Shown: positions 1 through 59,576 of the stretch, one piece after another
Layout of the letters: each line of letters begins with the position of its first letter
Numbering within the stretch: position 1 is the stretch's first letter
Origin: a virus
Strand: one strand, 5' to 3'
Virus record (IMG/VR): IMGVR_UViG_3300045988_178550
Location: 1-59,576 of that record
DNA: 59,576 nucleotides
Position numbers and translations under genes: made by a program
The notes under the pieces: generated by a model
Database searches by the model: none
The model's input: the letters and a program-made list of their open reading frames with translations, nothing else
What the model was told of the DNA's origin: nothing

Positions 1-141
1 CTTTTTTTTGTTTTAGCTAATGCCCTTAATCCCATTTCCAACAAAAATTGATTCAAAAAATCTAAAAATTCTTGTTGCATTTTAAGAACATTTTCCACCA
101 TTTGAATTACACCATCACTAGTAAGACCCATAATCAACACC
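1..141. repeat. terminal direct repeat identical to 59436..59576 (assembly overlap closing a circular or circularly permuted genome)
   Basis: Read directly: CTTTTTTTTGTTTTAGCTAATGCCC...TAATCAACACC occurs at both ends; it lies inside coding sequence, so it is not a biological LTR. Confidence 0.9.
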
Positions 142-528
142 ATCTTCTAATGCAATTATGAACTCCTGATGTGTTACATACTTTACTGGTTTATTTGCAA
201 TTCCAACAAATGTTTGCATTACATTTCCATTGTCATCATATTTTTTAGCAACTATTCGTTCACCTTTTAAAACTTCAACATCAGATGTACAAAAAATCTT
301 ATAAATATTTTGCAATGGATTATATGCTTCATTATCAGTTTTGGAATCATCTTCTTGGTCAATACTTATTCTGCATTCAACATCAAAGTATTTATAAACT
401 GGCAAATTTGAAACACCAACAGAACCATCAGGATTCTTTATTTTTGGTTTGTGAATTATACTAAACTTATCAGTGTACAACAAATCATACACTTTTTTCA
501 ACTTAGACAATTTTATCTTTTTCACCAT
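118..528 (-). CDS. head closure / head-tail adaptor-like protein
   Basis: 136-aa ORF; ATGGTGA start/stop overlap with the upstream gene; lies between connector and neck genes once the circle is closed; SPP1 gp16/HK97 gp9-like size. Confidence 0.5.
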   Translation of the reverse strand: MVKKIKLSKLKKVYDLLYTDKFSIIHKPKIKNPDGSVGVSNLPVYKYFDVECRISIDQEDDSKTDNEAYNPLQNIYKIFCTSDVEVLKGERIVAKKYDDNGNVMQTFVGIANKPVKYVTHQEFIIALEDGVDYGSY

Positions 529-941
529 CGTAACCTCCTAAACATATTAAGTTGTGCACGATAGTTAAAAATAATATCATCCAAATTAGAATAGTGGGAT
601 TTTAAATCTTTTGAAGATAAGCTATTAGAATTACCTTCACCAATGTTAACTGAAGTGTCACCAATTTTTACCGAAGAAATGGAATTCAAATCAACTTCAA
701 GTTCCGCATCAGGATTATCTTCATTCTGTTGTTCATTAATATATCGTAAATAGTCAACACACATATTAACCAGAATATACAATAATTCTTGAGGCAACTT
801 TTTGACGTTCAAATAATTCAATACCTTTTGATGAACTTCATCAATATAATCAGCCAACTCATCATCAGAAAAAGCCGCCTCAATATATTTTGCACGAATT
901 CGAACTTTTTTGATTATTTTTTCCATTTCTTCAGTATCCAT
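522..941 (-). CDS. gp6-like head-tail connector protein
   Basis: 139 aa; N-terminal pattern (IRAKYIEAAFSDDELADYIDEVHQKVLNYL) typical of the Phage_connect_1 family; downstream of the capsid gene. Confidence 0.5.
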   Translation of the reverse strand: MDTEEMEKIIKKVRIRAKYIEAAFSDDELADYIDEVHQKVLNYLNVKKLPQELLYILVNMCVDYLRYINEQQNEDNPDAELEVDLNSISSVKIGDTSVNIGEGNSNSLSSKDLKSHYSNLDDIIFNYRAQLNMFRRLRW

Positions 942-960
942 GGTGCCTACTCCTTTAATA

Positions 961-1203
961 TCAACGATAATTCCGTTTCTTGCTTCTGTTTCGAGGAGTT
1001 TCCTGTTTTACAACTTCAACAACCTCTTCTTCATCTTCATTTTCTTCTACTTTTTCAACCTCTTCAGTTTTAGGCTCTTCAATAACAAAGGCACCTAATT
1101 TTTTCAATTCATCAAGGTCTTTTTCTTTTGCTTCAAATGCGGTATTGGGGCGATAAACAACCCCATTATACCGTACAGTTCTATTCAATTTAACCTTAAC
1201 CAT
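961..1203 (-). CDS. hypothetical small head-module protein with Glu-rich C-terminus
   Basis: 80-aa ORF tightly packed after the major capsid gene. Confidence 0.5.
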   Translation of the reverse strand: MVKVKLNRTVRYNGVVYRPNTAFEAKEKDLDELKKLGAFVIEEPKTEEVEKVEENEDEEEVVEVVKQETPRNRSKKRNYR

Positions 1204-1217
1204 TTTTCAGTCACTCC

Positions 1218-2309
1218 TTAAGCAACTTTAATTACATATACATCGGACATTCTTTCAAAGGAAGGAAGTACGATTTCAGAAACAACAGTAACAACATTTA
1301 CCGGATGAGGTTCTTTGTAAGTGGTAACTGCAACACCAGTATTTACAATAGAAACACTAGCATCAGTGTTACCAGTCATCAAATCAAATTCTTCCGGAGT
1401 AGTGCCATACCAAGTATTTCCGAGGGAATAACCAGGAAGCAACGTTACATAGTTGTCAGGATAGAATTTAGTGTCAACCTGTTCTTCATTTTTGAACATC
1501 TTATCATAAGTCATAATAGTAAGGCCAGTTTCCGTTTCAACATAAGCTTTAGCCTGTGCTGTAGTAAGGATGATGCTAGATGCACCCAACGGATTCATTG
1601 CCTTTTTAATAGATTCAGACAACAGCATATTTTTCAAAGTTGCCGTATTCATCAAAGCTCTGGTAACCGTTACACCATATTTTTCAGCCATATATTCTTT
1701 GGCTTCAAGCAATGTTTCAATCGGATTATTAGTTGCCGCATTTGCTTTAGTCCAAGTATCAGTACCAGACAAAGCCAGATTGTTATTAGATGCCCAAGTA
1801 CCATCAACATCATAGTTGTAGTTATAGGTAACATCACGACCAGAATCAACAGAAGCAGTGATATTAATTTTGCCTTGATACAACAAAGACATAATCATTC
1901 GTTCCGGCTGAATATTTGCACCATCAATCAAACCTGCAGTATCATCATACAATCTTTGAATAATAGGTGCAGCAAACTGGTCACCAGCAGCCAAATAAGT
2001 CTGAATGTCCTGACGATCTTTTTCACCGATTCGCATTGCTTCACGGAAGAACGGCATTTCAGTTTCAATTTTGGTAACACCAATACGATCTCTCAAAGGA
2101 GCTTTAGTATCGAATGCTGCCGGCTGCAATGCAACAGGTAAATTATTTACACCACGAATCCACGCAAGGTCCAAACCGGTCCTTTTAGCAGATGGGAATA
2201 AAGAACCACCAATATAAGGGTCATTCATGTGAGAATTGACATCAGTCCAATACATTGCTAATGCTTTAGCATCGAACATTTGCCAAATTTTTTCTTTAAC
2301 AGTAGCCAT
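1218..2309 (-). CDS. major capsid protein (phage capsid E-like family)
   Basis: 363 aa; N-terminal LDLAWIRGVNNLPVALQPAAFDTKAPLRDRIGV pattern typical of capsid-E family; follows scaffold and decoration genes. Confidence 0.85.
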   Translation of the reverse strand: MATVKEKIWQMFDAKALAMYWTDVNSHMNDPYIGGSLFPSAKRTGLDLAWIRGVNNLPVALQPAAFDTKAPLRDRIGVTKIETEMPFFREAMRIGEKDRQDIQTYLAAGDQFAAPIIQRLYDDTAGLIDGANIQPERMIMSLLYQGKINITASVDSGRDVTYNYNYDVDGTWASNNNLALSGTDTWTKANAATNNPIETLLEAKEYMAEKYGVTVTRALMNTATLKNMLLSESIKKAMNPLGASSIILTTAQAKAYVETETGLTIMTYDKMFKNEEQVDTKFYPDNYVTLLPGYSLGNTWYGTTPEEFDLMTGNTDASVSIVNTGVAVTTYKEPHPVNVVTVVSEIVLPSFERMSDVYVIKVA

Positions 2310-2330
2310 CTATTTCACTCCTATTCTTTA

Positions 2331-2744
2331 CTATTCAATAAATGCTTGACTTAAATCCAATTGTAGTTCCATTCCATTGTCTGTTTTAATATCAACTTTA
2401 GTATTCAACAGACTTTGTTTAGTTTGTCCGCACCAAACAAGCCCCAATTTATCAGAATCCATATCAACCCATTCAATTTTAGCTGCATTTTTCATCTGAA
2501 CTTTAGAAGCTCCTGCAGGTACATCAACCTTAAACGGAACATAATAGCCATTTTGTTCTTCAACAACTTGACTATTGAATGCAGTGAATCCTGTTACAAA
2601 TTTGAATGTACCATTGACTTTACCACCAGGGGTAATGTGCAAATTGTCAACAAAATCAGTAACATTTTTCCCAAGCAAATCATCAACACTAGTTGGTGCC
2701 GTTGCTACCAATTCAACTACATCATTATCTGTATTCAGTATCAT
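2331..2744 (-). CDS. hypothetical head-associated structural protein
   Basis: 137 aa; GKVNGTFKFVTGFTAFNS...GYYVPFKV pattern seen in small head-module proteins of Firmicute phages; position. Confidence 0.45.
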   Translation of the reverse strand: MILNTDNDVVELVATAPTSVDDLLGKNVTDFVDNLHITPGGKVNGTFKFVTGFTAFNSQVVEEQNGYYVPFKVDVPAGASKVQMKNAAKIEWVDMDSDKLGLVWCGQTKQSLLNTKVDIKTDNGMELQLDLSQAFIE

Positions 2745-3085
2745 ACCGTTTTTTTTAGGACGCTAATTTGTTTAAGTGCAGTAACTGCTTCTTCTTCCAA
2801 GTCTACAGGCAACTTTTCTTCAAGTACAAAACCATGAATCAAAATAGCCATATTAACATCACCATCAGTAACATCATAATCCTGGAAAACCAAGCCAATT
2901 GCAGTAGCATCATTTGCAGGATATGGTGTACCAGCTTTTACAACAAAACGTCCATTTTCCTGAGTAACAATTCCAGAAGCTGCGGAAGCCTGTGCCTGTT
3001 TGCGACCAATGCAAACATAATGGTCAGGAATTGCTAAAATGGTTTTGCTGTTATAAAACTCCCATTGTTTAGCTTTCATCGTCAT
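2741..3085 (-). CDS. putative head decoration-like protein
   Basis: 114 aa; AIGLVFQDYDVTDGDVNMAILIHGFV motif resembles decoration/DUF2190-type proteins; lies between scaffold and capsid. Confidence 0.4.
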   Translation of the reverse strand: MTMKAKQWEFYNSKTILAIPDHYVCIGRKQAQASAASGIVTQENGRFVVKAGTPYPANDATAIGLVFQDYDVTDGDVNMAILIHGFVLEEKLPVDLEEEAVTALKQISVLKKTV

Positions 3086-3105
3086 AATTCATGTTCCTCC
3101 CATCA

Positions 3106-3756
3106 TTACTTTTTGTCGGTACTAATGCCCATCATTTTCAATTTATTTGCAGCAAAAGCAGCGCCAATAGCTTCCGGAGTATCTTTCTTGTTATTTTTGT
3201 CTCCTTCTTGTGGTTTTGTACCGGAAAGAAAGAATTTGCCAAATACTCCACTGTTTTGCGAATTGTCATCATTATCATCATTGCTTTTTGCTTTGAATAA
3301 AAATGCTTTATTCTTCTGTAAATCTTTTAACTGTTCATTAAGGCCAGTGATTTTACCATCTTTATCAATTGTTACTTTTTCTTTATCAATCAAACCTACA
3401 ACCATATCAAGGTCCTGAACAGCACTTTCAAAATTCATTACACCGAACTTAATAGCACTTTCTTTTTTCTGGGCATTCAAATTCTTTTCATAATCTTCAT
3501 CTTTTGTTTTTAATTCTTTATTTAATTCATCAACCTTAGCCTGAAGTTCAGTAGCTGTTCCTTCAAAAGTTTTTAACTTTTTAATTGTTTCGTCTCTGTC
3601 CTTCACTTTTTGTTTTTCAGATTCAAGTTCATTTTTCACATTATCATGTTCAGATTTCAAAACGTAATTTTCCATTTTCTTCTTTTGGCTTTCAAGAATG
3701 TTAGAAATTACTTCATCCGTAAGACCAAAACCTTTAAGTTCTTCTTTTGTGAACAT
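3106..3756 (-). CDS. scaffolding protein
   Basis: 216 aa, highly charged coiled-coil (K/E-rich), immediately upstream of capsid genes. Confidence 0.7.
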   Translation of the reverse strand: MFTKEELKGFGLTDEVISNILESQKKKMENYVLKSEHDNVKNELESEKQKVKDRDETIKKLKTFEGTATELQAKVDELNKELKTKDEDYEKNLNAQKKESAIKFGVMNFESAVQDLDMVVGLIDKEKVTIDKDGKITGLNEQLKDLQKNKAFLFKAKSNDDNDDNSQNSGVFGKFFLSGTKPQEGDKNNKKDTPEAIGAAFAANKLKMMGISTDKK

Positions 3757-3803
3757 TTTCCATTCTCCTTTTTAAATTCAATATTCTCTGATAAACGAGA
3801 TTA

Positions 3804-3872
3804 CCCTCAGAGACATTTTTATAGCAGCTGAATATATCTTTAATATATCCAACAGCAAAATTCATCTGAGGG
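3804..3872 (-). promoter_or_regulatory. long imperfect hairpin in the 5' leader of the scaffold/capsid operon
   Basis: CCCTCAGA (3804-3811) pairs with TCTGAGGG (3865-3872); inner GGATATAT/ATATATTC stem; lies between the promoter at 3901-3929 and the ATG at 3756. Confidence 0.5.
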
Positions 3873-3900
3873 AAAATCCAGTCTATATATTTATATATAT

Positions 3901-3929
3901 ATTATAACACAAAACATAAAAATTGTAAA
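3901..3929 (-). promoter_or_regulatory. sigma70-type promoter (TTTACA-N17-TATAAT, TGn extended -10)
   Basis: Minus strand: TTTACA at 3929-3924, 17-nt spacer, TGTTATAAT ending at 3901. Confidence 0.6.
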
Positions 3930-3932
3930 TAG

Positions 3933-4268
3933 TTATTTGAATTGTTTATTAACTTTTGTAGCCATTTCCTTAGATTGTCCTTTATCAAAATCATATTGAT
4001 TCCGAAGAACATATCCCTCTAATGTACCAGCTTTTCTATTGTCAATTGAAATTAGTGGGTCATTCAAAATATCAGTTAATAATGCCATTAAATAATCTGA
4101 CTTATCTTTATTTTCAAACCAATAAGGATTCCACTTAATTAACTCTTCCAATTCACCTTTAACTATTTTTTCTTGTTTCCTATCAATCAAATAATATTGA
4201 TTATCAGTTGTCAAAATAACAAAAACAATATTATCAATATTTGTACAAACAATTCTTTTAATTTTCAT
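3933..4268 (-). CDS. hypothetical protein
   Basis: 111-aa ORF overlapping the stop of the giant polyvalent gene by 4 nt. Confidence 0.55.
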   Translation of the reverse strand: MKIKRIVCTNIDNIVFVILTTDNQYYLIDRKQEKIVKGELEELIKWNPYWFENKDKSDYLMALLTDILNDPLISIDNRKAGTLEGYVLRNQYDFDKGQSKEMATKVNKQFK

Positions 4269-7200
4269 ATCTCTTGGATTACCTCCTTTTTAGAATCAAC
4301 CAAATAACATTTAATCCCTCGTTCTTTTAACATTGCAATTATTTTTCTAACTTCAGGATTATTAACATTCGTTGTTTTCTTATTGAATGTTACTGACTCA
4401 ACATCATCAATTGTAAGATTACCATGATATTGAAGTTCAATATATTTTTGCCTTGTTAATGCTTGAATATCCAAATAACTTTTTTCAGCATTAGCATTTT
4501 CAACAACATTCAAACCATATATAACTTCATTTACATGCCCCCTTTGAATTGAAGCAATTTGAGGGTTAACAACAGGACTTGAACGAACATCATCATGCAT
4601 ACAATTGAACAAGCTATCACCAATTGTGAATGTAGTTCTATGCATTAAATTTCGTTTCTTAAATCTAACAATTGTATCACCATAGTCACCTGTAAAGTTT
4701 TCATCATCCTTAAAATCATCCTTAGGATTTTTAGAACCAAGAAAACCATACTTTTCATATTCACTACCTTCAGCATCTTCTGGAATTGTAAACATCTTTT
4801 TAGCAACTGCACGCCTTTGATTGAATGTTAAACCCAAAGGAGCACTTCCTGTTTCAAATTGGTTCATGAATTTACTTTGTGCAATCAATGGCAAAACATT
4901 CTTATTTAACCTCATGCAAAAATCATTTTTCTCAAACATATCCAACATTGTTTGATGAAAGTATTTTTCATTATTTTTACTGATTCTTTCATCTTTTCTC
5001 AAACTTTCATTTTGTGTTTCAGCCTTCTTCATTGTGCCTTTATAATACTTAAACTCCTTTAAAGCTTTTCTTCGTAATTCATTAAAATCATAAGTGTCTT
5101 TCCTTTCAAGTGCTTTTATTTCTTCAGAAGTTAAAGTATGTGGACCAACTTTAACACCTTTAGAAGCTTTTTTAGGAGCAGCTTGTTCAATAAGCTCTTG
5201 TGAACGTTTAATAAATTTACTATTATAACTTTTAACTAATTTATCAACATCATCATATTCACTTTCTTTCAACTCACCAATGAACCTTCGACTAAAGTCA
5301 TTAACATACTCATTATAAATTTGATATCTAATTTTTTCTAAAACAAAGCTTTTTGCAACAACATCAGAATTTTTTACATTCTCCATTTCAAAAAGCCAAT
5401 CTTCCAAATCAGAAAAAATTAAATCTGTTTGCACTTTCGTTCCATCTTTTCTTTTATATAATACAAATTCATGCAGTTCATCATTATCATACAATTTATA
5501 CATTTTCTTATATAGTTCATCATAAGTTCTATTGAAAGCATTTTCATACACGTCATCATCATCAACTGCTTCTTTGATATAATTTTCAAAATTAGATAAA
5601 ATGTTTAAATCACTAAAAACATCATCATCTAATAACATTCTATCTACAATAAATCGTATTGCATCATCATTTGACTTTCCATCATTAACAGCTTTCTTAA
5701 TATTATTAATTGTTGTTTTATCATATGTCGGCATTTGTTGTTTGACATTATCACTAATTTTTTGTTTTGTTTGTTTAATATCAATAATTTTCCTTTCCTT
5801 TTTCTTTTTTATTTCCGCTTCATTACTTTTATCAACATCCTGAACAACTAAACAACTTCTATCAATAATATTGTAATAAATCTCACTTTCACCATCCTTA
5901 TGAGCTTGAATTACATGATATCCTAATGAACGAGCAAAAGAAGATGGGTCACCAACATTATATCCTTTGTCCCTATATTCACTCATCAATTTCTGCAAAT
6001 CATCCCACAATATTTTCTTTGTTCCACTCTTAAAAGTAGCTTGTATCATGTACTTCCTATCAATTGCTGTTTCCTTACTTCCACTAAATTTACCATAACT
6101 GCCATGTGTAGGCTGAGTAGAAAAATACAACCCATCACCATAATCACCATCACCAATGTATTGCTGGCTTCCATACATTAAATCATTCAAAATACCACGT
6201 CTTAAGTATTTACCCCTTGTAACTCCACCAACCATACCAGTAGGACCAGCATCAGTTACTGCACGATATAAAACAGGTAAATCTTTATTATCAGCAATAT
6301 AAGCTTGAAAGTCCTGTTTTGACATTGTTTCAGGTTTATCATTTAACCCCATAACTTTAACATATTTTTGATAACTACTTTTTTCATTCAATATATCATA
6401 TTCATCATTTAACATTTCATAGTACTTATGTAAATTACCTATAATATCATTATAATCTTTAGCGGATAAAATATTAGCAGTTTTGTCAGAGTTTAATTCT
6501 TTTCTAATATTATTGATTTTAGTCATTGTTTCATTAACTTTTTCTTGCAATTGTTGCCTTGAGTCAAATTTTTCGCCATTTATAAAATCATCAAAACCTT
6601 TTAAACTACCATTAACAATAGCATAAGACCCTTTTATTGTGTCATAAAACAACACATTCAATTGCTCTTTATTTATTATATATTCATTAATTTTTGGTTT
6701 AAGTAATTTTGGGTCCCAAGATAAATCATTTCCATCAACATCAGCCAAATATTTTATTTTGAATGTTTTTCTGTCAAGTAATGGTCGCCCAATATCATAT
6801 ATAAATTGTGCTTTTTGTTTATCATCTAATTCAAGAAAAAAATCAGCTAATGCATTTGTATATTCATTACGTGTAATTTTCTGAGTTTGATATTTAGATG
6901 TTAAAACATCCAATTTTGCATATACACCACTTTTATCAAGTGGATCAGAAATATTTTTAAATTTAACTACATTATTTTCTATCAAATCTGGTAAATTGAT
7001 AAATATATTAATATTTCCATCTTTATCAATAAGTTTATCACTAAACAAATCCAAAAAAATACTTTGTTTTCGTTCATCAATATACCGTATTAAACCATTA
7101 TTTGACCTTAACCCTTTAACTATATTATCAACAACTATATTAAAATTTTCATGCCCCATGTCTCTTAATGCTTTTGGCAATTTTTCATTATTCATCGACC

Positions 7201-8674
7201 TATATGCATTAAAAATAGATTCAACAGATAAATAGAGACGCCTATTGCCAGCTAAACTTTGCATTAAATTTGGCCTATCAACTGTAAAAACACCACCAAA
7301 CCTATATTCCCCATCTTTAAAAGCACTTTCAGCATCGCCAATAAGTGGAATATTGTATATAGCTTCACCATAATCAGAATTATTTTTAAAAGCCCTTTCT
7401 GCATCAAAAATTAAATCATATGCCTGATTCCCGCCAAAAATATCAATCAATTCATTGATTTCTTCTTCACTATAATTACTAATATCATGGTCAACAACAA
7501 AATCAGAATCTTTATATACAACCCTATCCTCCTGTAATGCTTTCAACTTCCTACGTTCATCAACAATACGTTCATAAGCTAATACTTTTTCAGGCTCATA
7601 ATTCCAATCAGTCTTATCACTATTAGCATATAATCCTTGAGCATGTTTTGTACACCATTCCCTGTACGACATATTTGCAGGGACCATATAGGTTTTACCT
7701 TGTTCATCCCTTGCGACCCTCTCAGATGGATTGTATTCATCTAAGTCCTCAAAATATGGAATGGTTGTACTCCTACAGTTATAATGTAAAGGAGGTTGGT
7801 TAACAAAAGGAGCTGCTTCATTCAATTTAAACCTTTTACCATCCATAGCCCTACATTTATCAGAAGTCCTTCCGTCCAAAGTTGCTACAAACTCAAATTC
7901 ATCAACCATTTCACAATTATTATATGCTAATATGCTTGCTTGATTAGTTATTAAAGTAGTTAATGTTCGCATATCCCTTTTAGCAGCATTTTCAGACATA
8001 TTGAATTGTTTAGCAATAGCTTTACCAAATTCATCAGCATTTTTACCTTGAATAAATAACTGCGGAATAATTTGTTCAATGTTATTGGTCAACCTATCTA
8101 ATGTGTAACCGGTCCTATCAGTAAAAGTAGCTCCTAACCATTCAACATTAGAAGCTGTTTTAATTACCCTTGCTGATGGCATATTAAAATTTACACCCAT
8201 GCCAACAGTTTTTTGAATATTAAACATTGTATGGCCAAACCCATCTTTATACATTAAACTGCCAACATCAATCATTTCATCTTTAGCTTTAATTCCAACT
8301 TCAGCAGCCTGTTTAGTACAATTAACCAATAATTGTTCCAACCTACTTACTTTTGTTTTAGCAGCAATTTCATCTAACTTCTTTTGGGTCCTTACACCAA
8401 TGTTCTTTTTGCTTAATAATTGTTTATATTGTTCAGCTAAATCCTTAACATTTTCAGAATCACTTAAACTTAATTTTTGTTTTGCTACTTGTAAATCAAT
8501 TTTATTATTAGTAGCATATTTTTCATAAAAATCATCTAATTCCTTTTGTAATTCATCAATGGCAGATTGGTAAGCAGTTCGCATTCTTTTCTCCATTAAC
8601 AAACAACTTTGTTCATTATATACTTGAATAGCCAACCCATTATTCATTTGAGTTGCTTTACTTACATCTGCCAT
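4265..8674 (-). CDS. polyvalent minor head protein: SPP1 gp7/Mu F morphogenesis domain fused to an ADP-ribosyltransferase-like domain and a long unknown C-terminus
   Basis: 1469 aa. MuF motif FVATLDGRTSDKCRAMDGKRF...PPLHYNCRST. R-S-ExE triad: VLYRAV (Arg 6263-6265), LYFSTQ (6113-6121), GESEIYY (5882-5890). Follows portal. Confidence 0.8.
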   Translation of the reverse strand: MADVSKATQMNNGLAIQVYNEQSCLLMEKRMRTAYQSAIDELQKELDDFYEKYATNNKIDLQVAKQKLSLSDSENVKDLAEQYKQLLSKKNIGVRTQKKLDEIAAKTKVSRLEQLLVNCTKQAAEVGIKAKDEMIDVGSLMYKDGFGHTMFNIQKTVGMGVNFNMPSARVIKTASNVEWLGATFTDRTGYTLDRLTNNIEQIIPQLFIQGKNADEFGKAIAKQFNMSENAAKRDMRTLTTLITNQASILAYNNCEMVDEFEFVATLDGRTSDKCRAMDGKRFKLNEAAPFVNQPPLHYNCRSTTIPYFEDLDEYNPSERVARDEQGKTYMVPANMSYREWCTKHAQGLYANSDKTDWNYEPEKVLAYERIVDERRKLKALQEDRVVYKDSDFVVDHDISNYSEEEINELIDIFGGNQAYDLIFDAERAFKNNSDYGEAIYNIPLIGDAESAFKDGEYRFGGVFTVDRPNLMQSLAGNRRLYLSVESIFNAYRSMNNEKLPKALRDMGHENFNIVVDNIVKGLRSNNGLIRYIDERKQSIFLDLFSDKLIDKDGNINIFINLPDLIENNVVKFKNISDPLDKSGVYAKLDVLTSKYQTQKITRNEYTNALADFFLELDDKQKAQFIYDIGRPLLDRKTFKIKYLADVDGNDLSWDPKLLKPKINEYIINKEQLNVLFYDTIKGSYAIVNGSLKGFDDFINGEKFDSRQQLQEKVNETMTKINNIRKELNSDKTANILSAKDYNDIIGNLHKYYEMLNDEYDILNEKSSYQKYVKVMGLNDKPETMSKQDFQAYIADNKDLPVLYRAVTDAGPTGMVGGVTRGKYLRRGILNDLMYGSQQYIGDGDYGDGLYFSTQPTHGSYGKFSGSKETAIDRKYMIQATFKSGTKKILWDDLQKLMSEYRDKGYNVGDPSSFARSLGYHVIQAHKDGESEIYYNIIDRSCLVVQDVDKSNEAEIKKKKERKIIDIKQTKQKISDNVKQQMPTYDKTTINNIKKAVNDGKSNDDAIRFIVDRMLLDDDVFSDLNILSNFENYIKEAVDDDDVYENAFNRTYDELYKKMYKLYDNDELHEFVLYKRKDGTKVQTDLIFSDLEDWLFEMENVKNSDVVAKSFVLEKIRYQIYNEYVNDFSRRFIGELKESEYDDVDKLVKSYNSKFIKRSQELIEQAAPKKASKGVKVGPHTLTSEEIKALERKDTYDFNELRRKALKEFKYYKGTMKKAETQNESLRKDERISKNNEKYFHQTMLDMFEKNDFCMRLNKNVLPLIAQSKFMNQFETGSAPLGLTFNQRRAVAKKMFTIPEDAEGSEYEKYGFLGSKNPKDDFKDDENFTGDYGDTIVRFKKRNLMHRTTFTIGDSLFNCMHDDVRSSPVVNPQIASIQRGHVNEVIYGLNVVENANAEKSYLDIQALTRQKYIELQYHGNLTIDDVESVTFNKKTTNVNNPEVRKIIAMLKERGIKCYLVDSKKEVIQEI

Positions 8675-8690
8675 GATAAACTACACTCCT

Positions 8691-10325
8691 TTAATTATCT
8701 TCTTTGTCTTCTTTATCTTTTCCTGTTACTTTCTGCTGTGTACCAGTACCAAAATTATCTCCTGTACCATTTTGCACCATGAACTGTTCTTGTTCTTCTT
8801 TTGTTTCCTTTTCAATTTGTGCCATTTCATCTTCAACATCATCAACATAAGGATGATTAGCAACCAAAGTCCTTTTACTAATAATGCCTACACTGTTTTT
8901 AAGGTTTTCAATTGTTTCGCTGTCATTAACCACAATATCATTGTTAAACACAACATTGATTTCTTTATCTTCATAATCTTTGCCAGTCCTTGCATATATA
9001 TCAGCTTTAATAAACCAAAGCAAATTATTAATAGCATCATTAAATTCATTTGCCATATCAGACATATCCAAGTCTAAGTCTAAAAACCTAAATTTGATTG
9101 CCTGACCAGAAGCATTCCCTAAATCAGTGCTTTGGGTATCAACACCATTGCCAAAATCAAATATATCTTTTCTTAATCTGGTTAAATGTGTTTCATAAGC
9201 AGCACTATTATCATCAGTTGCCATATTGCTTACTCCACCATCACCATCAACTAATACTGCTCTATATTTACGAACATTTTGAACAAATTCAGCTAAATCA
9301 GCACCGCTATAGTTTTGCACAATAGTAATATTTTTAGGAATGTCCTGCAATTGGTTACTTAAATCAGAAGTATTAATATCATAGTCATCTACCAATTGTT
9401 TAATATATTTAATCAACGGTAGTTCTTCATCATTATACTTAAAACAAATAAAGGGAATCCTACCCCAATTCAATTCCAACTTGTTTTCCTTCTCTGTTCC
9501 ATCATCAGCTTTTACCTTTTCTGTAGCAGTGATGTATGCTCTTGGATTTTGAATAGGATTGCCATTTTCATCCTCTTCTTCATAAGGTACTAAACCAGTG
9601 CCTTGCTCCTTATATTTCCAAATTCCTTCTTTAGTATAATACTCATATATAGTGATTGTTTCTGTCATTCCATTTTCATTATATTGTTTTATTAAATAAA
9701 CACGTAAAACAGCTTCCAATTCTGTATGCTCATTATCAGCCCAAAATGCTTTAATTTCTTCAGATGGAATACTTTTGAACTTCAACACACCATCTTTATC
9801 ATAATATACTTGCAACCAGCTTTTCCCTTTATTAATTGATTCCTTGCCCCTACTTTTGATAATTTTTCTGAATGCTTTAGTAAAATATTCATCATTTAAT
9901 ATAGTTTCAAATTCAGAATCATTGTCATCACTTTTAATAGTAAACGGATTACCTAATAAATAATTTACTTTTTGCTTTACTAACTTAGTAACAAAAGGAT
10001 GGGAAAGTTTAGCATTAGATAATTTTTCATCTTCATCCATAATACCAAATTCATTAACACTTGTTCTAATACGCTCATTAATTTCATTTTCATTGTTGAA
10101 ATATGCCTCTCCAACAAGCATATTCTCCCTTTCCTTGCTATTAACAAATTCATGCCAAACACTATACAAAAAATCTTCCTGAGGTTTTCCATAAGTACTT
10201 AACCTTTGAATTCGTATTTCATCAAATGTAGGAATTTCATTGGCCTTTAAATACTTAGGAATCATCCTTGCTCCAGCCTTCATCATACTAATTAAGTTTT
10301 CTATACTAAACTTTTCTAATGCCAT
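8691..10325 (-). CDS. portal protein (SPP1 gp6-like)
   Basis: About 544 aa directly after terL and before the MuF gene. Start set at ATG 10325 (GGGAG SD, 2 nt after the upstream stop); the ORF track extends to 10352. Confidence 0.85.
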   Translation of the reverse strand: MALEKFSIENLISMMKAGARMIPKYLKANEIPTFDEIRIQRLSTYGKPQEDFLYSVWHEFVNSKERENMLVGEAYFNNENEINERIRTSVNEFGIMDEDEKLSNAKLSHPFVTKLVKQKVNYLLGNPFTIKSDDNDSEFETILNDEYFTKAFRKIIKSRGKESINKGKSWLQVYYDKDGVLKFKSIPSEEIKAFWADNEHTELEAVLRVYLIKQYNENGMTETITIYEYYTKEGIWKYKEQGTGLVPYEEEDENGNPIQNPRAYITATEKVKADDGTEKENKLELNWGRIPFICFKYNDEELPLIKYIKQLVDDYDINTSDLSNQLQDIPKNITIVQNYSGADLAEFVQNVRKYRAVLVDGDGGVSNMATDDNSAAYETHLTRLRKDIFDFGNGVDTQSTDLGNASGQAIKFRFLDLDLDMSDMANEFNDAINNLLWFIKADIYARTGKDYEDKEINVVFNNDIVVNDSETIENLKNSVGIISKRTLVANHPYVDDVEDEMAQIEKETKEEQEQFMVQNGTGDNFGTGTQQKVTGKDKEDKEDN

Positions 10326-10327
10326 AA

Positions 10328-10558
10328 TTAATAACTCCCTTCCTGCATCCATTCAACAATATATTTCTTACAATTATTAAAATTTTTAACATCAATATTA
10401 CTTTCGCTTTTGTTTTCACAATACTTTTTTGCTGGACAAACCTCACAACCCATAAGCATTATCAGCCTTGCCATTTTTCTTGCTTTACGTTCATATATTT
10501 CAATTTTATGTATTTGATTATATTTATGCCGTAGCTTTTGTTCTTCAGTTTTTGCCAT
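10328..10558 (-). CDS. hypothetical small Cys-containing protein
   Basis: 76-aa ORF between terL and portal; CEVCPAKKYC...C pattern. Confidence 0.5.
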   Translation of the reverse strand: MAKTEEQKLRHKYNQIHKIEIYERKARKMARLIMLMGCEVCPAKKYCENKSESNIDVKNFNNCKKYIVEWMQEGSY

Positions 10559-11880
10559 TATACTCTCACCACTCTCATACCAGTTAATGTATCTACTTTA
10601 GGGTCATTCCATCTGAATGTTGCTTTACTAATATCATCAGTTGCATATCTTAAAGCATCCATTAAATGGTTAAAATCATCTATTGGTTTATTTACCATTT
10701 CTCCTGTTTTTATATCTTCAGCCCAAACATAATTTTCTATCTCAAAAGCAGCATTCTCACAACGAGGATGAATTATTATTTTGTAGTCCTGCAATTTTTG
10801 GATTCCTGATTCTATAGTGCCTTTTACTGCACCTCTAATTCTCCTTAATCCTAAAGCCTTTAATTCATCAATAGTTCTTGGTTCTGCGGAATCTGCTTTA
10901 ATTATCTCATTACCAAAACCTTTGTATTGTATCATATTCACAATTTGCTTATTCGACATTTTAGTCTTATAATATTCATCAAATATGTAGATTTCTAATT
11001 TCTTAGTATCTACTAAACAAGCAATAAAAGCAGTAGGGTCAACAGTATAACCAAAGTCCAAACCTAATCGTAGTTTGAATCTCCTGTGTTCCTTTTTAAC
11101 ATCAATATATTGGTCCCATAATGCTTTCCAATCAAATTCCCTTATTTCATAATTTTCATATACTTGGCCTGTAGCGATGCCCCATTCTCCAAGTCCTTCT
11201 ATGCTATATCGTTTAGGATTATCTTTTTTCATCCTTTCAAATATAGCAATATCATCTTCTCCTAAAAACTCATTACATAAATAATTAGTGGTTAATGCTA
11301 ATATATTCGGATCAGGAACAGCATCAAAAAATCTCCTTTTAATCCAACTTTTACTACTCCATGGATTGAATGTTAAAGTATGCTGTTTAAACAAAGGATA
11401 GGGCATATCACCACGTATGCTCAAATCTACTTTATTAAAAGCTTCCTCTGATTGAACCTGATAAGCTTCTTCCCACCAAACCCAACATAATTGACCATCA
11501 GCACTAGTAATAGAAGTTATACTATCAGGGTCATCCATACCTCTAAAAATAATACGTTGCCCACTTGGAAGGAATTCTAATTCTAATGGGCTATTTTTAA
11601 CTTTCCATAAATGGGATATCTGCAATTTATTTATAGCCCATCTTAACTGAGCAAATGTACTTTCCTTTTGAATGCTATAATGCTTTCTTATTACCAGAGT
11701 ATTCGGCTTCAATCCATATTGTACAAAATACTTCATCATGTTGTAAATAATCCAGATGCTAGTATCACAACTTTTCTTGCTTCCTCGTCCACCTTTTACT
11801 ACTCTGTACCTACCTTTAAAATTCCAGAATTCCTTATACCCTTTTCCTATTAATTCGCCCATTTTGATTACATTCTGCAT
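10558..11880 (-). CDS. terL: terminase large subunit, PBSX (XtmB) family
   Basis: VVKGGRGSKKS Walker A typical of PBSX-family TerL, with a C-terminal nuclease region. Start placed at ATG 11880 (GAGGG SD); an upstream ATG at 11919 has no SD. Confidence 0.9.
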   Translation of the reverse strand: MQNVIKMGELIGKGYKEFWNFKGRYRVVKGGRGSKKSCDTSIWIIYNMMKYFVQYGLKPNTLVIRKHYSIQKESTFAQLRWAINKLQISHLWKVKNSPLELEFLPSGQRIIFRGMDDPDSITSITSADGQLCWVWWEEAYQVQSEEAFNKVDLSIRGDMPYPLFKQHTLTFNPWSSKSWIKRRFFDAVPDPNILALTTNYLCNEFLGEDDIAIFERMKKDNPKRYSIEGLGEWGIATGQVYENYEIREFDWKALWDQYIDVKKEHRRFKLRLGLDFGYTVDPTAFIACLVDTKKLEIYIFDEYYKTKMSNKQIVNMIQYKGFGNEIIKADSAEPRTIDELKALGLRRIRGAVKGTIESGIQKLQDYKIIIHPRCENAAFEIENYVWAEDIKTGEMVNKPIDDFNHLMDALRYATDDISKATFRWNDPKVDTLTGMRVVRV

Positions 11881-11925
11881 TACTTTGCCCTCTATCCATT
11901 GAATATTATATATTAACATATAAGC

Positions 11926-11990
11926 AATTTTAGCTTAGGTTATGAAGGAATTATATTTTAGTTATATTCCCACTTTCCTAAGCTAAAATT
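11926..11990. promoter_or_regulatory. perfect 14-bp inverted repeat (hairpin) just upstream of terL
   Basis: AATTTTAGCTTAGG (11926-11939) and CCTAAGCTAAAATT (11977-11990), with an inner GGAAT(T)ATA/TATATTCC stem. Confidence 0.6.
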
Positions 11991-12006
11991 AATATTTTCC
12001 TTTGCA

Positions 12007-12189
12007 CTATTTCATATGTTTTACTAATTCAACAACAGTATGATTTGCATCTTCTATAAAGCGATCCGCACTCTCTTTCTTTTCTAATTCTACCCACTCG
12101 GCAACGGCAAAATCACCATCGCCAGGTACTACTATCAGTGCATCTTGAGGTATTTCCTTGAGCTTTTCTATTAGTTCTTTTACTAACAT
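12007..12189 (-). CDS. hypothetical protein
   Basis: 60-aa ORF abutting the next gene. Confidence 0.45.
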   Translation of the reverse strand: MLVKELIEKLKEIPQDALIVVPGDGDFAVAEWVELEKKESADRFIEDANHTVVELVKHMK

Positions 12190-12489
12190 TTAATCACTCT
12201 CCAAGACAGGCTCATAAGTTTCAAGGAAGATATCTTCTTTACAGCAGTAAATTTCTCCACGTACTCCTTGTATAACATAACTTCCGACTGGCACATGCAT
12301 CGTACCTTCAAGAGTTCTAATAAACAATTCAATAGGTGGAGTATCTGGAGTTAAGGCATCAAAGTACAAAATTCCTTCTTCAAATGCTTTTACCGCCCAC
12401 TCTGGCACATAATATTTGCCATCACTTCCTTTTAAATCACCATCAAATTGAAATGCTTCTACAGATACTGGTTTCTTTTTATATTTCAT
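12190..12489 (-). CDS. conserved phage protein of unknown function
   Basis: 99 aa; KKPVSVEAFQF...IRTLEGTMHVPVGSYVIQGVRGEIYCCKEDIFLETYEPV pattern recurs in many phages. Confidence 0.55.
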   Translation of the reverse strand: MKYKKKPVSVEAFQFDGDLKGSDGKYYVPEWAVKAFEEGILYFDALTPDTPPIELFIRTLEGTMHVPVGSYVIQGVRGEIYCCKEDIFLETYEPVLESD

Positions 12490-12508
12490 TTTTAAGCACT
12501 CTCCAATA

Positions 12509-12667
12509 TTATTTACTACACCACACCACGCTTGCTGCCCATGTTACGCCTATAACAAGATCAACTGGTCGTGTTGTTACATAGCCGTCTATAGCTCTTT
12601 CTACAGCCTTCCAATATCCCTCTATCAAGGTTAGGGCTACTAAAAACATTAGCGTTCGCTTTAGCAT
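12509..12667 (-). CDS. small ORF, possible displaced C-terminal piece of a DUF1492/RinA-like regulator
   Basis: 52 codons with a GAGG SD; LIEGYWKAVERAIDGY weakly resembles the region-4 HTH start; same frame as the 13027 mini-ORF. Confidence 0.3.
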   Translation of the reverse strand: MLKRTLMFLVALTLIEGYWKAVERAIDGYVTTRPVDLVIGVTWAASVVWCSK

Positions 12668-12688
12668 GTTCGTACCTCAATTAAATAT

Positions 12689-12710
12689 GCCGCTGTATCA
12701 CCCCAACGGC
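12689..12710 (-). terminator. GC-rich hairpin (possible terminator/attenuator)
   Basis: Minus strand GCCGTTG-GGGTGATA-CAGCGGC (7-bp stem incl. one G-U) followed by ATATTTAATT; sits in a locally GC-rich stretch. Confidence 0.35.
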
Positions 12711-12729
12711 AGGGCTGGCAGTTGCCGGA

Positions 12730-12933
12730 TTACCCAAACAACACACGCACCTTTAAGCGTGGATAGGTGTTCCCCCCCATTCGCATTTTTTTATATGCTT
12801 CAGTTCTTTCAACAATGTAATTTTCCATGTCTGCGATATCAGCAACAACTTGAGCAATCTTATCTTGTGTTCCACCATGTACAGGGCCCATAGATAATGC
12901 TGATGTTATTTTTAGCGATTTAGCTTTTAACAT
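12730..12933 (-). CDS. DUF1492/RinA-like late regulator fragment (N-terminal half only)
   Basis: LKAKSLKITSALSMGPVHGGTQDKIAQVVADIADMENYI matches the N-terminal half of DUF1492-type sigma-like activators; the ORF stops before the expected HTH; contains a G7 run (12772-12778). Confidence 0.4.
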   Translation of the reverse strand: MLKAKSLKITSALSMGPVHGGTQDKIAQVVADIADMENYIVERTEAYKKMRMGGNTYPRLKVRVLFG

Positions 12934-13040
12934 TATGATTATCAAGGTATTTATATGCCCTTTCTAATCGTCTTATTCCAGCATTTATTTGAAGTATTGC
13001 TTGCTTTATTGCTGTTCTTTCTTCCATTTGTTTCCCACCT

Positions 13041-13244
13041 TTAATAGGGAAGTAACCCATTTTCCCTTAACATTGTGAAGTATTTATCACGTTCATTTTT
13101 AACTTCACTGTTATATTCAATTTCTTCTAATAATTCAAGAACATCATTTGCTTTAATGCTGATATAACCATTAGTATAAGATTTGAATTTTAATCCTGTT
13201 AAAGCTTGTTCTTTTATTTCATTTTTCTTATATTTGCTTAACAT
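13041..13244 (-). CDS. hypothetical protein
   Basis: 67-aa ORF; ATGTTAA overlap with the upstream small ORF. Confidence 0.5.
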   Translation of the reverse strand: MLSKYKKNEIKEQALTGLKFKSYTNGYISIKANDVLELLEEIEYNSEVKNERDKYFTMLRENGLLPY

Positions 13245-13345
13245 TTGTTTATTTTCTCCATATTTTTAATAAATCTAAAATATGCCATCAAATCATATAA
13301 CCTTTTCTCGTTATCGATTTTTACTTCAATAACACAATCACGCAT
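13238..13345 (-). CDS. small ORF below the track threshold
   Basis: Own translation: MRDCVIEVKIDNEKRLYDLMAYFRFIKNMEKINKC. Its stop overlaps the next ATG; the frame is open further upstream without an ATG. Confidence 0.3.
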   Translation of the reverse strand: MRDCVIEVKIDNEKRLYDLMAYFRFIKNMEKINKC

Positions 13346-13444
13346 AGAATAATTGAATTTGATGTGATATTCAAATGTGATTTTGTTGGAAATATTTTTG
13401 AATTTATTTTCAAGCTTTTAAATCCATTCCTTTTGTTAACATGT

Positions 13445-13834
13445 TCATCCCTCCGTTGCAGGTTTTGCTTTAAAACCAGACAATACTTTTACTTGAGGCT
13501 TATTTTCTACCCTTTTAAGTACAGACCCATCACATCTAAATTCCCCAATAGGAATTTCTTTAGCTGCTTTACCGCCAAAATCATTAATATTCCCAGCTCC
13601 TGGCATAACATCAGGTAAATCAGCAGGAACCAATTTTACATTAGCTTCAGAATTTGCATTTTGAATTTCAGCAGCTACAAATTCTAACAAATTAGAAATA
13701 CGTTGTTGAATATTTCGCATTTGCTCTAAATTATCTTGCAATGTTTTGACCATTTTCTCTGTTTCATGAATCAAATTTGCATCTTCATAATACAAACTTT
13801 TTAACAAATCGAAACGTTTTAACTTATTCAACAT
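13445..13834 (-). CDS. hypothetical protein
   Basis: Start set at ATG 13834 (MLNKLKRF...), overlapping the upstream stop by 11 nt. Confidence 0.5.
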   Translation of the reverse strand: MLNKLKRFDLLKSLYYEDANLIHETEKMVKTLQDNLEQMRNIQQRISNLLEFVAAEIQNANSEANVKLVPADLPDVMPGAGNINDFGGKAAKEIPIGEFRCDGSVLKRVENKPQVKVLSGFKAKPATEG

Positions 13835-14108
13835 CTTCGGCACCACCATTCTTAGTACTTTCAACAGCATTTTCATCAGTATCACACCTTAATTCTCTGA
13901 AATATAAACCAGCATCATTAGACGTAATAACTAACATCACATTATTATCACCGTCATAATACTTTTTCATAAATTTCAGTGCCTTATTTCGTAATTTGTT
14001 AAACCTTTTTTGTTTTTTCAGTTTAAATTTTTCAAATTTTTCATCAATTTGAATATCAACTAATTGGGAATTTACAGTTGGAATTAGTTTTTTCCTTTTT
14101 GTTGGCAT
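13824..14108 (-). CDS. hypothetical basic protein
   Basis: 94-aa K-rich ORF. Confidence 0.5.
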   Translation of the reverse strand: MPTKRKKLIPTVNSQLVDIQIDEKFEKFKLKKQKRFNKLRNKALKFMKKYYDGDNNVMLVITSNDAGLYFRELRCDTDENAVESTKNGGAEDVE

Positions 14109-14299
14109 TATTTTTCATCCTCCTCTACAACACCAAATAAAACAGGAATAATGCTTTTAACATTTTTAAGCAAATTTTGCTTTTGATAAAAGTTTTCCAA
14201 TGCTGTTTTATTTTTAGCAACCATAAAACCAACAGTACCAGAATTAAATTCAACTTTAAACAAATTGCGTTCATATTTAAAAGCATTAACCTTTTCCAT
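14108..14299 (-). CDS. hypothetical protein
   Basis: 63-aa ORF, start/stop coupled on both sides. Confidence 0.5.
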   Translation of the reverse strand: MEKVNAFKYERNLFKVEFNSGTVGFMVAKNKTALENFYQKQNLLKNVKSIIPVLFGVVEEDEK

Positions 14300-14934
14300 T
14301 ATTTGATATCTCCTTCATAGAAATTGATGTTTAATTCACTACCAACATCATTTTTATCAGCATACTTTTCAAGCCATGGATTTTCACCAATAATATCTTG
14401 AATCTTTTCAATTGCTTGTAAATTCCCTTGCATTGCACGTTTAAATAACATTAACATCATTAAAAATGTATTATTTAATTTTTTAGTCTTATTGGAAATA
14501 ATACCATATTGTACTGCCATTTTATGTTGTTCAGCAGTAAGTGTTGCATTACAACTGAGGATAGTAGCCAATACTTCTTTTAATTTTGTATTCCTTTTTC
14601 TAGCTTCCTGAGCAGCATAAGCTCCTTTTCTTCTGATAGCTTTAGCTTCTTCAGGGTCCCTATCTTGCAACATAACCAATCCAGGGTACCTTTTACGAGT
14701 ATATTCAATAGATTCTTCTGTTGCTTTATAGTGATGTCCGCTTTTATATGGTTTATTATTTTCAAAATTTTTATATTTTTGGCTATTAACAATTTCTGCT
14801 TCATCAAAACTATTATCAATAGCCATCATTTCATTTTTCATTTTATTCTTAACAGCAAAACTGTTAATTTTTGGTTTCCTTTTAATATTCATTCTAATTC
14901 CTCTGCTATTAGTTCTAATATTATTTCTAATCAT
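14299..14934 (-). CDS. possible terminase small subunit / DNA-binding protein
   Basis: 211 aa; C-terminal LFKRAMQGNLQAIEKIQDIIGENP resembles the conserved TerS motif (..AlxGDvxAxxxxxdxxGekP); first gene after a 425-bp AT-rich gap. Confidence 0.35.
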   Translation of the reverse strand: MIRNNIRTNSRGIRMNIKRKPKINSFAVKNKMKNEMMAIDNSFDEAEIVNSQKYKNFENNKPYKSGHHYKATEESIEYTRKRYPGLVMLQDRDPEEAKAIRRKGAYAAQEARKRNTKLKEVLATILSCNATLTAEQHKMAVQYGIISNKTKKLNNTFLMMLMLFKRAMQGNLQAIEKIQDIIGENPWLEKYADKNDVGSELNINFYEGDIK

Positions 14935-15004
14935 TTGTTATACTCCTTTGTTGAAATTAAAATTAAAACAAATAGCATTTATTGTTAGGATATAGGGAAA
15001 GGTG

Positions 15005-15105
15005 AGGATATAATATAAATATTATAATATAATAATATTATATAAATATAATATATATACTACTATATACATATATCATATCCTGGCCTATATATATTAT
15101 ATCAC
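15005..15105. repeat. TA-rich low-complexity tract
   Basis: Runs of ATATAAT/TATATTA variants (ataatataaatattataatataataatattatataaatataatatatata...). Confidence 0.6.
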
Positions 15106-15270
15106 ATATTGTCGAAAAAGTATATTGTAAATATAATAAAAATTGCAAAAAATTTCTGTAACATTTGTAAAATATTTGTTACAATTTTGTAATATTTTCT
15201 GCCATCATTATTATGTACATTATTCATATAATTGCTATACAAAATACATGCCCTTCTGATGAACAGAAAT

Positions 15271-15344
15271 ATACCCCAGAGTTTAGTTTATATACCTACT
15301 AATAATTTTATATATGTAATAGGCTTAAATTAAATCTGGGGTAT
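15271..15344 (-). terminator. long hairpin after gene 15361..15855
   Basis: ATACCCCAGA (15271-15280) pairs with TCTGGGGTAT (15335-15344); AT-rich partly paired loop; followed on the minus strand by ATTTCTGTT. Confidence 0.45.
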
Positions 15345-15360
15345 TCTAGTTAATATTTAA

Positions 15361-15855
15361 TTATTTAGATTCAGGAGGTAAAAGGTTGTTAGATAATTTA
15401 TCAAGGATGCTGATATTCTTCTCAGTATTTTTGATGCTACGGATTGCGGAATTAAGTTCATCAAGTGCAACTACTAATTCTCTGAAGGTGTCTTTATCTA
15501 CTTTAGCTTCATTTTTTACAATCATTTCAAGGTTATTTAAAATGCAAGTTATAGTATTTTCTTTTACAGCATTGAATAAATGCAAATCAGTGGAAAATGC
15601 TTCTTTCATCTGACGGATAGCCATATTATATCCTTCATAATAATCCTTTGATTTTGCAGGGACGGCTTTTAAATCATTTTCAGAATTTTTAGCTGCTTTT
15701 TTAGATTCTGCATAATCACTTACATCTTTCATTAATTTCATGAATATATCACTTGCAGTTTTAAAAGGGTCATTAGCTTCAATATTTGCTTTAGAATATT
15801 TTTCATTCAATAATTTTACAAATTTTACAAATTCATCTGCTGTAATTTTTTCCAT
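15361..15855 (-). CDS. hypothetical protein
   Basis: 164-aa helical-looking ORF. Confidence 0.55.
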   Translation of the reverse strand: MEKITADEFVKFVKLLNEKYSKANIEANDPFKTASDIFMKLMKDVSDYAESKKAAKNSENDLKAVPAKSKDYYEGYNMAIRQMKEAFSTDLHLFNAVKENTITCILNNLEMIVKNEAKVDKDTFRELVVALDELNSAIRSIKNTEKNISILDKLSNNLLPPESK

Positions 15856-15890
15856 TTTGTTTTAGCTCCTTTTTGATTATTCCTTTATTT

Positions 15891-16145
15891 TTATTTTACT
15901 GGCATATCTGGCGTTAATGTAGGAAAATCATTAGTGTTATTTTTACTAACATCCTTTTCAAATACTACATTTTCTTTTTGTTTTAATAGTTGTTGGAATG
16001 TAGGACAATTTTCATCATTGCAAGGGACTAAATGGCCCTTAATTTCACTATTAGTTCCAACTTTAATATTTTCATAATGGCAAGCATAAGTAATATTTAT
16101 GCTATTAAAAATAAAAGCGACTACTAAACAAATTACTTTTAGCAT
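15891..16145 (-). CDS. small secreted/membrane-anchored protein
   Basis: Start at ATG 16145 (AAAGGAGGTGATAAA SD); N-terminal hydrophobic signal MLKVICLVVAFIF. Confidence 0.5.
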   Translation of the reverse strand: MLKVICLVVAFIFNSINITYACHYENIKVGTNSEIKGHLVPCNDENCPTFQQLLKQKENVVFEKDVSKNNTNDFPTLTPDMPVK

Positions 16146-16175
16146 TTTATCACCTCCTTTCAAATAGTATATATT

Positions 16176-16520
16176 TTAATGTCTTAAAGCTGGGTAATAA
16201 ATACCTTTGGTAATAACTAATGCTGCTTTTAAAGGGGGTAAATATCTGAATTCTGAATTATCTGCAAACCGTCTGATGATATCAAACAATTTACGTTCAA
16301 TTACATTCATTTCAATTTTATTGATATACATGTGGTTAACTTTATCAGCTTTCATAATCAAATCCTGAAGTTTATCATGTACATCATCAAATCTTGCTTT
16401 AGCTTTAGAATTATTGCTAATAGGACCAGATAATTTTAAATTGAATAAAACTGCTGCAATGTTTCCATTACCTTCCATGAATTCTAAATATGCTTTGTTT
16501 AACATTTTATTTTCCTCCAA
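16176..16520 (-). CDS. hypothetical protein
   Basis: 114-aa ORF downstream of the promoter at 16558-16586. Confidence 0.55.
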   Translation of the reverse strand: MEENKMLNKAYLEFMEGNGNIAAVLFNLKLSGPISNNSKAKARFDDVHDKLQDLIMKADKVNHMYINKIEMNVIERKLFDIIRRFADNSEFRYLPPLKAALVITKGIYYPALRH

Positions 16521-16557
16521 TTTATCGGAATATATGCTATTCCCTTTATTTGATTAT

Positions 16558-16586
16558 ATTATATCATAGTGCTATAGTATTGTAAA
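16558..16586 (-). promoter_or_regulatory. sigma70-type promoter (TTTACA-N17-TGATATAAT)
   Basis: Minus strand -35 at 16586-16581, -10 at 16563-16558, extended TG. Confidence 0.6.
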
Positions 16587-16616
16587 TAGGAAAATCAACA
16601 AAAATACAATAAAAAT

Positions 16617-16633
16617 GGGAGTATTTCACTCCC
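16617..16633 (-). terminator. rho-independent terminator
   Basis: GGGAGT-GAAAT-ACTCCC followed by ATTTTTATTG on the minus strand, 16 nt after the stop at 16649. Confidence 0.65.
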
Positions 16634-16648
16634 TAGTATGTGAATATG

Positions 16649-16885
16649 CTATTCTGTGTAATTTTTGTGTTGGAATTTCAAACATCGTTTTATTGTTTGT
16701 TTTACTTTTGCATATCGTTCAAAAGCATAAACATTTGCTTCCTTTCCTTCTTCTAAATATGCTTTGGCTTTAGCTACTTCTTCTTTATAACTTTTATAAG
16801 CTTCACAACTTCCATGGCAACCAATATACCTATCAGTGCAACCTTTACATTTACATTTAATGCGATTATTAATATTCAAATCCAT
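16649..16885 (-). CDS. Cys-rich zinc-finger-like protein
   Basis: CKCKGCTDRYIGCHGSCEAY; start set at ATG 16885 (AGGAG SD). Confidence 0.5.
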   Translation of the reverse strand: MDLNINNRIKCKCKGCTDRYIGCHGSCEAYKSYKEEVAKAKAYLEEGKEANVYAFERYAKVKQTIKRCLKFQHKNYTE

Positions 16886-16974
16886 AAATACCGCTCCTAT
16901 AAATATAGGCCACATGTATCAGAATGCCCTCAGGGATTACTAATATATATGACCTATGGAATTATATTATTTTA

Positions 16975-17685
16975 TTATAAAGTGTTATCAGGAGCCATCC
17001 TCGTAAATATTTTATTATAAAGGTCTTCAAACACAACAGGGAAGTACCTATATAAAGCTAATAAAATCTGGTTAGCTAAATATTGCATATCAGGATGTGC
17101 TTTAGGGTCAGTACGTAATTTAATAAAATGCCTCCATTCACGCAAATTACATGTCATAATTAATTCTGTCTTCAAGCTGGTATTTAAAACAGATCTTGCA
17201 ATTTGTGGCTTAATTCCTTTATTGATTAGTTCATTATAGGCAATTGCACAATCAATACAATTTTTTTCCCAAATATCAAATTCAGGAGTATTGTATTCAA
17301 TGTTGATAGGTTTGACAAAGCTGATTGGTTTACCTTTATAATTACAGTACCTTGTACTTTCTTGTGAGTATGATGCAATCCTATGTCGTACTAATTCATG
17401 GGATATTCCACGGTCAGTAACAATTTTAAAACTACAGGAAATGTGTTCCAAAACTGATTCATGTCCAAGCCTAATTAACATTTTAATAAAAGGTTCAGAA
17501 CTATTATCAGTGATTTTGTCCTCAGATTTGTAACAAATTCTGCCAAATTGTTCAATATAATTATTTGCTACAATACCAGATAAATGTGGGAAAATCATTG
17601 CAGAAGGTTTATCAATAATTCTAATTAAACTACTATAATCAAATTTCATTTCCATTGGGATTCCTTCCCCTTTATTTGCTACCAT
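16975..17685 (-). CDS. thyX: FAD-dependent thymidylate synthase ThyX
   Basis: ThyX signature RHRIASYSQESTRY plus HESVLEH; strong AAAGGAGG SD. Confidence 0.85.
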   Translation of the reverse strand: MVANKGEGIPMEMKFDYSSLIRIIDKPSAMIFPHLSGIVANNYIEQFGRICYKSEDKITDNSSEPFIKMLIRLGHESVLEHISCSFKIVTDRGISHELVRHRIASYSQESTRYCNYKGKPISFVKPINIEYNTPEFDIWEKNCIDCAIAYNELINKGIKPQIARSVLNTSLKTELIMTCNLREWRHFIKLRTDPKAHPDMQYLANQILLALYRYFPVVFEDLYNKIFTRMAPDNTL

Positions 17686-17699
17686 TATAATTCCTCCTT

Positions 17700-17942
17700 T
17701 TATCGCAATATTTTAATACTTTTATATTCTTTCATGTTTAAGTTACGTTCAGGACTAGACAGAATGCAGAATATTAAATCTTCCATTGTAATTTTACTTG
17801 GTAGGTAGGTTTTTAATAATTGTTGGAGCATTTTATCAAATTCAGATTTTTTAATAAAACATGTAATGTATGTCTTATCTCCTTTGTATAGTTGTACTTT
17901 TAAAACAATAACATCAACTTTATCTAATGGTACTACTTGCAT
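17700..17942 (-). CDS. hypothetical protein
   Basis: 80-aa ORF. Confidence 0.5.
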   Translation of the reverse strand: MQVVPLDKVDVIVLKVQLYKGDKTYITCFIKKSEFDKMLQQLLKTYLPSKITMEDLIFCILSSPERNLNMKEYKSIKILR

Positions 17943-18283
17943 AAGTATCGTTTCCTTTCCATAATATATTTTGCTTTATCAGGGAATTTATATTCAATGA
18001 ATTCTGCAAGGATTATTCGATGGCAAAATTCAAAAGGCTTACAATAGCAAACCAAAGTAATACGTGGAAGCCTTAATAAATTATCATAAATATCCTTGTA
18101 TTGGTTAAATGTATTTTCAAGCTGTTCCCAATAGTATTTTTTGAAAATATTTTCAGGAATTAGTCCCTTTTTGTATCGCATAATTAAATCCCATTTAGGA
18201 GCTAATAAACAACCAGACTTCCTTGTAACATCTAGCCTATCAATTTTATTATATTTGATATTAGCAGTGTATATTTTTAGCAT
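17933..18283 (-). CDS. DUF488-like protein
   Basis: 116 aa; TLVCYCKPFEFCHRIILAEFI resembles the DUF488 C-terminal LlC.E....CHR motif. Confidence 0.35.
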   Translation of the reverse strand: MLKIYTANIKYNKIDRLDVTRKSGCLLAPKWDLIMRYKKGLIPENIFKKYYWEQLENTFNQYKDIYDNLLRLPRITLVCYCKPFEFCHRIILAEFIEYKFPDKAKYIMERKRYLCK

Positions 18284-18286
18284 TTC

Positions 18287-18835
18287 CTATTTCCTTATAA
18301 TCAATTGCACAACTTCATCTGCTTTATTTATTAAAGCCATTTTAGGAGGAATTGTCCTATAACTTAGAACATTTAAGTATTTTGATTGCAATTCCATCAT
18401 TTCTCCAATAATGCTATTATATTTATGAATAAATTGTGCATCTATTGTTTTGTCCCTGTTTCGCATATCATTCATAAATTGCAATTTCCTATTTAATTTT
18501 TCAAATCGCTCATTTATTTCATAAATTTCGTTGGGAGGATATTTACCATTATTTTCAGTTTTAACTTCAGCTTCAGTAATAGCAATTAATTCCAAAATAC
18601 AATAGTTTGCAATATCTAAAAGCGTATCCTTTACTGATTCATTCTGGACATTAGCTTTAAAGTTATTACGGTATAATTGTTTTAATCGAAGGAATTTATC
18701 TTGCAACCGAATCAGAATAGCATTAGGATATTCATTCCTTGTGATATTAAAGCTATCACCATAATCAGCATTTTTAGCTTTGTAAACTTCATACATTTTT
18801 TCAGTGATTTTTTTGAACAGTTCTGCATTAGCCAT
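18287..18835 (-). CDS. DUF1599 (nucleotide-modification-associated domain 1)-like protein
   Basis: N-terminal KAKNADYGDSF...ILIRLQDKFLRLKQL matches the KN.DYG...R..DK..R pattern of DUF1599. Confidence 0.45.
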   Translation of the reverse strand: MANAELFKKITEKMYEVYKAKNADYGDSFNITRNEYPNAILIRLQDKFLRLKQLYRNNFKANVQNESVKDTLLDIANYCILELIAITEAEVKTENNGKYPPNEIYEINERFEKLNRKLQFMNDMRNRDKTIDAQFIHKYNSIIGEMMELQSKYLNVLSYRTIPPKMALINKADEVVQLIIRK

Positions 18836-18846
18836 AGTATTACCTC

Positions 18847-19077
18847 CTATTTTAACATTTTAAAATCTAATTTAATATTCAAAACATCACAGATTTTAAT
18901 TAAGTTCTTTAGTTCACAATTACGTTTCCGTAATAAATTACTGGGAGTATTTACTCCTACATCAGCAAAATCAGCTAATGTTTTTAAGTGTATTTGTTTT
19001 GCTTCTAATTGCAACAAAATAGCATTACATAAATCTGATGCAAATTTGCTATTTAAACCAGTATTAGGATTGAGCAT
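18847..19077 (-). CDS. XRE-type helix-turn-helix protein
   Basis: HLKTLADFADVGVNTPSNLLRKRNCELKNLIKICDVLNIKL fits the Cro/C1 HTH layout; start at ATG 19077 (GGGGAGGG SD). Confidence 0.5.
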   Translation of the reverse strand: MLNPNTGLNSKFASDLCNAILLQLEAKQIHLKTLADFADVGVNTPSNLLRKRNCELKNLIKICDVLNIKLDFKMLK

Positions 19078-19495
19078 CTGCGTTTCCCTCCCCTGTAATG
19101 TTTCCCATGAATAGGGCATTTAATATACGAGGAGTATATTTACGTTCACCAGATATCCGTTCCAATTGTGAATGCATGCTGCATTTAATTTTGTTTAGTT
19201 TATTTATTGTAGTTTTATTGCTAACCAAAAAATCATTAAATTCTTTTAATACTGCAATCGTATCCTTAGCTTCCCTACGTTTTGTGCTATAATTATGGAA
19301 TAGTTTGACTACTATTGTTTTTTGTTTAGGTTTTAGTGGGTAGTTTAATTCACAATAATGGCGGATATCACAAATAGCTTTATCACAATCAGCAATTATA
19401 TTGTAGCAACTTGTAATTTCCTTTTGGGTAAAATTTATTAAATCTAAAAAATTATCATAGCAACTTATGCATTGCTTTATTCCATGTAAATCCAT
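19064..19495 (-). CDS. hypothetical protein
   Basis: 143-aa ORF. Confidence 0.5.
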   Translation of the reverse strand: MDLHGIKQCISCYDNFLDLINFTQKEITSCYNIIADCDKAICDIRHYCELNYPLKPKQKTIVVKLFHNYSTKRREAKDTIAVLKEFNDFLVSNKTTINKLNKIKCSMHSQLERISGERKYTPRILNALFMGNITGEGNADAQS

Positions 19496-19611
19496 AAAAT
19501 CAGAATCCTTATATTTATGCTATATGGAATTGTAAACCAGAATTCCCTCTGAGTAATTTTATTATTTAATCCATTATAATATATGGATAGCAATATAAAG
19601 TATACTCAGAA

Positions 19612-20295
19612 TTAAAGCTTGTAAACAGGAACATTATTTTGCTTACCAAACTTTAATGCTTCATCATGGGAATTGAAATATATATCAATTACTTTATTAT
19701 CATAACGGTCAACAATATAGTCAGCTGTTCTATCTTCTACTGTATATATGTGGCCATTGATAATTACTTTGGTATTTAAAGGAAGGGGACTAGCAACTGA
19801 ATGGTTAGGCTGCAATTTTTTACCAGAGCTACCAATAGCATAATTGGTGTGGGAATATTGACCACAACAGATTTCACAAGGACAATATGCAGTGATTGTA
19901 TAATTGCCAATATATTCAGATTCAGCTTGGACTAAAACAGCAGCTTTGTCCATGATACTTTCAGTGTAAAACTGATCTACTTTTTCTAAATATTCATCTG
20001 TAGACTTAGATTCCTTTTTTAGCTCATCCAATTTCCTATTGTATTCCCTGATTTCAACAAGGTTATTAGGGTCATAAGGGTAAATTTCTTCAACATTTTC
20101 ACCATAGGAAATTTTAGTAATGTTTTGTTTGTTTAAGTAGTTTTGATATTTTGCATCAATCTTACAAAACATATAATATACAACCAAAGCAATTAAAACC
20201 AATAAAACAATGCTGATGATTTTTCTGTCCCTTTGACGATTATATTGCCTTTGAATGTAATACCTTTCAGTAAAGCTTAATCCCTTTTTAGCCAT
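19612..20295 (-). CDS. membrane-anchored 3D-domain protein (possible peptidoglycan-cleaving)
   Basis: N-terminal TM, then TITAYCPCEICCG...YTVEDRTADYIV...IDIYF..HDEALKFG, the 3D/MltA-like double-psi barrel pattern. Confidence 0.6.
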   Translation of the reverse strand: MAKKGLSFTERYYIQRQYNRQRDRKIISIVLLVLIALVVYYMFCKIDAKYQNYLNKQNITKISYGENVEEIYPYDPNNLVEIREYNRKLDELKKESKSTDEYLEKVDQFYTESIMDKAAVLVQAESEYIGNYTITAYCPCEICCGQYSHTNYAIGSSGKKLQPNHSVASPLPLNTKVIINGHIYTVEDRTADYIVDRYDNKVIDIYFNSHDEALKFGKQNNVPVYKL

Positions 20296-20300
20296 TTTAA

Positions 20301-20624
20301 TTACTCCTTTACATTTACAGTTTGATTTTTAACATTCGAGTTATAAAATTTATCGGCCTTTTCATACTCATTAAGCATGAACTTGGCCTTTACTACATCA
20401 CCATATTTTAAGAATTGTCCATCATTAGTTTGAACAATGTATGGTAATTTTTCATCTTGAACTTTTAAAATAAGTCCAATACGTTCATATTGGTAACTAC
20501 CATTTACCTCCTTCCTATCCAATGCCATAATAGCTGCTACCAATGTTTCATGTAATTGCTGTCTTACCTTTTTTGCAAGTTCTTTGAACTTTTCTTCCGT
20601 TACCTTTTTGTACTTAATCGACAT
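20301..20624 (-). CDS. hypothetical protein
   Basis: 107-aa ORF with an AAGGAGG SD. Confidence 0.55.
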   Translation of the reverse strand: MSIKYKKVTEEKFKELAKKVRQQLHETLVAAIMALDRKEVNGSYQYERIGLILKVQDEKLPYIVQTNDGQFLKYGDVVKAKFMLNEYEKADKFYNSNVKNQTVNVKE

Positions 20625-20646
20625 ATTATTGCCTCCTTATGTATAT

Positions 20647-20675
20647 ATTATAATACAAATATAACCAAAAGTAAA
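20647..20675 (-). promoter_or_regulatory. sigma70-type promoter (TTTACT-N17-TATAAT)
   Basis: Minus strand -35 at 20675-20670, -10 at 20652-20647. Confidence 0.45.
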
Positions 20676-20687
20676 CTAAAACTTTCA

Positions 20688-21866
20688 CTATTTCCCAACA
20701 ATGCCCCATGGTGTATTAGGATTATATCCATTCATTCCTGATATCATTTTTGCCAATTTAGCTAATGTTTTAGCACTATCTTTTGCTTTATTATCTTTCA
20801 TCATACTTAAATCAGATGAAATTTGTTTTACTGCTGCTTTGACTCCTTCAATTGGACCCACATCATGATAATGATTTTGTGCATCATAATATCCAGTTAA
20901 ATTTCTATCAATATACTTTTCATCAACAAGGTCATATATTAATTCATTAAAATTATCAAACATAAATTGCTGCTTTATTGTTTTACTAAAATGTAATTTC
21001 CAAACATTATGCACAATTTCAGACATTGTTGTCCAATCAATGCCTATATTATTTTTGAACAATTCACTTACAAATCGTTTTGAATTCCATATCCACCAAA
21101 CAATTTCATCTTGCCTTTTATTAAAATAATCAAACGAATAATTTTTTGTAAATATTAAATTTGCATACCTAATATTATTTATAAATGCATCCTCACCAAA
21201 CAAAATATATGTTTCAATAATTGGCATATTTTTTGATACTTTTAAGAACTTAACATTGCCAACATTATTTTTTCTCAAATATTCTATGTATGTCCCTTCA
21301 ACAAATTCTTCAAAACAACATTTAATCCCAATCATATCAGGATTATTACTTGCACAATATATTGAATAGTATTCCATACACATTAAACAATAAATCATGT
21401 ATTCAACTTTATGTTCCTTGTTTGATTTTAAATATGCAGTCAAATTCATATAAAATTGTTTTCTTGCTTCACTACATCTGCAAAATATTTCAAATATCTC
21501 AAACAACACTTTGTATTTTCCATTTTTGATTACTTTCCGATAAATGTTGTTATAGCCTCTCCTACTTCTTCTATTAAACAATAAACCATAAATAACAGAC
21601 ATCAATCCTTTGATATTTGCATATCCAACTTTTTTAACTAATGTTTTGTTTGCTTCCCTAAAATCTTCCAAAAAATCTTTAACCAATTCCGGTTTAAATA
21701 CTTTTAAACATGTCACCATTTTCTTACGATATATTTCATTTGTATCAATAGCAAATGTATTTAAATGTGAGCAATAATTCCCAGTATCAACATGCTTATA
21801 AACCTGGATTCCATTTTCATTTTCAATCATTATTTGTTTCCCATGAGGACAAGTTAAGTTAAGCAT
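20688..21866 (-). CDS. hypothetical protein, third member of the AAA+/vWA operon
   Basis: 392-aa ORF overlapping the vWA gene stop by 8 nt; no motif recognised. Confidence 0.55.
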   Translation of the reverse strand: MLNLTCPHGKQIMIENENGIQVYKHVDTGNYCSHLNTFAIDTNEIYRKKMVTCLKVFKPELVKDFLEDFREANKTLVKKVGYANIKGLMSVIYGLLFNRRSRRGYNNIYRKVIKNGKYKVLFEIFEIFCRCSEARKQFYMNLTAYLKSNKEHKVEYMIYCLMCMEYYSIYCASNNPDMIGIKCCFEEFVEGTYIEYLRKNNVGNVKFLKVSKNMPIIETYILFGEDAFINNIRYANLIFTKNYSFDYFNKRQDEIVWWIWNSKRFVSELFKNNIGIDWTTMSEIVHNVWKLHFSKTIKQQFMFDNFNELIYDLVDEKYIDRNLTGYYDAQNHYHDVGPIEGVKAAVKQISSDLSMMKDNKAKDSAKTLAKLAKMISGMNGYNPNTPWGIVGK

Positions 21867-23700
21867 TTATCATCATCCTCCTTTTTAATACTTCTTTTGT
21901 GATTTCATTATGCAAATCTTTAATATTAACTGATTTGTAACCATCTAATGTTGCACCATTTACTGCAAACTTAATAATACATATTCCTGCATTTTCCATA
22001 ACATTTTCAAGCTTTTTAGCAGTCACTTTGTCAAATGTTTCACCATCAGATATTACAAACAATAATTTCAATTTGCCTTTTAGCTTCTGTTGCAATACAA
22101 CCCTATATGCAGATGATACATCAGTACCACCATTTGAAACAGGACATATATAAGAAATATCAATTGATTCATGAAATTGTTTATTTATTTTTGCACCTGC
22201 ATTATAATCAATTTGCATTGTTCTAATCCCAGGAATTCTATTCACTGCACTTAAAAACATTATTACTGATTCAGCGTAAGGAGTTTCAACATCTTCAGTG
22301 CTGCCAGAAATGTCCCTTAAAATAATAATATCAACATCAACTAATTCCTTCTTTTGATAATTATAAACTTTTGCATCTTCATTTGTTTTGCTTGACAAAT
22401 ATGCTAACTGTTGTTTTTTGAAATTAATATCACCATCAAATGCATTAACAGGAACAACCTTCGTAAATACCTTTTTAAACATCTTTTCCATTTCAGAAAT
22501 TTGATGCTTATACTTATCAATTGTTTGAAGGAAAAATGTTGAACCATTCTTTTTCGGTAAATTTGCCTTATCTAATGAAGCTTTAGCTCCCTTCATCAAA
22601 TCATTAGCTTTATTCACCATTCCTTGCATTGCATCTTTTGTTTGTCCAACTTGCATATTAATCATATTTCTCGTAATAACCTTTATATCAAGTTGTGACA
22701 TATTTGACATATCTTTTGCAAAAAACTCATTGTTGTACTTAATATAACCAGGAACATTTTGCGGATTCATTTTTATTGAATTCAAAACAAATTCTGTGCT
22801 ATTTTGTGATGCTAATGAACCAAATTTATCATTTTGCTTTAATAAATTTAAAACCAATGCAGCAACTTTATAACAATCAATTATTCCACAACGTTTTGAT
22901 ATTATCAAAAATGGGAATACTTCATTTATAATTTTTTGAAAATCTTCATTATACTTTATATCTGCTAACTCACTATCAATAATTTGATATTTACAAAACT
23001 TTTTAATAAATTCAATAATATTACAATACAATTGATTAGCATCATTATCAAATTTATTATCTGTTGGATTCAATTGTGAAAATGTTTTACCATCAATAAT
23101 AGTTTGTTCGTCATACATTGAAGAAAAAATATAAGCAAATTTTGCAAGTTCTTGATAATTCATTTCCAAATAGTATAATATTTTTGCATTAATGACAGCA
23201 TCAAAAACCTGCTTAAATGTTGAGTTATCATAATTTTCTGTTAAAATTTGATTGTTCAAAATTATATCAAATTCCCTTTGAGTGACACCTGCTTCAAACT
23301 CCTCCAGCAATTTATATTTTGCTAACGTTTGAACAATAATACCGTTCACAATTATATCCAACATTGTACCATTTTTCATCCATGATGTTTTTATTATTTG
23401 TTGCAAAATTTTCTTATTATATAACAAATAAATTGTTTTTGTATTCCTACCAATTTGTATATTTGCAACAGTTCTTTCTGGCATTGAATCATATGCATAT
23501 TTTGCTTCTTCATAAATCTCATAATTTTGAAAAGTTTGTTCAACAATATCCCTTAACTTCGGAATAAAGTTTATACGTGCTGTTGGAATGTTTTTTGTTG
23601 AACCACCATATAAAGCAATCTTTTCTTTAAGTTCTTCACGTTCATAAACTTCAATTTTCCTATTTGGTAACAAAATATCATAGTTAATTAATTTTAACAT
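21859..23700 (-). CDS. vWA-domain protein (CobT/CoxE-like)
   Basis: 613 aa; C-terminal MIDAS DxSxS (ILRDISGSTED) and LLFVISDGETFD. Confidence 0.65.
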   Translation of the reverse strand: MLKLINYDILLPNRKIEVYEREELKEKIALYGGSTKNIPTARINFIPKLRDIVEQTFQNYEIYEEAKYAYDSMPERTVANIQIGRNTKTIYLLYNKKILQQIIKTSWMKNGTMLDIIVNGIIVQTLAKYKLLEEFEAGVTQREFDIILNNQILTENYDNSTFKQVFDAVINAKILYYLEMNYQELAKFAYIFSSMYDEQTIIDGKTFSQLNPTDNKFDNDANQLYCNIIEFIKKFCKYQIIDSELADIKYNEDFQKIINEVFPFLIISKRCGIIDCYKVAALVLNLLKQNDKFGSLASQNSTEFVLNSIKMNPQNVPGYIKYNNEFFAKDMSNMSQLDIKVITRNMINMQVGQTKDAMQGMVNKANDLMKGAKASLDKANLPKKNGSTFFLQTIDKYKHQISEMEKMFKKVFTKVVPVNAFDGDINFKKQQLAYLSSKTNEDAKVYNYQKKELVDVDIIILRDISGSTEDVETPYAESVIMFLSAVNRIPGIRTMQIDYNAGAKINKQFHESIDISYICPVSNGGTDVSSAYRVVLQQKLKGKLKLLFVISDGETFDKVTAKKLENVMENAGICIIKFAVNGATLDGYKSVNIKDLHNEITKEVLKRRMMINA

Positions 23701-23709
23701 AATATCACC

Positions 23710-24717
23710 TCAAATGATATTTGCCATCAATTTACTTTTTGCATCCTTTGAATCAAAAAATCCCATATCAATATCTAAATAATACATAAAACTTTGTAAA
23801 ATGATTTCCTTGAACCTTTTAACAGAAATAGAGCTTACATAATCAATTACTTCTTGAACTTCACTGCCATTTATTATTGTTACATCTTTAGGAGATTCAC
23901 CAAAAATTCTTGTTGCAATAGTTCTCCTCATTGCTTCTTTGTCCTTTGACATTGTGAAATAGTCATCAGTTTTTCCTGCCTTTTTATATTCCAATGCCAA
24001 CATTACAGTAGCAATTGCAGCATTTCTTACTGACAATGGATATTCTTCACTTCGTACTTCTCGCATTAAACCAACAATATAATTTATAACATTATCAGGA
24101 ACATCAGACTCACATTCCAATTCATCATCAACAATCCTTTTAACAATTTCAACTTCATCATTTTGTCCAGGATATTCAAAATTGAATGCAACCAACCTTT
24201 GTGCAAAACTTTGTGGTAATTTAACATTACCTGCGTAGGTTGAAGTGTTAGAACAAAATACAATTCTAAAACTATCAGCAGCATATACAATTTTATCACC
24301 AATTGCTGTTACTGCAGTCCTATCAAGAATGCTATTAAACATTAACAAAATTTCCTGCATGCTATGTGTTGCTTCATCAACAATAATGATTCCACCATTT
24401 TCCATACAATCTGCAACAATACCATTTTCAGGTACCAAACTACCATTTTTTAATCTTAAGCCTAAAATTAAACTTGTTTTAGTTTGTTCTGGACTCAATT
24501 GAACATAATATGCATCAACATCATGTTTCATTGCATATTCTTTCGCAATGTTCATTGCAATAATACTTTTACCACTACCAGAAGGACCAACAATATATAA
24601 TGGCCATTTCGTATTTTCAATTACATTCAAACACCTTTTCAACATCCTTCTACCTTCAACACCAACTACACGTGGTACTTTCCTAACATCCAATTTTGTA
24701 TTAATATTATTTGCCAT
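23710..24717 (-). CDS. AAA+ ATPase, MoxR/CobS-like (AAA_5)
   Basis: Walker A VGPSGSGKS, Walker B IIIVDEATH; 335 aa; paired with the vWA gene. Confidence 0.7.
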   Translation of the reverse strand: MANNINTKLDVRKVPRVVGVEGRRMLKRCLNVIENTKWPLYIVGPSGSGKSIIAMNIAKEYAMKHDVDAYYVQLSPEQTKTSLILGLRLKNGSLVPENGIVADCMENGGIIIVDEATHSMQEILLMFNSILDRTAVTAIGDKIVYAADSFRIVFCSNTSTYAGNVKLPQSFAQRLVAFNFEYPGQNDEVEIVKRIVDDELECESDVPDNVINYIVGLMREVRSEEYPLSVRNAAIATVMLALEYKKAGKTDDYFTMSKDKEAMRRTIATRIFGESPKDVTIINGSEVQEVIDYVSSISVKRFKEIILQSFMYYLDIDMGFFDSKDAKSKLMANII

Positions 24718-24741
24718 TTCATTTGCCTCCTGAATATATTA

Positions 24742-24788
24742 AGGATAGTCTACTAACTCCCTCGTAAAGTTTGTTAGTAGACTATCCT
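24742..24788. promoter_or_regulatory. perfect 16-bp-stem hairpin between genes
   Basis: AGGATAGTCTACTAAC (24742-24757) and GTTAGTAGACTATCCT (24773-24788), 15-nt loop. Confidence 0.6.
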
Positions 24789-24809
24789 ATATTTGATTGT
24801 TAATGATTC

Positions 24810-25325
24810 TTAGAAGTCATCCATGTCATCGTCTTCATCATCATCTTCAACTACCTTTTTAGCAGGTTTTTTAGCTTTAGCAGCTTTCTTTACCGGCTTT
24901 TTAGGAGCTTCTTCTTCTTCATCCTCATCATCAAAATCATCATCTTCGTCTTCATCTTCAACTACTGCTTTTTTAGCTTTAGCCTTTTTAGCAGGTTTTT
25001 TCGGAGCTTCATCCTCTTCTTCTTCATCATCTTCTTCTTCAGGTTCAGCAACCTTTTTAGCTTTAGCTTTTTTAGCAGGTTTTGCTTCTTCAGCTTCCTC
25101 AGCTTCAACTTCTTCAACATCATCTTCAGAAGCACCTGCATCTGCTTTCAAAGCTGCTTCAACTTTGCGAACAGAAATATAATCAGGAATTGCTGCAATG
25201 ATTTCATCTTCAGTTGCAGTTGCAAATAACGGGAATCGACGACCGATATCCATTCTTGCTTCCTTGTCACCACTTCTCAAAGCTTCATAAGCATCTGCTA
25301 CATTCCAATTTCTTGCCATTTTCAT
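24810..25325 (-). CDS. protein with alternating poly-acidic and KKPAKKAKAKK repeats
   Basis: 171 aa; globular N-terminus, then three acidic/lysine-alanine blocks; DNA shows repeated TTTTTTAGCTTTAGC units. Confidence 0.6.
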   Translation of the reverse strand: MKMARNWNVADAYEALRSGDKEARMDIGRRFPLFATATEDEIIAAIPDYISVRKVEAALKADAGASEDDVEEVEAEEAEEAKPAKKAKAKKVAEPEEEDDEEEEDEAPKKPAKKAKAKKAVVEDEDEDDDFDDEDEEEEAPKKPVKKAAKAKKPAKKVVEDDDEDDDMDDF

Positions 25326-25420
25326 TTACCTCTTTCTTATTTTAAATTTGCTAACTTGGTGTGGGGTTGTGACCACCTACCTGCCAGCATTAACGGGGAA
25401 TTTGTCCCCGCCACTCTGCT

Positions 25421-25663
25421 TTATTCTACTTCAATTGCTTTTACTGAGAACCAAAAACCTCTAAAAGTTATTAACCTTTCATTTTTAACTCTCATGATAT
25501 TTTCGTAGTATTTATCAGCAATTTCAACATCAATTGTATCTGCTGGTTGTTTTACTTCCATTATAGCCATTAAAGCTTCAGTTGCCTCAAATACTGAATG
25601 GCAAACCTTTTCAAATTTAACTCCATTAACTTCAACCTTGACTAATAATGCTTTCATAACCAA
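25421..25663 (-). CDS. hypothetical protein
   Basis: 80-aa ORF downstream of the promoter at 25707-25735. Confidence 0.5.
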   Translation of the reverse strand: MVMKALLVKVEVNGVKFEKVCHSVFEATEALMAIMEVKQPADTIDVEIADKYYENIMRVKNERLITFRGFWFSVKAIEVE

Positions 25664-25706
25664 GTCCTCCTTATAACTTAATGTTTTTAGGTTTTTCCTT
25701 GATTAT

Positions 25707-25735
25707 ATTATAATACACATTTACTAATTTGTAAA
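25707..25735 (-). promoter_or_regulatory. sigma70-type promoter (TTTACA-N17-TATAAT)
   Basis: Minus strand -35 at 25735-25730, -10 at 25712-25707. Confidence 0.55.
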
Positions 25736-25743
25736 TAGGTTTT

Positions 25744-25977
25744 TTAATTATTTTGCAATTTTTCTTCTGCTTTAAATAAAGCATTTCGAATTTCATTTAA
25801 GATTTCAGCATCACAAATAATTGCATTTTTAACAAACATTTTAAATTCCTTTTTACCATCAACAAATGCAATTTCCTGAGCAATACTAATTTTGCCATCA
25901 TTTACATTCTTACTAATTACAACATCTTTATTTTTAGCAATTGTTACCCTTGCCAATTCTTCAAATTTTTTATTCAT
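25744..25977 (-). CDS. hypothetical protein
   Basis: 77-aa ORF. Confidence 0.5.
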   Translation of the reverse strand: MNKKFEELARVTIAKNKDVVISKNVNDGKISIAQEIAFVDGKKEFKMFVKNAIICDAEILNEIRNALFKAEEKLQNN

Positions 25978-26155
25978 TTACAAATACCTCTTTTCTTATC
26001 TTTTCAAAAAACATTGCTTTACAGGTTTTCACCTGGTCCATATCAATAGGATTTTCCCTATCACAGTTTTTTCTTAATTCTAATAATTGCTTCCTTGTTG
26101 CTTTAGCAATTTTTACAATTTTATCATAATGTAATGCTTTTTCTTCAATATCCAT
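25970..26155 (-). CDS. hypothetical protein
   Basis: Start set at ATG 26155 (GTGAGG SD, just after the upstream TGA). Confidence 0.45.
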   Translation of the reverse strand: MDIEEKALHYDKIVKIAKATRKQLLELRKNCDRENPIDMDQVKTCKAMFFEKIRKEVFVNE

Positions 26156-26162
26156 AAATGCC

Positions 26163-26486
26163 TCACTTTGCAACCAAACATAAACGAATATTCTTTTCAA
26201 AGCATTCATTCAACAATTCAAAATTTACATCCATACTTTCCAATTGAAGTACAGCATCACCTTCACGATTGATTCGTAAAGTTTTGAGCCTTGTTTTACC
26301 AATAATGCCTTTTGTTCCTTCACCATTGTCAGCTTGTGTTTTGATATCATTATTTAAAAGCATTACAACGTTGATATATTTTGCTAACTCAGAAGCTGGG
26401 AAAACAAATTTCAAAGTTGTAATTCCACTTTTATTGGTATTACTCCCATCATAAGTACAAGCTAAAATCAATTTCTTTTCATCCAT
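26163..26486 (-). CDS. hypothetical protein
   Basis: 107-aa ORF. Confidence 0.5.
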   Translation of the reverse strand: MDEKKLILACTYDGSNTNKSGITTLKFVFPASELAKYINVVMLLNNDIKTQADNGEGTKGIIGKTRLKTLRINREGDAVLQLESMDVNFELLNECFEKNIRLCLVAK

Positions 26487-26983
26487 TTTCTTTCTCTCCT
26501 TTTTTTAAACACATCACTTAATGTTGATGGTTTTTGTTTTTGATTGTTTTGTATTTTTGATTCTTCTATAATTTCATCAACCGTTAATTTCCCTTTACCT
26601 TTTATTTTTGTAATAGGTTTTTGTTTATGTTTTACAATTTCTATAGGTTTTGCTTTTTCAAACTCCTGCCCTTTTAAATACTTTGATAAATTTTCAAGTT
26701 CTGCAGGAACAGTAGCAATAAGCATTGGCCCATCAACAAATTGTACAACAAAAATAGGAATTTTTCTATCAACAGTTGCATGATATAAAAGCTTTTCAAC
26801 ATCTAATCGTTTAAATGATACTTGATTAGATTCTGTGCTTTTTAATTGGCAAATTATATCATCATTATATCCATCTTCTTTTAATATTTCTCCTGCACCA
26901 CTTCTTGGTGTAGATTTTAGTCCAAGTTTTTCAATTACTTTTCTTTCATTTGCATACCAGAATTTTGAAGTCCTACGTTTCAC
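26468..26983 (-). CDS. PD-(D/E)xK nuclease, Hjc-like Holliday junction resolvase-like
   Basis: NERKVIEKLGL..TPRSGAG...DDIICQLKST layout resembles archaeal-type resolvases. Confidence 0.45.
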   Translation of the reverse strand: MKRRTSKFWYANERKVIEKLGLKSTPRSGAGEILKEDGYNDDIICQLKSTESNQVSFKRLDVEKLLYHATVDRKIPIFVVQFVDGPMLIATVPAELENLSKYLKGQEFEKAKPIEIVKHKQKPITKIKGKGKLTVDEIIEESKIQNNQKQKPSTLSDVFKKRRERKWMKRN

Positions 26984-27524
26984 GATTCAAAATTGCTCCT
27001 TGTTTAAGTGGATATAATGAAATACAAATTGCATCAGCCATATCATCATTGCCTTCAACATCAAAATCAAATTCATTTTTAATAAATTCAATTGTTTCTA
27101 ACTTTTTATTTGACGTTTTATGTTTTGATGTTCCAACAACTTTTGACTTCCAGCTCCTTGTATCAACAGAATAAACAGGAATGTCAAAAGTAAAAGCTAT
27201 ATCAACAATAGAAGCAATTAGAGCACCAGTTGCTGATATATAACTTTTTGAAATAAATCCTTGTGAAAATGTTCTAATTTTCTCACAAATTATAATTTTA
27301 GGATGATAATTTAAAATCAAACTTTTTACAACTTTTTTCACAGCATTACGTTTTTCTGTTTTTGTTTTCATTTTTTTAAAATCTATACTATCAGCATATA
27401 ATAATTTCCCATTTTCCGTTACCGCAATACCTGTTCTTGTATAACTTTCATCAATTCCAATTATAGGATATTGCAATGCATTTTTAATATATTCTAATTC
27501 TTCTTTATTTTTAATTTTAGCCAT
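26973..27524 (-). CDS. RuvC-like crossover junction endonuclease
   Basis: IIGIDESYTRTGIAV N-terminal catalytic Asp/Glu and C-terminal DDMADAICISL. Confidence 0.65.
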   Translation of the reverse strand: MAKIKNKEELEYIKNALQYPIIGIDESYTRTGIAVTENGKLLYADSIDFKKMKTKTEKRNAVKKVVKSLILNYHPKIIICEKIRTFSQGFISKSYISATGALIASIVDIAFTFDIPVYSVDTRSWKSKVVGTSKHKTSNKKLETIEFIKNEFDFDVEGNDDMADAICISLYPLKQGAILNRET

Positions 27525-27528
27525 ACAA

Positions 27529-27897
27529 TCACCTGCATAAATTATATGATTTTACTTCAACACCAAGATTATCTGGTAAAATAAAAGCTTTCTGTTCTTC
27601 ATTGTAATGTTTCATAAACCAAGTAAAAATACTTGCAGCTTTTTGCAAATTTTTATCGGTTGCATATTGAACAAAAGTAACATTTTCCAAACCTATATAA
27701 CCAAGAAATTTTTTCTTAAGTGTTAAACCACATTCCTTATTTCGATATGAATATGATTTCAATTCCACAGAACAAAAAACACTTAATGGTTTTAATAAAA
27801 ATTTATAAAAAGCATTCGTTTTTAAGTTCACTAATTTTAATTCAATTGATTCTTCATCATTACATTCAATAATGATTTGTCTAATTCCAATTTCCAT
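27529..27897 (-). CDS. hypothetical protein
   Basis: 122-aa ORF. Confidence 0.5.
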   Translation of the reverse strand: MEIGIRQIIIECNDEESIELKLVNLKTNAFYKFLLKPLSVFCSVELKSYSYRNKECGLTLKKKFLGYIGLENVTFVQYATDKNLQKAASIFTWFMKHYNEEQKAFILPDNLGVEVKSYNLCR

Positions 27898-27933
27898 TTT
27901 ATCGCCTCCTAAAAATAATGGCTTTACATATAT

Positions 27934-27962
27934 ATTATATCATACTTTATTAAATTTGTAAA
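27934..27962 (-). promoter_or_regulatory. sigma70-type promoter (TTTACA-N17-TGATATAAT)
   Basis: Minus strand -35 at 27962-27957, -10 at 27939-27934. Confidence 0.6.
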
Positions 27963-27967
27963 TATTT

Positions 27968-28750
27968 TTATAATTTTTCTTTCCTAATTCCAAAACATGT
28001 ATCTGACATTGGACAATCCTGTGCCCTTTTGCATGTTAAACTTCCACATTTGCGTTTCACCAGTTTTCCCTCTGATAAAAGTTTGTCCTTATATGTGGAT
28101 ATTTTATATAACCTTTCCAAATAGGGCCTTACAACATTAAAGTCATAATCATAGGCCAATATTTTTATCTCCTGTGTATTTTTGTCTTCACATAAAACGA
28201 ATCCTTGAGGTATACAAGTAAAATGCATATATAATTGTAATTGTTTTGTCCCTTTTGGATGAGTATCTTTTAAATGTTTAAATGCAAAAGTATTCATTGA
28301 CTTAATTTCACAAACATAAAACTTACCATTAATTTTAACAATTGCATCAGGAGTCATATATAAATCCAATGATTTTGAATAGCCCCTATCTTCAATTGCT
28401 ACAGCAATTCCTGCATTCTTAAACATCCTCTGCCATTTTTCATGAATTGCTTCACCTTCACGAAATATTCTTGCTAAGCTTACCGACATTTCTTCCTTTT
28501 CAGCCTTATTCCTTTTGTATACTAAACTAAGGACCTGTTCCCTATAACAAAAATTATTTTCACTATCAATGATTGCTGAAGCATGTAAACCTTTTCTGTC
28601 TTCATCCTCTTTTGACTTAACAAAAAATAATGAATTTAATTTATTTTCAAGCATTAAAGATAATGTAGATGATGGTTCAACTTTAATCCTGCTCCTTTTT
28701 ACTGCATCTGCAATCGCTGCACTTTTATTCATCATCTTCATCCTCCTCAA
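27968..28750 (-). CDS. Cas4/RecB-family PD-(D/E)xK exonuclease
   Basis: YVCEIKS core, one N-terminal Cys and a C-terminal CGSLTCKRAQDCPMSDTC cluster (4-Cys Fe-S layout). Confidence 0.65.
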   Translation of the reverse strand: MRRMKMMNKSAAIADAVKRSRIKVEPSSTLSLMLENKLNSLFFVKSKEDEDRKGLHASAIIDSENNFCYREQVLSLVYKRNKAEKEEMSVSLARIFREGEAIHEKWQRMFKNAGIAVAIEDRGYSKSLDLYMTPDAIVKINGKFYVCEIKSMNTFAFKHLKDTHPKGTKQLQLYMHFTCIPQGFVLCEDKNTQEIKILAYDYDFNVVRPYLERLYKISTYKDKLLSEGKLVKRKCGSLTCKRAQDCPMSDTCFGIRKEKL

Positions 28751-29666
28751 CTTCTGCTCTTAGCCTTTTTAGCTCCTGATTCCTTTGCTTCATAATTTCT
28801 TTTCTAATTTGTGGAACATCATCAACAGGGACAAATCCCCTATCAAAAACAATTGCCAATGTACATTCCCCTAAAGGATTGCAAACTTTACTTTTTATAA
28901 CTTTTACCTTCATAATCATACCAATAATTTCTTTTGCTGCTGAGTTCGCAGGATTCTTATTCGGTACTTCAATCCAACTCATTCTATTCACTTGCAACCT
29001 AATTGAAGCAAAATGTTTTAATGCCCTACCACCAGGTGTATGAGTTTGAGGACCAAATAATCCTGCCTTCATTTCATCTCTCAATTGATTGATAAAAATT
29101 ACTGTTGTTCCAGATTGCTCACATAATGTTACAAGTTTTGGAAGTTTTGCAGCTAATAATGCAGCAATTCTGCCACGTTGGCCTTCCTTCTCCATGTCAT
29201 CTTCTTCGAATTCTTTCCTCGTTATCATTGAAGGAACAGAATCTATAACAACCAATGGAACATTTGCTTTTGATACTTCTTGGATTGTTTCCATGCATTG
29301 TTCTCCATATTCACATCTACGAATAAACAACTGCCCCTTTTTATTTCCAAATATTTTAGCCCTTTTAGCATCAAATGTCCCTTCAATAGGAATATCAACA
29401 GCAACTTCATGTTGAGCAAGTAAATGATATGCCAATGTAGTTTTTCCTGCGGATTCAGGCCCAAACAATTCAATAAACCTGCCATAGGGAATTCCACCAC
29501 CAAGTATATTGTCTAAATCTTCTAATCCTGTAGACCATCTATCAACAACAAAAGTTGACTTTTCAGAATCCAATGAAAAAATGCTTCCAACACCATATTC
29601 CTTTTCAAATGCTTTTAATGTTGCTACTAATTTCTTTTTATCGATAGCTTTAGCCATCATTAACAC
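28725..29666 (-). CDS. RecA-family recombinase
   Basis: GGIPYGRFIELFGPESAGKTTLA Walker A, VVIDSV Walker B, TTVIFINQLR. Confidence 0.8.
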   Translation of the reverse strand: MLMMAKAIDKKKLVATLKAFEKEYGVGSIFSLDSEKSTFVVDRWSTGLEDLDNILGGGIPYGRFIELFGPESAGKTTLAYHLLAQHEVAVDIPIEGTFDAKRAKIFGNKKGQLFIRRCEYGEQCMETIQEVSKANVPLVVIDSVPSMITRKEFEEDDMEKEGQRGRIAALLAAKLPKLVTLCEQSGTTVIFINQLRDEMKAGLFGPQTHTPGGRALKHFASIRLQVNRMSWIEVPNKNPANSAAKEIIGMIMKVKVIKSKVCNPLGECTLAIVFDRGFVPVDDVPQIRKEIMKQRNQELKRLRAEVEEDEDDE

Positions 29667-32366
29667 CTACCTTACTTGAATTTCCCTATGGTATATTTTT
29701 CTATTCTCAATTATTACTTGTTTCTTCCTTACATTTTCATTAAATTCTAATGCACCTGCATCAATCAATGCCTTAACAACCCTAGCATTACAAGTCCTTT
29801 TTTCATTTTTATCTTCAAAATCAGGTTTATCAAGGTATGGCCCATTTTTAGCAATTGCTTCCGCTGCCTTTTCACCAACACCTTTAATTGTTGTTAGCCC
29901 CCTTGATATGCATTTACCACCAAACATTTCAACTGCACCATAATTTGCTGTCCCATTAACATGCGGTGGAAGTATTACAATTCCTGCTTTTGATGCCTCT
30001 GTTTCATATACTGCTAATTTTTGTTCATCAGATTCATTTTGTAATGTTATCAACCAAAATTCAAATGGATAATGCACTTTGTACCACATTTGTTGAAAAC
30101 TTAATAAACAATATCCAACTGCATGACCTTTGTTAAATAAATAACCATTTAACATACTTTCAAATAAATCACTATATTCTTTCTTTGAATATTCTTTGTT
30201 TACTTTTCTTGCATGTTTTAAGAATTTTTCCCTTATTCCACCAGGCCCAAAAATAATTTGCCTTTTTTGAATGTTATCATTACTATGTAAGTCAAGTCCT
30301 TTCATTAGCATTTCTGCTTCTTCCCAATCAAGTCCACCTAATTGAGTACATATTCTCAAAATATCTTCCTGATACACGAAACATCCATACGTTTCAGGTA
30401 AGTATTTTGCTGCAATATAATCAGCATTTTCATTATTATTTTTAGCATTTGCAAATTGTTCTGGCATTCCACACCCTAATGGACCAGGCCTATTCAATGC
30501 GGATACTGCAGCAACATCAGCAAAATTTGTTGGTTTAATTAATTCAAGAATTCCTTTTGCTCCAGCTTTTTCATACTGGAATACTCCATTTGTATCACAT
30601 TCCCTAAATGCTTTTATAACTTTTTTATCAGTTAACATCTTTTCATCATATTTTGCACCTGTTAACTTTTCTAATTGTTTAATAATTGATACAGTCCTTA
30701 AGCCTAAAATATCCATTTTTAATACTTTAAGAACATGTAAATCATTTAAATCAAAACAACTTTGATAATTACTTCTAACCCTTATTAAAGCAAATTGGTC
30801 AGTTAATTTCCCACAAGTTATAGCAACTCCACCTGCATGCCTTCCCATAAAACGTATTTGACGATAAAATTTATAGAACAATGTTACTACTCCTGTTTCA
30901 TCATCAATTTGCCTTAACTTTTTATTGTTTAATAATGGCTCAAGCTCAATATCAATGCCACCCATTGCAGTAATACTTGGATATACGACTCTGATTTCTT
31001 TTTTCATAATATCCATGTATTCTTTTGGCAAATCCTCTCTGACCCTAAATAAATCATTGATTAGATTGTCTGCTTTATATAATCCATAAGTTGTTATTTG
31101 TGCTGTTCTCCCTTTATATCGATTGTGGATATAATCAATAACTTCTTGCCTACGTTCTGACTCAAAATCCATATCAATATCAGGCATTTTATGTTTACCT
31201 GGTCTTAAAAACCTTTCAAACATTGTACCTTGCTGGATAGCATCAACATCAGTAATTCCTAAAGCATAAGCAATAATGCTCCCACAAACAGATCCACGAC
31301 CATGTCCATAACCAATATCATTCTTTTTTGCAGATGCAATAATGTCCCAACAGAGAATGAAATAATCTTCAAAACCTAAATCAAAAATAATGCTTAATTC
31401 ATATTTTGCTCTTTGAATATACTCCTTGTTCCACTTACCTTTTGCTTTCAATCCTTCCTTAATAAGCCTTTTAATTAATGTTTTTGTGTCCTCACCATAA
31501 TCGACTTTCGGAATATCTTCAACAAACAAATTGTCTAAATCAACATTACATTTTTCAACAATTTCTGCCGTATTTTTTAAAAGCGGAATTGCACTCCTTT
31601 TATGCCTTTTTTCAAACCTTGCTTTTACTTCATTTTCTGATGGCATGTAACGAGATGAATAATCAGCATACATTGTACGATTGCCAATCTTATACATTAA
31701 TTGATATGCTTCATAATCTTCAGGTTTTATAAAATGACTATCAGTTGTTATAATTGGTTTATATTTATATTTATCACAAATCTTTAAAAGCACATTATCA
31801 ACTTTTAATTGAATATCATTCCCATTATCATCAACAACTTTGTATGGCATTATTTCAATATATAAATCATCACCAAATATTTGTTCTAAAAGCCTAATTC
31901 TTTTTAATGCTTTTTTATTATCATTTTCAAGAATTGCACTTGATGCTACTCCTGCTAAACATGCAGTAGAACAAATTAGCCCTTCATGATACTTTTTTAA
32001 CAATGCCATTGTAACAACTGGTTTACGATAAAAATTTTCAACATTTGCAGCTGTCATCAACCTCATTAAATTTTGATATCCAATTTTATCTTTGCAAAAT
32101 AAGCACATGTGATAATATCTTTTTTCTTTATCAAATTTCGGTTGAAAATAAATTTCACAACCTAAAATTGCTTTAATTCCAACATCCTTACAAGCTTCAT
32201 AATGAGCAACTAATCCTGATATGCTACCATGTTCAGATATTCCCAGTGAAGTTAGCCCTAATTCATTTGCATATCTTGCTGCATCCTTTTGTCTCCCAAA
32301 TCCATCAAATAAACTAAATTCTGAATGTCTATGTAAGTTTGTCCATCCATACATTATCTTCTCCAC
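29667..32366 (-). CDS. dnaE: DNA polymerase III alpha subunit (DnaE-type, PHP domain), short form
   Basis: N-terminal PHP motif LHRHSEFSLFDG...ISEHGS; palm/fingers region conserved; 899 aa. Confidence 0.85.
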   Translation of the reverse strand: MEKIMYGWTNLHRHSEFSLFDGFGRQKDAARYANELGLTSLGISEHGSISGLVAHYEACKDVGIKAILGCEIYFQPKFDKEKRYYHMCLFCKDKIGYQNLMRLMTAANVENFYRKPVVTMALLKKYHEGLICSTACLAGVASSAILENDNKKALKRIRLLEQIFGDDLYIEIMPYKVVDDNGNDIQLKVDNVLLKICDKYKYKPIITTDSHFIKPEDYEAYQLMYKIGNRTMYADYSSRYMPSENEVKARFEKRHKRSAIPLLKNTAEIVEKCNVDLDNLFVEDIPKVDYGEDTKTLIKRLIKEGLKAKGKWNKEYIQRAKYELSIIFDLGFEDYFILCWDIIASAKKNDIGYGHGRGSVCGSIIAYALGITDVDAIQQGTMFERFLRPGKHKMPDIDMDFESERRQEVIDYIHNRYKGRTAQITTYGLYKADNLINDLFRVREDLPKEYMDIMKKEIRVVYPSITAMGGIDIELEPLLNNKKLRQIDDETGVVTLFYKFYRQIRFMGRHAGGVAITCGKLTDQFALIRVRSNYQSCFDLNDLHVLKVLKMDILGLRTVSIIKQLEKLTGAKYDEKMLTDKKVIKAFRECDTNGVFQYEKAGAKGILELIKPTNFADVAAVSALNRPGPLGCGMPEQFANAKNNNENADYIAAKYLPETYGCFVYQEDILRICTQLGGLDWEEAEMLMKGLDLHSNDNIQKRQIIFGPGGIREKFLKHARKVNKEYSKKEYSDLFESMLNGYLFNKGHAVGYCLLSFQQMWYKVHYPFEFWLITLQNESDEQKLAVYETEASKAGIVILPPHVNGTANYGAVEMFGGKCISRGLTTIKGVGEKAAEAIAKNGPYLDKPDFEDKNEKRTCNARVVKALIDAGALEFNENVRKKQVIIENRKIYHREIQVR

Positions 32367-33307
32367 CTTTGCGTAAATTTTTCAACAAATTGTGGACATT
32401 GCAGCATATCCTTTTGACCTGCCTTGTATAAAATTTCATTTGCAATAATGTTCATATGATTACTTGTACGATACTTATTATCTTTACAATGTTGTTTAAA
32501 CATTTCACTATTTGCAAATAAATCAAATCTTCCCTTTTTAGTAGCATCAACAAATGCTTTATAAATTTTTGCTTGTTTCTTCCATTCTTTCAAATTATTA
32601 CAATTGTATGTTAATACTTCTTCAGAATTCTTCATCATTTCAAAAATTTCAAAATTTTCTTGATAAACATGAAGGCTTCCAACTTGATGAACATAAGTAC
32701 CAACATTAACACCTAATGAATTTGCAATAACTTCTTGAATGTTTGTAAAATTATAAATATCATAAGGCATTCCAAGTATTGCATCATTAGACCTCATTGT
32801 AACAATCAAATGTAGTTGATTATCACGAAGCATAAATTGTAAAGCAATTGTGCAAGGAGTATCATGACCAGAATAGTTTAACAAATCACATTCATGGCTA
32901 TAAATTGTTAAAACTGCTTGCCTTGTATCTTTATCTTTTCTTATTTTATCAACAATTGTTTGAAGTCCTTTAGCTATACGATATCCATAAGCTCCATGCA
33001 TTGTCATTCCATCATCACTAAATAAACCCATTTTTGAATTAAATGCCGTAAAATACTTTAACTTATCTTCTTTTAAAGCAAATAATAAAGATTCAATTGT
33101 TGCGTATACAATACTAAATTTTCTTTCAGGTAAATATGCCAATCTACTTCTTGGATTAGTTAAAACAATTTGAACTGCGGGAAGTTCTTTTGTAACTTTC
33201 CCTCTTGGATTCACATTAAATGCATCAACGAATTGTGTATTTAATTCTTTATATAATTCAGCAACACTTGAAACAATGATACTCATTTCATTCACCTCAA
33301 TTTTCAA
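32354..33307 (-). CDS. ThyA-fold pyrimidine dNMP hydroxymethylase/methylase, predicted dCMP-specific
   Basis: Catalytic Cys in HDTPCTIALQF. MRSNDAILGMPYDIYNF aligns to TS QRSCDVFLGLPFNIASY, with Asp replacing the uracil-specifying Asn, as in T4 gp42. Confidence 0.65.
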   Translation of the reverse strand: MKIEVNEMSIIVSSVAELYKELNTQFVDAFNVNPRGKVTKELPAVQIVLTNPRSRLAYLPERKFSIVYATIESLLFALKEDKLKYFTAFNSKMGLFSDDGMTMHGAYGYRIAKGLQTIVDKIRKDKDTRQAVLTIYSHECDLLNYSGHDTPCTIALQFMLRDNQLHLIVTMRSNDAILGMPYDIYNFTNIQEVIANSLGVNVGTYVHQVGSLHVYQENFEIFEMMKNSEEVLTYNCNNLKEWKKQAKIYKAFVDATKKGRFDLFANSEMFKQHCKDNKYRTSNHMNIIANEILYKAGQKDMLQCPQFVEKFTQRWRR

Positions 33308-34145
33308 TTATTTCTTCAATTATTTCTTTTAAACATAATTGCTTGTCTTTAATATTCCTTTTGCATTCATATAGCATACTTTTTACAAAATCAACATTTC
33401 CTGGCATATTACAATAATTCATCAAATGCTTTGCTTCACGACCAGTTTGTACTCTAAAAAATCCAGGAATTTTAAAATGATTATCAGCATCATATGATAT
33501 ATCAACAACCGGAACAGATCCCATTGAAATGCATTCAACATATCTTGATGTTACCCAATTATATTTTGTGTATAAATCCCTTGCAATAATTAAATGATAT
33601 TTATATGCCATTGCAGTATCATAATACTTATCGTATGAAAGCCTGTTGTCAACATTTCCATGTTTAACAAAACATTGCATAAAACATTCATCATGATATT
33701 TCTTTAATGTAATGTCACGCCCATCATTTAATCCACCACCAAAAAATAAAACATCTTTGTATATTTTATCAACAACTTTATTATATTTGAAAAATAATTC
33801 AGGAACATAATTATATGAATAATTTTTTAGCCAATCATATTTACTTGGTAAACAATGAAATTGTCCTAAAACATAATCACACAATCCAACTATTTTGCTA
33901 CATTTGTCTAAACAATATAAGTCTGTTGCAATAAAAATTTTTGTCATTTTACTTGCTTGCAACATTTCACTTAGTTGCTCATTTTCCTTATCTGTGATTG
34001 CACCACCAATGAGTATAATTACATCATCAATATTTTTGACTCCTTTAAGTGCATCTACAATCAACAAATATTCATAATATCCACTATTTACATCTGCATT
34101 ATTTCGATAATAATCTAAACCTAATTTTTTAATCATCATTATCAC
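33297..34145 (-). CDS. putative DNA (hydroxymethyl-base) glycosyltransferase, T4 beta-glucosyltransferase-like
   Basis: DVLFFGGGLNDGRD and HLIIARDLYTKYNWVTSRYVECISMGSVPVVD parallel T4 BGT DVIYGGSFRSGQRE and ALIIGDKNYNDNFITLRVWETMASDAVMLID (from memory). Confidence 0.4.
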   Translation of the reverse strand: MIMMIKKLGLDYYRNNADVNSGYYEYLLIVDALKGVKNIDDVIILIGGAITDKENEQLSEMLQASKMTKIFIATDLYCLDKCSKIVGLCDYVLGQFHCLPSKYDWLKNYSYNYVPELFFKYNKVVDKIYKDVLFFGGGLNDGRDITLKKYHDECFMQCFVKHGNVDNRLSYDKYYDTAMAYKYHLIIARDLYTKYNWVTSRYVECISMGSVPVVDISYDADNHFKIPGFFRVQTGREAKHLMNYCNMPGNVDFVKSMLYECKRNIKDKQLCLKEIIEEIIEN

Positions 34146-34650
34146 CTGCTTTTAACCATGCAACAATATCCACTAATGTTGACCAATCACAAAATATCGT
34201 TTTCAATTTCAATTTATTACAATATTTCTGAAATAATTCATCATGTTGGCTTTGATTTTTCCCATTTAATGATGCTGACAATTCAATGTTTGCAGGTTTA
34301 ACATATATGATTGTTATATCAATTTTTTCATTTTTCTGCTCTTCAATCAATTTATTATGAATGATATTAAAATATTCATCAACATAATCCCTATTTCTTT
34401 CAATTGCAGAATAAACAACCTCAGTTAAGAAAAATCTATCACAAATAACATTTAAATCTAATTGTTTAACAACTTCAATGAATGTGAACGTCTTTTCAAC
34501 AACAGAAATTAGATTGCTATGATTGTGGTCATAATATCCATGGTCCTTGTATATATGCATTCCTGTTTCATTACTTAAAATTTTTGCAAGTGTTGTTTTT
34601 CCAACCCTATCAATTCCTTCAATTGCGATTATTTTAGCCATTATTTTCAC
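34129..34650 (-). CDS. dNMP (thymidylate-type) kinase
   Basis: IAIEGIDRVGKTTL P-loop typical of Tmk-family kinases. Confidence 0.7.
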   Translation of the reverse strand: MKIMAKIIAIEGIDRVGKTTLAKILSNETGMHIYKDHGYYDHNHSNLISVVEKTFTFIEVVKQLDLNVICDRFFLTEVVYSAIERNRDYVDEYFNIIHNKLIEEQKNEKIDITIIYVKPANIELSASLNGKNQSQHDELFQKYCNKLKLKTIFCDWSTLVDIVAWLKAGDNDD

Positions 34651-34982
34651 CTTTTTTCTTTTTTAATTCTTTCAAAAACAATGCTTTGTTTGTCACAAAT
34701 CATTTCTTTAATTGCTCTACAATTATAACCTTCAGCCAACGTTAAATTAATTAAAAATAGCCAGCAATCAGCTAATTCTTCTAATGTACTCCATTCATCA
34801 CGTGTTCCTTTATGAAACGGCTTCCATGTTTTATCAGCCTGAAGGACTTCACCAACCTCACTTACTAAACCTAATGCAAAATAACTTACTAAATCTGGCT
34901 CATGTTTTGGCAACGTTTTATTGAAAGCAATTTTTTGCAACTCAATTTGTTTTTGAAAAATATTTTCCATTGTTTTTTCCAT
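34647..34982 (-). CDS. MazG-like all-alpha NTP pyrophosphohydrolase
   Basis: GLVSEVGEV and EELADCWLFL metal-binding helices. Confidence 0.6.
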   Translation of the reverse strand: MEKTMENIFQKQIELQKIAFNKTLPKHEPDLVSYFALGLVSEVGEVLQADKTWKPFHKGTRDEWSTLEELADCWLFLINLTLAEGYNCRAIKEMICDKQSIVFERIKKEKR

Positions 34983-34993
34983 TTTATTTCACC

Positions 34994-35236
34994 TTAATTC
35001 CTTTTAATAATTCTTGCGTTTTTTTTATCAACATCATTCCAGCAATTGCATTCAAATAAATGCCACATTTTTTTTACTTTAATATTTTGCGGTATATGTT
35101 TTATAAGTTTATTTGACTTAAAAGGGTCAAGCACAACTATTTCATCATCAATGCTTTCAACAATAGCATCAAAAAAGCTTTTTGTTGTGATTACTACATT
35201 ATTTTCAAGAATTCCAGCAAATAAGATTCCAACCAT
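34994..35236 (-). CDS. hypothetical protein
   Basis: 80-aa ORF. Confidence 0.45.
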   Translation of the reverse strand: MVGILFAGILENNVVITTKSFFDAIVESIDDEIVVLDPFKSNKLIKHIPQNIKVKKMWHLFECNCWNDVDKKNARIIKRN

Positions 35237-35295
35237 TATTCATTCCTCCAAAATTAAATTATGCCGACTAACATCTTCATTAGCCGGCATAATAA

Positions 35296-36129
35296 TTATC
35301 TCCTACGTTTCATTCTTGATTTGTTGGCTACTGAAGCTTTAGCTTTTTTCTTAGGAGGAGGCAATTCATCTTCTTCTTCGTCCTCCTCCTCATCTTCATC
35401 CTCATCTTCATCTAAATCTTCATCATAGTCATCATCCTCTTCATCTTCTTCTTCATCTTCAATTTCATCTTCATCGTCTTCATCTTCATCATAATCATAT
35501 TTCTTAGAAGGCTTTACTTTTTGTTTTCGTTTTCTTGGTGTTTCATCCTCTTCTTCTTCACCAATACGTTCAATGTATTCTTCAACTGTTTCTTCTTCAC
35601 TTACCGTATTAAATGCTGCAAACAACATTTCAAACATTTTCTTTTTAGTAAACGGTTTAACATTTGCAGTGAATTTAGTGATTTTCCCTGTAGGAATAAC
35701 AGCATAACTTGTATCTGTTCCTGTACCATTTCTTTGGATTACCATATCCTGAGAAACAATATCACCAAGTGTCTCATAAACCGCTCCAAGTGCAGGTAGT
35801 GGAGTTGACCTTGCAGCTTTAAAGAAAAATAATTCTTGTTGTTTTGTTTCATAATTATAAACCGGCCAACAATAATGTGATTGTGTTCTTACATCACTAT
35901 CTGAAGTATCACAGTTAGGACATTCAACCCCTTTGTATCTCAAACAAGGATGTTGAAAACCTTGCCATTTTGTATGCATTACAACTTCAATACCATCTTC
36001 AAAATCAACTAAGAACCTTACCCTTACCTTGTCTCCTGCTTTCTTAATACCAAACAGGTTTTTGAAATTGCCTCCTGATTTTGCAATATCAGATTTGATT
36101 GCATCAAGAATGCTTCTTTTTTCTGTCAT
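35296..36129 (-). CDS. gp32-like ssDNA-binding protein with a long acidic tail and basic terminus
   Basis: HPCLRYKGVECPNC Zn-ribbon-like His/Cys cluster, OB-like core, about 70-aa D/E tail, then PPPKKKAKASVANKSRMKRRR. ATGA overlap with primase. Confidence 0.5.
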   Translation of the reverse strand: MTEKRSILDAIKSDIAKSGGNFKNLFGIKKAGDKVRVRFLVDFEDGIEVVMHTKWQGFQHPCLRYKGVECPNCDTSDSDVRTQSHYCWPVYNYETKQQELFFFKAARSTPLPALGAVYETLGDIVSQDMVIQRNGTGTDTSYAVIPTGKITKFTANVKPFTKKKMFEMLFAAFNTVSEEETVEEYIERIGEEEEDETPRKRKQKVKPSKKYDYDEDEDDEDEIEDEEEDEEDDDYDEDLDEDEDEDEEEDEEEDELPPPKKKAKASVANKSRMKRRR

Positions 36130-37049
36130 TTGTTTTCTTCCTTTCGTATTTGTTTTTTGATATTCATCCAACAATAGTTGAAATGAAATTTATCTAAGTC
36201 ACCAATATCTTTTATTGAATTTGGTAACTTAAATCGAATTACATCAAAATATTGTTTTAAGTATTCTGTTCCCTTTTCACCAGTTGGAGTATTATCTAAT
36301 GCAGATATTATTTTTGTGATTCCTTTTTGTTGAAGTTTTGAAATTTGTTCATCAGTTATTTTCCAACCAAGAATTGCAACTGAATTCTTAATTCCAAATT
36401 GTTGTAATTTTAACCAGTCCATATAACCTTCAGTTATTACAACATAATCATCAAAATAATTTCCAACCAATGTTCTTCTTCTACTAAAACCAAAGTTATA
36501 TAAATACTTCCTATCACTTGGAACAACTGCTCTTGATACATACCCTTTAAATTTTCCGTTATCAACCATTGGCATAATGATTGGATATGTATCATTATAA
36601 TTAATTCGAATATCACATTCTTGCATTACTTTTCTTGTGAACCCTCTTTTCAACATATACTTTAAAGCAGCTGTTTTCTTTTCATGTTTCCAATCCACAG
36701 TTGGTAAACTATAAAAGTAAATTTTTGCATCGTTTAAAGCTTCTTTATTTGTTTTTTTAGTTGATTGTTTTATAGTAATATTTTGTGTTTGTTTATTATA
36801 TATTATTTTATTATATATTATTATCGCTTTCAACGGAGAACATTTTTCAATTCTCCTAACGAATTCCAAAATATCACCTTTTGCTCCACAACCATAACAA
36901 TAAAAGTAATCTTTGTCAATATTTACTTGTAAGCTTGGTTTATCATCCCCATGGAATGGACATTTTATCTTGACCTTATCATAAACAGTATCATCAATTA
37001 GCTTGTAATGATATAAAACTTTTGCAAAATTTCTTGTTGGCTCATCCAT
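36126..37049 (-). CDS. dnaG: DnaG-type primase (CHC2 zinc finger + Toprim)
   Basis: CPFHGDDKPSLQV..YCYGCGAKGD zinc finger; ITEGYMD and SALDNTPTGEKG Toprim motifs. Confidence 0.8.
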   Translation of the reverse strand: MDEPTRNFAKVLYHYKLIDDTVYDKVKIKCPFHGDDKPSLQVNIDKDYFYCYGCGAKGDILEFVRRIEKCSPLKAIIIYNKIIYNKQTQNITIKQSTKKTNKEALNDAKIYFYSLPTVDWKHEKKTAALKYMLKRGFTRKVMQECDIRINYNDTYPIIMPMVDNGKFKGYVSRAVVPSDRKYLYNFGFSRRRTLVGNYFDDYVVITEGYMDWLKLQQFGIKNSVAILGWKITDEQISKLQQKGITKIISALDNTPTGEKGTEYLKQYFDVIRFKLPNSIKDIGDLDKFHFNYCWMNIKKQIRKEENK

Positions 37050-37564
37050 TATTTCTTTTTCCGACGAACAGTCAATGCTTGAACTTCTTTGATTGTATAT
37101 GCATCTTCTAAATCTTGAATTGTTACAATCCCATTTTTCAATGCATAATCAAGTTTTGTATCATTAACTGTTTCAACTTTTGTAATAATCTTTTTAAATT
37201 CTTTCTTTAATTCCGGATATCTTTTTAACAAATCTTTTAAACCATCAATATCACAAACATAAACAACATCAGCAATTTGAGCAATCTGCTTTTTATCTAA
37301 TTTCTGAAGTACTTTTGCATTATCAATATTCGCAGAAATTTTTGAAGTAAGAACTGCACTTAAGTTCTTTTCTCCACCATCATCTAACAAATACTCATAA
37401 ATGCCATTTTCATTCATATCACTTTTTAATTGATTCACATACTCCTTTTTTGCATCTGTTGCTTTATTAATTTCCTGAGTAACGTCCTCAATATTGACCA
37501 TTACTTTTGCAACAGCACTACCAACTTCAACACTTTTTACAATTTTCTTTTCTTCCATTTTCAT
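37049..37564 (-). CDS. hypothetical protein
   Basis: 171-aa ORF. Confidence 0.5.
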   Translation of the reverse strand: MKMEEKKIVKSVEVGSAVAKVMVNIEDVTQEINKATDAKKEYVNQLKSDMNENGIYEYLLDDGGEKNLSAVLTSKISANIDNAKVLQKLDKKQIAQIADVVYVCDIDGLKDLLKRYPELKKEFKKIITKVETVNDTKLDYALKNGIVTIQDLEDAYTIKEVQALTVRRKKK

Positions 37565-37579
37565 TCATCCTTTCGTTTG

Positions 37580-38083
37580 TTAATTAGCCAGACTATCAAT
37601 TTCATAATAATCTTTTATTGCCTCAGTTAAAGCTTTATATAAATATTTAACTGGGAAATTCTTTGCTTTATATGCTCTTAACATTGATTCAAAACATTCT
37701 TTAAGCGGAACTTCTAACCTTCCATGCCTTGTCCCTCTATCTTTAGTGTATGGTCTCAAAATATAAATATAACCATCCACATCATTCCCTTGGTCATCCC
37801 TTACTATAACTTTTTTCTTTGAGCATTTCCAATTACTTCTTGTATGAATGATTACATTTTCAAAATGTTCAAATTCTTCTTTTTTATAAAACTGAACCAA
37901 CAACCCATAAACTTTATCTTTAGGATTATTGGTTCGCTCAACGGTTGGATAGCCGAAAGTACAATCACCAATAAACAATAATTTTGCACCCTTTAATACC
38001 GCTCTCCTCTGAATCGAATGAGCTAAAAATAATGAATAAATTTTAGAATCCATGTGAGTATCAAATACGAATATTGGCTTCAT
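37580..38083 (-). CDS. possible gamma-glutamyl cyclotransferase (AIG2)-fold protein
   Basis: AVLKGAKLLF...GYPTVER...DKVYGLLVQF..EEFEHFE...DVDGYIYI loosely follows the GGCT pattern. Confidence 0.25.
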   Translation of the reverse strand: MKPIFVFDTHMDSKIYSLFLAHSIQRRAVLKGAKLLFIGDCTFGYPTVERTNNPKDKVYGLLVQFYKKEEFEHFENVIIHTRSNWKCSKKKVIVRDDQGNDVDGYIYILRPYTKDRGTRHGRLEVPLKECFESMLRAYKAKNFPVKYLYKALTEAIKDYYEIDSLAN

Positions 38084-38123
38084 TTGTTGGCCATCCCATT
38101 TATTTATTTTTGATTATGTTTAT

Positions 38124-38152
38124 ATTATATCACAATTATGTGTAAATGTAAA
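38124..38152 (-). promoter_or_regulatory. sigma70-type promoter (TTTACA-N17-TGATATAAT)
   Basis: Minus strand -35 at 38152-38147, -10 at 38129-38124. Confidence 0.6.
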
Positions 38153-38237
38153 TATATAAAATGAACTATTTTTCATACAAAAATAAAATATGTGTTTACC
38201 ATGTCTTTGCACGATAAACACATATAATATAAAATTA

Positions 38238-38708
38238 TTACATAACCACTTTGGTATAATATCTGAATGCTTTGCCAGGAGCAACATCCTTGTCCTCCAA
38301 CCATGCTTCAGTGGCTTTTACATATGAAGTTGTATCTTTTCCAAGTAACATCGACATATCTGAATAAAGCATATTCATAACATAATACCAATCCCAGCTA
38401 TTATAATCTTCATCAAATACAATTCCATGATTTTTAGCAGCACTTGTTGTTTGTTCATGGGTCCAATGTTCACCAGTTGTACCATCTGCATTTTGCATCT
38501 GTCCTACAGCCTTTTTAGCTAAACATTCATCAAAATGTTCACCATGAATTTCAACATAAACACAAGTCATAATATCTTCATACATGTCCTCGTTTAATGC
38601 TTTTATTACCATCATCTTTTCATCAAGCATTTCTGATAAATCGTAAATGATGTCATAAAAATCCGGACTTGATTTGATTTTCCTAATCAACTCATGAAAT
38701 TTATGCAT
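38238..38708 (-). CDS. hypothetical protein
   Basis: 156-aa ORF; HGEHFDECLAKKAVGQMQNADGTTGEHW segment. Confidence 0.5.
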   Translation of the reverse strand: MHKFHELIRKIKSSPDFYDIIYDLSEMLDEKMMVIKALNEDMYEDIMTCVYVEIHGEHFDECLAKKAVGQMQNADGTTGEHWTHEQTTSAAKNHGIVFDEDYNSWDWYYVMNMLYSDMSMLLGKDTTSYVKATEAWLEDKDVAPGKAFRYYTKVVM

Positions 38709-38721
38709 TTTACATCACCAC

Positions 38722-39147
38722 TTATGCTTCACGAATAACAATAATATTTGCATTATTTACTGTTGCTGCACCGGTAACCTGCACCTGTAAACTTGCCGTA
38801 TTGTCAATCACACATGGACAAGATTTTAATACCCTCAACAATGTTGAAATACTAATATGATAGCTATTCCCAGCAACAGCTAAAATTGTAGCTTGTGCAG
38901 AAGGAATAATCTCACCATTATTTAACAACTGAACAGTGATGTCTCCTTCAGCAGTTGGAACAATGTTCAAATCAACAAATATAGAATAAATGCCACAACC
39001 TTTAACTAAAACAGCATTAGACCCACTTACATGGTTTAATACTTTGCAATTTGTTAAAATTCGATTAGTGTCAAAATCAACAAATCCATCTGCTGTAACA
39101 GTTTGTGAAGCAGTATTTATTGCATTTAATAATGCATTGCACATCAT
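38722..39147 (-). CDS. BclA-C/ExsF-like (C1q/TNF-type jelly-roll) protein
   Basis: 141 aa; GCGIYSIFVDLNIVPTAEGDITVQLLNNGEIIPSAQA...LQVQVTG...ANIIVIRE resembles exosporium BxpB/BclA C-domain strand layout. Confidence 0.35.
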   Translation of the reverse strand: MMCNALLNAINTASQTVTADGFVDFDTNRILTNCKVLNHVSGSNAVLVKGCGIYSIFVDLNIVPTAEGDITVQLLNNGEIIPSAQATILAVAGNSYHISISTLLRVLKSCPCVIDNTASLQVQVTGAATVNNANIIVIREA

Positions 39148-39204
39148 AATTACCTCCTTTTGATAATATAGGGCGGATTATTTCCGCCCCATTTATCTAA
39201 TTAA

Positions 39205-39903
39205 TTAGCAACCACAACCATTGTTGCAACCATATCCACAACCATTACCATAATAACCTACTGCCTGATAAGGGCTACAAGTAATATATGCAGGCTGAGG
39301 GAAAGGTCTTAATGTGCCAATAATATTAGCACTTTGTGCCTGCTGGCTAAGCTGGAAGTTTGCAGTTTGCAATTCCCTATCACGATCAGCAAGCTTATCA
39401 CGCAAGTTCTGCATAGTATTGCTATTAATTAATGCACGAGTTGCTTCAGCTTCTGCATGAATTGCAGTAGTGATTTCACAAGTGTTCTTGTAGTTTTCTG
39501 CACGAACAGCATCAATATTGCGATTAGTTTCGCAGCAGCATTGCTGTGCGGCAAAGCGACTTTCTGCGATTGCAGCATTAGTCTGGTTGAATCCTTGACA
39601 CAGACCCATTTGTAAAGCGCCAGTAGATTCACAGATATCTTTTTGGATACCGAAATTCTGATTAGCGAGTTGGTTAAAACCACGGTCGATAGTGTTGTTC
39701 AGGTTAGTGTACAAAAATTCATTAGTTAAGGTGTTTACCGCACCATTAGCGCCACCACCAAAACCGCCGAAGCCACCGCCCCATGCGAGTAAGAAAAATA
39801 ACATTACTACCCACATCCAGCCAGCTCCACCACCCATGAAGCCATCGCCATCAGATTTGTTCATGTCATAGACAGGAACCATTTGAGCACCTTCGAATGC
39901 CAT
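39205..39903 (-). CDS. Gly/Cys-rich membrane protein
   Basis: YjcZ-like GGGAGWMWVVMLFFLLAWGGGFGGFGGG TM, central CCC and coiled coil, C-terminal GNGCGYGCNNGCGC; visibly higher GC than its neighbours. Confidence 0.55.
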   Translation of the reverse strand: MAFEGAQMVPVYDMNKSDGDGFMGGGAGWMWVVMLFFLLAWGGGFGGFGGGANGAVNTLTNEFLYTNLNNTIDRGFNQLANQNFGIQKDICESTGALQMGLCQGFNQTNAAIAESRFAAQQCCCETNRNIDAVRAENYKNTCEITTAIHAEAEATRALINSNTMQNLRDKLADRDRELQTANFQLSQQAQSANIIGTLRPFPQPAYITCSPYQAVGYYGNGCGYGCNNGCGC

Positions 39904-39956
39904 GATAAAACACTTCCTTTAATTTATTAAATCAAAATCTTTAGGTGCGCACCTTT

Positions 39957-40190
39957 TTAGATTTTAATTCCAAAATTACTTAAAACTCCCATAATTTGTT
40001 TAGGATCAATACCTTGAGTTTTAGCTAAATTAAAAGCTGTTTCTTTTAATTGATCCGGAGTTTTGCCTTGTGCCATTTTCATGGCCTGTTGAAATTTAGG
40101 GTCATTTCCGAACATGTGCTGCATTGCCGTTTGAGGATTTTGCATTTGCCGGAGTTGGTTGAATGCTTGCATCATTTGCATTAGATTCAT
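39957..40190 (-). CDS. small Gln/Met-rich protein
   Basis: 77 aa; GGAGG SD. Confidence 0.5.
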   Translation of the reverse strand: MNLMQMMQAFNQLRQMQNPQTAMQHMFGNDPKFQQAMKMAQGKTPDQLKETAFNLAKTQGIDPKQIMGVLSNFGIKI

Positions 40191-40620
40191 TTTGCTGACC
40201 TCCTAACTGATTTAAGAAATTTTCTATATTCTGTACCCGCTGATTTAAACCATTAAAATCATTAGATGTTACATATTCAATCTTATTTTCTTGGGGATTT
40301 ACTAACTTATAAGTTTTTAATTCGGCTAAACCATTCATACTCAATTGTTTTGTATAAATTTCACCATCTTGAATATTCACAAATACACTCATAGATCCAT
40401 CTAAAGCAATTCTAGCGGCTTTAGCTTCTTCTAAACAAGTAACAGGAACTGCTGATATAAATGATTGCATTTGTTGTGGCTGTTCTACTTGTCCGAACAT
40501 ATTTGGAACTTGAGGATTTATGGCTCTCTGCATTTGCTGAACTTGTTGCATACGATTATAACCATAATTAGGATTTGTCATTGGATTATTCATAGGATTC
40601 ATATAATTATCGGGATACAT
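40102..40620 (-). CDS. protein with N/Q/M/P-rich low-complexity N-terminus
   Basis: 172 aa; strong GGTAGGAGG SD; overlaps the next gene by 89 nt. Confidence 0.5.
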   Translation of the reverse strand: MYPDNYMNPMNNPMTNPNYGYNRMQQVQQMQRAINPQVPNMFGQVEQPQQMQSFISAVPVTCLEEAKAARIALDGSMSVFVNIQDGEIYTKQLSMNGLAELKTYKLVNPQENKIEYVTSNDFNGLNQRVQNIENFLNQLGGQQNESNANDASIQPTPANAKSSNGNAAHVRK

Positions 40621-40716
40621 ACATTTGTCCTCCTACCGCCGCCACCATATTTGGTTGATATTAAACTTTTTTGTAGTGGCGCATGGTTTATTACCTGTAA
40701 TTATTGTAACAAAAAT

Positions 40717-40754
40717 AAACCGCCCACACATATCCTAAATTGTGTAGACGGTTT
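40717..40754 (-). terminator. rho-independent terminator
   Basis: Minus strand AAACCGTCTACACA-loop-TGTGTGGGCGGTTT (14-bp stem, 2 G-U) followed by ATTTTTGTT. Confidence 0.7.
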
Positions 40755-40771
40755 GTCTGTTTATTCCCTTG

Positions 40772-41071
40772 CTATTGTTTTTGCAATAGGAGCTCAATAT
40801 ATGGTTTTACTTCGTCCGGAATTAATTCCTTTTCATTGCTAATAATGGTTTGTAATTCCTTTTTGGCATTCCATAAGGCTTTGCCTACTGAAGAACTTTC
40901 AATTCCTAAGTCGTCGGCTATCTCATAATATGATTTACCCTCAATATAAAACTTCCATAAAAGTAATTCACTTTTTGTTTTCAAGCCAGTCCCTTTTATA
41001 ATCACCTTTAGTGCAATTAAAGATAACGTTTTAAGTCTTTTATTGAAATCTGATTCAGTCATTAGCTCCAA
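40772..41071 (-). CDS. sigma-70 region-4-like HTH protein (candidate late regulator)
   Basis: ELLLWKFYIEGKSYYEIADDLGIESSSVGKALWNAKKEL fits the region-4 pattern. Confidence 0.55.
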   Translation of the reverse strand: MELMTESDFNKRLKTLSLIALKVIIKGTGLKTKSELLLWKFYIEGKSYYEIADDLGIESSSVGKALWNAKKELQTIISNEKELIPDEVKPYIELLLQKQ

Positions 41072-41435
41072 ATACCCGCCAAGCTGTTATAATTCCTCCA
41101 ACTAGACCACCTATAATTAAAGTTAGTATTGTATTGACAATTACTCTCTTATAATTATAGTAGTCCTTTAAATCTTTCATTTGATATTCTTCAAAATCTC
41201 GTTTTAAAGAACCTATACGTCCATGGAGAATTTCTTGATCTTTATTTAATCTAGATTCTAATTTATCAAATAATTTTAAAATAGTAACGACATTAAAGTT
41301 TATCTCTTGCACATCTTTACAGGTTTGACGGAATTGTTCTTCAAATAATTCTGACCGTTTTTCGTATCTATCACAACGGCTTTCTAAAGTTTTAATCCTT
41401 TGTAATAGTTCTGCAATTACCTTTTCATTTTCCAT
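41055..41435 (-). CDS. XhlA-like coiled-coil protein with C-terminal TM
   Basis: N-terminal heptads, C-terminal TILTLIIGGLVGGIITAW; PBSX XhlA architecture; lysis module. Confidence 0.45.
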   Translation of the reverse strand: MENEKVIAELLQRIKTLESRCDRYEKRSELFEEQFRQTCKDVQEINFNVVTILKLFDKLESRLNKDQEILHGRIGSLKRDFEEYQMKDLKDYYNYKRVIVNTILTLIIGGLVGGIITAWRVFGAND

Positions 41436-41769
41436 TTATTGTTGCTCCGTTACTTCTGTCCATAATAACACTGTTTCCAGCATCGGAAATAGTATCAGAT
41501 TCTTCCGTAACAGTTCTTACAATACCTTGTTCATAAGTAAAATATTCTTTAGCAATAAGCACCGACGAAATACCCAATGCACAGGCACAAAAAAAGATGC
41601 AACAGAGAAAACCAATGACTAAAATTTTTAAAAGTCCTAATAATTTTACATTATAGTCCCGATAAATTTGAGCGTCTTTTGCTTTTTTATCTATTTCATC
41701 TTGTCTTTGCATTAACCTCTCTAGATACTTATCTAGGTGCTGCAAATCTTTATCATTTGGATTTTCCAT
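41425..41769 (-). CDS. membrane protein
   Basis: 114 aa with a central TM LLKILVIGFLCCIFFCACALGISSVLI. Confidence 0.5.
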   Translation of the reverse strand: MENPNDKDLQHLDKYLERLMQRQDEIDKKAKDAQIYRDYNVKLLGLLKILVIGFLCCIFFCACALGISSVLIAKEYFTYEQGIVRTVTEESDTISDAGNSVIMDRSNGATINGK

Positions 41770-41778
41770 TACATCCTC

Positions 41779-42198
41779 CTAGGATATCGCAATTAATAAA
41801 ACAGTACCAAGTCCAATATACAATAAAGTTTTTTCAGCTTTTAATTGTTTAATCTTCTTTTTGTATTCTTTGGACTCCTGTTCTAAAGTCTGATTGCAAC
41901 TCTCTAAGTATTTGATTTTGTTGTCGTAAGATGTCTTCAACATCGTTTGCTGTTTTTCCAATGTTATTACTGACTGATTGGCTTTCTGTAAGTTGTTGTT
42001 TAATTCCGTCCGTTGTTTTTTCAACGTCAGAATTTTGTTTATCGATTGTTCGTTTAGGGATATCGCTTGCGCTATTTGTTGTTCTTGCATTTCGAATTTC
42101 TTCGCTGGAACTAAATAATAATCCTGTGCATAAGCCTGCTGACATAAACCCAATGGTAAACCAAACAACAAAAGCATGAAAAATATTTTTCTTTTCAT
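41779..42198 (-). CDS. signal-peptide, coiled-coil, C-terminal-TM protein (spanin-like architecture)
   Basis: MKRKIFFMLLLFGLPLGLCQQAYA-Q signal (AxA), Q/K-rich coil, LLYIGLGTVLLIAIS anchor; stop overlaps the next SD. Confidence 0.5.
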   Translation of the reverse strand: MKRKIFFMLLLFGLPLGLCQQAYAQDYYLVPAKKFEMQEQQIAQAISLNEQSINKILTLKKQRTELNNNLQKANQSVITLEKQQTMLKTSYDNKIKYLESCNQTLEQESKEYKKKIKQLKAEKTLLYIGLGTVLLIAIS

Positions 42199-42318
42199 TT
42201 ACCATTGCTTCCAAGTAAAGTAAACTCCGATTGCAAATCCAAGTCCAAAGGAGATCAGTTTTGGATAACGATTAAAAGTAGCTTTTATTTTATCAAAAAA
42301 TTCTTTAATTTCTTCCAT
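42199..42318 (-). CDS. 39-aa membrane peptide, below the track threshold
   Basis: Own translation: MEEIKEFFDKIKATFNRYPKLISFGLGFAIGVYFTWKQW; GAGGAGG SD; its TAA abuts the next ATG. Confidence 0.45.
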   Translation of the reverse strand: MEEIKEFFDKIKATFNRYPKLISFGLGFAIGVYFTWKQW

Positions 42319-42331
42319 TTTAGATTCCTCC

Positions 42332-42874
42332 TCAATTATTTTGTTTCCAGATTGCCAATCCACGAATTACATCGCCGCCGGGCTGATCTTTTCTACCTGT
42401 TCCGGGATCGTCTAAAAGAAGTAAATCCCATCTTAAATCCGGATCATTACCATAAAGACCATAACCATCAATATTAGCGATTTCTGCATGAGTCATAACA
42501 TGCTCCGAATCTATTGGAATTTCTAGAACAGTTGCTATAAAACAAATTACCTCAGCTAACCGTTCGACTTGAATTGGTGTTGGTGGATAACCATTCCAAT
42601 TAATTCTTTCAGGATATTTGTAAACAGTCGCCCCATAAGCACAACATAAAGCGATTCCAATAGCATTGCTGTTTCGATGCCATGTATGCTCTTTGTAGTC
42701 TGTAAGTTCACCATTAATACGAACAGTTCCATCACTTTCAATACAAATATGATAATGTTCTTTTTCAACACTATTCATTTTGTATAATCCACCTGTATGA
42801 TGACAATAGATTCGATTAATACCATTATTTTTAGCCCTTTCGGCAAGTGCAATGATTTCATTTATTGTTGTCAT
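42332..42874 (-). CDS. N-acetylmuramoyl-L-alanine amidase (Amidase_2/PGRP) endolysin, catalytic domain only
   Basis: IYCHHTGG, HTWHRNSNAIGIAL, MTHAEI motifs; start at ATG 42874 (AGGAGGA SD). Confidence 0.75.
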   Translation of the reverse strand: MTTINEIIALAERAKNNGINRIYCHHTGGLYKMNSVEKEHYHICIESDGTVRINGELTDYKEHTWHRNSNAIGIALCCAYGATVYKYPERINWNGYPPTPIQVERLAEVICFIATVLEIPIDSEHVMTHAEIANIDGYGLYGNDPDLRWDLLLLDDPGTGRKDQPGGDVIRGLAIWKQNN

Positions 42875-43187
42875 TAGTATTGTCCTCCTTTTCTTCAAGA
42901 ATATCTGCTATGCCATTTTGATTTTTATCAATAAATAATTTTGCTAAAAATGTAATGGCATAAACAGTCGACCCACTTACAAAAAAGGTCAAGAATGAAA
43001 TGATTATTGGCAAGTCTGCCTCGTTTGTTACTTTTAGGTTGTGTATCCAACCATAAACAAACATTGCAGTAAAGCCGAGATACACCATTATAAGGTAGAA
43101 AGCTATATACTTAATGTATTTATTCCCTATTAATTGTGGTGTATTTTCAACTAATTTTTTAAACCAATTAAGTATCTTGTCTTTCAT
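42858..43187 (-). CDS. holin-like membrane protein
   Basis: 109 aa with 2-3 TM segments and a charged C-terminus, immediately upstream of the endolysin. Confidence 0.6.
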   Translation of the reverse strand: MKDKILNWFKKLVENTPQLIGNKYIKYIAFYLIMVYLGFTAMFVYGWIHNLKVTNEADLPIIISFLTFFVSGSTVYAITFLAKLFIDKNQNGIADILEEKEDNTNDNNK

Positions 43188-43201
43188 CTTATCCTCCTTT
43201 A

Positions 43202-43230
43202 ATTATAATACATTATTTTTATTTTGTCAA
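43202..43230 (-). promoter_or_regulatory. perfect consensus sigma70 promoter (TTGACA-N17-TATAAT)
   Basis: Minus strand TTGACA at 43230-43225, 17-nt spacer, TATAAT at 43207-43202; leader to the holin ATG would be only about 8-10 nt. Confidence 0.55.
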
Positions 43231-43232
43231 AC

Positions 43233-43267
43233 CACCATAGGAGCTAGCTTAGAGGCTAGTATTCCTA
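43233..43267. repeat. left arm of a perfect 35-bp inverted repeat
   Basis: CACCATAGGAGCTAGCTTAGAGGCTAGTATTCCTA; the exact reverse complement is at 43952-43986. Confidence 0.95.
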
Positions 43268-43623
43268 CGACTGAAACATATTTAGTCAATATCAATGAAG
43301 ATTACACCACAGTAAACGAAACGAGAACAGTTCATATTCCATCAGGCGTTAAAGTATTAAAAGTAAGAGTCTATTCCGAAAGTGGTGCAGGTGGAGATGA
43401 TTTCTGTGCTGCATATGTTCAAAATGCCGACAATAAGAAAGTTTGGGTAATTGCTGAAAACTATGGTTCTTGTGATGAAACTAAATATGTCGGCGTAACA
43501 GGCGGGAAAGATTATAAATTAAATTTATATGCTGGCACTGAATATGATACAATGGCAGCATTAATACGAATTTCATATTCACAGTCGATTAATAATACAA
43601 CTCCCCGTGTAACAGATTATTAG
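43233..43623 (+). other. start-less (silent) paralog cassette D, inverted relative to all other genes
   Basis: Encodes TIGASLEASIPTTETYLVN...ISYSQSINNTTPRVTDY but lacks the MALTDNPM head, SD and ATG; the upstream part of track ORF 43114.. is antisense to holin. Confidence 0.8.
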
Positions 43624-44033
43624 TAATCTGTAACTTCTACTGCGTGTGAATTGATAGTAGGCGACCATTCGAGTTTAAAATTCAACTTAGTGTAATCAGT
43701 ATTAACATCTAAATTGCCTATAGTATAATCAATCCAATATTTATTATTGTTAGCATTATACAACAAGTATTCTTCACCTTCTCCATAATTATATTCAGTC
43801 CAATTAGAATACAATTTATAGGATTTATTGGGTGTTACACCTACATACGTAATCAAACTTAAATATCCAGATTGATTAAATGAAGCCCTTAATACTGTTA
43901 TTCCTGCGGGAACTGTAAAGGTACTGCCATGTGCTAAAGTAACTTCCCCACTAGGAATACTAGCCTCTAAGCTAGCTCCTATGGTGACATTGCCTGTCAC
44001 GATAATTGACATTGGATTATCAGTTAAAGCCAT
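43620..44033 (-). CDS. cassette-family protein C (expressed copy at the invertible locus)
   Basis: MALTDNPMSIIVTGNVTIGASLEASIP head, divergent body, VTDY end; stop overlaps the stop of cassette D. Confidence 0.7.
   Translation of the reverse strand: MALTDNPMSIIVTGNVTIGASLEASIPSGEVTLAHGSTFTVPAGITVLRASFNQSGYLSLITYVGVTPNKSYKLYSNWTEYNYGEGEEYLLYNANNNKYWIDYTIGNLDVNTDYTKLNFKLEWSPTINSHAVEVTDY
43952..43986. repeat. right arm of the perfect 35-bp inverted repeat
   Basis: TAGGAATACTAGCCTCTAAGCTAGCTCCTATGGTG on the plus strand. Confidence 0.95.
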
Positions 44034-44054
44034 AATATACGGCAGATTTTGAGT

Positions 44055-44474
44055 TTAGTAATCGGTTACTTTAGGCGTTTGATTGTTAATTGATTGTGAA
44101 TAACTAATAGTTACACTTCCTGACTCTGTGCCAGTTTCGCTATCAGTTGATAACTTTAATGTATAACTTTTATTAGGAGTAACTCCTACATACCAAATAT
44201 CATAGGCGGATTCGTAATCCCATAAAGATAACCAATATTTTTTGCCATTTACTGAATATACATCTAAAGCTACTTCGCCTTCGTGTTCATGGTATACATC
44301 ACCCTCTACTTTTAATACTTTTACACCCGCAGGCACTGTAATAGTAACCGTTGTATTCACATCCATAGTACTCAACAATCTTGTTTCAGTAGTCGGTACA
44401 CTTGCTTCTAATGTTGCCCCAACTGTTACATTGCCTGTAACCACTAAACTCATAGGATTGTCTGTCAAAGCCAT
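44055..44474 (-). CDS. cassette-family protein B
   Basis: Start at ATG 44474 (GGAGGAAAAAG SD): MALTDNPMSLVVTGNVTVGATLEASVP...ISYSQSINNQTPKVTDY. Confidence 0.7.
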   Translation of the reverse strand: MALTDNPMSLVVTGNVTVGATLEASVPTTETRLLSTMDVNTTVTITVPAGVKVLKVEGDVYHEHEGEVALDVYSVNGKKYWLSLWDYESAYDIWYVGVTPNKSYTLKLSTDSETGTESGSVTISYSQSINNQTPKVTDY

Positions 44475-44509
44475 CTTTTTCCTCCGATTTCTCACAGAGG
44501 AATATTACA

Positions 44510-44989
44510 TTAATAATCAGTTACGTTAGGTATTTTTTGATTAATTGATTGAGAATAAGAAATCTTTAAATACCCTCCACCCAAATTATATTCTGCGCCT
44601 ACGTATAACGATAATTTATAAGTTTTGTTTGGTGTTACTCCGACATACCATTGATCATAGAAATTAAAACCCTCTGATCTATAACGCCACTCTTTTTGAT
44701 TAGAAAGGTTTTTTATTTCTACAGTAACGTAATCATCATAACCCTCGCTAGATTCTGCATGACTGGAAATATATAATACAGTAACTCCATCAGGAATAGT
44801 TATTGATACTTCCTCATACAAGATGTCATTTGCTTCAATATTTTTGTTGATCAAGAAAGTTTCTTCTGTAGGCACAATAACTTCTAATTCTGCACTAACC
44901 GTAATATTCCCTGTGACTGTAATATTCATAGGATTATCAGTTAGTGCGTGTAATTGTAATAGTAATCTCGGAAGACGGCTGACAGACAA
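44510..44989 (-). CDS. cassette-family protein A; start ambiguous (TTG 44989, or ATG 45033 after a +1 change in the G tract)
   Basis: ..LHALTDNPMNITVTGNITVSAELEVIVP...ISYSQSINQKIPNVTDY; the family ATG position is CAC here. Confidence 0.6.
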   Translation of the reverse strand: MSVSRLPRLLLQLHALTDNPMNITVTGNITVSAELEVIVPTEETFLINKNIEANDILYEEVSITIPDGVTVLYISSHAESSEGYDDYVTVEIKNLSNQKEWRYRSEGFNFYDQWYVGVTPNKTYKLSLYVGAEYNLGGGYLKISYSQSINQKIPNVTDY

Positions 44990-45004
44990 TTCTTTATCTG
45001 CCTG

Positions 45005-45014
45005 CCCCCCCCCC
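45005..45014. repeat. C10/G10 homopolymer
   Basis: Ten consecutive C on the plus strand, counted directly; longest G/C run seen in this AT-rich genome. Confidence 0.95.
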
Positions 45015-45034
45015 TAATTAATTTATTAAACATT

Positions 45035-45310
45035 TTATTCGTCCTCCTTATTTACATCAATTTTTTCTAAAAGCTCTCCATCTTTGTTATAACCAGTGAT
45101 TATAAGATTTTGACCTTTTTTAACTAAAATACTATAAGGTGAATTTGCTTTTACACTAAAAGAATATTCACCACTTGCAACAAAATCAAGATTCGCATAA
45201 CTGTCTAATGTGTTTGATAATTTAGCACATTTTTCATTTAGTTCTTTTTGCATATCTTCATATTCCGATTTTGTTTTCCCGCCTAATAATTTTATCAACC
45301 AATTAAACAT
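45035..45310 (-). CDS. hypothetical protein
   Basis: 91 aa; N-terminus MFNWLIKLLGGK resembles the MFNKLIRGGG leader of cassette A. Confidence 0.5.
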   Translation of the reverse strand: MFNWLIKLLGGKTKSEYEDMQKELNEKCAKLSNTLDSYANLDFVASGEYSFSVKANSPYSILVKKGQNLIITGYNKDGELLEKIDVNKEDE

Positions 45311-45914
45311 CTTCGTCCTCCTTTTCTAATACAGCTCCAATTTCAGCATCGCCATTTATTGCTAATGTATTTGCGCTTGCAGTTTGATAGCTTCCTGACA
45401 ATGTAAATGTCTTAAAGGTGTATCCACTATTCGGCGTACACAAATTGCTTGCAGTTTTGCCATGCTGAACAGTAAAGGTTGACGTATATGCAACACCATC
45501 AACTGTAACAGTAATCGTTCCACCTGTAGGCTGATTAATCGTATAAGTATAGGTTTTCAAGGTAGCGGCTGTTGCACTAATAGTGATATTATCTGTCAAT
45601 GTTCCACTTGTACTGCTTAATGTGCCTGCATTATAACCTGTACTTGCTGATATACTTGCCGTATAAGTTGACCCTGCTTCTGCTGTAAATGTTGATGTAT
45701 ATGAATTGCCATTGCAAATTACTGTTATTGTTTGATTTGCTGATTGTACGATTGTGACCGTTACTGTTACTTCGGACGTGTAACATAATCTTGCTACGCC
45801 ATTTACTCCTATATACATTTTTTTGACTTTTCTTGCCTTGCCGTCTACTCCAATGTATATATTCTTTGCTTTTCTTGCTTTACCATCTACACCTATATAA
45901 ATGCTTTTTGCCAT
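45303..45914 (-). CDS. fibre-associated protein with a triple N-terminal repeat and Thr-rich beta repeats
   Basis: KSIYIGVDGKARKAK / NIYIGVDGKARKVK / KMYIGVNGVARL, then YTSTFT-type repeats. Confidence 0.55.
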   Translation of the reverse strand: MAKSIYIGVDGKARKAKNIYIGVDGKARKVKKMYIGVNGVARLCYTSEVTVTVTIVQSANQTITVICNGNSYTSTFTAEAGSTYTASISASTGYNAGTLSSTSGTLTDNITISATAATLKTYTYTINQPTGGTITVTVDGVAYTSTFTVQHGKTASNLCTPNSGYTFKTFTLSGSYQTASANTLAINGDAEIGAVLEKEDEDV

Positions 45915-45926
45915 TTTCGCACCTCT

Positions 45927-47642
45927 TTATTCGTACACAATATAAAGTGTGCCTGTGGTTAATGCAGAGCTTCCAGCGGTTAAATCAGTTGTACTATAGG
46001 TATATGCAGGTGCACATCCTAATGCAGTCCTTGCGGCGGCGGCTGTTGTTGCACCTGTTCCTCCGTTGGCGATTGGTAATGTGCCAGTAACTCCGACTGT
46101 TATATTTGCCGAGCCGTCAAAGCTACCAGCAGTGCTACTTGCAAGATTTGCTGTGATAGTCCTTGCAGTTGCTAGTTTTGTTGCTGTATTTGCATTACCT
46201 AACCATTTTGCAACACCATCATGTGTGACCGTTGCAAACAAATTATTATTGCTAGAAAAAGCTACTTTCGTATCATCGTCACGTATGACAAACACATTAT
46301 TATTCGTTCCAACTCTAAATACATGAGGTTGATTTGTGCTCGCGTGATAAAATAGTCCACCTAAATTATCTGTTCCAATTCTTGCTTGTACTGTTTCACC
46401 TGTCGGAGAAACACCAAAACTTACAGTACCACTGCTACCTGCCGCAGTTCCGTTAGATACGCCAATACTTGCCCTGAAAATATTTAATGCTGTATAGGTA
46501 TTTGCTTGATTTAATAAGCCTACTTCATCAGTACAAGCAATTTCTCGCCATGCAGTCCAACTACTATTTTCATGGTAAAAACAGCGTTGATACGTTCTTG
46601 AAACTACATAACTACTCCCATAAGTTCGATAAATCTGGACTAAACTTGTTCTAGGGGCATTAAATCCAATCAATACACTTAATACACCGCTCCTTAGCGT
46701 TGCATCATTATAGCTAGTGGGGAGATTTGCTATTGTGTTTGCTTCTATATTGCTTTGTACTTGATATTCTCCAGGAGTTTTGTAATCATTAAAATCGCTA
46801 TTTGAAGGGATAAAATTCGTTATGTTTAAATATTTAGCCGAATTTACATCTCCGTTAGCTATACTATCATCTACATATTTTTTATTCGATACATCAGTAT
46901 TTACTGTAGGAGTTTTGTTTACTGTCAATTCCAGTCCATTTGCATTAGTATATTTACCCCATGGAGTATTATTTAACGAGCTAAATTCTACTGTGCCATC
47001 AGAATTATATACACTAGCAAAAGATGTTTGAGCACCACTTCTTAAATAGCAAGGTCTATAATCAGCGGCATACATTATTAAATCGCCTTGTTTGTTTCTG
47101 GCTATGGAAGGTGTTTGTTTACTACCTTCAGGTTGTTTTCCGAGCCATAAATAAGTTGATACATCACCAGGAGTGGTAGCACTGCCCCGTATTGTTAAAT
47201 TTGTATTAAATATAGCACTACCATTCCAATAGTTATTGCCTGTCCATGTGTTATTGCCTGCTAATTTGCCATAGGTCGTATGAATATTATTGCCATTAAT
47301 ATCAGCTAATGCTTTTGTTGCTGTACCCGCTGCATATTCTTGAAATGCGTCCATTGTGCCTAATTTAGTATCATCTACGACTTGATATTGTACTGGAGGA
47401 GTAACTCCTATTATCATTACAGTATCGCCATTTTGAACATCATCAACAGTTAAAGCAAGCATATCTGTAACAGTATCAACCTTTATAACATTATCCAAGC
47501 CTGCTGGAGGAATATTAGAAATATCTAATTGTCCTTTTATACGAGTGGCATCAATATCACTGGTATTTACATAATCAATTAAACTATTTATATATTTGAT
47601 AAATGCCAGTCCGGATAATGTTTTCGTTATTTTCTCAAACAT
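45927..47642 (-). CDS. tail fibre protein
   Basis: 571 aa, Gly/Thr/Asn-rich, in the fibre block after the baseplate; higher GC. Confidence 0.65.
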   Translation of the reverse strand: MFEKITKTLSGLAFIKYINSLIDYVNTSDIDATRIKGQLDISNIPPAGLDNVIKVDTVTDMLALTVDDVQNGDTVMIIGVTPPVQYQVVDDTKLGTMDAFQEYAAGTATKALADINGNNIHTTYGKLAGNNTWTGNNYWNGSAIFNTNLTIRGSATTPGDVSTYLWLGKQPEGSKQTPSIARNKQGDLIMYAADYRPCYLRSGAQTSFASVYNSDGTVEFSSLNNTPWGKYTNANGLELTVNKTPTVNTDVSNKKYVDDSIANGDVNSAKYLNITNFIPSNSDFNDYKTPGEYQVQSNIEANTIANLPTSYNDATLRSGVLSVLIGFNAPRTSLVQIYRTYGSSYVVSRTYQRCFYHENSSWTAWREIACTDEVGLLNQANTYTALNIFRASIGVSNGTAAGSSGTVSFGVSPTGETVQARIGTDNLGGLFYHASTNQPHVFRVGTNNNVFVIRDDDTKVAFSSNNNLFATVTHDGVAKWLGNANTATKLATARTITANLASSTAGSFDGSANITVGVTGTLPIANGGTGATTAAAARTALGCAPAYTYSTTDLTAGSSALTTGTLYIVYE

Positions 47643-48816
47643 TTTCAGTAACTCCTTCCACTAAATCATAAATACATAATCTACCTGCAAAAGGATAAAT
47701 TGCTCTTAATGTAACTGATTTATCAGTCATAGTATTAAATTCCATATCCACGAAAGGCACTCTAATATATTGATTATTAGCTTCGTCCTTCATTTGAATA
47801 TTTAAAATTGCTTTACCACTTGTATAAATTTCGATTGTATATGTATCCCCATCGGCGACCCATAAATCTTCTGAAATTTCATCAGTAAATTCAATGTAAG
47901 TACAACCAGTTAAAAAATTATTATACCAATCTTCAACTTGTTGTGCTTGTATATTAACCTGCTCAGCCTTTTCATTTACATTATTATTTTTTTCTGTAAT
48001 ATCATCATGCCTTGATTGAATGTCAGCATAAATTTCATCAATTTGTGCTTTTGTTTCTGTTACAATTATTTGATTTGCTTCAGCACGATCAGCTTCTAAT
48101 TTTGCATTTGATTCAGATTCTGCTGCATTTTCTTCAGATTCTTTTGCATTTGTTTCAGATTGTTTTGCATTTGTTTCAGACATACTTGCATGCATTTCAG
48201 ATTCACCTGCAGCAACTGCACTGTCTTCTGCTTGTTTTGCATATTCTTGTGCAGATTCAGAATATATTTCTGCATCACCTGCAGCATTTTCCGCTCTCTG
48301 TGCAGCTTGTTCTGCAAGTTGCGTATTTTTGTAAACCTGGTCTGCATAGTTTGCAACATCTTTAACAGCATCAGCAGCTTCATTTGCGGCATCTTGTGCA
48401 TCATCCCTGGCAGTTTCAGCATCCCTTTTTGCATCTAAAACTTGGTCAACAAATTGTTGATATTTATCAGGCGTCGGATCAGTTGATGGGTCACCTTCAT
48501 AAAACCCAGAATCATATACTGTAATTTCTAATTCATTAGTTGTTGCACGATTTGTTTTACCAGACATACCATAACAACTAACAAACATTGTCCCTCCACC
48601 AACTAATGCTTCCCAAGGCACTTGATATTGAACACCTGGTCTTACATCAGGGACATCATATGTTTTTCCATCCCTTGTAAACTGAACAACTTTTACATAT
48701 TCATTCCATTCTTCAGATGTTTCTAATGTAAAGTATAAATACCCTTGGCTATCTGCTACAATTCTACTTGTCGCATAATAGCTAATATTTTGATTCATTA
48801 TTCGCAATTGTAGCAT
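47635..48816 (-). CDS. tail fibre / baseplate-attached protein with a central coiled-coil repeat
   Basis: 393 aa; SETNAKQSETNAKESEENAAESESNAK heptad-like repeats. Confidence 0.6.
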   Translation of the reverse strand: MLQLRIMNQNISYYATSRIVADSQGYLYFTLETSEEWNEYVKVVQFTRDGKTYDVPDVRPGVQYQVPWEALVGGGTMFVSCYGMSGKTNRATTNELEITVYDSGFYEGDPSTDPTPDKYQQFVDQVLDAKRDAETARDDAQDAANEAADAVKDVANYADQVYKNTQLAEQAAQRAENAAGDAEIYSESAQEYAKQAEDSAVAAGESEMHASMSETNAKQSETNAKESEENAAESESNAKLEADRAEANQIIVTETKAQIDEIYADIQSRHDDITEKNNNVNEKAEQVNIQAQQVEDWYNNFLTGCTYIEFTDEISEDLWVADGDTYTIEIYTSGKAILNIQMKDEANNQYIRVPFVDMEFNTMTDKSVTLRAIYPFAGRLCIYDLVEGVTENV

Positions 48817-48827
48817 AATAACACTCC

Positions 48828-49694
48828 TTATAAGTCATCAACACGAAGATAATATGGCCAAACAATATGTTTAGGATATGCTTCTGCTCCACCACTATTT
48901 TCCATTGTAATAGGATGTGTATGTGCACCAGCAGTAGTTGTAGTTCTTGTTGCTTGGTCAGATCTTTCATATGCAGAAGCAGGCCATGTACCATGCGCAT
49001 CATATTCACGAACAATTTGAAAATTATGTGAATGTGCACCAGCTTCTCCAACAGAACCATTATGATTATGCGCTTTATTCTGATCGTTATAAAATGCACC
49101 AGAATTTTGAGGAGTACCACCTCTAACAAAACTTAACATCTTAGGACATCTGAATGTAGTACTTCCATCACCTAAGCTAAATACACCAACCGATTCATAT
49201 AATGCAGCTCTTCGTTGCCACTCTGTTTCAGAAACAACAGAACAATAAGTGCTTACAAAATTCCACAATGTTGGTTTTGTTGCCCTTTGTAAAATTGGTC
49301 CATTATGTAAAGCAACAAAACCAGGAGGAGCTGAAGTCCATGGCTGCTGAATAATTGTACCAATTGCGACATTCAATGCTTGCCTTGTAAAAGCAGATTC
49401 AATAGTCCAAACTACAGTACCATCAGTAATTTGTCCTTGTTCTTTGTAACTTGCCCATGTAGGTTCTGTTTTACCAGTTGTGCCATCATTTTGAGCAATT
49501 AATCTCTCATTTAATCCAAATGGGCAATAAATTACTGCACCTTTTTTGATATTAGTATTAGGAGTCCAGCTGTATCGTTTTAAAAATTCGGTTAATGCAG
49601 CCATTTGATTTTCCCATCTATTAGTGTCATCATCAATAACTGTCATTGTTAAAGTCCATGCTTTTTTAACAAAATCAATAATCCCAAGGCTCAT
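48828..49694 (-). CDS. tail-collar-domain fibre protein
   Basis: FSLGDGSTTFRCPKM..FVRGG and repeated HNHNG/AHSHNF/AHTHP motifs typical of the phage Tail Collar domain. Confidence 0.65.
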   Translation of the reverse strand: MSLGIIDFVKKAWTLTMTVIDDDTNRWENQMAALTEFLKRYSWTPNTNIKKGAVIYCPFGLNERLIAQNDGTTGKTEPTWASYKEQGQITDGTVVWTIESAFTRQALNVAIGTIIQQPWTSAPPGFVALHNGPILQRATKPTLWNFVSTYCSVVSETEWQRRAALYESVGVFSLGDGSTTFRCPKMLSFVRGGTPQNSGAFYNDQNKAHNHNGSVGEAGAHSHNFQIVREYDAHGTWPASAYERSDQATRTTTTAGAHTHPITMENSGGAEAYPKHIVWPYYLRVDDL

Positions 49695-50596
49695 ATTACC
49701 ACTCCATTCTCACTAATACTAAACACATGCCTCATAATTTCTTCAGTTTGATGAATAACATAAACCGGACTATCAAATAAAATCTGGTCACTTTCATCTA
49801 ACAACTGAATTCGCATAATAGCAATTTCTTCTTCTTGTTCTGGAACAATATATTCTAAAATTGCCTGATGTGCAGCATTTGTTTTTGTTTCAAATTCAGT
49901 AATTTCAATATCATAATTTATTCTTACTTTTTTAATTTCATCAAGAGTAAATTGTCTTAATTTTGAACCCATTAAAATTGACATGCTCATATCATTCACA
50001 CCTTTAATTAAACTAAAATCACCATAACTGATGAACGGCTTTTCACCTAAAATCCACGTACCATTTAACACATAATTATAAGTTAAAGTTGACTTATATA
50101 ATTCATGAGTAAAATTAAATGTATGCCATAAAACTGGCTTATTAACAAAAACAATATTACATGGCTTTATATTCTCAACAAAAATATGAACTTCATTATA
50201 CCAAAATTGATTTTCAGCTGAACTTTCCAAAGTCATTGTATAAGTATCATAATCAATTGTTAAAGTATAATTGCCAGCTCCAATCATTTCATCCAGTCGT
50301 TTTCTTAAAAATAATGCCGTATAATATGGCACTACAGAAGCCCTATTTAAAAGCCTCTGCCTCCGTTCCTCTAATGTTTCAGTTGCAGGATTTGATTCAA
50401 TACCAAAAACAACTTCATAAGCATAAATGCCATCTTCATCGGCCAATGCAATAAATTGATTGCAAATTGCCTTCCTGAACATTATGCCCATTTCTTCAAA
50501 TTCTTTATTTTCAGTATCGATTATTGTATCAATTTCCAAAATGCCATTATAATATCGAGGAACATATTTTGCTAAATCAACCTTGCGACTTATCAC
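49691..50596 (-). CDS. XkdU/P2 gpI-like baseplate protein (DUF2313)
   Basis: N-terminal LAKYVPRYYNGILEIDTIIDTENKEF pattern; follows baseplate J. Confidence 0.6.
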   Translation of the reverse strand: MISRKVDLAKYVPRYYNGILEIDTIIDTENKEFEEMGIMFRKAICNQFIALADEDGIYAYEVVFGIESNPATETLEERRQRLLNRASVVPYYTALFLRKRLDEMIGAGNYTLTIDYDTYTMTLESSAENQFWYNEVHIFVENIKPCNIVFVNKPVLWHTFNFTHELYKSTLTYNYVLNGTWILGEKPFISYGDFSLIKGVNDMSMSILMGSKLRQFTLDEIKKVRINYDIEITEFETKTNAAHQAILEYIVPEQEEEIAIMRIQLLDESDQILFDSPVYVIHQTEEIMRHVFSISENGVVI

Positions 50597-51764
50597 TGAT
50601 ATTCAACTCCCCTAAAACCGGTATCTGTTGAACTTCTGCAGTTTGCAATAAAGTGATATCCTTAACATCACCATTTAAGGTTATATCATAAGCACTACTT
50701 ACACCGGTAACCTCTAAAATGTTATAACTAATACGACCAACATAAACAATTGACGTATATTTATTCCATGTGTCGCCAACATCCCATTCTTGACGCATTC
50801 TCAAAAAGTATTCATTTATCTTCTGCTCAATGTCAGGTTTTAATTGTGCAGCATTATAACCAGGTAAACAAGTAATTGTAGCAGAAATATTAATTGCCAA
50901 TTCATTAGGTGTTGACACAGTGACTTTGTGCCCAATTGGTGCAATGCCTAATCCATGTTGTTCGATATCAGGATTATCATGATTTTCAGGGTCTAAATAT
51001 TGTTTTAATTGGTCACAAAATTCATCAGAACATTTATTATAATCAACATCCAAAATTGATACTTTAACTGTTCCACCACCTGCCCAAACAGGATATATTT
51101 GAACTGCACCTACACCAGTGTACTCCATAATCCATTGTTTGTATTGGGTAACATTACCACCAAATGCATTTTTACCAACCTGGGACAAAAACCTTTCACG
51201 TAATGAATCATCACTCTCAGTATCAGTGCCAGGAGTAATTAAAGTACTAATTGTTGCATTTGCTAACCTTGCAACAAATTCAATTGGTTGTAATTGTCCA
51301 ACATAACTGTTACCAATAGTTCCTGCTGTTTCACATTGAAGGTTATAATCACCAGCAATAACTTCACCAGATTCACTATCAATATAAACAGATGTTATAA
51401 CATAATTTAAAATTGTGTCCATACCTACTGTGCTAAACCTTGTACCAATTGGAACATCAACAGGATTCCCTAAAGAATCTAAAAATGTTCCTCGTTTAAT
51501 AGCATAAGTTGCTTGCCTTCTTGTTAATCCACCTTCGACTACTTTGGCATCCAACCATTCACCATAAGCAGTTTTAATAAAACTGTTGTCCAACAACTCT
51601 GCAAGTTTAGCATACCAAATTGCCAATTCATAACAAGCAGGAGATATTGCATCACGAATGATGCTACCTTCTCGTTTATCAATGGTATCAGGAATGCGAC
51701 CTAATGCATCTTGCAAAATTGAATCGTATGTGTACCCAACTAAATAATCAGATATCAAACTCAT
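50577..51764 (-). CDS. baseplate J-like protein (XkdT)
   Basis: 395 aa; EGSIIRDAISP N-terminal motif; position. Confidence 0.7.
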   Translation of the reverse strand: MSLISDYLVGYTYDSILQDALGRIPDTIDKREGSIIRDAISPACYELAIWYAKLAELLDNSFIKTAYGEWLDAKVVEGGLTRRQATYAIKRGTFLDSLGNPVDVPIGTRFSTVGMDTILNYVITSVYIDSESGEVIAGDYNLQCETAGTIGNSYVGQLQPIEFVARLANATISTLITPGTDTESDDSLRERFLSQVGKNAFGGNVTQYKQWIMEYTGVGAVQIYPVWAGGGTVKVSILDVDYNKCSDEFCDQLKQYLDPENHDNPDIEQHGLGIAPIGHKVTVSTPNELAINISATITCLPGYNAAQLKPDIEQKINEYFLRMRQEWDVGDTWNKYTSIVYVGRISYNILEVTGVSSAYDITLNGDVKDITLLQTAEVQQIPVLGELNISDKSQG

Positions 51765-52162
51765 TGTAATGTAACCTCCTGACTAAAATCAATTACTCCA
51801 TCAACTGTTCCTAACCTAAAAGTTATTAGCATTGAATCCAATTGTTCACCTAATTCACAATTAAAATCATACATGCCAGTAATTCTATCATCATTAGCTA
51901 AACATTCCCTTACTGTTCGTTGAATATCAGACTTAATAAAATCAAAATCCTGAGCAATGTATTGTTCAATTTCAATTCCATAATCAGGTGAATAAATAAC
52001 ATAAGCATATCGTTCAGTATAAAAATTTTTAACAACTGCCTGAATAATTGCTTCTAATCCATCAACATAACCAATAATACGTTTTTTAGTTAAATCAACT
52101 TTGTATGTTTTTGAGGGATATACTTTAGAAGTTTGCACATTAAAATCAACTTCCGGTGTCAT
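51761..52162 (-). CDS. XkdS / gp25-W-like baseplate wedge protein (DUF2634)
   Basis: IGYVDGLEAIIQAVVKNFYTERYAYVIYSPDYGIE. Confidence 0.65.
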   Translation of the reverse strand: MTPEVDFNVQTSKVYPSKTYKVDLTKKRIIGYVDGLEAIIQAVVKNFYTERYAYVIYSPDYGIEIEQYIAQDFDFIKSDIQRTVRECLANDDRITGMYDFNCELGEQLDSMLITFRLGTVDGVIDFSQEVTLQ

Positions 52163-52548
52163 AATACAATCCCCTCCTCACGTTCAAACACATAATATAA
52201 TTGGCCACCATTTACACATAATGCTCTAACTCGATCACCTGGTTGCAATCCCCTCCAAAGCATTATTTCTGGTAATTCTTCAGTTGTGTTATGATAGCCA
52301 TCATGAATTGCCTGATGTTTATGCCTTATCTTTCCTTGATATCTAAAAGGAATTTCAATAACAGCTTCCTTACATAAACAAGATAAAACAATAAAATCAG
52401 AATTAACAATTTGATTGTTATCAAATTTTATTTGCAATGGAGAAATAGATTGCACATAACCATACATAAATTCCGCTTTACGATTATTCTGCGGATTAGT
52501 TGGCCTTTTAATGTACTTTTGTACTACTTCAAAAACCCTACTTCCCAT
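52159..52548 (-). CDS. XkdR-like baseplate protein (DUF2577)
   Basis: YGYVQSISPLQIKFDN pattern; position. Confidence 0.55.
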   Translation of the reverse strand: MGSRVFEVVQKYIKRPTNPQNNRKAEFMYGYVQSISPLQIKFDNNQIVNSDFIVLSCLCKEAVIEIPFRYQGKIRHKHQAIHDGYHNTTEELPEIMLWRGLQPGDRVRALCVNGGQLYYVFEREEGIVL

Positions 52549-52558
52549 TTATTTCACC

Positions 52559-53563
52559 TCATGAATATTGGTCTAATTCCAAACTTGTATTCAAAATGTC
52601 AATTTGCATTGTTTCATTATTTTCTTCAATGTTATGTGTGCATTTTGAAATAACAAAATCTTGCTTACCTTTAAACCCAGTGTTTTTCAACTCAGATATA
52701 TCAACAATGATGCCGTTACCTGCCCTTAAATCAAAAATTGCTCCTTGAATATTTAAGGTCATTTTCCTTGTTTCCCTATTCTTAACTCTTAACAAATCAG
52801 AAGCTTTTTTCTCAATTTGTTCATAAGTCATACTTTCATCAACAGGCTCATAATATTGCAATAATCCCCATTTTTTGATATTGTTACTATCTTTAACAAT
52901 ATATACATCTCTATTTGCGGTATCCTTATTTTCCCTTACCAATTTAATCTGGTTATAAGTATCACTGTCAATAGATGATTCATAAGTATAACCAGTTAAT
53001 GCACTTAAGTCACCAATATAATAGTTCGTTTTTAAGCTGTTCAAATTCACCAACTCAACAGTACCAACATTGTCCCTAAGTATGAACCATTGATTCGTAA
53101 AAATCAAACATTCATCTAATCCAAACCGAATTATATCATAAATTGTTTTATTATCATGAATTCGTTTTGATACTTCCCATGTACAATTATCAACAATTCG
53201 ATGCTGAACATTAAAGTCCTCACATAATTCAGTAAAAATCTGTTCTGCAGTTTTCCCTGAGAGAACATAAGTTGCGACATTCTTTAAATACCTTAATGAG
53301 TCATAAAGTGTTACTGAAATGATTCCTGAATTATTGTAGGTGGTCACAAAAACAAACCCTTGAAATATTGGTTTATCATTACATCTAATAATTACTTTAC
53401 TGCCTTTTGATAATAACAATCCATCAACATTTAATACTTGCATTGTGCATTTTCCTGGTTGTGATTCAATAGTTGTTTCAATTGAAAACCTGGTAACAAT
53501 TTCAGATATTTCAATGACTTTGCCTGTTTCAGAATCTTGTAATAAAATTTGATAAGTGTTCAT
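52559..53563 (-). CDS. XkdQ / gpD-like baseplate hub protein
   Basis: 334 aa; position between the XkdP-like and XkdR-like genes. Confidence 0.55.
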   Translation of the reverse strand: MNTYQILLQDSETGKVIEISEIVTRFSIETTIESQPGKCTMQVLNVDGLLLSKGSKVIIRCNDKPIFQGFVFVTTYNNSGIISVTLYDSLRYLKNVATYVLSGKTAEQIFTELCEDFNVQHRIVDNCTWEVSKRIHDNKTIYDIIRFGLDECLIFTNQWFILRDNVGTVELVNLNSLKTNYYIGDLSALTGYTYESSIDSDTYNQIKLVRENKDTANRDVYIVKDSNNIKKWGLLQYYEPVDESMTYEQIEKKASDLLRVKNRETRKMTLNIQGAIFDLRAGNGIIVDISELKNTGFKGKQDFVISKCTHNIEENNETMQIDILNTSLELDQYS

Positions 53564-54300
53564 AATTTTATACCGGTCCTAAATTGTGATTCAACTGCAC
53601 TAATTGCTTGTCTCTCAGTCCAACCAATATGAGCACCATTTGAATCTATGATTTGATACTTCTTAGTGTCTCCCATAATATCGGTTAATCCTATTGTACC
53701 AATTGCACCAGAATAAATACCATAAGGGCTTGTCATATCATTATCTGTGTAGATTGTACCATTTATTGCAACCAATGCACCAGAATAAAAATTGTCTTTA
53801 TTATTAAAATTAAATTGTTCCCTATCAGTTGACTTAATTGTTACTGTTCCATCAGCATTTATTGTTGCCTCTTTAATGCCGTATGTTTGATACTTCTTCA
53901 AAGTCATATTATAAGTGATATCATCATCACCAGCAGTAGGAACATATTCAAATTCTTCAATTGTAACTAATGCATTAACATCAAGGTCAGAAACAACAAA
54001 TTTAACAACCTTCTTCTGATTCATCAAATCTTTAATATTATTGATGTATGTGCTTGGGTCACCTAATAAAAATGGAGTTGCAATATAACTTTTTCCCGTG
54101 TATATGCCGCTTGATTTTGGGAAAAAACATTCAAAGCTATATTCTTCCAACTTAGGATTTCTTAACACATTTACATCACCTAAACCAAGAACATTAACAA
54201 TTCTATTATTGCTGGAATTTCGTACTCTAATAGATTCGGGATTGACAGGTATCTGCAAAATCCCATATTCATTTGATTGAACAAAGAATTTGATAGCCAT
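53560..54300 (-). CDS. XkdP-like tail protein
   Basis: ILQIPVNPESIRVRNSSNNRIVNVLGLGDVNVL...SFECFFP matches the XkdP N-terminal pattern; follows the tape measure. Confidence 0.55.
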   Translation of the reverse strand: MAIKFFVQSNEYGILQIPVNPESIRVRNSSNNRIVNVLGLGDVNVLRNPKLEEYSFECFFPKSSGIYTGKSYIATPFLLGDPSTYINNIKDLMNQKKVVKFVVSDLDVNALVTIEEFEYVPTAGDDDITYNMTLKKYQTYGIKEATINADGTVTIKSTDREQFNFNNKDNFYSGALVAINGTIYTDNDMTSPYGIYSGAIGTIGLTDIMGDTKKYQIIDSNGAHIGWTERQAISAVESQFRTGIKL

Positions 54301-54311
54301 ATCAATCCCTC

Positions 54312-56153
54312 CTACGATTCAAGACTTGCATCATAAGCCTCTTCAAACATTTGAGCTATTTTCTCATCAATCACATTAACATCAGCAGTCTCTCTTACAT
54401 TTTCAATTGTTACTTTCATTTCCGGTTTTAACATTGTGTACTGCCTAATACTTTCAATTTGTGCAACATCCTTCATCAATTTAATACTTTCATCAGAAAT
54501 TTCTAATTTATTTCCAACTTTAGTATTAACAGGATTGCCAGGTGTTCCATCAGGTCCTTCAGTTCCTTTTACTCCCTTCAACGGATTGATGGCATCATTA
54601 TTGAAAACAAAGTCCTCAGTCATTTTACCAATTTCATCCATTGTTTTTGTAAAATCTTTCATGTCCATTCGATCAATTTTAAAATCTCCCTCTTGGACCA
54701 TTCCACTTGCTAAATTTGCAACATCTTTTCTCCATCCACCAATTACTTCACCATAATTAGTATCAAAAATCTTGTCCATTGCATTAGCAATTTTTTCAAG
54801 AACACCTAAAACAATATCACCAATATTTAAGAATAATTTTTGTAAATATCCCAATGGGTCTTTCCAACCATTAACAAAAAACTCAATAAATGAAGCAATT
54901 AAATTATACAAATTTGCAAAAACATTATAAGCTAATGCATATAAGAACCCTAATGCTTTACCTGCATAATTTGCCATCGTTTGAAAACTTACACCAGCTC
55001 TATTTAGCATTGTTATCAAAATAATAATAGAACCAATAACCAATAATAATGGCCAATGTGCAATAGCCCATGCCGCAGCCATACCATAAGCCGTTTTCAT
55101 TTGTGTTGCTGCAACTTTTAATAATGTTGGCAAATAAAAGTATAATAGTGTTGTTCCTACAACCATAATTACCGAGTTAATTGACTCCCAATTCTCAATA
55201 ACAAAATCAAAAAATTGAATACCATAAGCCATGCCTGCTGATAACAACGGCAATAAATTAGATGCAAACAGTGCTAATGTTTGATTCAAACTTTCCGTAA
55301 ATACTCTCTGCCTATTTGCAAATTGATCTGCGGTCCTGGTAAAGTCACCTTGTGCATTTTTTGTTACACTTAATAAGTACTTATATCTAACCATTGTTTT
55401 CTCAGCATAACTCATATCCTTCCAAACTTTTTCCATGTTTTGTGATAATGCAAATGCTTCAAGATTAGCATCTGACATGTTAATGCCTAATACTTTTAAT
55501 GGCTCAGTTTCACCAGATATACCGGCTCTAATTTTATTAAATGCTTCTTCAGATTGCAAATTATAAAATGAAGCCATATCCCCAGCTAATGCAACCATAT
55601 CTTTCGACATTCCAACAATTTCTTCTCTTGCAACACCAGTACTTGTCAACATTGCACCCATTGTACCAACATATTTTTTTGCTGATAATTCATTCAAACC
55701 ATAGGCCTTTAATGCTGTTTTACTCCATTCATTGATTTCATTTGCGCTTTCACCAAATGTGACATCAACAACATTTTGAACTTCTGCTAAATTAGATGCA
55801 AATTCAATTGATTTCTTTATGTTTTCATATGCAGAACCAATAGCTTCAGAAACAAAATTACCAGCAACTTCACTAAGAATTCCTGCAAACATGTTCATGC
55901 TGAATAATGATTTTTTCACACTATCAGAAATTTTATTTACTTTTACAGGAGTGTCATCTAATTCATTATTAAAATCAGCAAGTACATTTTCAGCCCTTAA
56001 CAAATCATTTTCAATCTTTTTGAACTTCGAATCATCAATAGAAGCATCAAGCTTCTTCATTACCGAAATTGTTCCCCTTAAAGAACGAATAATATTACCT
56101 AAAACAGGTGACATTTTGTCCTGCAATTCAATTGTTTCTTTTACAGTTGCCAA
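54312..56153 (-). CDS. tail tape measure protein
   Basis: 613 aa, helical with a central hydrophobic block; TTG start after AGGGTGA; follows the chaperone genes. Confidence 0.8.
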   Translation of the reverse strand: MATVKETIELQDKMSPVLGNIIRSLRGTISVMKKLDASIDDSKFKKIENDLLRAENVLADFNNELDDTPVKVNKISDSVKKSLFSMNMFAGILSEVAGNFVSEAIGSAYENIKKSIEFASNLAEVQNVVDVTFGESANEINEWSKTALKAYGLNELSAKKYVGTMGAMLTSTGVAREEIVGMSKDMVALAGDMASFYNLQSEEAFNKIRAGISGETEPLKVLGINMSDANLEAFALSQNMEKVWKDMSYAEKTMVRYKYLLSVTKNAQGDFTRTADQFANRQRVFTESLNQTLALFASNLLPLLSAGMAYGIQFFDFVIENWESINSVIMVVGTTLLYFYLPTLLKVAATQMKTAYGMAAAWAIAHWPLLLVIGSIIILITMLNRAGVSFQTMANYAGKALGFLYALAYNVFANLYNLIASFIEFFVNGWKDPLGYLQKLFLNIGDIVLGVLEKIANAMDKIFDTNYGEVIGGWRKDVANLASGMVQEGDFKIDRMDMKDFTKTMDEIGKMTEDFVFNNDAINPLKGVKGTEGPDGTPGNPVNTKVGNKLEISDESIKLMKDVAQIESIRQYTMLKPEMKVTIENVRETADVNVIDEKIAQMFEEAYDASLES

Positions 56154-56164
56154 ATTATATCACC

Positions 56165-56766
56165 CTACCTTCTTACTTTTCTTTTCCCTCTGTCCCTATA
56201 TTTACGAGTATTTTTCTTCTCCTCGTCAATCCTAACATCAATAAATGCTACTATTGTGGCCTTTTCTTTTTGTGGAAGGTTTACAAACTCCATAGGCCTT
56301 ATATGAAGTTTATGAAGAGCGTAGTATGCATACCACGTCTCCCCATCGCCTTCCTTTAAGAGTTTTTTACTTCTTCAACTTGTTCATTAATATCTCCATC
56401 AAAACCAGACAATTGCATAATTTGTTTTGCAAGCTCAGAAATTTCACCAGGCAATAGTTTTTTAGTAACACATTGTTCTGGCAATGTTACTCCACAAGCT
56501 TTAACAAATTCGTCCTGCCTAAAATTGGGATATGTACAACCTTTAACAATTGTCATGATACTAAATCTTGTAGAATCAAATCTAACCTTTTTACCTCTAG
56601 TATCTAAAACTACACATTGTTTTTGCATTTCAGAAAACTGACTTTGCGTGATTGCTTTAATTTTAAATTTAAAATTTTTCAAGCGGCCATTCAAAACAAC
56701 TTCTTTTTCAATATTGTCCAGTTCATTGCCAATCAAAAAATCCGTTAATGTTTGCTGCATTTCCAT
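56165..56766 (-). CDS. tail assembly chaperone, -1 frameshifted long form (about 200 aa)
   Basis: The -1 frame is open from the slippery site to TAG 56165-56167: ..KKLLKEGDGETWYAYYALHKLHIRPMEFVNLPQKEKATIVAFIDVRIDEEKKNTRKYRDRGKRKVRR. Confidence 0.6.
56356..56766 (-). CDS. tail assembly chaperone (XkdN-like), short form
   Basis: 136 aa between the tube and tape measure genes. Confidence 0.7.
   Translation of the reverse strand: MEMQQTLTDFLIGNELDNIEKEVVLNGRLKNFKFKIKAITQSQFSEMQKQCVVLDTRGKKVRFDSTRFSIMTIVKGCTYPNFRQDEFVKACGVTLPEQCVTKKLLPGEISELAKQIMQLSGFDGDINEQVEEVKNS
56362..56368 (-). promoter_or_regulatory. A AAA AAC slippery heptamer
   Basis: Minus strand GAA GAA GTA AAA AAC TCT TAA; the heptamer sits 2 codons before the zero-frame stop. 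Confidence 0.6.
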
Positions 56767-56791
56767 TTTAATTTTCTCCTTTTTATTTTAA

Positions 56792-57271
56792 TTACTGTGC
56801 AAAACTTACAGGACGACCAAATTCATCAAGAATATCAAAATCATCAAATGTAAATGCTACCTCTTCATCAAGCACTTCAGCATCAACATCAAGTTTTGCA
56901 AGGTCAGTACTATCAATGTTGACATTATACAAAACAATTGTTTGAGCACCAATAGAACTTGTTGGGTCTTCGTTTGTGATGGTCATTTGGAAATTAGTAT
57001 CAACACCAGTTTTAGCATATTTCAACGCCATCTTACGATATTCAGTGGTCATATAATAAATGGTCATTGTACCAGAGCCAGACCAACCAATTGCTTTATG
57101 CTGTGTAGCACGTTTACCAAGTGTTTTTACTTCAACTTTATTCTTTTCAAAAGTTGCCGTAATAGCTTTGGCAAAAAACATATCAGTGATTTCACCATCA
57201 ATGTTTTGGGTTGCCCTGCCTTCCTGACCACTAATAGTGTCCTTTGCAAGGAGCGTTTCAAAATCAGCCAT
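56792..57271 (-). CDS. tail tube protein (XkdM-like)
   Basis: 159 aa directly after the sheath; XkdM-like size and pattern. Confidence 0.75.
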   Translation of the reverse strand: MADFETLLAKDTISGQEGRATQNIDGEITDMFFAKAITATFEKNKVEVKTLGKRATQHKAIGWSGSGTMTIYYMTTEYRKMALKYAKTGVDTNFQMTITNEDPTSSIGAQTIVLYNVNIDSTDLAKLDVDAEVLDEEVAFTFDDFDILDEFGRPVSFAQ

Positions 57272-57289
57272 TCCTATTTCCCTCCTTTA

Positions 57290-58678
57290 TTAAGCAACTT
57301 CTGCAGAAACAGTAGTATAAGTAGAACCTTTTGCACCAACCATAACAGTCATATACAATTTTTCCATTGCATCTACCGGCTGGATATGAACATTTACAAC
57401 AACAGAATCAACATCATTACCTGGCAATACATCAATATCAGTAGAACTATCAAAATTCTGAATTGCCCTTAATCTCTGAAGTTCAGTAAAGTAATAAATC
57501 AAATCTGCTTTATAATCTTTTCTACCCTGGTCATCATTATCAACTTTACCAACATAAGATTTTTCCCATGTTAATCTTACAGAGTTAGCAATTTCATCCA
57601 AAGTTCTGATTACCCTATTTTTACTGAATTGGTAGTCCTTTTCAACAGTAAAAGTATGCAATGTATTAATATCTTTTTCAATAACAATTGCACCATCAGA
57701 ACGAACAGATAAAACTAATTTACCATTTACCAATGCAGCTTCAATTTCTTCATCAGTCAATTGGTTTACAATCTTAGTTGCATTTTCAATTTCATGATAA
57801 GTTAAGCTTTCATTGATATCTGCACCGGCAGTTAAACCAGCAATAGTTGCTACAAAAGTTTGAGCATCAATTACTTCATCATCAGTTTCGTATCCCTGGT
57901 TTACAGAAATAATAGCTTCATGGTCAGCTTGAGCATAATTGTAAACAACAGCAGTAACTTTCTTACCAACATTTGCCCTTTGATTTTTAATAAAATCACA
58001 AACAGATTGAATAACACTGGTGTCAGTTACATTCGGAAGTCCAAGCACCTGCCATTGCGGTTTTTTAATTTCATTCAGATAGGTAGCATAAGTATCATTA
58101 TTAATAGTACCATTAGTACCACTAGATAAATTCATACCAGCATTTTTCTGCAATGCACCGGTACCACTAAAGTCAACCCAATCATTATTCACTAATTCTG
58201 CAATTTCTTTGACAGTTTGCCTATCCTGTTCAATGGTGTTATAGTAAGTAACAACATCATAAAAGGGAGTGTCATCATCAGATTCTTTATTAGAATCTAA
58301 AATTGCAACACTAATATTATTACCACAAATACCAAAGTACTTAGCAGTTGCAGTTAATGAATTCAATGTCGCTGTTGCCTTAGTGCCACCTTTATCAACA
58401 CGATAAAGTAAAGCCTTATAGCAACCACGTAATGCCTCACGAACAACTTGTGCTCCTTCAGTCATTGCCGTATAACCAATTTTACTTAAACTTTTACCAT
58501 CCTGCATATCAGTACTTAAAATTTCAAATAATTCACCTTGAGGGCCCCAATCCAAAGCAACAGGCATGGTAACAATACCACGAGAACCAACACTACTCAA
58601 CGGTTTTGGAACGGCCTTAAAGTTAATATATGCACCAGGTCTGTTTTTATTCTGGGATTCCCAATTTCCACCTGCCAT
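57290..58678 (-). CDS. contractile tail sheath protein (XkdK-like)
   Basis: N-terminus MAGGNWESQNKNRPGAYINF is the classic sheath start; 462 aa. Confidence 0.9.
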   Translation of the reverse strand: MAGGNWESQNKNRPGAYINFKAVPKPLSSVGSRGIVTMPVALDWGPQGELFEILSTDMQDGKSLSKIGYTAMTEGAQVVREALRGCYKALLYRVDKGGTKATATLNSLTATAKYFGICGNNISVAILDSNKESDDDTPFYDVVTYYNTIEQDRQTVKEIAELVNNDWVDFSGTGALQKNAGMNLSSGTNGTINNDTYATYLNEIKKPQWQVLGLPNVTDTSVIQSVCDFIKNQRANVGKKVTAVVYNYAQADHEAIISVNQGYETDDEVIDAQTFVATIAGLTAGADINESLTYHEIENATKIVNQLTDEEIEAALVNGKLVLSVRSDGAIVIEKDINTLHTFTVEKDYQFSKNRVIRTLDEIANSVRLTWEKSYVGKVDNDDQGRKDYKADLIYYFTELQRLRAIQNFDSSTDIDVLPGNDVDSVVVNVHIQPVDAMEKLYMTVMVGAKGSTYTTVSAEVA

Positions 58679-58679
58679 A

Positions 58680-59141
58680 TTATCTTTCTCCTTTCAAATA
58701 ATAATTTTCCTGCAATTGTATCATCTTAGCAATTTCATCAGGACGATAAAATGTTCTGTAAGAATAATCAACATAAAATTTTAAAATATTTTCATCAATA
58801 TTAAAATTTATGTTGCTACCTCTTAATTTTGAATCATCAACATCAATTATCATCAACACACGTTTTAACTTATGAGCAAAATCCAAACAGTCTTGATACT
58901 TTGTTGTTGAATTTTCATCTGGGTAATATCTTACTTGCATCATTTGCACAACTTCATATGTTTCTGGTTTAAATGTTCTTTTTCCTGATTCTGTAATATT
59001 AACAGTCCAGACAAATATTCTTGGAGTATTAATTTCTTCATTATCTTTTTCTTTATATATATCAATATCTTTCCATTCATCAACATTATGAATCGACATT
59101 GTTATAGCACTTATAACTTTATTATAATCAACAACTGTCAT
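58680..59141 (-). CDS. tail completion / terminator-like protein
   Basis: Start at ATG 59141 (ATGA overlap with the upstream stop); position before the sheath. Confidence 0.45.
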   Translation of the reverse strand: MTVVDYNKVISAITMSIHNVDEWKDIDIYKEKDNEEINTPRIFVWTVNITESGKRTFKPETYEVVQMMQVRYYPDENSTTKYQDCLDFAHKLKRVLMIIDVDDSKLRGSNINFNIDENILKFYVDYSYRTFYRPDEIAKMIQLQENYYLKGER

Positions 59142-59566
59142 AGGCTTAACCTCTGTGTCCACTTCACAAAAGATTGTTTAAACCGTGGGGGAATCTCCCT
59201 ATTTATCTCAGCTAAACTTATCCTTGCCATGTGATATCCTTCAACATATTTTCCTTTATCGCCTTTTACCCTTTTTCCATCTTCGCCTCTACTCCATTTA
59301 TAAGCTTGATGTCCTTCTTCAACATAACTTGCATATTCAGCAGAATTTGTTAAATATATAACTAATTGGTTTCCATCCCTTTCAACATCAGAGACTTGCC
59401 AACTATTTCTTAAAAATCCTGTTCTTACTGGTGTTCTTTTTTTTGTTTTAGCTAATGCCCTTAATCCCATTTCCAACAAAAATTGATTCAAAAAATCTAA
59501 AAATTCTTGTTGCATTTTAAGAACATTTTCCACCATTTGAATTACACCATCACTAGTAAGACCCAT
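59138..59566 (-). CDS. HK97 gp10-family neck protein
   Basis: RTPVRTGFLRNSW motif of the gp10 family; start ATG 59566 lies in the terminal overlap next to gene 118..528 on the closed circle. Confidence 0.6.
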   Translation of the reverse strand: MGLTSDGVIQMVENVLKMQQEFLDFLNQFLLEMGLRALAKTKKRTPVRTGFLRNSWQVSDVERDGNQLVIYLTNSAEYASYVEEGHQAYKWSRGEDGKRVKGDKGKYVEGYHMARISLAEINREIPPRFKQSFVKWTQRLSL

Positions 59567-59576
59567 AATCAACACC
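59436..59576. repeat. terminal direct repeat, identical to 1..141
   Basis: Exact 141-bp match read directly. Confidence 0.9.

Follow-up and report, generated by a model that had tools for sequence, protein, structure and literature searches.

The genes ahead of the replicative polymerase of an uncultured gut phage raise the question of whether its DNA carries glycosylated 5-hydroxymethylcytosine (5hmC) in place of cytosine. We addressed this question in a stretch of 59,576 nucleotides (the window; IMG/VR record IMGVR_UViG_3300045988_178550), for which a T4-style set of cytosine hydroxymethylation and glycosylation genes had been proposed (the original prediction).

Gene layout and phage setting

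On the minus strand between positions 32354 and 34982, four co-oriented and tightly packed open reading frames (ORFs) with AGGTGA ribosome sites form an array that ends at the start of a DnaE gene. Their predicted position directly upstream of the polymerase was borne out by the ORF list and by gene calls. Coordinates of the four genes were derived from inspection of the ribosome sites and from genes called independently on a contig of 99% identity. The relevant features are:

34647–34982, minus strand: MazG/dimeric-dUTPase-like all-alpha NTP pyrophosphatase, 111 aa (PF08761, phrog_173)
34129–34641, minus strand: Tmk-type dNMP kinase, 170 aa from the ATG at 34641, longest ORF from the GTG at 34650 (phrog_761)
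33297–34136, minus strand: compact GT-B glycosyltransferase, a relative of T4 beta-glucosyltransferase (BGT), 279 aa from the ATG at 34136, longest ORF 282 aa from the GTG at 34145
32354–33286, minus strand: pyrimidine hydroxymethylase of the ThyA fold, predicted to act on dCMP, 310 aa from the ATG at 33286, longest ORF 317 aa from the TTG at 33307
29667–32366, minus strand: DnaE-type (PHP/Pol III alpha) replicative polymerase, ORF immediately downstream, start at 32354 or 32366
16975–17685, minus strand: ThyX flavin-dependent thymidylate synthase (Pfam Thy1, 1.3e-48)

The four genes overlap, as originally described, if the longest ORFs are taken; the ATG starts are likelier and bring neighbouring gene ends to within about 10 nt of each other, the stop of the ThyA-like gene then overlapping the ATG of DnaE. 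Annotations of relatives of this DnaE list PHP, DNA_pol3_alpha, finger and HHH_6 domains, and tblastn yielded matches to phages of gut Clostridia at 40% identity. The phage, of roughly 59 kb, is contractile-tailed, its nearest cultured relatives infect gut Clostridia, and its PBSX/XkdM/YqbQ-like tail module agrees with the PBSX-type tail that had been predicted. The separately encoded ThyX carries the signature motif RHRIASYSQESTRY in addition to its Thy1 match and is bona fide, as anticipated; it supplies dTMP and thereby frees the ThyA-fold enzyme from this task. Folate is oxidized to dihydrofolate neither by ThyX nor by a hydroxymethylase, and a phage that lacks a DHFR gene would be in line with this; none was found among the ORFs scanned, a subset of all ORFs.

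The 111-aa pyrophosphatase, whose ATG is preceded by an AAGGTGA ribosome site, matched Pfam dUTPase_2 (PF08761, 7.8e-7, above the cut-off) and the NTP pyrophosphohydrolase family phrog_173 (3.7e-10), and contains the metal-binding-type motifs EVGEV and EELADC. The predicted family assignment thus stands; the link to the fold of the T4 dCTPase gp56 is weak (hhalign 88%, over 38 columns only). We propose this protein as a candidate dCTPase (and dUTPase), which would clear dCTP and provide dCMP. It could also be a plain dUTPase, which counts against the T4-style reading, and its gene is present in relatives without the glycosyltransferase as well. The kinase was correctly recognized as Tmk-type: it matched the thymidylate kinase family phrog_761 (1.3e-15), has the P-loop EGIDRVGKTT and a DRF motif, and its family profile detected SPbeta YorR (3.7e-11) and Tmk structures (~1e-10 to ~2e-10). 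The match to the T4 gp1-type family phrog_139 was at the P-loop level only. For this enzyme we propose a role as 5hmdCMP kinase.

Active-site residues of the ThyA-fold enzyme and the glycosyltransferase

The ThyA-fold enzyme matched Pfam Thymidylat_synt (1.9e-19) and phrog_5131 (1.5e-56) and stayed far under every NCBIfam thymidylate synthase (equivalog) cut-off; its best PDB match was the CMP hydroxymethylase MilA (3.3e-27). Aligned with E. coli ThyA (317-aa numbering of the window enzyme), C152 corresponds to C146, D149 to L143, D175 to D169, D183 to N177, R129 to R126 and S173 to S167, and the catalytic set E58/Y94/R126/C146/R166/S167/H207/Y209 is conserved. The catalytic Cys and the Asp at the position of the uracil-specifying Asn, both central to the original prediction, are therefore present, the PYD of the enzyme aligning with PFN of ThyA. 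Alignment against gp42, SPO1 gp29 and ThyA showed that this Asp is shared with gp42, while SPO1 and ThyA have Asn. In total, N177D, L143D, retained D169 and H147T are exactly the T4 gp42 state. Controls in the same alignment, E. coli ThyA (L143, N177) and the SPO1 dUMP hydroxymethylase (D143, N177), behaved as expected.

Asp at N177 points to a cytosine substrate. Methyl-forming ThyA homologues have a bulky hydrophobic residue at L143 and characterized hydroxymethylases have Asp (PMC13326640), suggesting a hydroxymethyl rather than a methyl product here. Since every tested 5hodCMP synthase carries D169N (PMC13326640), the retained D169 argues against a 5-hydroxycytosine synthase; both rules, for L143 and for D169, are empirical correlations drawn from a limited number of characterized enzymes. 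Arg and Ser at R126 and S167 form the deoxyribo-type pair (PMC5175136) and suggest a deoxyribonucleotide substrate. Judged by these four diagnostic residues, the enzyme is a predicted dCMP hydroxymethylase.

As a single sequence, the glycosyltransferase had no match in Pfam, PHROG or NCBIfam. The profile of its family (122 representatives) matched T4 BGT in the PDB (E 2.5e-14), and full-length global hhalign against BGT gave 98.7% (E 1.9e-15) with about 17% identity over the alignment. The best six PDB matches of its AlphaFold model (AF2, pLDDT 96.6) in Foldseek were all T4 BGT (TM 0.60–0.69), so that profile and fold agree in the suggested comparison with BGT structures. The segments said to parallel BGT, DVLFFGGG..GRD and HLIIARD..VTSRYVECISMGSVPVVD, align as stated with DVIYGGSFRSGQRE and ALIIGDKNYNDNFITLRVWETMASDAVMLID. 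E25, D75, R143, R201 and E204 (282-aa numbering) align with BGT E22, D100, R195, R269 and E272; across 108 family members E25 never varies, and conservation reaches 90% or more at D75, R201 and E204. The equivalent of BGT R191 is not conserved (D141), BGT is longer by about 70 residues, and among family members no T4 BGT-specific Pfam model matched at E <= 0.01, the commonest match being Glyco_trans_1_2. The window protein is thus a GT-B enzyme. Profile and fold both place T4 BGT closest to it among solved structures, and it keeps catalytic and UDP-binding residues of BGT. We regard it as a candidate DNA 5hmC glycosyltransferase, with substrate, sugar and linkage or anomer predicted from this homology. 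The ORFs scanned included no alpha-glucosyltransferase or other additional glycosyltransferase and no sugar-nucleotide gene.

Recurrence of the module, proposed pathway and alternatives

Ten IMG/VR contigs carry the Tmk-like, BGT-like (27–32% identical), D-type ThyA-like and DnaE genes together, and the same genes are likewise clustered in two Clostridia-binned contigs. In unrelated contigs (L024–L027), the four components flank a family-B polymerase, all with the D143/D169/D177 signature. In all contexts examined, which covered two polymerase types, a D-type ThyA homologue accompanied the glycosyltransferase. That the four components recur in DnaE phages that have diverged, and next to a family-B polymerase elsewhere, indicates that they form a module, although synteny within the DnaE clade may in part be inherited rather than selected.

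Most probably (at roughly 75%), the four genes serve T4-style pre-replicative synthesis of 5hmdC followed by glycosylation on DNA, and the original prediction is supported in this respect, each checkable element having held in sequence and predicted structure. The MazG-like enzyme would convert dCTP, and probably dUTP, to the monophosphates, depleting dCTP and feeding dCMP to the ThyA-fold enzyme and dUMP to ThyX, which would cover dTMP. With methylene-tetrahydrofolate and its catalytic Cys, the ThyA-fold enzyme would place a methylene on C5 of dCMP, and hydration would give 5-hydroxymethyl-dCMP. The Tmk-type kinase would then form 5hmdCDP and host NDP kinase 5hmdCTP, which the adjacent DnaE polymerase would have to accept so as to insert 5hmdC in place of dC. 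Finally, the BGT-like enzyme would transfer a sugar, most simply from host UDP-glucose, to the hydroxymethyl group in duplex DNA. The extent of dC replacement and the specificity of the pyrophosphatase are likewise predictions. The expected benefit would be resistance to restriction and CRISPR nucleases.

It is possible, but unlikely, that the DNA contains 5hmC to which the BGT-like enzyme adds a non-glucose sugar or a decoration otherwise unlike the beta-glucosyl-hmC of T4 (hexose, pentose, anomer). Its divergence, reduced length and altered R191 position relative to BGT would fit, as would the diverse glycans reportedly installed by phage GT-B DNA glycosyltransferases (bioRxiv 10.1101/2023.12.21.572611) and the differing accessory genes of relatives at the same locus. 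However, the glucose and UDP contacts E22, D100, R269 and E272 of BGT are conserved, and the lack of a sugar-nucleotide biosynthesis gene among the ORFs scanned favours an abundant host donor, e.g. UDP-glucose.

A different C5 product is considerably less probable, be it 5-methyl-dCMP (XP12-type) or 5-hydroxy-dCMP (RB69/DLP3-type, the 5-hydroxycytosine then being glycosylated). All three classes share the ThyA fold with Asp at N177 (PMC13326640) and the residue rules are empirical, but Asp at L143 speaks against methylation, which would also leave the neighbouring glycosyltransferase without an acceptor, and D169 against the hydroxy product. We consider it very improbable that the DNA is unmodified, with the genes merely supplying nucleotides (dUTPase, dTMP kinase, redundant thymidylate synthase) and the glycosyltransferase acting on a protein of the virion or a polymer of the host cell wall. 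Every family does have housekeeping members, similar genes are auto-annotated as thymidylate synthase and phages encode glycosyltransferases for other targets. Yet the Asn that specifies uracil is missing from the ThyA-fold enzyme, whose scores fall far short of the thymidylate synthase cut-offs, dTMP already comes from ThyX, the nearest relative of the glycosyltransferase by sequence and fold (T4 BGT) modifies DNA, and its linkage to D-type ThyA homologues was constant in the contexts examined, with both polymerase types.

Comparison with known systems

The original view that this combination is unusual for such a phage was overstated. GT-B DNA glycosyltransferases adjoining ThyA homologues had already been reported from a metagenome survey whose material took in a gut phage database. 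Its clusters, in uncultured phages with gut phages among them, resemble the window in pairing a GT-B enzyme that has the catalytic Asp equivalent to BGT D100 with a thymidylate synthase homologue, the enzymes characterized being mainly TET/5mYOX-linked (bioRxiv 10.1101/2023.12.21.572611). The module is moreover found in many uncultured phages. The SPO1 dUMP hydroxymethylase gp29 is about 33% identical to the window enzyme and shares Asp at L143, but keeps Asn at N177 (uracil substrate). MilA, the CMP 5-hydroxymethylase of Streptomyces rimofaciens (PDB 5b6d), has Asp at both positions; its Lys133/Ala176 favour the ribonucleotide, whereas the window enzyme has Arg/Ser like dCMP- and dUMP-using enzymes (PMC5175136). 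In the RB69 and DLP3 systems, cytosine is replaced and decorated by an N177D ThyA homologue, a dNMP kinase and DNA glycosyltransferases, kinds of enzyme that have counterparts in the window, but their 5-hydroxy-dCMP synthases carry D169N and use flavin and O2 (PMC13326640). These systems use arabinosyltransferases; no arabinose-nucleotide genes were seen in the window ORFs scanned.

With T4 the window shares four functional roles, as predicted here (gp56 dCTPase-dUTPase, gp42 dCMP hydroxymethylase, gp1 dNMP kinase and BGT), the gp42 active-site signature, a detectable BGT homologue with the five aligned residues conserved, and, as with b-gt, 42 and 43 of T4, adjacent glycosyltransferase and hydroxymethylase genes near the polymerase gene. 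T4 differs in its gp1-type kinase, its longer and distant BGT with Pfam models that the window protein does not match, its dTMP supply via Td plus Frd instead of ThyX and its family-B rather than DnaE-type polymerase. The pathway proposed here would thus be of a known kind in a different phage lineage, a roughly 59-kb phage with a contractile, PBSX-like tail and relatives among Clostridia phages.

Gene layout and phage context

Four co-oriented open reading frames on the minus strand, between positions 32354 and 34982, lead directly into the gene of a DnaE-type polymerase of 895-899 aa:

34647-34982, minus strand: gene 1, MazG-like pyrophosphatase, 111 aa
34129-34641, minus strand: gene 2, Tmk-type kinase, 170 aa
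33297-34136, minus strand: glycosyltransferase resembling T4 beta-glucosyltransferase (BGT), 279 aa from the likely start (longest open reading frame 282 aa)
32354-33286, minus strand: ThyA-fold enzyme, 310 aa from the likely start (longest open reading frame 317 aa)

These coordinates were chosen because an AGGTGA-type ribosome site lies 5-8 nt ahead of an ATG at each of the four starts and because products of 111, 170, 279 and 310 aa were also called on a 99%-identical public contig. With the likely starts the four genes abut within approximately 10 nt and do not overlap, and the stop codon of the ThyA-fold gene overlaps the likely ATG of DnaE at position 32354. Residue numbers used here follow the longest open reading frames (282 and 317 aa); counted from the likely starts they are lower by 3 for the glycosyltransferase and by 7 for the ThyA-fold enzyme.

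The virion genes of the window comprise terminase, SPP1-type portal, capsid and scaffold genes as well as those of a contractile tail (sheath, XkdM-type tube, YqbQ-like and baseplate J proteins). RecA, a Cas4-like nuclease, a RuvC-like protein, primase and DnaE are also encoded, the GC content is approximately 30% and no tRNAs were found. Using blastn, the region gave just two short ThyA-like matches among phage records, indicating that this phage is absent from that collection. Judged by DnaE (40% identity), the cultured phages most closely related to it infect Clostridium_AP and Agathobaculum, and many uncultured relatives were obtained from human or lemur faeces. Gut Clostridia are reasonable candidate hosts.

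A scan for consensus promoters and terminators remained at chance level (61 sites compared with 59 expected) and no operon boundaries were drawn. Several further elements were observed in the window:

35258-35293, minus strand: terminator-like hairpin after the gene of the 292-aa protein
38188-38225, minus strand: terminator-like hairpin upstream of the gene at 37580-38083
35296-36174, minus strand: 292-aa protein
37580-38083, minus strand: 167-aa protein
39205-39903, minus strand: 232-aa protein
23710-24717, minus strand: MoxR-like AAA_5 ATPase
21859-23700, minus strand: 613-aa protein

Both hairpins are long, with 16-bp stems followed by T-runs, and after the one at 38188-38225 comes the region's best promoter-like site, which has 11 of 12 matches and a TG motif; overall, the counts of hairpins and of such sites are at chance level. 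The 292-aa protein carries an H-x-C-x8-C-x2-C motif and then an Asp/Glu-rich tail of approximately 100 residues, a layout that by eye recalls T4 gp32-type single-strand DNA-binding proteins; its sole match is a weak one to a PHROG of unknown function. The 167-aa protein shows a borderline gamma-glutamyl cyclotransferase/AIG2-like match (Pfam GGACT, 1.8e-4, narrowly missing the cut-off) and is kept in the closest relatives, loci L001-L004 and L011 (E approximately 1e-52). No family matches were obtained for the 232-aa protein, which is hydrophobic and Gly-rich in its N-terminal part and rich in Cys and Gly at its C-terminus (…GNGCGYGCNNGCGC). The MoxR-like ATPase and the 613-aa protein form a pair conserved downstream of the replication genes; in relatives, the counterpart of the 613-aa protein matches VWA_CoxE weakly.

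Nucleotide enzymes of the gene set

Gene 1 matches Pfam dUTPase_2 (30 bits, cut-off 22.9) and phrog_173, an NTP pyrophosphohydrolase family, and its product contains the acidic metal-binding motifs EVGEV and EELADC. A weak but specific profile match was obtained with the C-terminus of the T4 dCTPase-dUTPase gp56 (hhalign 88%, 38 columns). By these motifs and profiles the product is assigned to the all-alpha NTP pyrophosphatase superfamily, together with MazG, dimeric dUTPase and gp56; we know of no sequence rule that tells dCTPases from enzymes of other specificity in this superfamily. The gene 2 product has the Tmk P-loop EGIDRVGKTT (pattern EGxDxxGKTT) and a DRF motif (DR(Y/F)), and matches phrog_761 (1.3e-15). 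Its family profile matched Tmk structures in PDB at approximately 2e-10 and SPbeta YorR at 3.7e-11. Since it scores only 31 bits where the dTMP kinase equivalog cut-off is 83, it is not an orthodox Tmk. The kinase is also not of the type of the T4 dNMP kinase gp1.

The phage separately encodes a canonical ThyX, with a Thy1 domain and the RHRxxSxxxxSxR signature, beside which two small genes are located:

16975-17685, minus strand: ThyX (Pfam Thy1, 1.3e-48), signature motif RHRIASYSQESTRY
17933-18283, minus strand: 116-aa protein, phrog_2450
18287-18835, minus strand: 182-aa protein, Pfam DUF1599 'nucleotide modification associated domain 1' (6.8e-10) and phrog_1485

Because both adjoin ThyX, the DUF1599 protein and its 116-aa neighbour may represent a further nucleotide-modification component. 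A PDB search with the DUF1599 protein was empty, and a literature search on DUF1599/Nmad1 and on Firmicutes hmC phages yielded nothing relevant.

The ThyA-fold enzyme matches Pfam PF00303 (Thymidylat_synt, 1.9e-19) and PHROG thymidylate-synthase families, and scored far below every NCBIfam thymidylate synthase equivalog cut-off (best 62.8 bits versus 174.55). Among its closer relatives from cultured phages are proteins annotated as pyrimidine hydroxymethylases, SPO1 gp29 (approximately 33% identity) being one of them. For a detailed characterization of the active site, the enzyme was aligned with E. coli ThyA, the T4 dCMP hydroxymethylase gp42, SPO1 gp29 and metagenomic relatives. In this alignment the catalytic set E58, Y94, R126, C146, R166, S167, H207 and Y209 (E. 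coli ThyA numbering, as for all reference positions below) is conserved. D183, within PYDIYNF, corresponds to N177 and to gp42 D179, so that the uracil-specifying Asn is replaced by Asp. The same register was obtained when the enzyme was aligned independently, by HMMER, to a thymidylate synthase of known structure; the Asp claimed for the specificity position by the original prediction is thus confirmed, and Asn is not present there. SPO1 gp29, like E. coli ThyA, retains Asn at this position, whereas both gp29 and the window enzyme have Asp at position L143 (D149 in the latter). Position D169 remains Asp (D175), and positions R126 and S167 are Arg and Ser.

These residues allow the possible reactions to be weighed. 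An ordinary thymidylate synthase was rejected on the grounds of the Asp at N177, the sub-threshold equivalog scores and the presence of ThyX. According to a 2026 study, methyl products are associated with a bulky residue at L143 and hydroxymethyl products with Asp or Glu, the acidic residue admitting water (PMC13326640); 5-methyl-dCMP as the product was accordingly dismissed, L143 being replaced by Asp. In the same study the flavin-dependent synthases that make 5-hydroxy-dCMP in RB69 and DLP3 are distinguished by D169N (PMC13326640); as D169 is retained here, 5-hydroxy-dCMP was rejected too. The best solved relative of the enzyme is the CMP 5-hydroxymethylase MilA (PDB, 3.3e-27), which would speak for a ribonucleotide substrate. 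However, a structural study of MilA showed that enzymes preferring ribonucleotides have Lys and Ala, as MilA itself does, and those using deoxynucleotides Arg and Ser at R126 and S167 (PMC5175136), and the window enzyme has the Arg/Ser pair, on which ground CMP was rejected as its substrate. The controls behaved as expected at L143/N177, with L/N in E. coli ThyA, D/D in T4 gp42 and D/N in the SPO1 dUMP hydroxymethylase. As the diagnostic residues match and the controls are read correctly, we infer that the ThyA-fold enzyme, which carries the full published residue signature of a dCMP hydroxymethylase, would also have this activity.

The BGT-like glycosyltransferase

As a single sequence, the 282-aa protein gave no match in Pfam, PHROGs, NCBIfam, PDB (phmmer) or 50,697 phage records (tblastn). 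An exhaustive profile search recovered 122 cluster representatives of similar length, and when a profile of 108 family members was searched against PDB, T4 BGT was the top sequence (2.5e-14). Global hhalign comparison of the family with BGT covered the full length with 98.7% probability (E 1.9e-15). AlphaFold (AF2) run on an alignment of four sequences resulted in a useless model (pLDDT 36), a problem solved by the 108-sequence alignment from the exhaustive search (pLDDT 96.6, pTM 0.93). The six best PDB matches of this model in Foldseek were all T4 BGT (E 3.8e-8 to 4.8e-7, TM 0.60-0.69), with other GT-B enzymes ranking next, and the predicted structure has the two Rossmann domains of the GT-B fold. 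The two segments originally quoted as parallels of BGT are exactly those that align with it, and the proposed glycosyltransferase is borne out by the modelled fold and by BGT as best match; a non-glycosyltransferase fold was not found.

The protein shows approximately 17% identity to BGT and falls short of its length by about 70 residues. E25, the sole invariant residue across the 108-member family, corresponds to BGT E22. R143, R201 and E204 are conserved and correspond to R195, R269 and E272 of BGT, and the R191 position is occupied by D141 (hhalign); we take R191, R195, R269 and E272 to be UDP-binding residues in BGT structures. D75, conserved in at least 90% of the 108 members, corresponds to the catalytic base D100, whose role in BGT is cited in bioRxiv 10.1101/2023.12.21.572611. 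No T4 BGT-specific Pfam model was matched by the window protein at E 0.1 or better, or by any of the 108 members at E 0.01 or better; the commonest Pfam match in the family is the generic Glyco_trans_1_2 (39 of 108). On this basis, the family is best described as a BGT-like sister family rather than as a member of the curated BGT family, which corresponds to CAZy GT63.

Conservation of the gene set and the proposed pathway

A related-locus search for the BGT-like protein, performed with a 21-sequence alignment, showed that the genes travel together. Ten IMG/VR contigs encode BGT-like proteins; nine of these proteins are only 27-32% identical to the window protein, and the tenth (66%) represents the same relative as loci L001-L004. 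In eight of these ten contigs the genes follow the order Tmk-like, BGT-like, ThyA-like, DnaE; of the other two, one is cut at its end and one has no detectable Tmk-like gene. In this set of contigs, a MazG-like gene is located 1-2 kb upstream. The same gene set was found on two contigs of approximately 50 kb binned with Clostridia genomes. Stronger evidence of a module is that four contigs unrelated to the window phage (L024-L027, 33-76 kb), which encode a family-B DNA polymerase, have most or all of the set. In L025-L027 the polymerase gene is surrounded by a dUTPase_2 gene, a ThyA homologue, and Tmk-like and BGT-like genes; in L024, Tmk-like and BGT-like genes occur together with a ThyA homologue truncated by the end of the locus, and no dUTPase_2 gene was called in the stretch retrieved. 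Methyltransferase-like, cytidylyltransferase-like and TROVE/Ro60-like genes were also seen near the module in L024. Every examined ThyA homologue adjoining a BGT-like gene has the D143/D169/D177 signature.

Two loci from relatives of the window phage have a D-type ThyA homologue and a MazG-like gene without the kinase and the glycosyltransferase:

4120-7552 of MT837767 (L007, human faeces): ThyA homologue directly ahead of DnaE; MazG-like gene upstream of it by a few kb
2398-5582 of Agathobaculum phage AB434P2 (L009): ThyA homologue directly ahead of DnaE; MazG-like gene upstream of it by a few kb

Where the window has its Tmk-like and BGT-like genes, these loci contain a cytidylyltransferase-like gene and unknown genes of 328, 361 and 383 aa, one of which has a weak HAD/PNKP match. 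With them, the same locus may encode another way of decorating 5hmC that has not been described before. MetaGPA has shown that other decorations are built on 5hmC made by ThyA homologues (PMC8670742). The replacement of the kinase and glycosyltransferase beside a retained ThyA homologue and MazG-like gene suggests that a common hydroxymethylase serves as the base for decoration cassettes that can be exchanged.

Most likely, the four-gene set works according to the T4 scheme. The pyrophosphatase would remove dCTP and feed dCMP, which the hydroxymethylase would convert with CH2-THF to 5hmdCMP. The Tmk-type kinase together with host NDP kinase would then supply 5hmdCTP for incorporation by DnaE, and the BGT-like enzyme would glycosylate 5hmC on DNA. 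UDP-glucose is the simplest sugar donor to propose, given that a scan of part of the open reading frames in the window revealed no sugar-nucleotide genes; no DHFR gene was found among those scanned either. With ThyX and with hydroxymethylases alike, folate stays in the tetrahydrofolate form, as would suit a phage that lacks a DHFR of its own. Homology, fold, active-site conservation and gene linkage are the observations from which we infer every substrate and product, the sugar and the degree of replacement.

If this pathway operates, an uncultured lineage of gut phages, probably infecting Clostridia, would replace its cytosine fully or largely with glycosylated 5hmC. Sequencing of such phages would be affected (library preparation, nanopore basecalling, enzymatic methyl-seq), as would the choice of restriction, CRISPR and modification-dependent defences that can act on them. 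A family of approximately 120 clusters that is unannotated in the current Pfam, PHROG and NCBIfam libraries gains a name and a testable function, and a compact BGT relative could serve as a 5hmC-labelling reagent. It is a more daring and rather unlikely proposal that the compact (approximately 280 aa) BGT-like enzymes are an uncharacterised DNA glycosyltransferase family spread over uncultured phages that use two or more replication systems, possibly attaching a non-T4 sugar or linkage to 5hmC. Were such a sugar or linkage used, gut Clostridia phages would contain a previously undescribed hypermodified cytosine and provide a new small 5hmC-labelling enzyme.

The original prediction of T4-style cytosine hydroxymethylation and glycosylation is supported as a whole, with neither Asn at the specificity position nor a non-glycosyltransferase fold being found. 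The window set has its pathway logic in common with T4 but differs in its Tmk-type kinase, in its compact and very divergent glycosyltransferase and in the absence of an alpha-glucosyltransferase, and the phage uses ThyX in place of Td plus Frd. Its DnaE polymerase and its virion type are different from those of T4 as well. To describe the combination as unusual for this type of phage was only partly fair. Metagenome mining that included a gut phage database has already reported that GT-B DNA glycosyltransferases with an Asp equivalent to D100 often adjoin thymidylate synthase homologues (bioRxiv 10.1101/2023.12.21.572611). ThyA-linked GT-B enzymes are already known from surveys of phage DNA glycosyltransferases, and the window set extends the T4 paradigm and changes nothing conceptually.

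Follow-up and report, generated by a model that had tools for sequence, protein, structure and literature searches.

A probable gene-splicing inversion switch beside the tail-fibre genes of a gut phage whose genome holds no recognisable recombinase

The locus described here raises the question of how a phage might exchange the body of a tail-associated gene by inverting a short segment of DNA when its genome appears to hold no enzyme dedicated to the task. The window, i.e. the whole stretch of 59,576 nucleotides that was analysed, is a complete circular genome with a 141-nt terminal overlap. We put at roughly 0.9 the probability that the segment at 43233-43986 is a gene-splicing inversion switch, real and recurrently flipping; the route by which its strands are exchanged is treated separately below.

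Anatomy of the segment and its surroundings

A repeat search of the window reveals two arms of 35 nt each, 100% complementary, at exactly the coordinates that an earlier sequence-only reading of this DNA had given for a perfect inverted repeat around 684 bp; the outer-to-outer extent of the invertible segment is 754 bp. With up to three mismatches allowed, the arm 35-mer occurs at these two sites only in the window, and 100 shuffles gave 0 matches. The features of the locus are as follows.

43202-43230, minus strand: sigma-70-type promoter, TTGACA-17-TATAAT, 12/12 consensus, for the holin/amidase genes
43233-43267, plus strand: distal arm, 35 bp, in-frame N-terminal junction TIGASLEASIP of silent cassette D
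43234-43623, plus strand: silent cassette D, 129 codons and a stop, lacking head, start codon and ribosome-binding site
43268-43951, changing orientation: interior of 684 bp with bodies C and D, tail to tail
43620-44033, minus strand: expressed gene C, 137 aa, made up of a constant head of 16 aa (43986-44033), the arm peptide and variable body C
43952-43986, minus strand: head-side arm, 35 bp, within expressed gene C, coding residues 17-27
44055-44474, minus strand: tandem paralog B, reading 139 aa from ATG 44474 behind a GGAGG ribosome-binding site of its own
44510-45033, minus strand: tandem paralog A, with a leader from ATG 45031-45033 that is out of frame in the window genome
45005-45014, minus strand: poly-G tract, here G10, in the leader of paralog A
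45035-45310, minus strand: 91-aa protein, upstream late gene
45303-45914, minus strand: 203-aa repeat protein, upstream late gene
45927-47642, minus strand: tail-fibre-like protein, with PHROG tail-fibre matches

The translation of gene C begins with MALTDNPMSIIVTGNV, runs into TIGASLEASIP and continues as SGEV..., so that the minus-strand copy carries the ATG and 16-aa constant head ascribed to it in the earlier reading. Read from 43234, D opens with the same TIGASLEASIP, passes into TTETYLVN...RVTDY and stops at 43621-43623; two convergent paralog bodies with overlapping stop codons had been proposed, and the overlap is present at 43620-43623. The plus-strand copy was rightly described as having no head, Shine-Dalgarno sequence or start, the sole start upstream of D being a spurious ATG at 43114 that is antisense to the holin gene, and also as the only plus-strand coding sequence, all other credible genes among the window ORFs lying on the minus strand. 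The fixed ATG, the 16-aa head and the 11-aa arm-coded junction are joined to whichever body adjoins the head-side arm: C in the window, and D after a flip, with the other body left headless on the opposite strand. The body pair of sister genomes is C and E. At the distal end, the holin/amidase promoter begins 3 nt outside the arm.

Paralogs A and B share a homologous N-terminal peptide, and their nucleotide identity to the arm region is only 74%, in keeping with the proposal that the tandem paralogs code for the same peptide in differing DNA. The start codon of paralog A proper (44510-44950) is replaced by CAC (His, 44948-44950). The poly-G tract in its leader varies in length from 7 to 11 among relatives, A being in frame only with G8 or G11, and 7/7 single-copy variants are in frame. 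Paralog A thus shows the two hallmarks of slipped-strand variation, a 5' coding homopolymer with a length of 7 or more and frame-switching length polymorphism among close relatives, and, judged on these lengths, the hypervariable tract looks like a second switch. Distant lineages were checked for an inverted cassette of their own with different arms, and the two that were checked (L159 and L160) have tandem arrays only. A reverse transcriptase adjoins the tandem paralogs of L160.

Gene C has more than 300 close relatives, and paralogs A-D match no family in Pfam or PHROG; by sequence comparison they make up a new protein family beside tail-fibre genes. The AlphaFold model of protein C is of moderate quality (pLDDT 68.8), and Foldseek searches with it returned nothing below E 0.2 from the PDB and, from BFVD, one uncharacterised family member together with weak tail-fibre/baseplate hints. 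The cassette proteins, whose genes come straight after those of the tail fibre, are probably small beta-sandwich proteins and most likely serve as exchangeable host-recognition or adhesion tail pieces, with an inferred receptor-binding role.

The upstream late block (45035-47642, minus strand) accompanies the cassette locus across different phage backbones. The RecA, terminase and baseplate J genes of the window, used as anchors, are not common to the related IMG/VR contigs, which indicates that the cassette module is mosaic. Judged by its tail sheath and terminase, which are similar to those of phages of Clostridium, Bacillus and Streptococcus, the phage probably infects a gut member of the Bacillota.

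Orientation of the segment among related contigs

Conserved copies of the arm 35-mer are present in 15 contigs of IMG/VR and in 32 metagenome contigs. About 60 related contigs, assembled from human-gut metagenomes, include both orientations of the segment between collinear flanks of 97-99% identity, and in pairwise blastn only the arm-to-arm segment is inverted, with HSP breakpoints that overlap exactly on the arms. D is expressed and C silent in three contigs (L036, L069, L161), and D is also expressed behind an extended head in two others (L037, L038); all of these are inverted relative to the window and to L043 and L017. The product predicted for such a flip, head, arm and D in frame, is present in public assemblies as a 145-aa protein (P0122, 98% identical). 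Both halves of the earlier proposal, that inversion would join the head to D and that it would silence C, are thus matched by natural isomers.

Counted as distinct segment sequences, the C/D pair has C expressed in 16 and D expressed in four complete ones (plus two partial), and the C/E pair has C expressed in six and E in seven. All nine combinations (9/9) of outer context (head, flank 1, flank 2) with body (C, D, E) were found, and the bodies carried on the same arm in the population are C, D, E and an A-like body. The inverted segment is 99.2-99.9% alike in several flip-isomer pairs vs 92-98% for the flanks, and since it is the more alike of the two, the flips were recent events and independent ones. 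Three contigs, taken from different assemblies, break off precisely where the head-side arm has its inner edge, the branch point that would be expected with both continuations in one sample. Because contigs break or differ at the cassette locus, it also affects how assemblies of these phages are to be read. Contig L020 was considered as a partial-arm shufflon and rejected, its second partial arm being the diverged head of another tandem paralog.

Could the two orientations simply reflect assemblers that entered the short inverted repeat and left it either way? A de Bruijn assembler can go astray at an inverted repeat whose length equals or exceeds k, and among the flipped contigs some have little length or coverage (L036, coverage 0.36; L161). 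However, the 35-bp arm is shorter than the usual final k (the 141-nt overlap of the window implies k = 141), flipped loci stand in long contigs from independent pipelines (MEGAHIT k141 for L037, 65.7 kb; SPAdes NODE contigs L041 and L045; IMG/VR), and arm SNPs and flank subtypes are consistent with real lineages. We regard an assembly artefact as extremely improbable.

Silent bodies are intact ORFs in every complete locus, and the variable sites of D fall 9/13/29 at codon positions 1/2/3, a purifying pattern; both observations argue against an evolutionary relic, in which the headless cassette would be the leftover of an old rearrangement and a few accidental inversions plus module exchange, with no adaptive switching, would account for the isomers. 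Such a history would fit the observations that most long contigs assemble through the segment in one orientation, that unbiased scans find D expressed in only about 1/16 of C/D loci, that some versions have decayed or suffered deletion (L033, with arms 19/35 identical; L048/49; L068; L072), and that other lineages, e.g. L160, keep all paralogs tandem and expressed. It sits poorly with the near-equal frequency of the C/E orientations, the multiple independent recent flips, the full set of nine context-body combinations and the perfect arms in most of about 50 contigs, and we consider it improbable. As read from these assemblies, inversion of the segment in nature is recurrent.

Possible routes of strand exchange

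Every ORF of the complete genome was scanned against Pfam (E <= 0.01), and no window ORF matched serine recombinase (Resolvase, PF00239), tyrosine recombinase (Phage_integrase), transposase or reverse transcriptase (RVT_1) profiles. The sequence-only reading had recognised no serine or tyrosine recombinase, only RecA and RuvC-like and PD-(D/E)xK nucleases, and the recombinase-profile scan proposed with it, run over all ORFs, agrees, with 0 matches to resolvase/invertase or tyrosine recombinase. Diversity-generating retroelement (DGR), transposon and integron readings are ruled out in the window by the lack of reverse transcriptase, transposase and integrase. The general recombination functions that were found are two.

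26973-27524, minus strand: RuvC-like / DUF3882 protein, putative Holliday-junction resolvase, from weak Pfam matches (DUF3882 E 0.0013, RuvC E 0.0066)
28725-29666, minus strand: phage RecA homologue (Pfam RecA E 3.2e-50), candidate catalyst of short-homology inversion

At the level of profile matching, the complete genome contains no recognisable recombinase, and the locus is a switch of the phage Mu G-segment kind with no invertase in cis. In relatives for which Pfam annotation was precomputed, the 6-10 kb around the switch contain no recombinase, and the ORFs downstream in L011 include none. Searches of GenBank phages gave no match by blastn of the locus or tblastn of protein C, and a protein pattern for the paralog family found no relative among 185,579 species-representative reference genomes. 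Lysogeny genes were not recognised in the complete genome either, so any flip would, going by general phage biology, have to occur in lytic replication, where recombination-dependent processes dominate.

We favour a crossover within the 35-bp arms by short-homology recombination during phage replication, which we judge about an even bet, over a trans-acting site-specific recombinase. General recombination in the pool of replicating phage DNA would produce the crossover, either through the phage RecA and the RuvC-like resolvase acting together or through template switching at inverted repeats that does not depend on RecA, both of them candidates; the flip rate would be low, and the available hosts would then sort the two isomers by selection. 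The locus has the features of a homology flip-flop: identical inverted repeats, both isomers, no site-specific recombinase, and general recombination functions. The neighbourhood also bears the marks of such events, including a deletion in many contigs that fuses the head of A to the C/D head across the 12-nt identity AACTGATAATCC, chimeric bodies (e.g. P0142), several microhomology deletions, and a cassette module of about 3.5 kb that is 97-100% identical between phages with different terminase, RecA and baseplate genes. Read from these junctions, general recombination is active at the locus.

The arms themselves are less easily reconciled with short homology. RecA-type recombination has a lower limit of roughly 25-50 bp in E. 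coli and T4 systems, and 35 bp lies near it; the arm also comes close in length to recombinase core sites, which measure about 30 bp, and is self-complementary, about an asymmetric centre (GCTAGC-TTAGAG-GCTAGT inside TAGGA...TCCTA). Folded as a single strand, the arm gives a hairpin of 12 pairs with a 2-nt bulge (-6.6 kcal/mol); when TIGASLEASIP was recoded synonymously 5000 times, weighted by codon usage, just 1.7% of the recodings reached this stability, in a test that was post hoc (p ~0.02). The dyad symmetry noted in each arm by the sequence-only reading is therefore real but modest, stabler than about 98.3% of recodings. In three flank contexts the arms end sharply and at identical positions, the third codon positions of the arm are variable at 0/11 vs 25-26% in bodies C and D (p ~0.04 each), and several deletion variants end in or at an arm, all of which count against short homology. 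The suggested likeness to a recombinase dimer site is thus indicated by the fold and the invariant third positions, but only suggestively. Active maintenance of the 35/35 identity, as also suggested there, has weak support: the arms vary little among relatives (pi 0.003-0.011), but 35-nt windows taken from the bodies span a range that includes such values (median pi 0.015-0.017, 5th percentile 0-0.003).

These properties are the strength of the alternative we hold as a tentative second choice, in which each arm is a complete core site (two imperfect half-sites and an asymmetric spacer) and a serine or tyrosine invertase, encoded by the host or by a co-resident prophage, is supplied in trans and acts during infection. 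To the dyad, site-like length, boundaries invariant in nine context combinations, lack of synonymous variation and clustering of deletion endpoints at the arms can be added a host that is probably a gut member of the Bacillota and the retention of the switch with perfect arms in most of the contigs despite the lack of an enzyme in cis. There is precedent for action in trans: Pin of e14 is able to invert the G segment of Mu, and RecV of Clostridioides difficile and Mpi of Bacteroides are trans-acting host invertases that flip many unlinked switches. No candidate enzyme emerged, however, and the search that the sequence-only reading had proposed, for the site beside a recombinase gene, turned up no second copy; the 30-bp site with free spacer is absent from the 185,579 reference genomes, and a looser pattern returned from IMG/VR the same 15 contigs, none outside the lineage. 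Canonical systems have an adjacent invertase, and here there is none within 6-10 kb in any backbone; with no lysogeny module, a host invertase would have one latent period in which to act; and the dyad test, as said, was post hoc. Crossover mapping, which rests on very few informative sites, gives an arm SNP at position 2 that stays with the distal flank and one at position 24 that stays with the head in L161 although D is expressed, a pattern at odds with a crossover fixed at the centre, barring recurrence of the mutation.

A more specific form of this alternative, that the arms are a host-borrowed core site at which a phase-variation invertase of the host or a prophage flips the cassette, which together with the poly-G tract would form a two-switch, enzyme-free mobile module, we consider unlikely. 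If it were true, the enzyme that varies the host surface would also reset the receptor-binding state of the phage, and a two-switch, enzyme-free host-range module would be moving horizontally between unrelated gut phage backbones.

Meaning and comparison with known systems

Inversion switches in tail genes have stood in textbooks since phage Mu; to our knowledge the classic ones all belong to temperate phages of Proteobacteria, and all carry their own invertase. What sets the present case apart is a complete genome that looks non-temperate, has no recognisable recombinase and uses a new small tail-associated protein family, in a module widespread among human-gut phages (hundreds of protein clusters, dozens of contigs). 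If ordinary recombination drives the flip, 35 bp of identity would suffice for a heritable two-state host-recognition switch, and searches that require a nearby invertase would miss many such orphan switches; if a host enzyme does, the phage would be relying on the phase-variation machinery of its host. Either way, the locus offers a concrete, PCR-testable case for how gut phages match host surface variation.

The closest likeness is to the Mu G segment with Gin, and with it the C segment of P1-P7 (Cin), the P segment of e14 (Pin) and Min of p15B: an invertible segment lies inside a tail-gene ORF at the end of the tail-fibre module, a constant N-terminus is spliced by inversion to alternative tail-to-tail C-terminal bodies, and natural populations contain the two orientations. 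Mu and the present phage alike have short inverted repeats, 34 bp in the Mu G segment and 35 bp here. Compared by eye with the consensus, the arm CACCATAGGAGCTAGCTTAGAGGCTAGTATTCCTA has no AAACC/GGTTT half-site core of a 26-bp gix/hix/cix-type site. The Mu G-segment model has been summarised (bioRxiv 10.64898/2026.02.14.705889), and programmed gene-altering inversions in tail-fibre genes have been catalogued (PMC9881135). Unlike those of the Mu type, the present phage has no serine invertase adjacent or elsewhere in its genome, a constant part of only 27 aa in a protein of about 130-145 aa, no chaperone gene in the segment and an unrelated protein family, and it looks non-temperate and Bacillota-infecting.

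The R64 shufflon (Rci, pilV) likewise exchanges adhesin-like C-terminal bodies by inversion at short in-gene repeats, with several alternative bodies in the population, but here each genome has two arms and two bodies, with no multiple sfx-like sites and no Rci-like gene. Host invertases of the RecV/Mpi kind would explain a recombination site with no enzyme nearby, whereas a matching site is absent from the reference genomes; we know of no case in which they act on infecting phage DNA.

In Anabaena cyanophages an invertible region of about 30 kb occurs in both orientations among close relatives, uncorrelated with phylogeny, and general recombination has been proposed, no dedicated recombinase having been identified (bioRxiv 10.64898/2026.02.14.705889). 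The present switch shares both orientations among relatives and the lack of an identified dedicated recombinase; in the cyanophages, however, repeats of 400-700 bp invert a 30-kb block of whole genes, whereas here 35-bp repeats within an ORF re-splice a gene.

For the second putative switch, hypermutable poly-G tracts in receptor-binding genes of Campylobacter phages, reportedly described by Sorensen et al. (2021, Cell Rep 35:109214), are the nearest parallel, as lengths of G7-G11 in the 5' coding leader of paralog A switch the frame among relatives. The host clade and the protein family differ, and here an inversion switch lies in the same gene cluster.

The invertible segment and its two orientations

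The 35-bp inverted repeat described in the sequence-only reading is borne out: its two arms are 100% complementary with 684 bp in between, and at up to 3 mismatches the window holds no further copy of the 35-mer, which occurred 0 times in 100 shuffles. The arms encode the junction between a 16-aa constant head, which carries the ATG, and a body, either C (joined to the head in the window) or D (silent):

43233-43267, distal arm
43268-43620, plus strand, body D: TTETYLVN...RVTDY, preceded by the junction peptide in the distal arm, with the reading frame ending at 43623
43620-44033, minus strand, gene C, 137 aa: MALTDNPMSIIVTGNV-TIGASLEASIP-SGEVTLAHG...VTDY
43952-43986, head-side arm

ORF reading confirms that D is headless and without a start codon of its own, as had been claimed, and that the stop codons of C and D overlap; the two tandem paralogs reported upstream, B and A, are likewise present and have the N-terminal peptide in common, with arm-region nucleotides only 74% identical. 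A promoter matching the sigma-70 consensus at 12/12 positions (TTGACA-17-TATAAT, 43202-43230, minus strand) begins 3 nt away from the distal arm, on its outer side, and serves the holin/amidase genes; it limits the outward extension of the silent copy. An 11/12 promoter-like site (TTAACA-16-TATAAT, 43702-43729, plus strand) lies antisense within body C and would be turned towards the lysis genes by a flip, and may be a chance product of AT-rich DNA.

The exact 35-mer occurs in 15 IMG/VR contigs and its 23-nt core in 32 more metagenome contigs. Translation starting at the head and at the distal arm reveals two kinds of segment, C/D with arms 719 bp apart and C/E, in which E is a third body found in relatives, with arms 668 bp apart. 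Among distinct C/E sequences, C is expressed (joined to the head) in 6 and E in 7; among distinct C/D sequences, C is expressed in 16, and the opposite state, D expressed and C silent, is seen in L069, L161, L037 and L038 as well as in three partial contigs (L036, L039 and L040). Part of these D-expressed loci came from searching for the head+D protein, and the unbiased scans based on the arm put D-expressed loci at roughly 1/16 of C/D loci. The head+D fusion that had been predicted exists as a 145-aa product (P0122).

Pairwise blastn alignments delimit the inversion. L017 and L037 have collinear flanks at 98.9% and 754 nt inverted at 97%, L026 and L022 show the same pattern, and L036 matches the window collinearly at 99.6% and then in inverted orientation at 98.7%; the collinear and inverted alignments overlap by exactly one arm. 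In some pairs identity is higher in the inverted segment than in its flanks (99.86% versus 96.9-98.4% for L059/L029; 99.7% versus 92-98% for L045/L044), indicating that the flips are recent and independent. Three outer contexts (the head and two kinds of downstream flank) and three bodies occur in 9/9 combinations, joined in all nine at one and the same nucleotide. We conclude, with a probability of about 0.9, that this is a gene-splicing inversion switch that flips recurrently; that the segment is instead a non-adaptive relic we regard as improbable. It is very improbable indeed that assembly created the difference in orientation, since the usual final k-mer exceeds the arm length, long contigs from the MEGAHIT (k141), SPAdes and IMG/VR pipelines carry flipped loci, and rare arm SNPs and flank subtypes follow lineages sensibly. 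Three contigs from different assemblies break off precisely where the head-side arm meets the interior, the point at which a de Bruijn unitig would end if both continuations were present in the reads; these contig ends are indirect evidence that both orientations are mixed within single samples.

Arm sequence and strand exchange

Each arm reads CACCA-TAGGA-GCTAGC-TTAGAG-GCTAGT-AT-TCCTA and, when single-stranded, forms a hairpin of 12 pairs interrupted by a 2-nt bulge. The dyad symmetry seen in the sequence-only reading is real, in that only 1.7% of synonymous recodings of the arm peptide fold equally well, by a post hoc test. The further suggestion that the arms are actively maintained is weakly supported: their diversity among relatives is low (pi of 0.003-0.011, versus 0.033 for body C, 0.015 for D and 0.006 for E), but 35-nt windows taken from the bodies span a range that includes it. 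Five arm positions vary across relatives, each by a non-synonymous transition, and 0/11 third-codon positions vary in the arms, whereas 25-26% do so in bodies C and D (p ~0.04 each). A SNP at arm position 2 keeps to the distal arm whichever body adjoins it (L059 versus L029 and L066). Another at position 24 is found on the head-side arm with C expressed and also in L161 with D expressed and a wild-type distal arm; on data that are thin, L161 is at odds with crossing over always in the central spacer, barring recurrent mutation.

A Pfam scan (E <= 0.01) of all minus-strand ORFs 50 aa or longer, together with the four paralogs and the larger ORFs on the plus strand, returned 0 Resolvase, Recombinase or Phage_integrase matches in the window, in agreement with the earlier failure to recognise a serine or tyrosine recombinase, and no transposase or reverse transcriptase; the recombination proteins found were RecA (E 3e-50) and a weak RuvC/DUF3882 match, nothing else. 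No recombinase is annotated within 6-10 kb of the switch in relatives of either backbone type with precomputed Pfam annotation, nor is one present among the downstream ORFs of L011, and neither the paralog family nor the arm site was found in 185,579 reference genomes. A novel, unrecognisable recombinase could possibly lie among the many unannotated ORFs of the window.

We put the chances at about even that general short-homology recombination flips the segment: the genome encodes no recognised invertase, RecA is present, homology and microhomology events are abundant at the locus, and the position-24 SNP behaves as a non-central crossover predicts; further, a phage without a lysogenic phase, as this one appears to be, would have to flip while replicating. 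A site-specific enzyme acting in trans is a possibility to which we give less weight, and is favoured by arms that are site-like in length, dyad-symmetric, sharply bounded and free of synonymous variation, by the clustering of deletion ends at them, and by the shortness of 35 bp as a RecA substrate.

Rearrangement, probable phase variation and the cassette proteins

The locus has rearranged in further ways. By a deletion across 12 identical nt, present in many contigs and in both orientations, the head of the invertible gene comes to follow A's leader and head directly, and the body of A and the whole of B are lost; chimeric bodies also occur (e.g. protein P0142), as do microhomology deletions with one end in or at an arm (L048/49, L068, L072). 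L048 and L049 have lost the whole segment, from the TAGGA pentamer of one arm to that of the other, L068 and L072 are deleted from the distal arm into paralog B, and L033 is frozen, its arms agreeing at 19/35 positions only; all are degenerate versions of the switch. At the third paralog position, L020 (3385-4620) carries a 409-aa body with no Pfam match directly after ...TIGASLE; next comes a C-like paralog whose own head has diverged.

In paralog A the original ATG is gone, replaced by CAC (44948-44950), and the sole translation route of the gene begins at an ATG (45031-45033) overlapping the stop of the preceding gene and runs through a poly-G tract (45005-45014). The tract is G10 in the window, which puts A out of frame, and G7-G11 in relatives, with A in frame at G8 and G11 only. 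Where this leader drives the sole gene copy the tract is G8 in 7/7 variants, and interrupted but in-frame tracts in L030 and L072 look like locked-on alleles. Distant family members begin M-x-L-N-K-L-M-M-G-G-G-G, so the glycine run is conserved. The tract probably mediates slipped-strand phase variation, with A off in the window, although homopolymer sequencing error may, less probably, lie behind the length differences; such variation by poly-G tracts is reportedly known in Campylobacter phages.

A module of ~3.5 kb, running from the tail-fibre gene's end as far as the distal arm (~43233-46900 in the window), is, in comparison with IMG/VR loci L001-L032, 97-100% identical between phages that have none of the window's terminase, RecA and baseplate J, indicating that it moves between backbones by recombination. 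The cassette locus and tail-fibre gene end are thus a horizontally exchanged module, presumptively for host recognition. Between tail fibre and paralogs, a 203-aa protein bears at its N-terminus three copies of K-x-IYIGVDGKARK, encoded by 3 tandem 42-nt repeats (45789-45914, minus strand).

The paralog family comprises ~308 clusters at 50% identity and has no Pfam or PHROG model. For C, AlphaFold predicts a beta-sandwich with moderate confidence; the PDB gave no significant neighbour of it, and a viral structure library only weak tail-fibre, baseplate and glycine-rich-domain matches; in longer proteins the domain lies C-terminal to InlB-B-repeat or discoidin (F5/8 type C) domains. In a different gut phage (L160, 79-7282), a DGR consisting of an Mtd-like (tropism) gene and a reverse transcriptase precedes 5 tandem head-bearing genes on one strand, 3/5 clearly matching the family profile, with no inverted cassette. 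Among relatives, variable sites in body C (43623-43951) number 29/21/29 at codon positions 1/2/3, of 110 each, a pattern suggestive of diversifying selection; body D (9/13/29 of 118) shows an ordinary purifying pattern. The cassettes are best read as putative exchangeable host-recognition pieces.

The first and last 141 nt of the window are an exact direct repeat (1-141 / 59436-59576), and in a near-identical 59.5-kb contig the window's first gene leads straight into the window's last, indicating a complete circular assembly of ~59.4 kb. The phage is contractile-tailed, with Pfam matches to sheath, tube, XkdN-like chaperone, YqbQ-like protein, baseplate J, SPP1-type portal and terminase, and three genes upstream of the paralogs match tail-fibre and tail-collar PHROGs. 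It encodes DNA polymerase III alpha, primase, RecA, ThyX and a thymidylate-synthase-like protein, and no lysogeny genes were recognised in the window. A type-P5 twister ribozyme above the Rfam gathering threshold (25361-25420, minus strand; 50.8 bits, E 1.2e-7) occupies the gap between genes 25421-25663 and 24810-25325. The sheath and terminase are 46-50% identical to Clostridium, Bacillus and Streptococcus phage counterparts and all related contigs come from human-gut metagenomes; we infer a gut Bacillota host.

Relation to known inversion systems

Like Mu G, P1 C and p15B Min, the switch combines a constant head, alternative bodies and short inverted repeats within an ORF; unlike them, it lacks their defining invertase, and its site type apparently differs. 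In recently described Anabaena cyanophages a 30-kb region isomerises between inverted repeats without a recombinase (bioRxiv 10.64898/2026.02.14.705889), a likeness to the present system, whose arms, in contrast, are 10-20x shorter and lie inside a gene. Systematic surveys of gene-altering inversions include tail-fibre genes and rank recombinase/invertase families among the associated gene families (PMC9881135), and proposals of 'viral invertons' in metagenomes are just beginning to appear. We found no description of this cassette family or locus; the gene-splicing inversion switch is already known as a kind, and what is new is the locus and its protein family.

What the first reader, a model, noticed from the sequence alone, without database searches (positions are those of the whole stretch)
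43233..45033. Four-copy cassette family with constant termini and a hypervariable middle, just downstream of the tail fibres
Three tandem minus-strand genes (A 44510-44989, B 44055-44474, C 43620-44033) and the inverted cassette D share three elements: an N-terminal peptide ALTDNPM(S/N)..VTGN(V/I)T(V/I)(G/S)A.LE(A/V)(S/I)(I/V)P, internal (I/F)T(I/V)P.G(V/I).VL and YVGVT(P/G).K.Y.L motifs, and a C-terminal ISYSQSIN...P.VTDY. The central 60-80 residues are unrelated between copies. Copy C has its motifs in a different order. I cannot place the family in any named domain. Position after three fibre genes, small size (137-159 aa) and the constant-ends/variable-core design suggest interchangeable receptor-binding or fibre-tip modules. 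The constant head could act as a docking peptide. Conserved DNA ends also give substrates for cassette shuffling.
Basis: partly seen in the sequence, partly recalled or inferred. Interest (0 to 1): 0.65.

Follow-up and report, generated by a model that had tools for sequence, protein, structure and literature searches.

The report
Switchable receptor-tip cassettes in gut phage
A common, uncultured human-gut phage carries four small look-alike genes that probably encode the host-binding tips of a tail appendage, and it changes which tips it makes by flipping a 754-bp DNA segment and by changing the length of a run of G's, apparently without a dedicated flipping enzyme.

Summary
A, B, C and the inverted, start-less D are paralogs (42-52% identity) of an unnamed family: no Pfam, PHROG, NCBIfam or PDB-sequence match.

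A perfect 35-nt inverted repeat (43233-43267 / 43952-43986) lies inside the codons for the shared N-terminal peptide. It is the only exact repeat longer than 19 nt in the 59.4-kb circular genome. In 46 related loci both orientations occur for both segment types: C/D 16:1, C/E 6:9. Flips separate genomes that differ by 1-2 nt in 633. All 31 silent copies are intact, and D has pN/pS 0.21.

Cassette A sits behind a poly-G tract that is 7-11 G long in nature. 8 or 11 G is in frame; the window has 10 and is out of frame.

AlphaFold gives a disordered head plus a confident 8-strand sandwich. Its fold matches are weak but consistent: C1q/TNF-like heads and a phage receptor-binding protein. In other genomes the domain is fused to the C-terminus of stem proteins homologous to the neighbouring 203-aa gene.

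No serine or tyrosine recombinase was found. The phage encodes RecA, RuvC-like and Cas4-like proteins.

Verdict: a phase-variable receptor-tip locus, a new variant of the Mu G-segment and poly-G contingency kinds. Virion location and the inversion enzyme remain inferred.

The parts
45303..45914 (-). 203-aa putative stem protein. It has an N-terminal triple 'YIGVDGKARK' repeat followed by two InlB-B-repeat-like domains. It is the likely carrier of the tip cassettes.
   Evidence: Weak Pfam Flg_new_2 hit (E 0.0035). BLASTP to P0270 residues 157-299 gives E 5e-23. P0270 has Flg_new_2 above the curated threshold and ends in the cassette domain.
45035..45310 (-). 91-aa gene of unknown function between the stem gene and the cassettes. 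Its start region is duplicated as the start of A's leader.
   Evidence: No family hit. Direct repeat 45025-45045 / 45302-45322 at 81% identity.
45015..45033 (-). Start of cassette A's leader (MFNKLI.), with ATG at 45033-45031. An AAGGAGGA ribosome-binding site lies 9 nt upstream, inside the end of the 91-aa gene.
   Evidence: Sequence. Database proteins P0137 and P0143 start here and read through into A.
45005..45014 (-). Poly-G tract (10 G here, a C run on the + strand). It acts as a frameshift gate for cassette A and is out of frame in this window.
   Evidence: Lengths of 7-11 G are found in otherwise identical flanks in about 33 distinct contigs. 8 or 11 G is in frame, and 7, 9 or 10 G stops early. 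G runs sit at the same place in distant relatives.
44510..44989 (-). Cassette A. This is the 159-aa TTG ORF as it stands; the full 173/174-aa product from 45033 needs 8 or 11 G. There is no ATG at the usual head position ('HALTDNPM').
44055..44474 (-). Cassette B, 139 aa, with its own ATG and GGAGG site. It is highly polymorphic in nature at loop positions.
   Evidence: 197 distinct alleles have an invariant head (1-31) and tail (121-139), with hot spots at 32, 37, 39, 57, 61, 85-91 and 111. AlphaFold model pLDDT 86.6.
43987..44033 (-). Constant 5' part of the switchable gene (codons 1-16, MALTDNPMSIIVTGNV). It lies outside the invertible segment.
43952..43986 (.). Right arm of the 35-nt perfect inverted repeat (codons TIGASLEASIP of the expressed gene).
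   Evidence: pair I3, 100% complementary. Present with the same boundaries in every related locus that holds this arm.
43620..43951 (-). Body of cassette C, currently joined to the head (expressed orientation).
   Evidence: pN/pS 0.42.
43268..43623 (+). Body of cassette D, currently silent: no head, no start, convergent with C, and with an overlapping stop codon.
   Evidence: The head+D fusion exists as P0164 and in L128. D is intact in 16 of 16 silent copies, with pN/pS 0.21.
43233..43267 (.). Left arm of the 35-nt perfect inverted repeat.
43233..43986 (.). The invertible segment: 754 bp, made of two 35-nt arms and a 684-nt interior.
   Evidence: L128 holds exactly this stretch reverse-complemented between collinear flanks at 98.7% identity. 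The C/E version (633-nt interior) occurs in both orientations.
43202..43230 (-). Perfect TTGACA-17-TATAAT promoter abutting the outer edge of the left arm. It gives the lysis genes their own transcription start, so the switch sits at the very end of the tail operon.
   Evidence: 12 of 12 consensus match.
42332..43187 (-). Context: a 109-aa membrane (holin-like) gene and an Amidase_2 endolysin downstream of the switch.
   Evidence: Pfam Amidase_2 E 6.6e-10 and PHROG endolysin E 5.5e-29.

Best explanation
The locus is a phase-variable set of receptor-binding tip modules at the distal end of the tail operon of a complete, apparently virulent 59.4-kb gut myovirus.

Each cassette has two parts. The first is a ~27-residue adaptor peptide, homologous to the last strand of the InlB-B-repeat stem. 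The second is a ~110-residue jelly-roll head. The heads most likely attach to the 203-aa stem protein encoded two genes upstream.

Two DNA-level switches set which heads are made.
1. The last gene has a constant 5' end. Its body is exchanged (C for D here, C for E in other strains) by inversion of a 754-bp segment between 35-nt inverted repeats that lie inside the adaptor codons.
2. Cassette A is read from an upstream ATG through a hypermutable poly-G tract. It is ON at 8 or 11 G and OFF at 7, 9 or 10 G, as in this window.

B appears to be made constitutively and diversifies by allelic and mosaic variation.

The result is a phage population that hedges its bets on host receptors.

Shown: the paralogy, the repeat, both orientations and the fusion products in nature, the tract-length variation, the fold, and the domain fusions.
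Inferred: virion location, receptor binding, the docking mode, and the inversion enzyme. For the enzyme my leading guess is the phage's own RecA/RuvC/Cas4-like recombination machinery, and a host invertase acting in trans is about as likely.
For: Switch.
- Perfect 35-nt inverted repeat, unique in the genome, with sharp and identical boundaries in every related locus.
- DNA identity in the repeat is far above what the coding constraint explains.
- The predicted head+D protein exists (P0164). L128 is a clean inversion.
- Orientation counts are C/D 16:1 and C/E 6:9.
- Orientation is polyphyletic. L006 and L118 differ by 1 nt in 633 and have opposite orientations. L104 differs by 2 nt from L103 and L116.
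- All 31 silent copies are intact, and D has pN/pS 0.21 although it is silent in 16 of 17 genomes.
- Three contigs end exactly at the inner edge of the repeat.

Poly-G.
- 7 to 11 G with identical flanks, 14 contigs in frame and 19 out of frame.
- In-frame proteins are on record.
- G runs and a conserved 'LQLHA' leader are found in distant relatives.

Function.
- AlphaFold gives pLDDT ~95 for residues 28-139 and a disordered head.
- Foldseek finds Tuc2009 BppL, Pgp3/C1q/TNF heads, a Bd2133 fibre tip, tail proteins and collagen-like C1q heads.
- Natural stem-head fusions exist, and the position just before holin and lysin is the same in a Dialister prophage.
- The head peptide carries unrelated bodies in L155.
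- Variation is loop-restricted.
- The module is swapped in sister phages.

No invertase.
- The genome is closed (141-nt terminal overlap).
- Pfam and PHROG scans found no resolvase or integrase. They found RecA, RuvC-like, a Holliday-junction resolvase and a Cas4-like exonuclease.
Against: - There are no virion proteomics and no host, so the receptor-binding role is inferred.
- Fold matches are weak (E 6e-5 to 1e-2, TM 0.35-0.5), so 'C1q/TNF-like' is a resemblance only.
- The model of C is poor in its rearranged part (pLDDT 70).
- Within-sample switching was not measured, because no reads were available. The evidence for frequent flipping is comparative.
- C/D is strongly biased (16:1).
- Cassette C has no obvious Shine-Dalgarno site.
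- Homopolymer lengths in short-read assemblies carry some error.
- 35 bp is short for RecA-type recombination. A novel recombinase among the unannotated ORFs (for example the 392-aa and 613-aa ones) is not excluded.
Confidence: 0.7

Rival explanations
1. The inversion is catalysed by a dedicated site-specific recombinase, as in Mu, P1 or shufflons. The enzyme would be supplied in trans by the host, or by an unrecognised phage protein. The 35-nt repeat would be its binding and crossover site, not a homologous-recombination substrate. This rivals only the enzyme part of the main explanation.
For: The repeat has razor-sharp, invariant boundaries in all loci and is conserved across two different outer flanks and three different bodies. 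Its length is close to the 34-bp repeats of Mu (my own knowledge). It ends in a small internal dyad, TAGGA...TCCTA. Invertible regions without a nearby recombinase are known (PMC9881135). Several phage ORFs remain unannotated.
Against: No serine or tyrosine recombinase domain was found in the closed genome or in the flanks of relatives. By inspection the repeat does not resemble hix/gix-type sites. Other rearrangements at very short homologies occur at this locus (A-leader/C hybrids; deletions). Those point to general recombination.
Confidence: 0.4
2. The cassettes are not virion parts. They would be accessory proteins of the lysis or late region, such as XepA/YomS-like lysis-cassette proteins, superinfection-exclusion factors or secreted host-surface binders. 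On this view the variation reflects an arms race other than adsorption.
For: They lie directly upstream of the holin, endolysin and XhlA-like genes. XepA appears among the weak fold matches (rank 43). Some homologs carry hydrophobic N-termini and may be cell-surface proteins.
Against: A perfect promoter separates the cassettes from the lysis genes. Homologs are fused to the C-terminus of the stem-type protein at the end of tail modules. The better fold matches are receptor-binding heads and fibre tips. The block is exchanged together with the long fibre gene in sister phages.
Confidence: 0.12
3. The arrangement is a passive structural polymorphism. D and E would be leftover gene fragments. Rare accidental recombination between the repeats was fixed in some lineages. 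The poly-G differences would be assembly noise or the decay of a dying gene.
For: The C/D orientation is very skewed, 16:1. The window's A is out of frame. No read-level data are available.
Against: All 31 silent bodies are intact, and D is under purifying selection with pN/pS 0.21. Flips separate genomes that differ by 1-2 nt. The repeat is perfect while equivalent codons in A and B have drifted to 57-63% identity. The G tract and its leader motif are conserved across distant relatives, and in-frame versions are common, 14 of 33.
Confidence: 0.08

Closest known systems
Invertible tail-fibre segments of phage Mu (G segment/Gin), P1 (C segment/Cin), e14 (Pin) and p15B (Min)
   Same: A constant 5' coding part is joined to alternative 3' parts by inversion between short inverted repeats that lie inside the coding sequence. 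The repeats are 35 nt here and about 34 bp in Mu. The alternative parts sit tail to tail. The effect is a switch of host-recognition protein.
   Different: There is no invertase gene in the closed genome. The repeat does not resemble gix/hix sites. The switched unit is a ~110-residue head alone, not a fibre C-terminus plus a chaperone gene. The phage looks virulent and is an uncultured gut virus. The switch sits within an array of further paralogs that have their own starts.
Hypermutable poly-G tracts (contingency loci) in phage genes, e.g. Campylobacter phages and T2/T4 (PMC10877375, PMC12633550)
   Same: A homopolymeric G run at the 5' end of a host-recognition-type gene varies in length among natural genomes and moves the gene in and out of frame.
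   Different: Here the tract gates one member of a cassette array that also has an inversion switch. The tract position, just before the adaptor peptide, is conserved across distant relatives, including inside fused stem-head genes.
Receptor-binding head domains of lactococcal siphophages (Tuc2009/TP901-1 BppL) and C1q/TNF-like trimeric heads
   Same: A small all-beta jelly-roll at the distal end of a stem, with variable loops at the far end and conserved termini at the near end. BppL is the top PDB fold match.
   Different: The matches are weak (TM about 0.4) and there is no sequence similarity. The trimeric state is untested. Here the head is a separate polypeptide with a disordered adaptor.
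Shufflons (R64 PilV/Rci)
   Same: Alternative C-terminal segments of an adhesin tip are selected by DNA inversion within the coding sequence.
   Different: This locus has one invertible segment rather than several. It has no Rci-type tyrosine recombinase and no 19-bp sfx-like repeats. It lies in a phage, not in a conjugative pilus.
Multi-RBP phages with a shared N-terminal docking module (from my own knowledge: e.g. K1-5/SP6-type adaptors and CBA120-type tailspike sets)
   Same: Several receptor-binding proteins share a conserved N-terminal attachment module and have divergent distal parts.
   Different: The adaptor here is only ~27 residues and derives from a stem-repeat strand. The choice among modules is made genetically, not only by co-display.

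Membership tests
Gin/Cin/Pin/Min-type invertible tail-fibre segment | Invertible segment bounded by short inverted repeats inside a coding sequence, joining a constant N-terminal part to alternative C-terminal parts | tested here: met
   The 35-nt perfect repeat lies in codons 16-27. Both orientations and both fusion proteins are found in nature.
Gin/Cin/Pin/Min-type invertible tail-fibre segment | Serine invertase gene next to the segment | tested here: not met
   No resolvase or invertase domain was found in the closed 59.4-kb genome. ORFs of about 140 aa or more were covered directly or by precomputed Pfam. Closure is shown.
Gin/Cin/Pin/Min-type invertible tail-fibre segment | Crossover sites of the 26-bp hix/gix type (two imperfect half-sites around a 2-bp core) | tested here: not met
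   By inspection of the repeat sequence against the consensus as I recall it. There is no AAACC..GGTTT-like half-site pair, only a TAGGA...TCCTA terminal dyad.
Gin/Cin/Pin/Min-type invertible tail-fibre segment | Fis-dependent recombinational enhancer | not testable with these tools
   This needs biochemistry. No invertase gene exists in which such an enhancer would lie.
Shufflon (Rci) | Several invertible segments with 19-bp sfx repeats and an Rci tyrosine recombinase | tested here: not met
   There is a single repeat pair only and no Phage_integrase domain. Candidate larger rearrangements (L127, L107, L119) proved to be deletions or chimeras, not further inversions.
Phage contingency locus (hypermutable homopolymer) | Homopolymeric tract within or at the start of a coding sequence whose length changes shift the frame | tested here: met
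   The G10 tract at 45005-45014 lies between the leader ATG and cassette A. 8 or 11 G is in frame and 7, 9 or 10 G terminates.
Phage contingency locus (hypermutable homopolymer) | Length polymorphism among closely related genomes with identical flanks | tested here: met
   Counts by tract length are 7 G x3, 8 G x11, 9 G x13, 10 G x3 and 11 G x3 distinct contigs.
Phage contingency locus (hypermutable homopolymer) | High-frequency, reversible switching within one population | not testable with these tools
   Needs read-level or experimental data.
C1q/TNF-like jelly-roll receptor-binding head | Jelly-roll fold superposable on C1q/TNF or RBP heads | tested here: inconclusive
   The model is confident (pLDDT 86.6). 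The matches are weak: PDB E 2e-3 to 1e-2 with TM 0.37-0.49, and BFVD E 6e-5 to 3e-3.
C1q/TNF-like jelly-roll receptor-binding head | Homotrimeric assembly | not testable with these tools
   Only monomer prediction was available.
Diversity-generating retroelement target | Reverse transcriptase plus a template/variable repeat pair with adenine-specific differences | tested here: not met
   There is no RT in the window. A related phage (L155) has an RT and a TR/VR pair, but the VR lies in another gene upstream, not in the cassettes.
InlB-B-repeat (Pfam Flg_new_2) stem proteins ending in this head domain | B-repeat domain(s) followed by the cassette domain in one chain; here the gene would be split into stem and head | tested here: met
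   P0270 and P0288 have Flg_new_2 above threshold followed by the domain. The 203-aa window protein aligns to the P0270 stem at E 5e-23. The cassette head aligns to the last strand of that stem. A Dialister prophage has the fused form.

The most novel reading that the evidence does not exclude
A virulent phage runs a programmed, reversible gene-splicing inversion without any dedicated invertase. Its own general recombination proteins (RecA, a RuvC-like resolvase, a Cas4-like exonuclease) would act on a 35-nt repeat that the genome keeps as its only repeat. The exchanged heads would dock onto a stem protein through a ~27-residue strand borrowed from the stem's own repeat, a kind of strand complementation.
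Probability: 0.3. Interest if true: 0.82.

Novelty: new variant of a known kind. Interest (0 to 1): 0.7.

Why it matters
How uncultured gut phages keep up with phase-variable hosts is an open problem, and putative invertible elements on metagenome-assembled gut viral genomes have only just been reported (PMC13501310). This locus offers a concrete, very common test case: more than 1,500 protein clusters in public data.

- It is an unnamed family of small receptor-tip modules with a universal adaptor.
- Two separate DNA switches act in one array.
- There is no recognisable invertase.
- If the heads are receptor binders, their orientation and tract state in metagenomic reads become a direct readout of phage-host dynamics in people.
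- The adaptor-plus-head design is a natural scaffold for retargeting phages.
- If the inversion needs only general recombination, that changes how one should search viral genomes for programmed inversions, because the usual criterion is a nearby recombinase.

Tried and rejected
- Named families: Pfam, PHROGs, NCBIfam and the PDB sequence search gave nothing for A-D. tblastn against GenBank phages gave no match. A DNA search of phages returned only two 60-70-nt fragments.
- DGR explanation for the hypervariability: rejected. There is no RT in the window, and the DGR seen in L155 targets another gene.
- Recombinase hunt: three Pfam rounds and two PHROG rounds on all larger ORFs, precomputed Pfam for the tail genes, and small ORFs read by eye. 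None was found.
- 'Missing 6 kb' idea: I first thought the window lacked part of the genome. Searches show that it is closed, with a 141-nt overlap. The sheath-based locus search returned only distant relatives and was not useful. Two exact-protein look-ups failed, probably because the start codons were called differently.
- Larger, shufflon-like inversions: L127, L107/L108 and L119 looked odd but are deletions at microhomology or chimeric short contigs.
- Host identification: the genome-collection scan gave only weak or MAG-level hits (Bacteroidaceae MAG fragment, Clostridium MAG, Dialister, Fusicatenibacter). The host remains unknown. The perfect sigma-70 promoter and strong GGAGG sites argue against a Bacteroidota host; this is an inference.
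- Structure of C: low confidence in the rearranged region, so the 'same fold despite reordered segments' question is not settled.
- Positive selection on B loops: pN/pS is 0.75 in loops that were chosen after the fact, against 0.28 elsewhere. This is suggestive of relaxed or diversifying pressure or mosaic import, but it is not a valid test.
- The second and third homology searches were crowded by near-identical B alleles or returned only 10 hits. This limited alignment depth.
Full report
**What is there**

- A is 44510-44989 on the minus strand.
- B is 44055-44474 on the minus strand.
- C is 43620-44033 on the minus strand.
- D is a plus-strand reading frame that becomes cassette-like only from about 43231. 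Its upstream part is antisense to the next gene, so D has no start and no N-terminal head of its own.

The alignment of the four gives 42-50% identity and 27 invariant columns.

C has a different order of segments: its 'NKYW' strand follows YVGVT. This order recurs in cassette E, in a Dialister prophage copy and in P0417.

No Pfam, PHROG or NCBIfam model matches, and there is no significant PDB sequence match. The family is nevertheless large. A profile search of 1.8 billion representatives finds 301 members at 50% clustering. B alone has more than 1,500 90%-level clusters, almost all from human-gut assemblies.

The repeat finder reports a 35-nt, 100% complementary inverted repeat at 43233-43267 and 43952-43986.
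- In C it covers the codons for (V)TIGASLEASIP. In D it is the first thing that is cassette-like.
- Identity between C and D is 100% across these 35 nt, 0% outside on the head side, and 34% just inside. A and B encode almost the same peptide at only 57% and 63% DNA identity.
- It is the only exact repeat longer than 19 nt, direct or inverted, in the whole genome.
- C and D are tail to tail with overlapping stop codons. Inversion of 43233-43986 would therefore place D's body in frame behind C's first 16 codons.

That product exists. P0164 (145 aa) is head plus D. Locus L128 contains exactly this stretch reverse-complemented between collinear flanks at 98.7% identity.

I collected 15 IMG/VR loci and 30 metagenome loci that carry the repeat. 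Two segment types emerge.
- C/D type, 684-nt interior: C is expressed in 16 loci and D in 1.
- C/E type, 633-nt interior, where E is a fifth body: C is expressed in 6 loci and E in 9.

**Is the switching recurrent?**

Four observations say yes.
- After normalising orientation, genomes with opposite orientation are nearly identical inside the segment. L006 (E on) and L118 (C on) differ at 1 of 633 nt. L104 (E on) differs from L103 and L116 (C on) at 2 nt. L128 (D on) differs from L102, L117 and L129 at 6 of 684 nt. Flips have therefore happened repeatedly and recently.
- All 31 silent bodies are intact. D is silent in 16 of 17 genomes yet has pN/pS 0.21, so it must be exposed to selection regularly.
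- Three independent contigs stop exactly at the inner edge of the repeat. An assembler does this at a branch. This suggests mixed orientations within samples but does not prove it.
- The repeat boundaries are identical in every locus, across two different outer flanks and three bodies.

**A second switch: a poly-G tract**

Cassette A has no ATG at the head position; it reads 'HALTDNPM'. Database proteins P0137 and P0143 start at an ATG at 45033-45031, 9 nt after an AAGGAGGA site. They read through a G run into A.

The window has 10 G (45005-45014), which is out of frame. Across distinct contigs the run is 7 G (3 contigs), 8 G (11), 9 G (13), 10 G (3) or 11 G (3), with identical flanks. 8 and 11 G are in frame, and the other lengths stop after 12-30 codons.

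G runs of 7-10 occupy the same position, just before the adaptor peptide, in distant relatives. In some they lie inside fused stem-head genes at '...NAGG|RINSNMTFSAS...'. A 'LQLHA' leader motif is also conserved at the protein level. This is the contingency-locus design described for Campylobacter phages and T2/T4.

**What the proteins are**

AlphaFold2 on B, with a 22-sequence alignment, gives mean pLDDT 86.6. Residues 1-20 are disordered. Residues 28-139 form an eight-strand sandwich at pLDDT about 95.

Foldseek matches are weak but point one way.
- PDB: the Tuc2009 BppL receptor-binding tripod, the TNF-like domain of Chlamydia Pgp3, C1q/TNF family heads, a Bdellovibrio fibre tip and the lambda tail tip.
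- Viral models: collagen-like proteins, a 'C1q domain containing protein', host specificity protein J and tail fibre proteins.

Domain architecture is the stronger evidence.
- In P0270, P0288, P0287, P0289 and P0297 the domain is C-terminal to InlB-B-repeat (Flg_new_2) stems.
- The window's 203-aa protein aligns to the P0270 stem at E 5e-23.
- The cassette head aligns to the last strand of that stem, the same place where the 203-aa protein ends.
- A Dialister prophage has the fused form, followed by a free cassette, then holin and lysin. That is the same genomic position as here.
- In a related phage (L155) the same head peptide precedes unrelated bodies of 167 and 407 aa within a seven-gene array. 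This is what one expects of a universal adaptor.

Variation also fits a binding surface. Among 197 B alleles the head (1-31) and tail (121-139) are invariant. Variation sits at 32, 37-39, 57, 61, 85-91 and 111. By the alternation of loops in the model, these positions lie at the end opposite the termini; this is my inference. Sister phages that share a 100% identical primase carry a different long fibre, a CBM_5_12 protein and an Amidase_3 lysin in place of the whole 571-aa fibre/203-aa/91-aa/A-B-C-D/Amidase_2 block. The block therefore behaves as a host-range module.

**Context**

The window is a closed genome. It has a 141-nt terminal overlap, and its ends are joined in another assembly.

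It is a myovirus with sheath, tube, baseplate J and Mu gp48-like genes. It encodes its own Pol III alpha, primase, ThyX, RecA, RuvC-like protein, Holliday-junction resolvase and Cas4-like exonuclease.

A perfect TTGACA-17-TATAAT promoter (43230-43202, minus strand) abuts the left repeat arm and serves the holin-like gene. The switch is therefore the last element of the tail operon.

**How the inversion is done**

No serine or tyrosine recombinase was found anywhere. The candidates are these.
- The phage's own homologous-recombination machinery acting on the 35-nt repeat. Other rearrangements at even shorter homologies at this locus favour this: A-leader/C hybrids P0133 and P0135 and deletions in L107, L108 and L127. 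So does the absence of any other repeat in the genome.
- A host invertase acting in trans, or an unrecognised phage enzyme. The invariant, sharply bounded repeat favours this.

I cannot separate these with the tools at hand and rate them about equal.

**Comparison with known systems**

The logic is that of the Mu G and P1 C segments, and of shufflons: a constant N-terminus with alternative C-termini chosen by inversion inside the coding sequence. Three defining features of those families were tested and not met: the invertase gene, hix/gix-like sites and a co-inverted chaperone gene.

The poly-G gate matches phage contingency loci in every feature testable here.

Gene-altering inversions in prophage tail fibres are well catalogued (PMC9881135). 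Putative invertons on metagenome-assembled gut viral genomes were first reported only in 2026 (PMC13501310).

I therefore call this a new variant of a known kind, built on an unnamed protein family. It is not a categorically new mechanism.

**Limits**

- Virion location, receptor binding, trimerisation and docking are inferred.
- Switching within a population was not measured.
- The host is unknown.
- The model of C is poor in its rearranged part.
- The loop pN/pS comparison is post hoc.

Noticed in passing
window 1-141 and 59436-59576: The first and last 141 nt are identical, so the window is a circularly closed assembly of a 59,435-bp genome. Another assembly of the same phage joins the two ends.
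   Followed up: yes
window 43202-43230 (minus strand): A 12/12 match to TTGACA-17-TATAAT directly abuts the left repeat arm, upstream of the holin-like gene. Together with the strong GGAGG sites this suggests a host with canonical sigma-70 promoters and Shine-Dalgarno use, so probably not Bacteroidota.
   Followed up: partly
L155 1-1529 (IMGVR_UViG_3300029231_000005): A related phage has a DGR-type reverse transcriptase (IGNYLSQ and YCDD motifs) just upstream of its seven-gene cassette array. It also has a template/variable-like repeat pair (333-375 vs 6-48, differing at adenines). The variable copy lies in a gene beyond the locus edge, not in the cassettes.
   Followed up: partly
L173-L176 (loci around a primase 100% identical to window 36126-37049): Sister phages with the same replication genes carry a completely different host-recognition and lysis block: a 620-873-aa fibre, a CBM_5_12 protein and an Amidase_3. 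Two of them also have an inserted radical-SAM / mannose-1-P isomerase-like / cytidylyltransferase trio next to the thymidylate-synthase-like gene, which may indicate DNA base modification.
   Followed up: no
window 16975-18835 and 32354-34650: The genome encodes ThyX, a second thymidylate-synthase-like protein (317 aa), a DUF1599 'nucleotide modification associated' protein and a dNMP-kinase-like protein. These hint that the phage DNA may carry a modified pyrimidine.
   Followed up: no
window 4265-8674 (minus strand): A 1469-aa protein has a MuF head-morphogenesis domain only at residues 198-305. The remaining ~1,100 residues are unannotated, so it may be a MuF fusion carrying extra, perhaps ejected or toxin-like, domains.
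   Followed up: no
window 45303-45914 (minus strand), N-terminus: The 203-aa stem protein begins with three tandem copies of a 'K.IYIGVDGKARK' motif. The N-terminus matches PHROG 13729 (unknown function). It could be the attachment end.
   Followed up: no
window 45025-45045 vs 45302-45322: The start region of A's leader (ribosome site, ATG, MFNKLI) is an 81% copy of the start region of the 91-aa gene (MFNWLI). The leader's initiation signals seem to have arisen by local duplication.
   Followed up: partly
window 44034-44054: Cassette C, the switchable gene, has no recognisable Shine-Dalgarno sequence in the 21 nt between B's stop and its ATG. A's leader, B and the holin-like gene all have one. 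C may depend on coupling to B or be made at a lower level.
   Followed up: no
L107, L108 (around the single repeat arm) and L127: Some contigs lack the whole invertible segment. The left arm is joined to the end of the right arm at a shared TCCTA. Another contig joins the left arm to the middle of B. These are either real deletion variants at microhomology or assembly artefacts.
   Followed up: partly
window 41055-41435 and 41779-42198 (minus strand): An XhlA-like ('hemolysin') protein and a 139-aa protein with an N-terminal signal-like segment and a C-terminal membrane segment lie downstream of the endolysin. The layout is a PBSX-like lysis cassette.
   Followed up: no

Follow-up and report, generated by a model that had tools for sequence, protein, structure and literature searches.

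A tract of ten G residues in a phage genome very probably acts as a hypermutable contingency locus. Judged from comparisons between assemblies, it lies in a short translated leader that appears to give the downstream gene, cassette A, its only good start. The tract (G10, 45005-45014, minus strand) was found in the window, by which we mean the whole stretch of 59,576 nucleotides that was analyzed (IMG/VR record IMGVR_UViG_3300045988_178550). We observed the anatomy of this leader, the polymorphism of its tract among related loci, intact open reading frames in the alleles that are out of frame, and comparable tracts that recur on further leaders.

The leader is read from the minus strand. Its elements follow each other in the order AAGGAGG (45049-45043), ACGAATAAA, ATG (45033-45031), TTT AAT AAA TTA ATT A, G10 (45014-45005) and CAGGCAG. 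The Shine-Dalgarno (SD) sequence AAGGAGG (45043-45049) is located within the final codons of the preceding 91-aa gene, the TAA of which (45037-45035) ends 1 nt ahead of the leader ATG. The ATG of the leader ORF (45031-45033), which opens database proteins reading MFNKLIRGGQ..., is found 9 nt downstream of the SD. This spacing falls at the mode of the genome (8-11 nt; 35 genes with a 5-nt core). The SD-driven ATG described in the initial annotation is confirmed. The leader SD region, AAGGAGGACGAATAAA, was unchanged in 47 of 49 related loci. The homopolymer starts at position 2 of codon 7, as had also been described, and places the leader out of frame with cassette A in the window. Translation of this allele resulted in MFNKLIRGGGRQIKNCLSAVFRDYYYNYTH*, a product of 30 codons that terminates at the TAA at 44943-44941. 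The same TAA (44941-44943, minus strand) closes the leader ORF in the G7 phase. Computed translation of a G8 or a G11 tract gave 173 or 174 aa in the frame of cassette A, with the sequence MFNKLIRGG(G)QADKELSVSRLPRLLLQLHALTDNPMNITVTGN...VTDY running through to the cassette A stop, and G9 and G12 tracts gave products of just 12-13 aa. The end after 30 codons as assembled and the fusion with cassette A at G8 or G11 had both been predicted from the letters, and both predictions hold.

The body of cassette A (slot 1, 44510-44989, minus strand) is an intact ORF up to its TAA (44512-44510), and a beta-sandwich was modeled for it. At the family start position the paralogues have ATG and cassette A has CAC (44950-44948). 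Apart from this position, the cassette frame offers just one start-like codon, a TTG (44987-44989, minus strand). No SD lies at a usable distance from this TTG: on its upstream side the G run stops at 15 nt, and an AGG is found at 11 nt. Thus, the sequence agrees with the earlier statement that cassette A has neither the family start nor an SD for the TTG at 44989. The leader extension (44948-45004, minus strand), which connects the tract to the family start position, reads QADKELSVSRLPRLLLQLH in the cassette frame, and the 30 nt directly 5' of the family start are conserved across leader types. Synonymous changes between leader types, small in number, cluster in the cassette frame, and this suggests that the extension is translated.

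An echo of the upstream gene start in the leader had been put forward as an argument for a real translated start. At the DNA level this echo is real. Positions 45025-45045 and 45302-45322 agree at 81% over 21 nt, spanning the pre-ATG sequence, the ATG and the first codons, and on this similarity the start region of the 91-aa gene appears to be paralogous to that of the leader. As an argument for translation the echo is weak. Stronger arguments, likewise taken from sequence, are the in-frame database proteins and an SD-ATG that is identical in 47 of the 49 related loci. Only two G/C runs of at least 6 occur in the window, the G10 tract and a C7 run (12772-12778). In 100 dinucleotide-preserving shuffles a G10 was expected 0.01 times per window, confirming that such a tract is improbable by chance.

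A protein search with the G11 product returned 1284 relatives, every one of them metagenomic. The top matches were mostly 169-176 aa long and opened with MFNKLIRGGQADKELSVSRLPRLLLQLH, that is, with the leader in its in-frame G8 form. Full-length database proteins mostly begin with exactly the predicted leader, MFNKLIRGGQADKEL, and most of the full-length leader proteins read RGGQ (G8). One protein, P0020, reads RGGGQ, and its source tract is interrupted, 11 nt long and in frame (AGAG9). In-frame variants that are 'locked' by point-interrupted tracts were also found (RGRQ, RGEQ, RRGQ and KGGQ). Four relatives (P0023 and P0031-P0033) come from out-of-frame alleles. Here, gene callers placed the start at the TTG, and the window would be called likewise.

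Related loci were fetched by a pattern in which both flanks were fixed and the tract was free. This search gave 15 loci from IMG/VR and 34 from metagenomes, 49 in total, all from the human gut. The tract was G7 in 3 loci, G8 in 14, G9 in 18 (the commonest allele), G10 in 4 and G11 in 3; one of the G10 loci has a C replacing the preceding A (ATC-G10). Interrupted tracts were found as AGAG9 (2 loci), AG4AG6 (1 locus), AGAG7 (2 loci) and AG4AG2 (2 loci). The G7-G11 variation covers 41 loci with identical 14-nt flanks, and all three reading phases are present. A G12 allele is indicated by one protein.

Pairs with identical flanks and unlike tracts were seen by gapped flank comparison; ungapped comparison revealed none. 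In the gapped comparison, L045 (G9) and L053 (G11) had 0 differences over flanks of 1.3-1.4 kb, and the same was observed for L069 (G8) and L070 (G7). A further locus, L033 (G8), is separated by a single base from each of L024 (G9) and L038 (G10). Judged by such pairs, the tract appears to change faster than the DNA that flanks it. A comparison with homologous loci had been proposed as a check of the initial annotation, and here the tract was found to be kept and to be polymorphic in length (G7-G11) beside identical flanks. Homologues that have no homopolymer and start elsewhere, which had been named as the outcome that would speak against it, were looked for in the relatives and not found.

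Three further leaders, unrelated to the one in the window, bear a G or C run at the same junction in relatives. Two of these three types were observed in both in-frame and out-of-frame states. For the type II leader (MENKD[IV]IAVNSVGD.ENQCVAGG), the tract is G6 in a Phascolarctobacterium faecium prophage (NCBI GCA_037257145.1); six loci have G7, and the in-frame G8 was found in L096 and L097. The six type II loci from IMG/VR all carry G7, with no length variation among them. The type III leader (MVNINKLTLVT) was found with C8 and C10 out of frame, and with C9 in frame in protein P0124, which has 41 member sequences. The type IV leader (VSKNKYKNLV), found in genomes that also carry type III, has an out-of-frame G8 in each of its three loci. 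Across the 522,595 bases of DNA from related loci, all G/C runs of at least 7 are leader tracts with a single exception: in L060, a DPPY DNA methyltransferase carries a G9 at its codon 14. Since leader tracts and the methyltransferase account for all of these runs, G/C runs are placed non-randomly, at the 5' ends of particular genes.

Based on these observations we propose the following switch. Slipped-strand mispairing during replication of the phage DNA would lead to gain or loss of G residues, and such changes would be reversible within a population. Tracts of 3n+2 residues (G8, G11) would join the SD-ATG to the cassette and yield the 173/174-aa protein. With G7/G10 or G9/G12, translation would stop after 30 or 12 codons, the protein would be lost, and the cassette would be off or nearly off. 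The window would thus represent an off allele (G10). The 'off' state may be leaky and the switch graded rather than binary, because cassettes B and C work without a leader and a leaderless product from the TTG at 44989 could therefore function. If the cassette is a receptor-binding subunit, switching would yield phage subpopulations that differ in surface specificity, a form of host-range bet-hedging.

Three other explanations of the tract were weighed against this switch. The first is recoding at the level of expression. Polymerase slippage, ribosomal frameshifting or re-initiation would then yield protein from every allele, and the tract would tune the amount or the isoform. The positions of the stops are in line with this idea: a G9 tract would end the leader ORF at a TAA 4 nt short of the cassette-frame TTG at 44989, and in the G7/G10 phase its stop lies 11 nt upstream of a cassette-frame ATG (44929-44927). 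The fact that G9 is the commonest allele and that paralogues B and C need no leader to function would fit as well. Programmed slippery sites, however, are conserved in length, and the tract varies from 7 to 11 among relatives. The TTG not only has no SD but is also missing from the type II leader, and slippage is better documented for A/T runs than for G runs. We consider recoding unlikely, but it has to be borne in mind. A dedicated programmed frameshift or transcriptional slippage site was rejected, as the out-of-frame products of 12-30 aa have no conserved continuation and the length of the tract is not fixed.

A second explanation is that the tract is in reality of a single, invariable in-frame length and that all other lengths are homopolymer miscalls of sequencing or assembly. 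Long G runs are indeed error-prone on several platforms, the evidence consists of assemblies, and these genomes have no equally long G/C run that could serve as an internal control. As a control attempt the run at 12772-12778 was used; two scans of the collections found no relatives with this region, and the four matches obtained were unrelated. Against miscalls, five lengths recur in 49 independent assemblies, mostly Illumina-style SPAdes or MEGAHIT contigs, and matching contigs reproduce the same tract length. Consensus errors at G8-G11 are expected to be rare, yet about 60% of the assemblies would need one. Point-interrupted tracts (AGAG9, AG4AG2 and others) were found in both phases, and these are substitutions and not length miscalls. 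Neighboring A/T runs of 6-7, located at 40-47 kb, were all invariant (up to 46 loci for each run). A pure artefact is thus highly improbable.

Equally improbable is the third explanation, in which cassette A is dispensable and on its way out of the genome, and each frameshift is an inactivating mutation of the usual kind at a fragile site. Of the 50 loci that include the window, 20 were in frame and 30 out of frame. This in-frame share (40%) is no different from the one third expected under neutrality, and the consensus data gave no sign that the 'on' state is favored. In addition, two in-frame loci, L059 and L065, bear premature stops further downstream. Against decay, all out-of-frame loci with complete downstream DNA retain the full cassette ORF (143-181 codons), and across about 490 nt 0 second lesions were found in them. 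The tract, the SD and the ATG are the same in almost all 49 related loci. Furthermore, three unrelated leaders have their own tract at the same junction, and G/C runs are missing from the rest of the 522 kb of related DNA, which argues for retention of such runs where they are useful. It is the off alleles without a second lesion, together with the same device on several unrelated leaders, that make decay so improbable. The polymorphism of the tract and the intact downstream ORF in out-of-frame copies support the contingency locus that had been suggested from the sequence of the window. An in-frame share near one third suggests that the cassette is dispensable in many settings, as would be expected of a contingency gene.

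Cassette A is the first of four paralogous cassettes. Cassette B (slot 2, 44055-44474, minus strand) starts at an ATG of its own, with a strong SD (GGAGG, 44485-44481) in front of it and a 6-nt spacer between the two. Cassette C (slot 3, 43620-44033, minus strand) also has its own ATG, here with no visible SD, and its body is located on an invertible segment. The body of cassette D (43234-43623) lies on the plus strand, tail to tail with C, as a silent partner. Cassettes A-D share a conserved N-terminus (ALTDNPMxxxVTGNxT) and a conserved C-terminus (YSQSINxxxPxVTDY), and are variable in the center.

Apart from cassette D, all genes of the neighborhood are on the minus strand. Upstream of the cassettes are a Mu gp48-like baseplate protein (49691-50596), two tail-fibre-like proteins (48828-49694 and 47635-48816) and, at the head of the module, a 571-aa tail-fibre protein (45927-47642) that matched PHROG tail-fibre families with E = 6.5e-19. 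These are followed by a 203-aa gene (45303-45914) and by the 91-aa gene (45035-45310), which reads MFNWLIKLLGGK... and lies directly upstream of the leader. The 91-aa gene adjoins cassettes in myovirus and siphovirus relatives alike. Downstream of the cassettes are a holin-like gene and then an amidase (42332-43187). The cassette gene ends the tail-fibre cluster both in the window myovirus and in a lambda-like siphovirus prophage.

An AlphaFold model, built with 38 sequences, revealed an eight-stranded beta-sandwich with pLDDT >90 at residues 55-165; the N-terminal 50 residues were disordered. Foldseek gave weak matches only (TM about 0.4); the best were tail-fibre tips, including the receptor-binding end of lambda gpJ, mixed with generic jelly rolls. 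In 15 distinct A-type sequences the substitutions in the central 80 codons were all nonsynonymous. Neither Pfam nor PHROGs assigned a family to cassettes A-D or to the 91-aa protein. When PDB sequences were searched with a cassette profile, the result was noise only, and a profile search of genome contigs with the cassette alignment gave no match. The same was true for tblastn of the cassette (P0001) against the 50,697 phage records of INPHARED. A search for near-identical DNA between 42.8-47.7 kb and cultured and deposited phages resulted in a single 50-nt match. From its position at the end of the tail-fibre cluster, the beta-sandwich, the nonsynonymous center and the three mechanisms of diversification, the cassette probably is an exchangeable tail-tip or receptor-binding subunit whose conserved N-terminus would dock on the fibre. 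In size and gene position it may resemble the small receptor-binding proteins of lactococcal P335-type phages.

The cassettes beside A were compared among relatives as well. An inverted repeat bounds a segment of 754 bp; its left arm is a perfect 35-nt repeat (43233-43267), and its right arm (35 nt, 43952-43986) encodes TIGASLEASIP in the N-terminal region of cassette C. A 30-nt core of this repeat is kept as an inverted pair in 18 relatives. The 754-bp segment was found in opposite orientation in L069 and L070, and inverted matches of 372 bp were obtained when L033 or L024 was compared with L038. Across relatives the same types of cassette body were found in either orientation, and the body type of cassette D is fused to the leader in other genomes (P0055). 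Taken together, these sequences indicate that the cassettes beside A are varied by inversion and by cassette exchange.

A resolvase-like motif was found in none of the window ORFs of at least 100 aa. In a Pfam scan of 30 window ORFs recombinases were limited to RecA and RuvC, in a window that is about 4-6 kb shorter than related contigs. Since the repeats are perfect 35-nt coding sequence and the phage has a RecA, homologous recombination is an alternative route to the C/D inversion. A near-identical direct repeat of a cassette segment was looked for in the region and not found. A diversity-generating retroelement was considered for the hypervariable positions and rejected, because the changes were mainly C/T and G/A transitions and not adenine-specific, and there was no template repeat. 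The leader (44980-44993) and cassette B (44454-44467) also share an inverted match of 14 nt, which was dropped because chance alone is estimated to give about 0.5 such matches per region.

The host of this phage is likely to be Phascolarctobacterium, a Negativicute. The best genomic match of the endolysin was an uncultured Phascolarctobacterium (41%), and the type II module sits in an integrated P. faecium prophage with bacterial genes on either side. Relatives of the terminase are phages of Bacillota, at <50% identity. A lipobox protein (41779-42198) located beside the lysis genes fits a diderm host. The myovirus carries its own DNA polymerase III alpha-like, RecA and RuvC-like proteins, and a search for tRNA genes found none. 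Related contigs are 62-66 kb in length.

A wider reading of the region is offered tentatively, and we regard it as rather doubtful. In this reading the cassettes form a portable host-range module of three layers, with a leader-switched slot, a constitutive slot and an inverting slot, between which bodies are exchanged by recombination. Beta-sandwich 'tip' cassettes that have no start or no leader would be joined to interchangeable leaders, and at least four unrelated leader types may each have acquired their own G or C run. Three phase outputs may exist, namely the full fusion, a product re-initiated at the TTG, and a truncated product from an internal ATG. The module may be common to two kinds of Phascolarctobacterium phage, a myovirus that looks virulent and a siphovirus that is temperate. 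A G run is also present at the 5' end of a DNA methyltransferase in the same phage group, and it is this run that suggests a phage 'phasome'.

The switch proposed for cassette A can be compared with known systems. In Campylobacter phages (Fletchervirus), poly-G tracts are reported to make the expression of receptor-binding proteins phase-variable (Sorensen et al. 2021, Cell Rep 35:109214, as cited in PMC10579305 and PMC12823448). These phages share with the window a low-GC genome and a G homopolymer in a coding region, located in the host-recognition region, a putative one in the window. A change in length shifts the frame and would give rise to subpopulations. In contrast, no sequence relationship to the window locus was found (tblastn, Pfam and PHROGs without match), and the host lineage of the window is probably Phascolarctobacterium. 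Unlike in the Campylobacter phages, the tract in the window is located in a dedicated leader that would donate a start codon to a start-less paralogue, and the gene family appears to be varied by inversion and cassette exchange in addition. Switching and phenotype are reported to have been demonstrated experimentally in the Campylobacter phages, whereas for the window locus we infer both.

Bacterial contingency loci include the pentamers of Neisseria opa and the poly-G/poly-C genes of Campylobacter and Haemophilus (review PMC11868660). The window locus resembles them in that the repeat follows right after the start codon, the off products are very short, the genes belong to paralogous families of known or putative surface proteins, and point interruptions 'lock' the phase. 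In contrast to these loci, the element in the window is carried by a virus and not by a cell. In the coliphages T2 and T4, homopolymers give rise to reversible frameshifts and have been linked to bet-hedging; these are A runs of about 6-9 within ordinary genes, agt and rIIA for example, and help the phage to escape host defence (Gomez, Barrick and Waters, bioRxiv 10.1101/2025.10.21.683753). Unlike in T2/T4, the run in the window consists of G/C, although the genome avoids such runs elsewhere, and is located at a putative structural or host-recognition gene. The C/D pair is similar to the G segment of Mu (Gin) and the C segment of P1 (Cin), because its inverted repeats would swap C-terminal bodies behind a constant N-terminus and both orientations of the segment occur in nature. 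In contrast to Mu and P1, the inversion concerns cassettes C/D and not the G tract, and no serine invertase was found among the window ORFs scanned. The window locus works like the known phage contingency loci, with no homology to them.

To our knowledge, experimental proof of homopolymer-driven phase-variable phage genes is limited to Campylobacter phages and, very recently, T-even phages. The locus described here would extend the phenomenon to widespread uncultured phages of the human gut, with loci from dozens of independent metagenomes, and every phase of the tract is present in natural populations. In practice, genes of this kind are mis-annotated by gene callers, for example with TTG starts or truncated products, and a prediction of host range from one consensus genome can be wrong. 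In summary, the locus is a testable case of bet-hedging in a gut phage, in which a putative homopolymer switch would act on a gene family that inversion and the exchange of cassettes also diversify.

Cassettes C and D, two of the paralogous small predicted beta-sandwich genes between the tail-fibre and lysis genes, have their bodies arranged tail to tail and enclosed by a perfect inverted repeat of 35 nt (43233-43267 and 43952-43986) that encodes TIGASLEASIP. Together they form an invertible segment of 754 bp (43233-43986). In the two closely related loci L069 and L070, this segment was found in opposite orientations, and identical body types occur in both orientations across different genomes. 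The inverted repeat itself is conserved in 18 loci. Among those ORFs of the window that were scanned, no invertase for the segment was found. The phage carrying it encodes its own RecA (28725-29666) and a RuvC-like resolvase (26973-27524). Directly adjoining the left repeat, we observed a sigma-70 consensus promoter on the minus strand (43202-43230; TTGACA-17-TATAAT, a perfect 12/12 match), and the holin start (43187) lies just downstream.

Exchange was also seen between cassettes. One leader, the short ORF type preceding a cassette, is joined to at least six distinct cassette bodies in different genomes, and some cassettes are chimeras whose crossovers fall in the conserved coding sequence for the N or C terminus. 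Thus, the shared leader and the chimeras point to recombination between cassette slots. This comparison covered positions 43620-45033 of the window and the related database proteins P0021, P0027, P0033, P0055, P0060, P0065, P0105 and P0112. Short DNA repeats (43152-43178 with 45287-45313, and 45025-45045 with 45302-45322) connect the start regions of the holin (MKDKILNWFKKL), of the 91-aa gene directly upstream of the leader (MFNWLIKLL) and of the leader (MFNKLI). Judged from these sequences, the three appear to share a duplicated start module.

Variation within cassette A was analyzed in 15 distinct A-type sequences. Over the 80 codons at the centre (45-125, counted from the tract; within 44510-44989) there are 13-14 nonsynonymous and 0 synonymous differences, and synonymous changes are present at the ends of the cassette. 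The centre may be under diversifying selection as a binding surface. A DGR-like pattern was rejected, the differences being mainly transitions.

Besides the G10 tract of the leader (45005-45014), the only G/C run of at least 6 in the window is a G7 run on the minus strand (12772-12778). This run falls close to the 3' end of an ORF of 71 aa (12730-12945), in a region of 1.5 kb with small ORFs only, and no relatives containing this region were found. Three related loci (L079, L080 and L081) have two putatively switchable slots per genome; a type III leader with a poly-C run precedes one slot, and a type IV leader with a poly-G run (GTG-VSKNKYKNLV-G8) precedes the second. In another related phage (L060, ERZ791573 NODE_39), a DNA methyltransferase gene of 231 aa with a DPPY motif carries a G9 run at codon 14 (about position 4073, minus strand). 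As assembled it is out of frame, and G10 would bring it into frame; the gene may be phase variable. The window contains no homologue of it.

Since the phage encodes ThyX (16975-17685), a second thymidylate-synthase-like protein (18287-18835) and a DUF1599 'nucleotide modification' domain (32354-33307), its DNA may contain modified bases.

The 228-aa gene, the 91-aa gene and the cassettes form a block common to the myovirus of the window and an integrated lambda-like siphovirus prophage of P. faecium (L095; GCA_037257145.1, JAYCWM010000018.1), which additionally carries Mtd_N-domain fibre proteins. The block resembles a portable module for host recognition.
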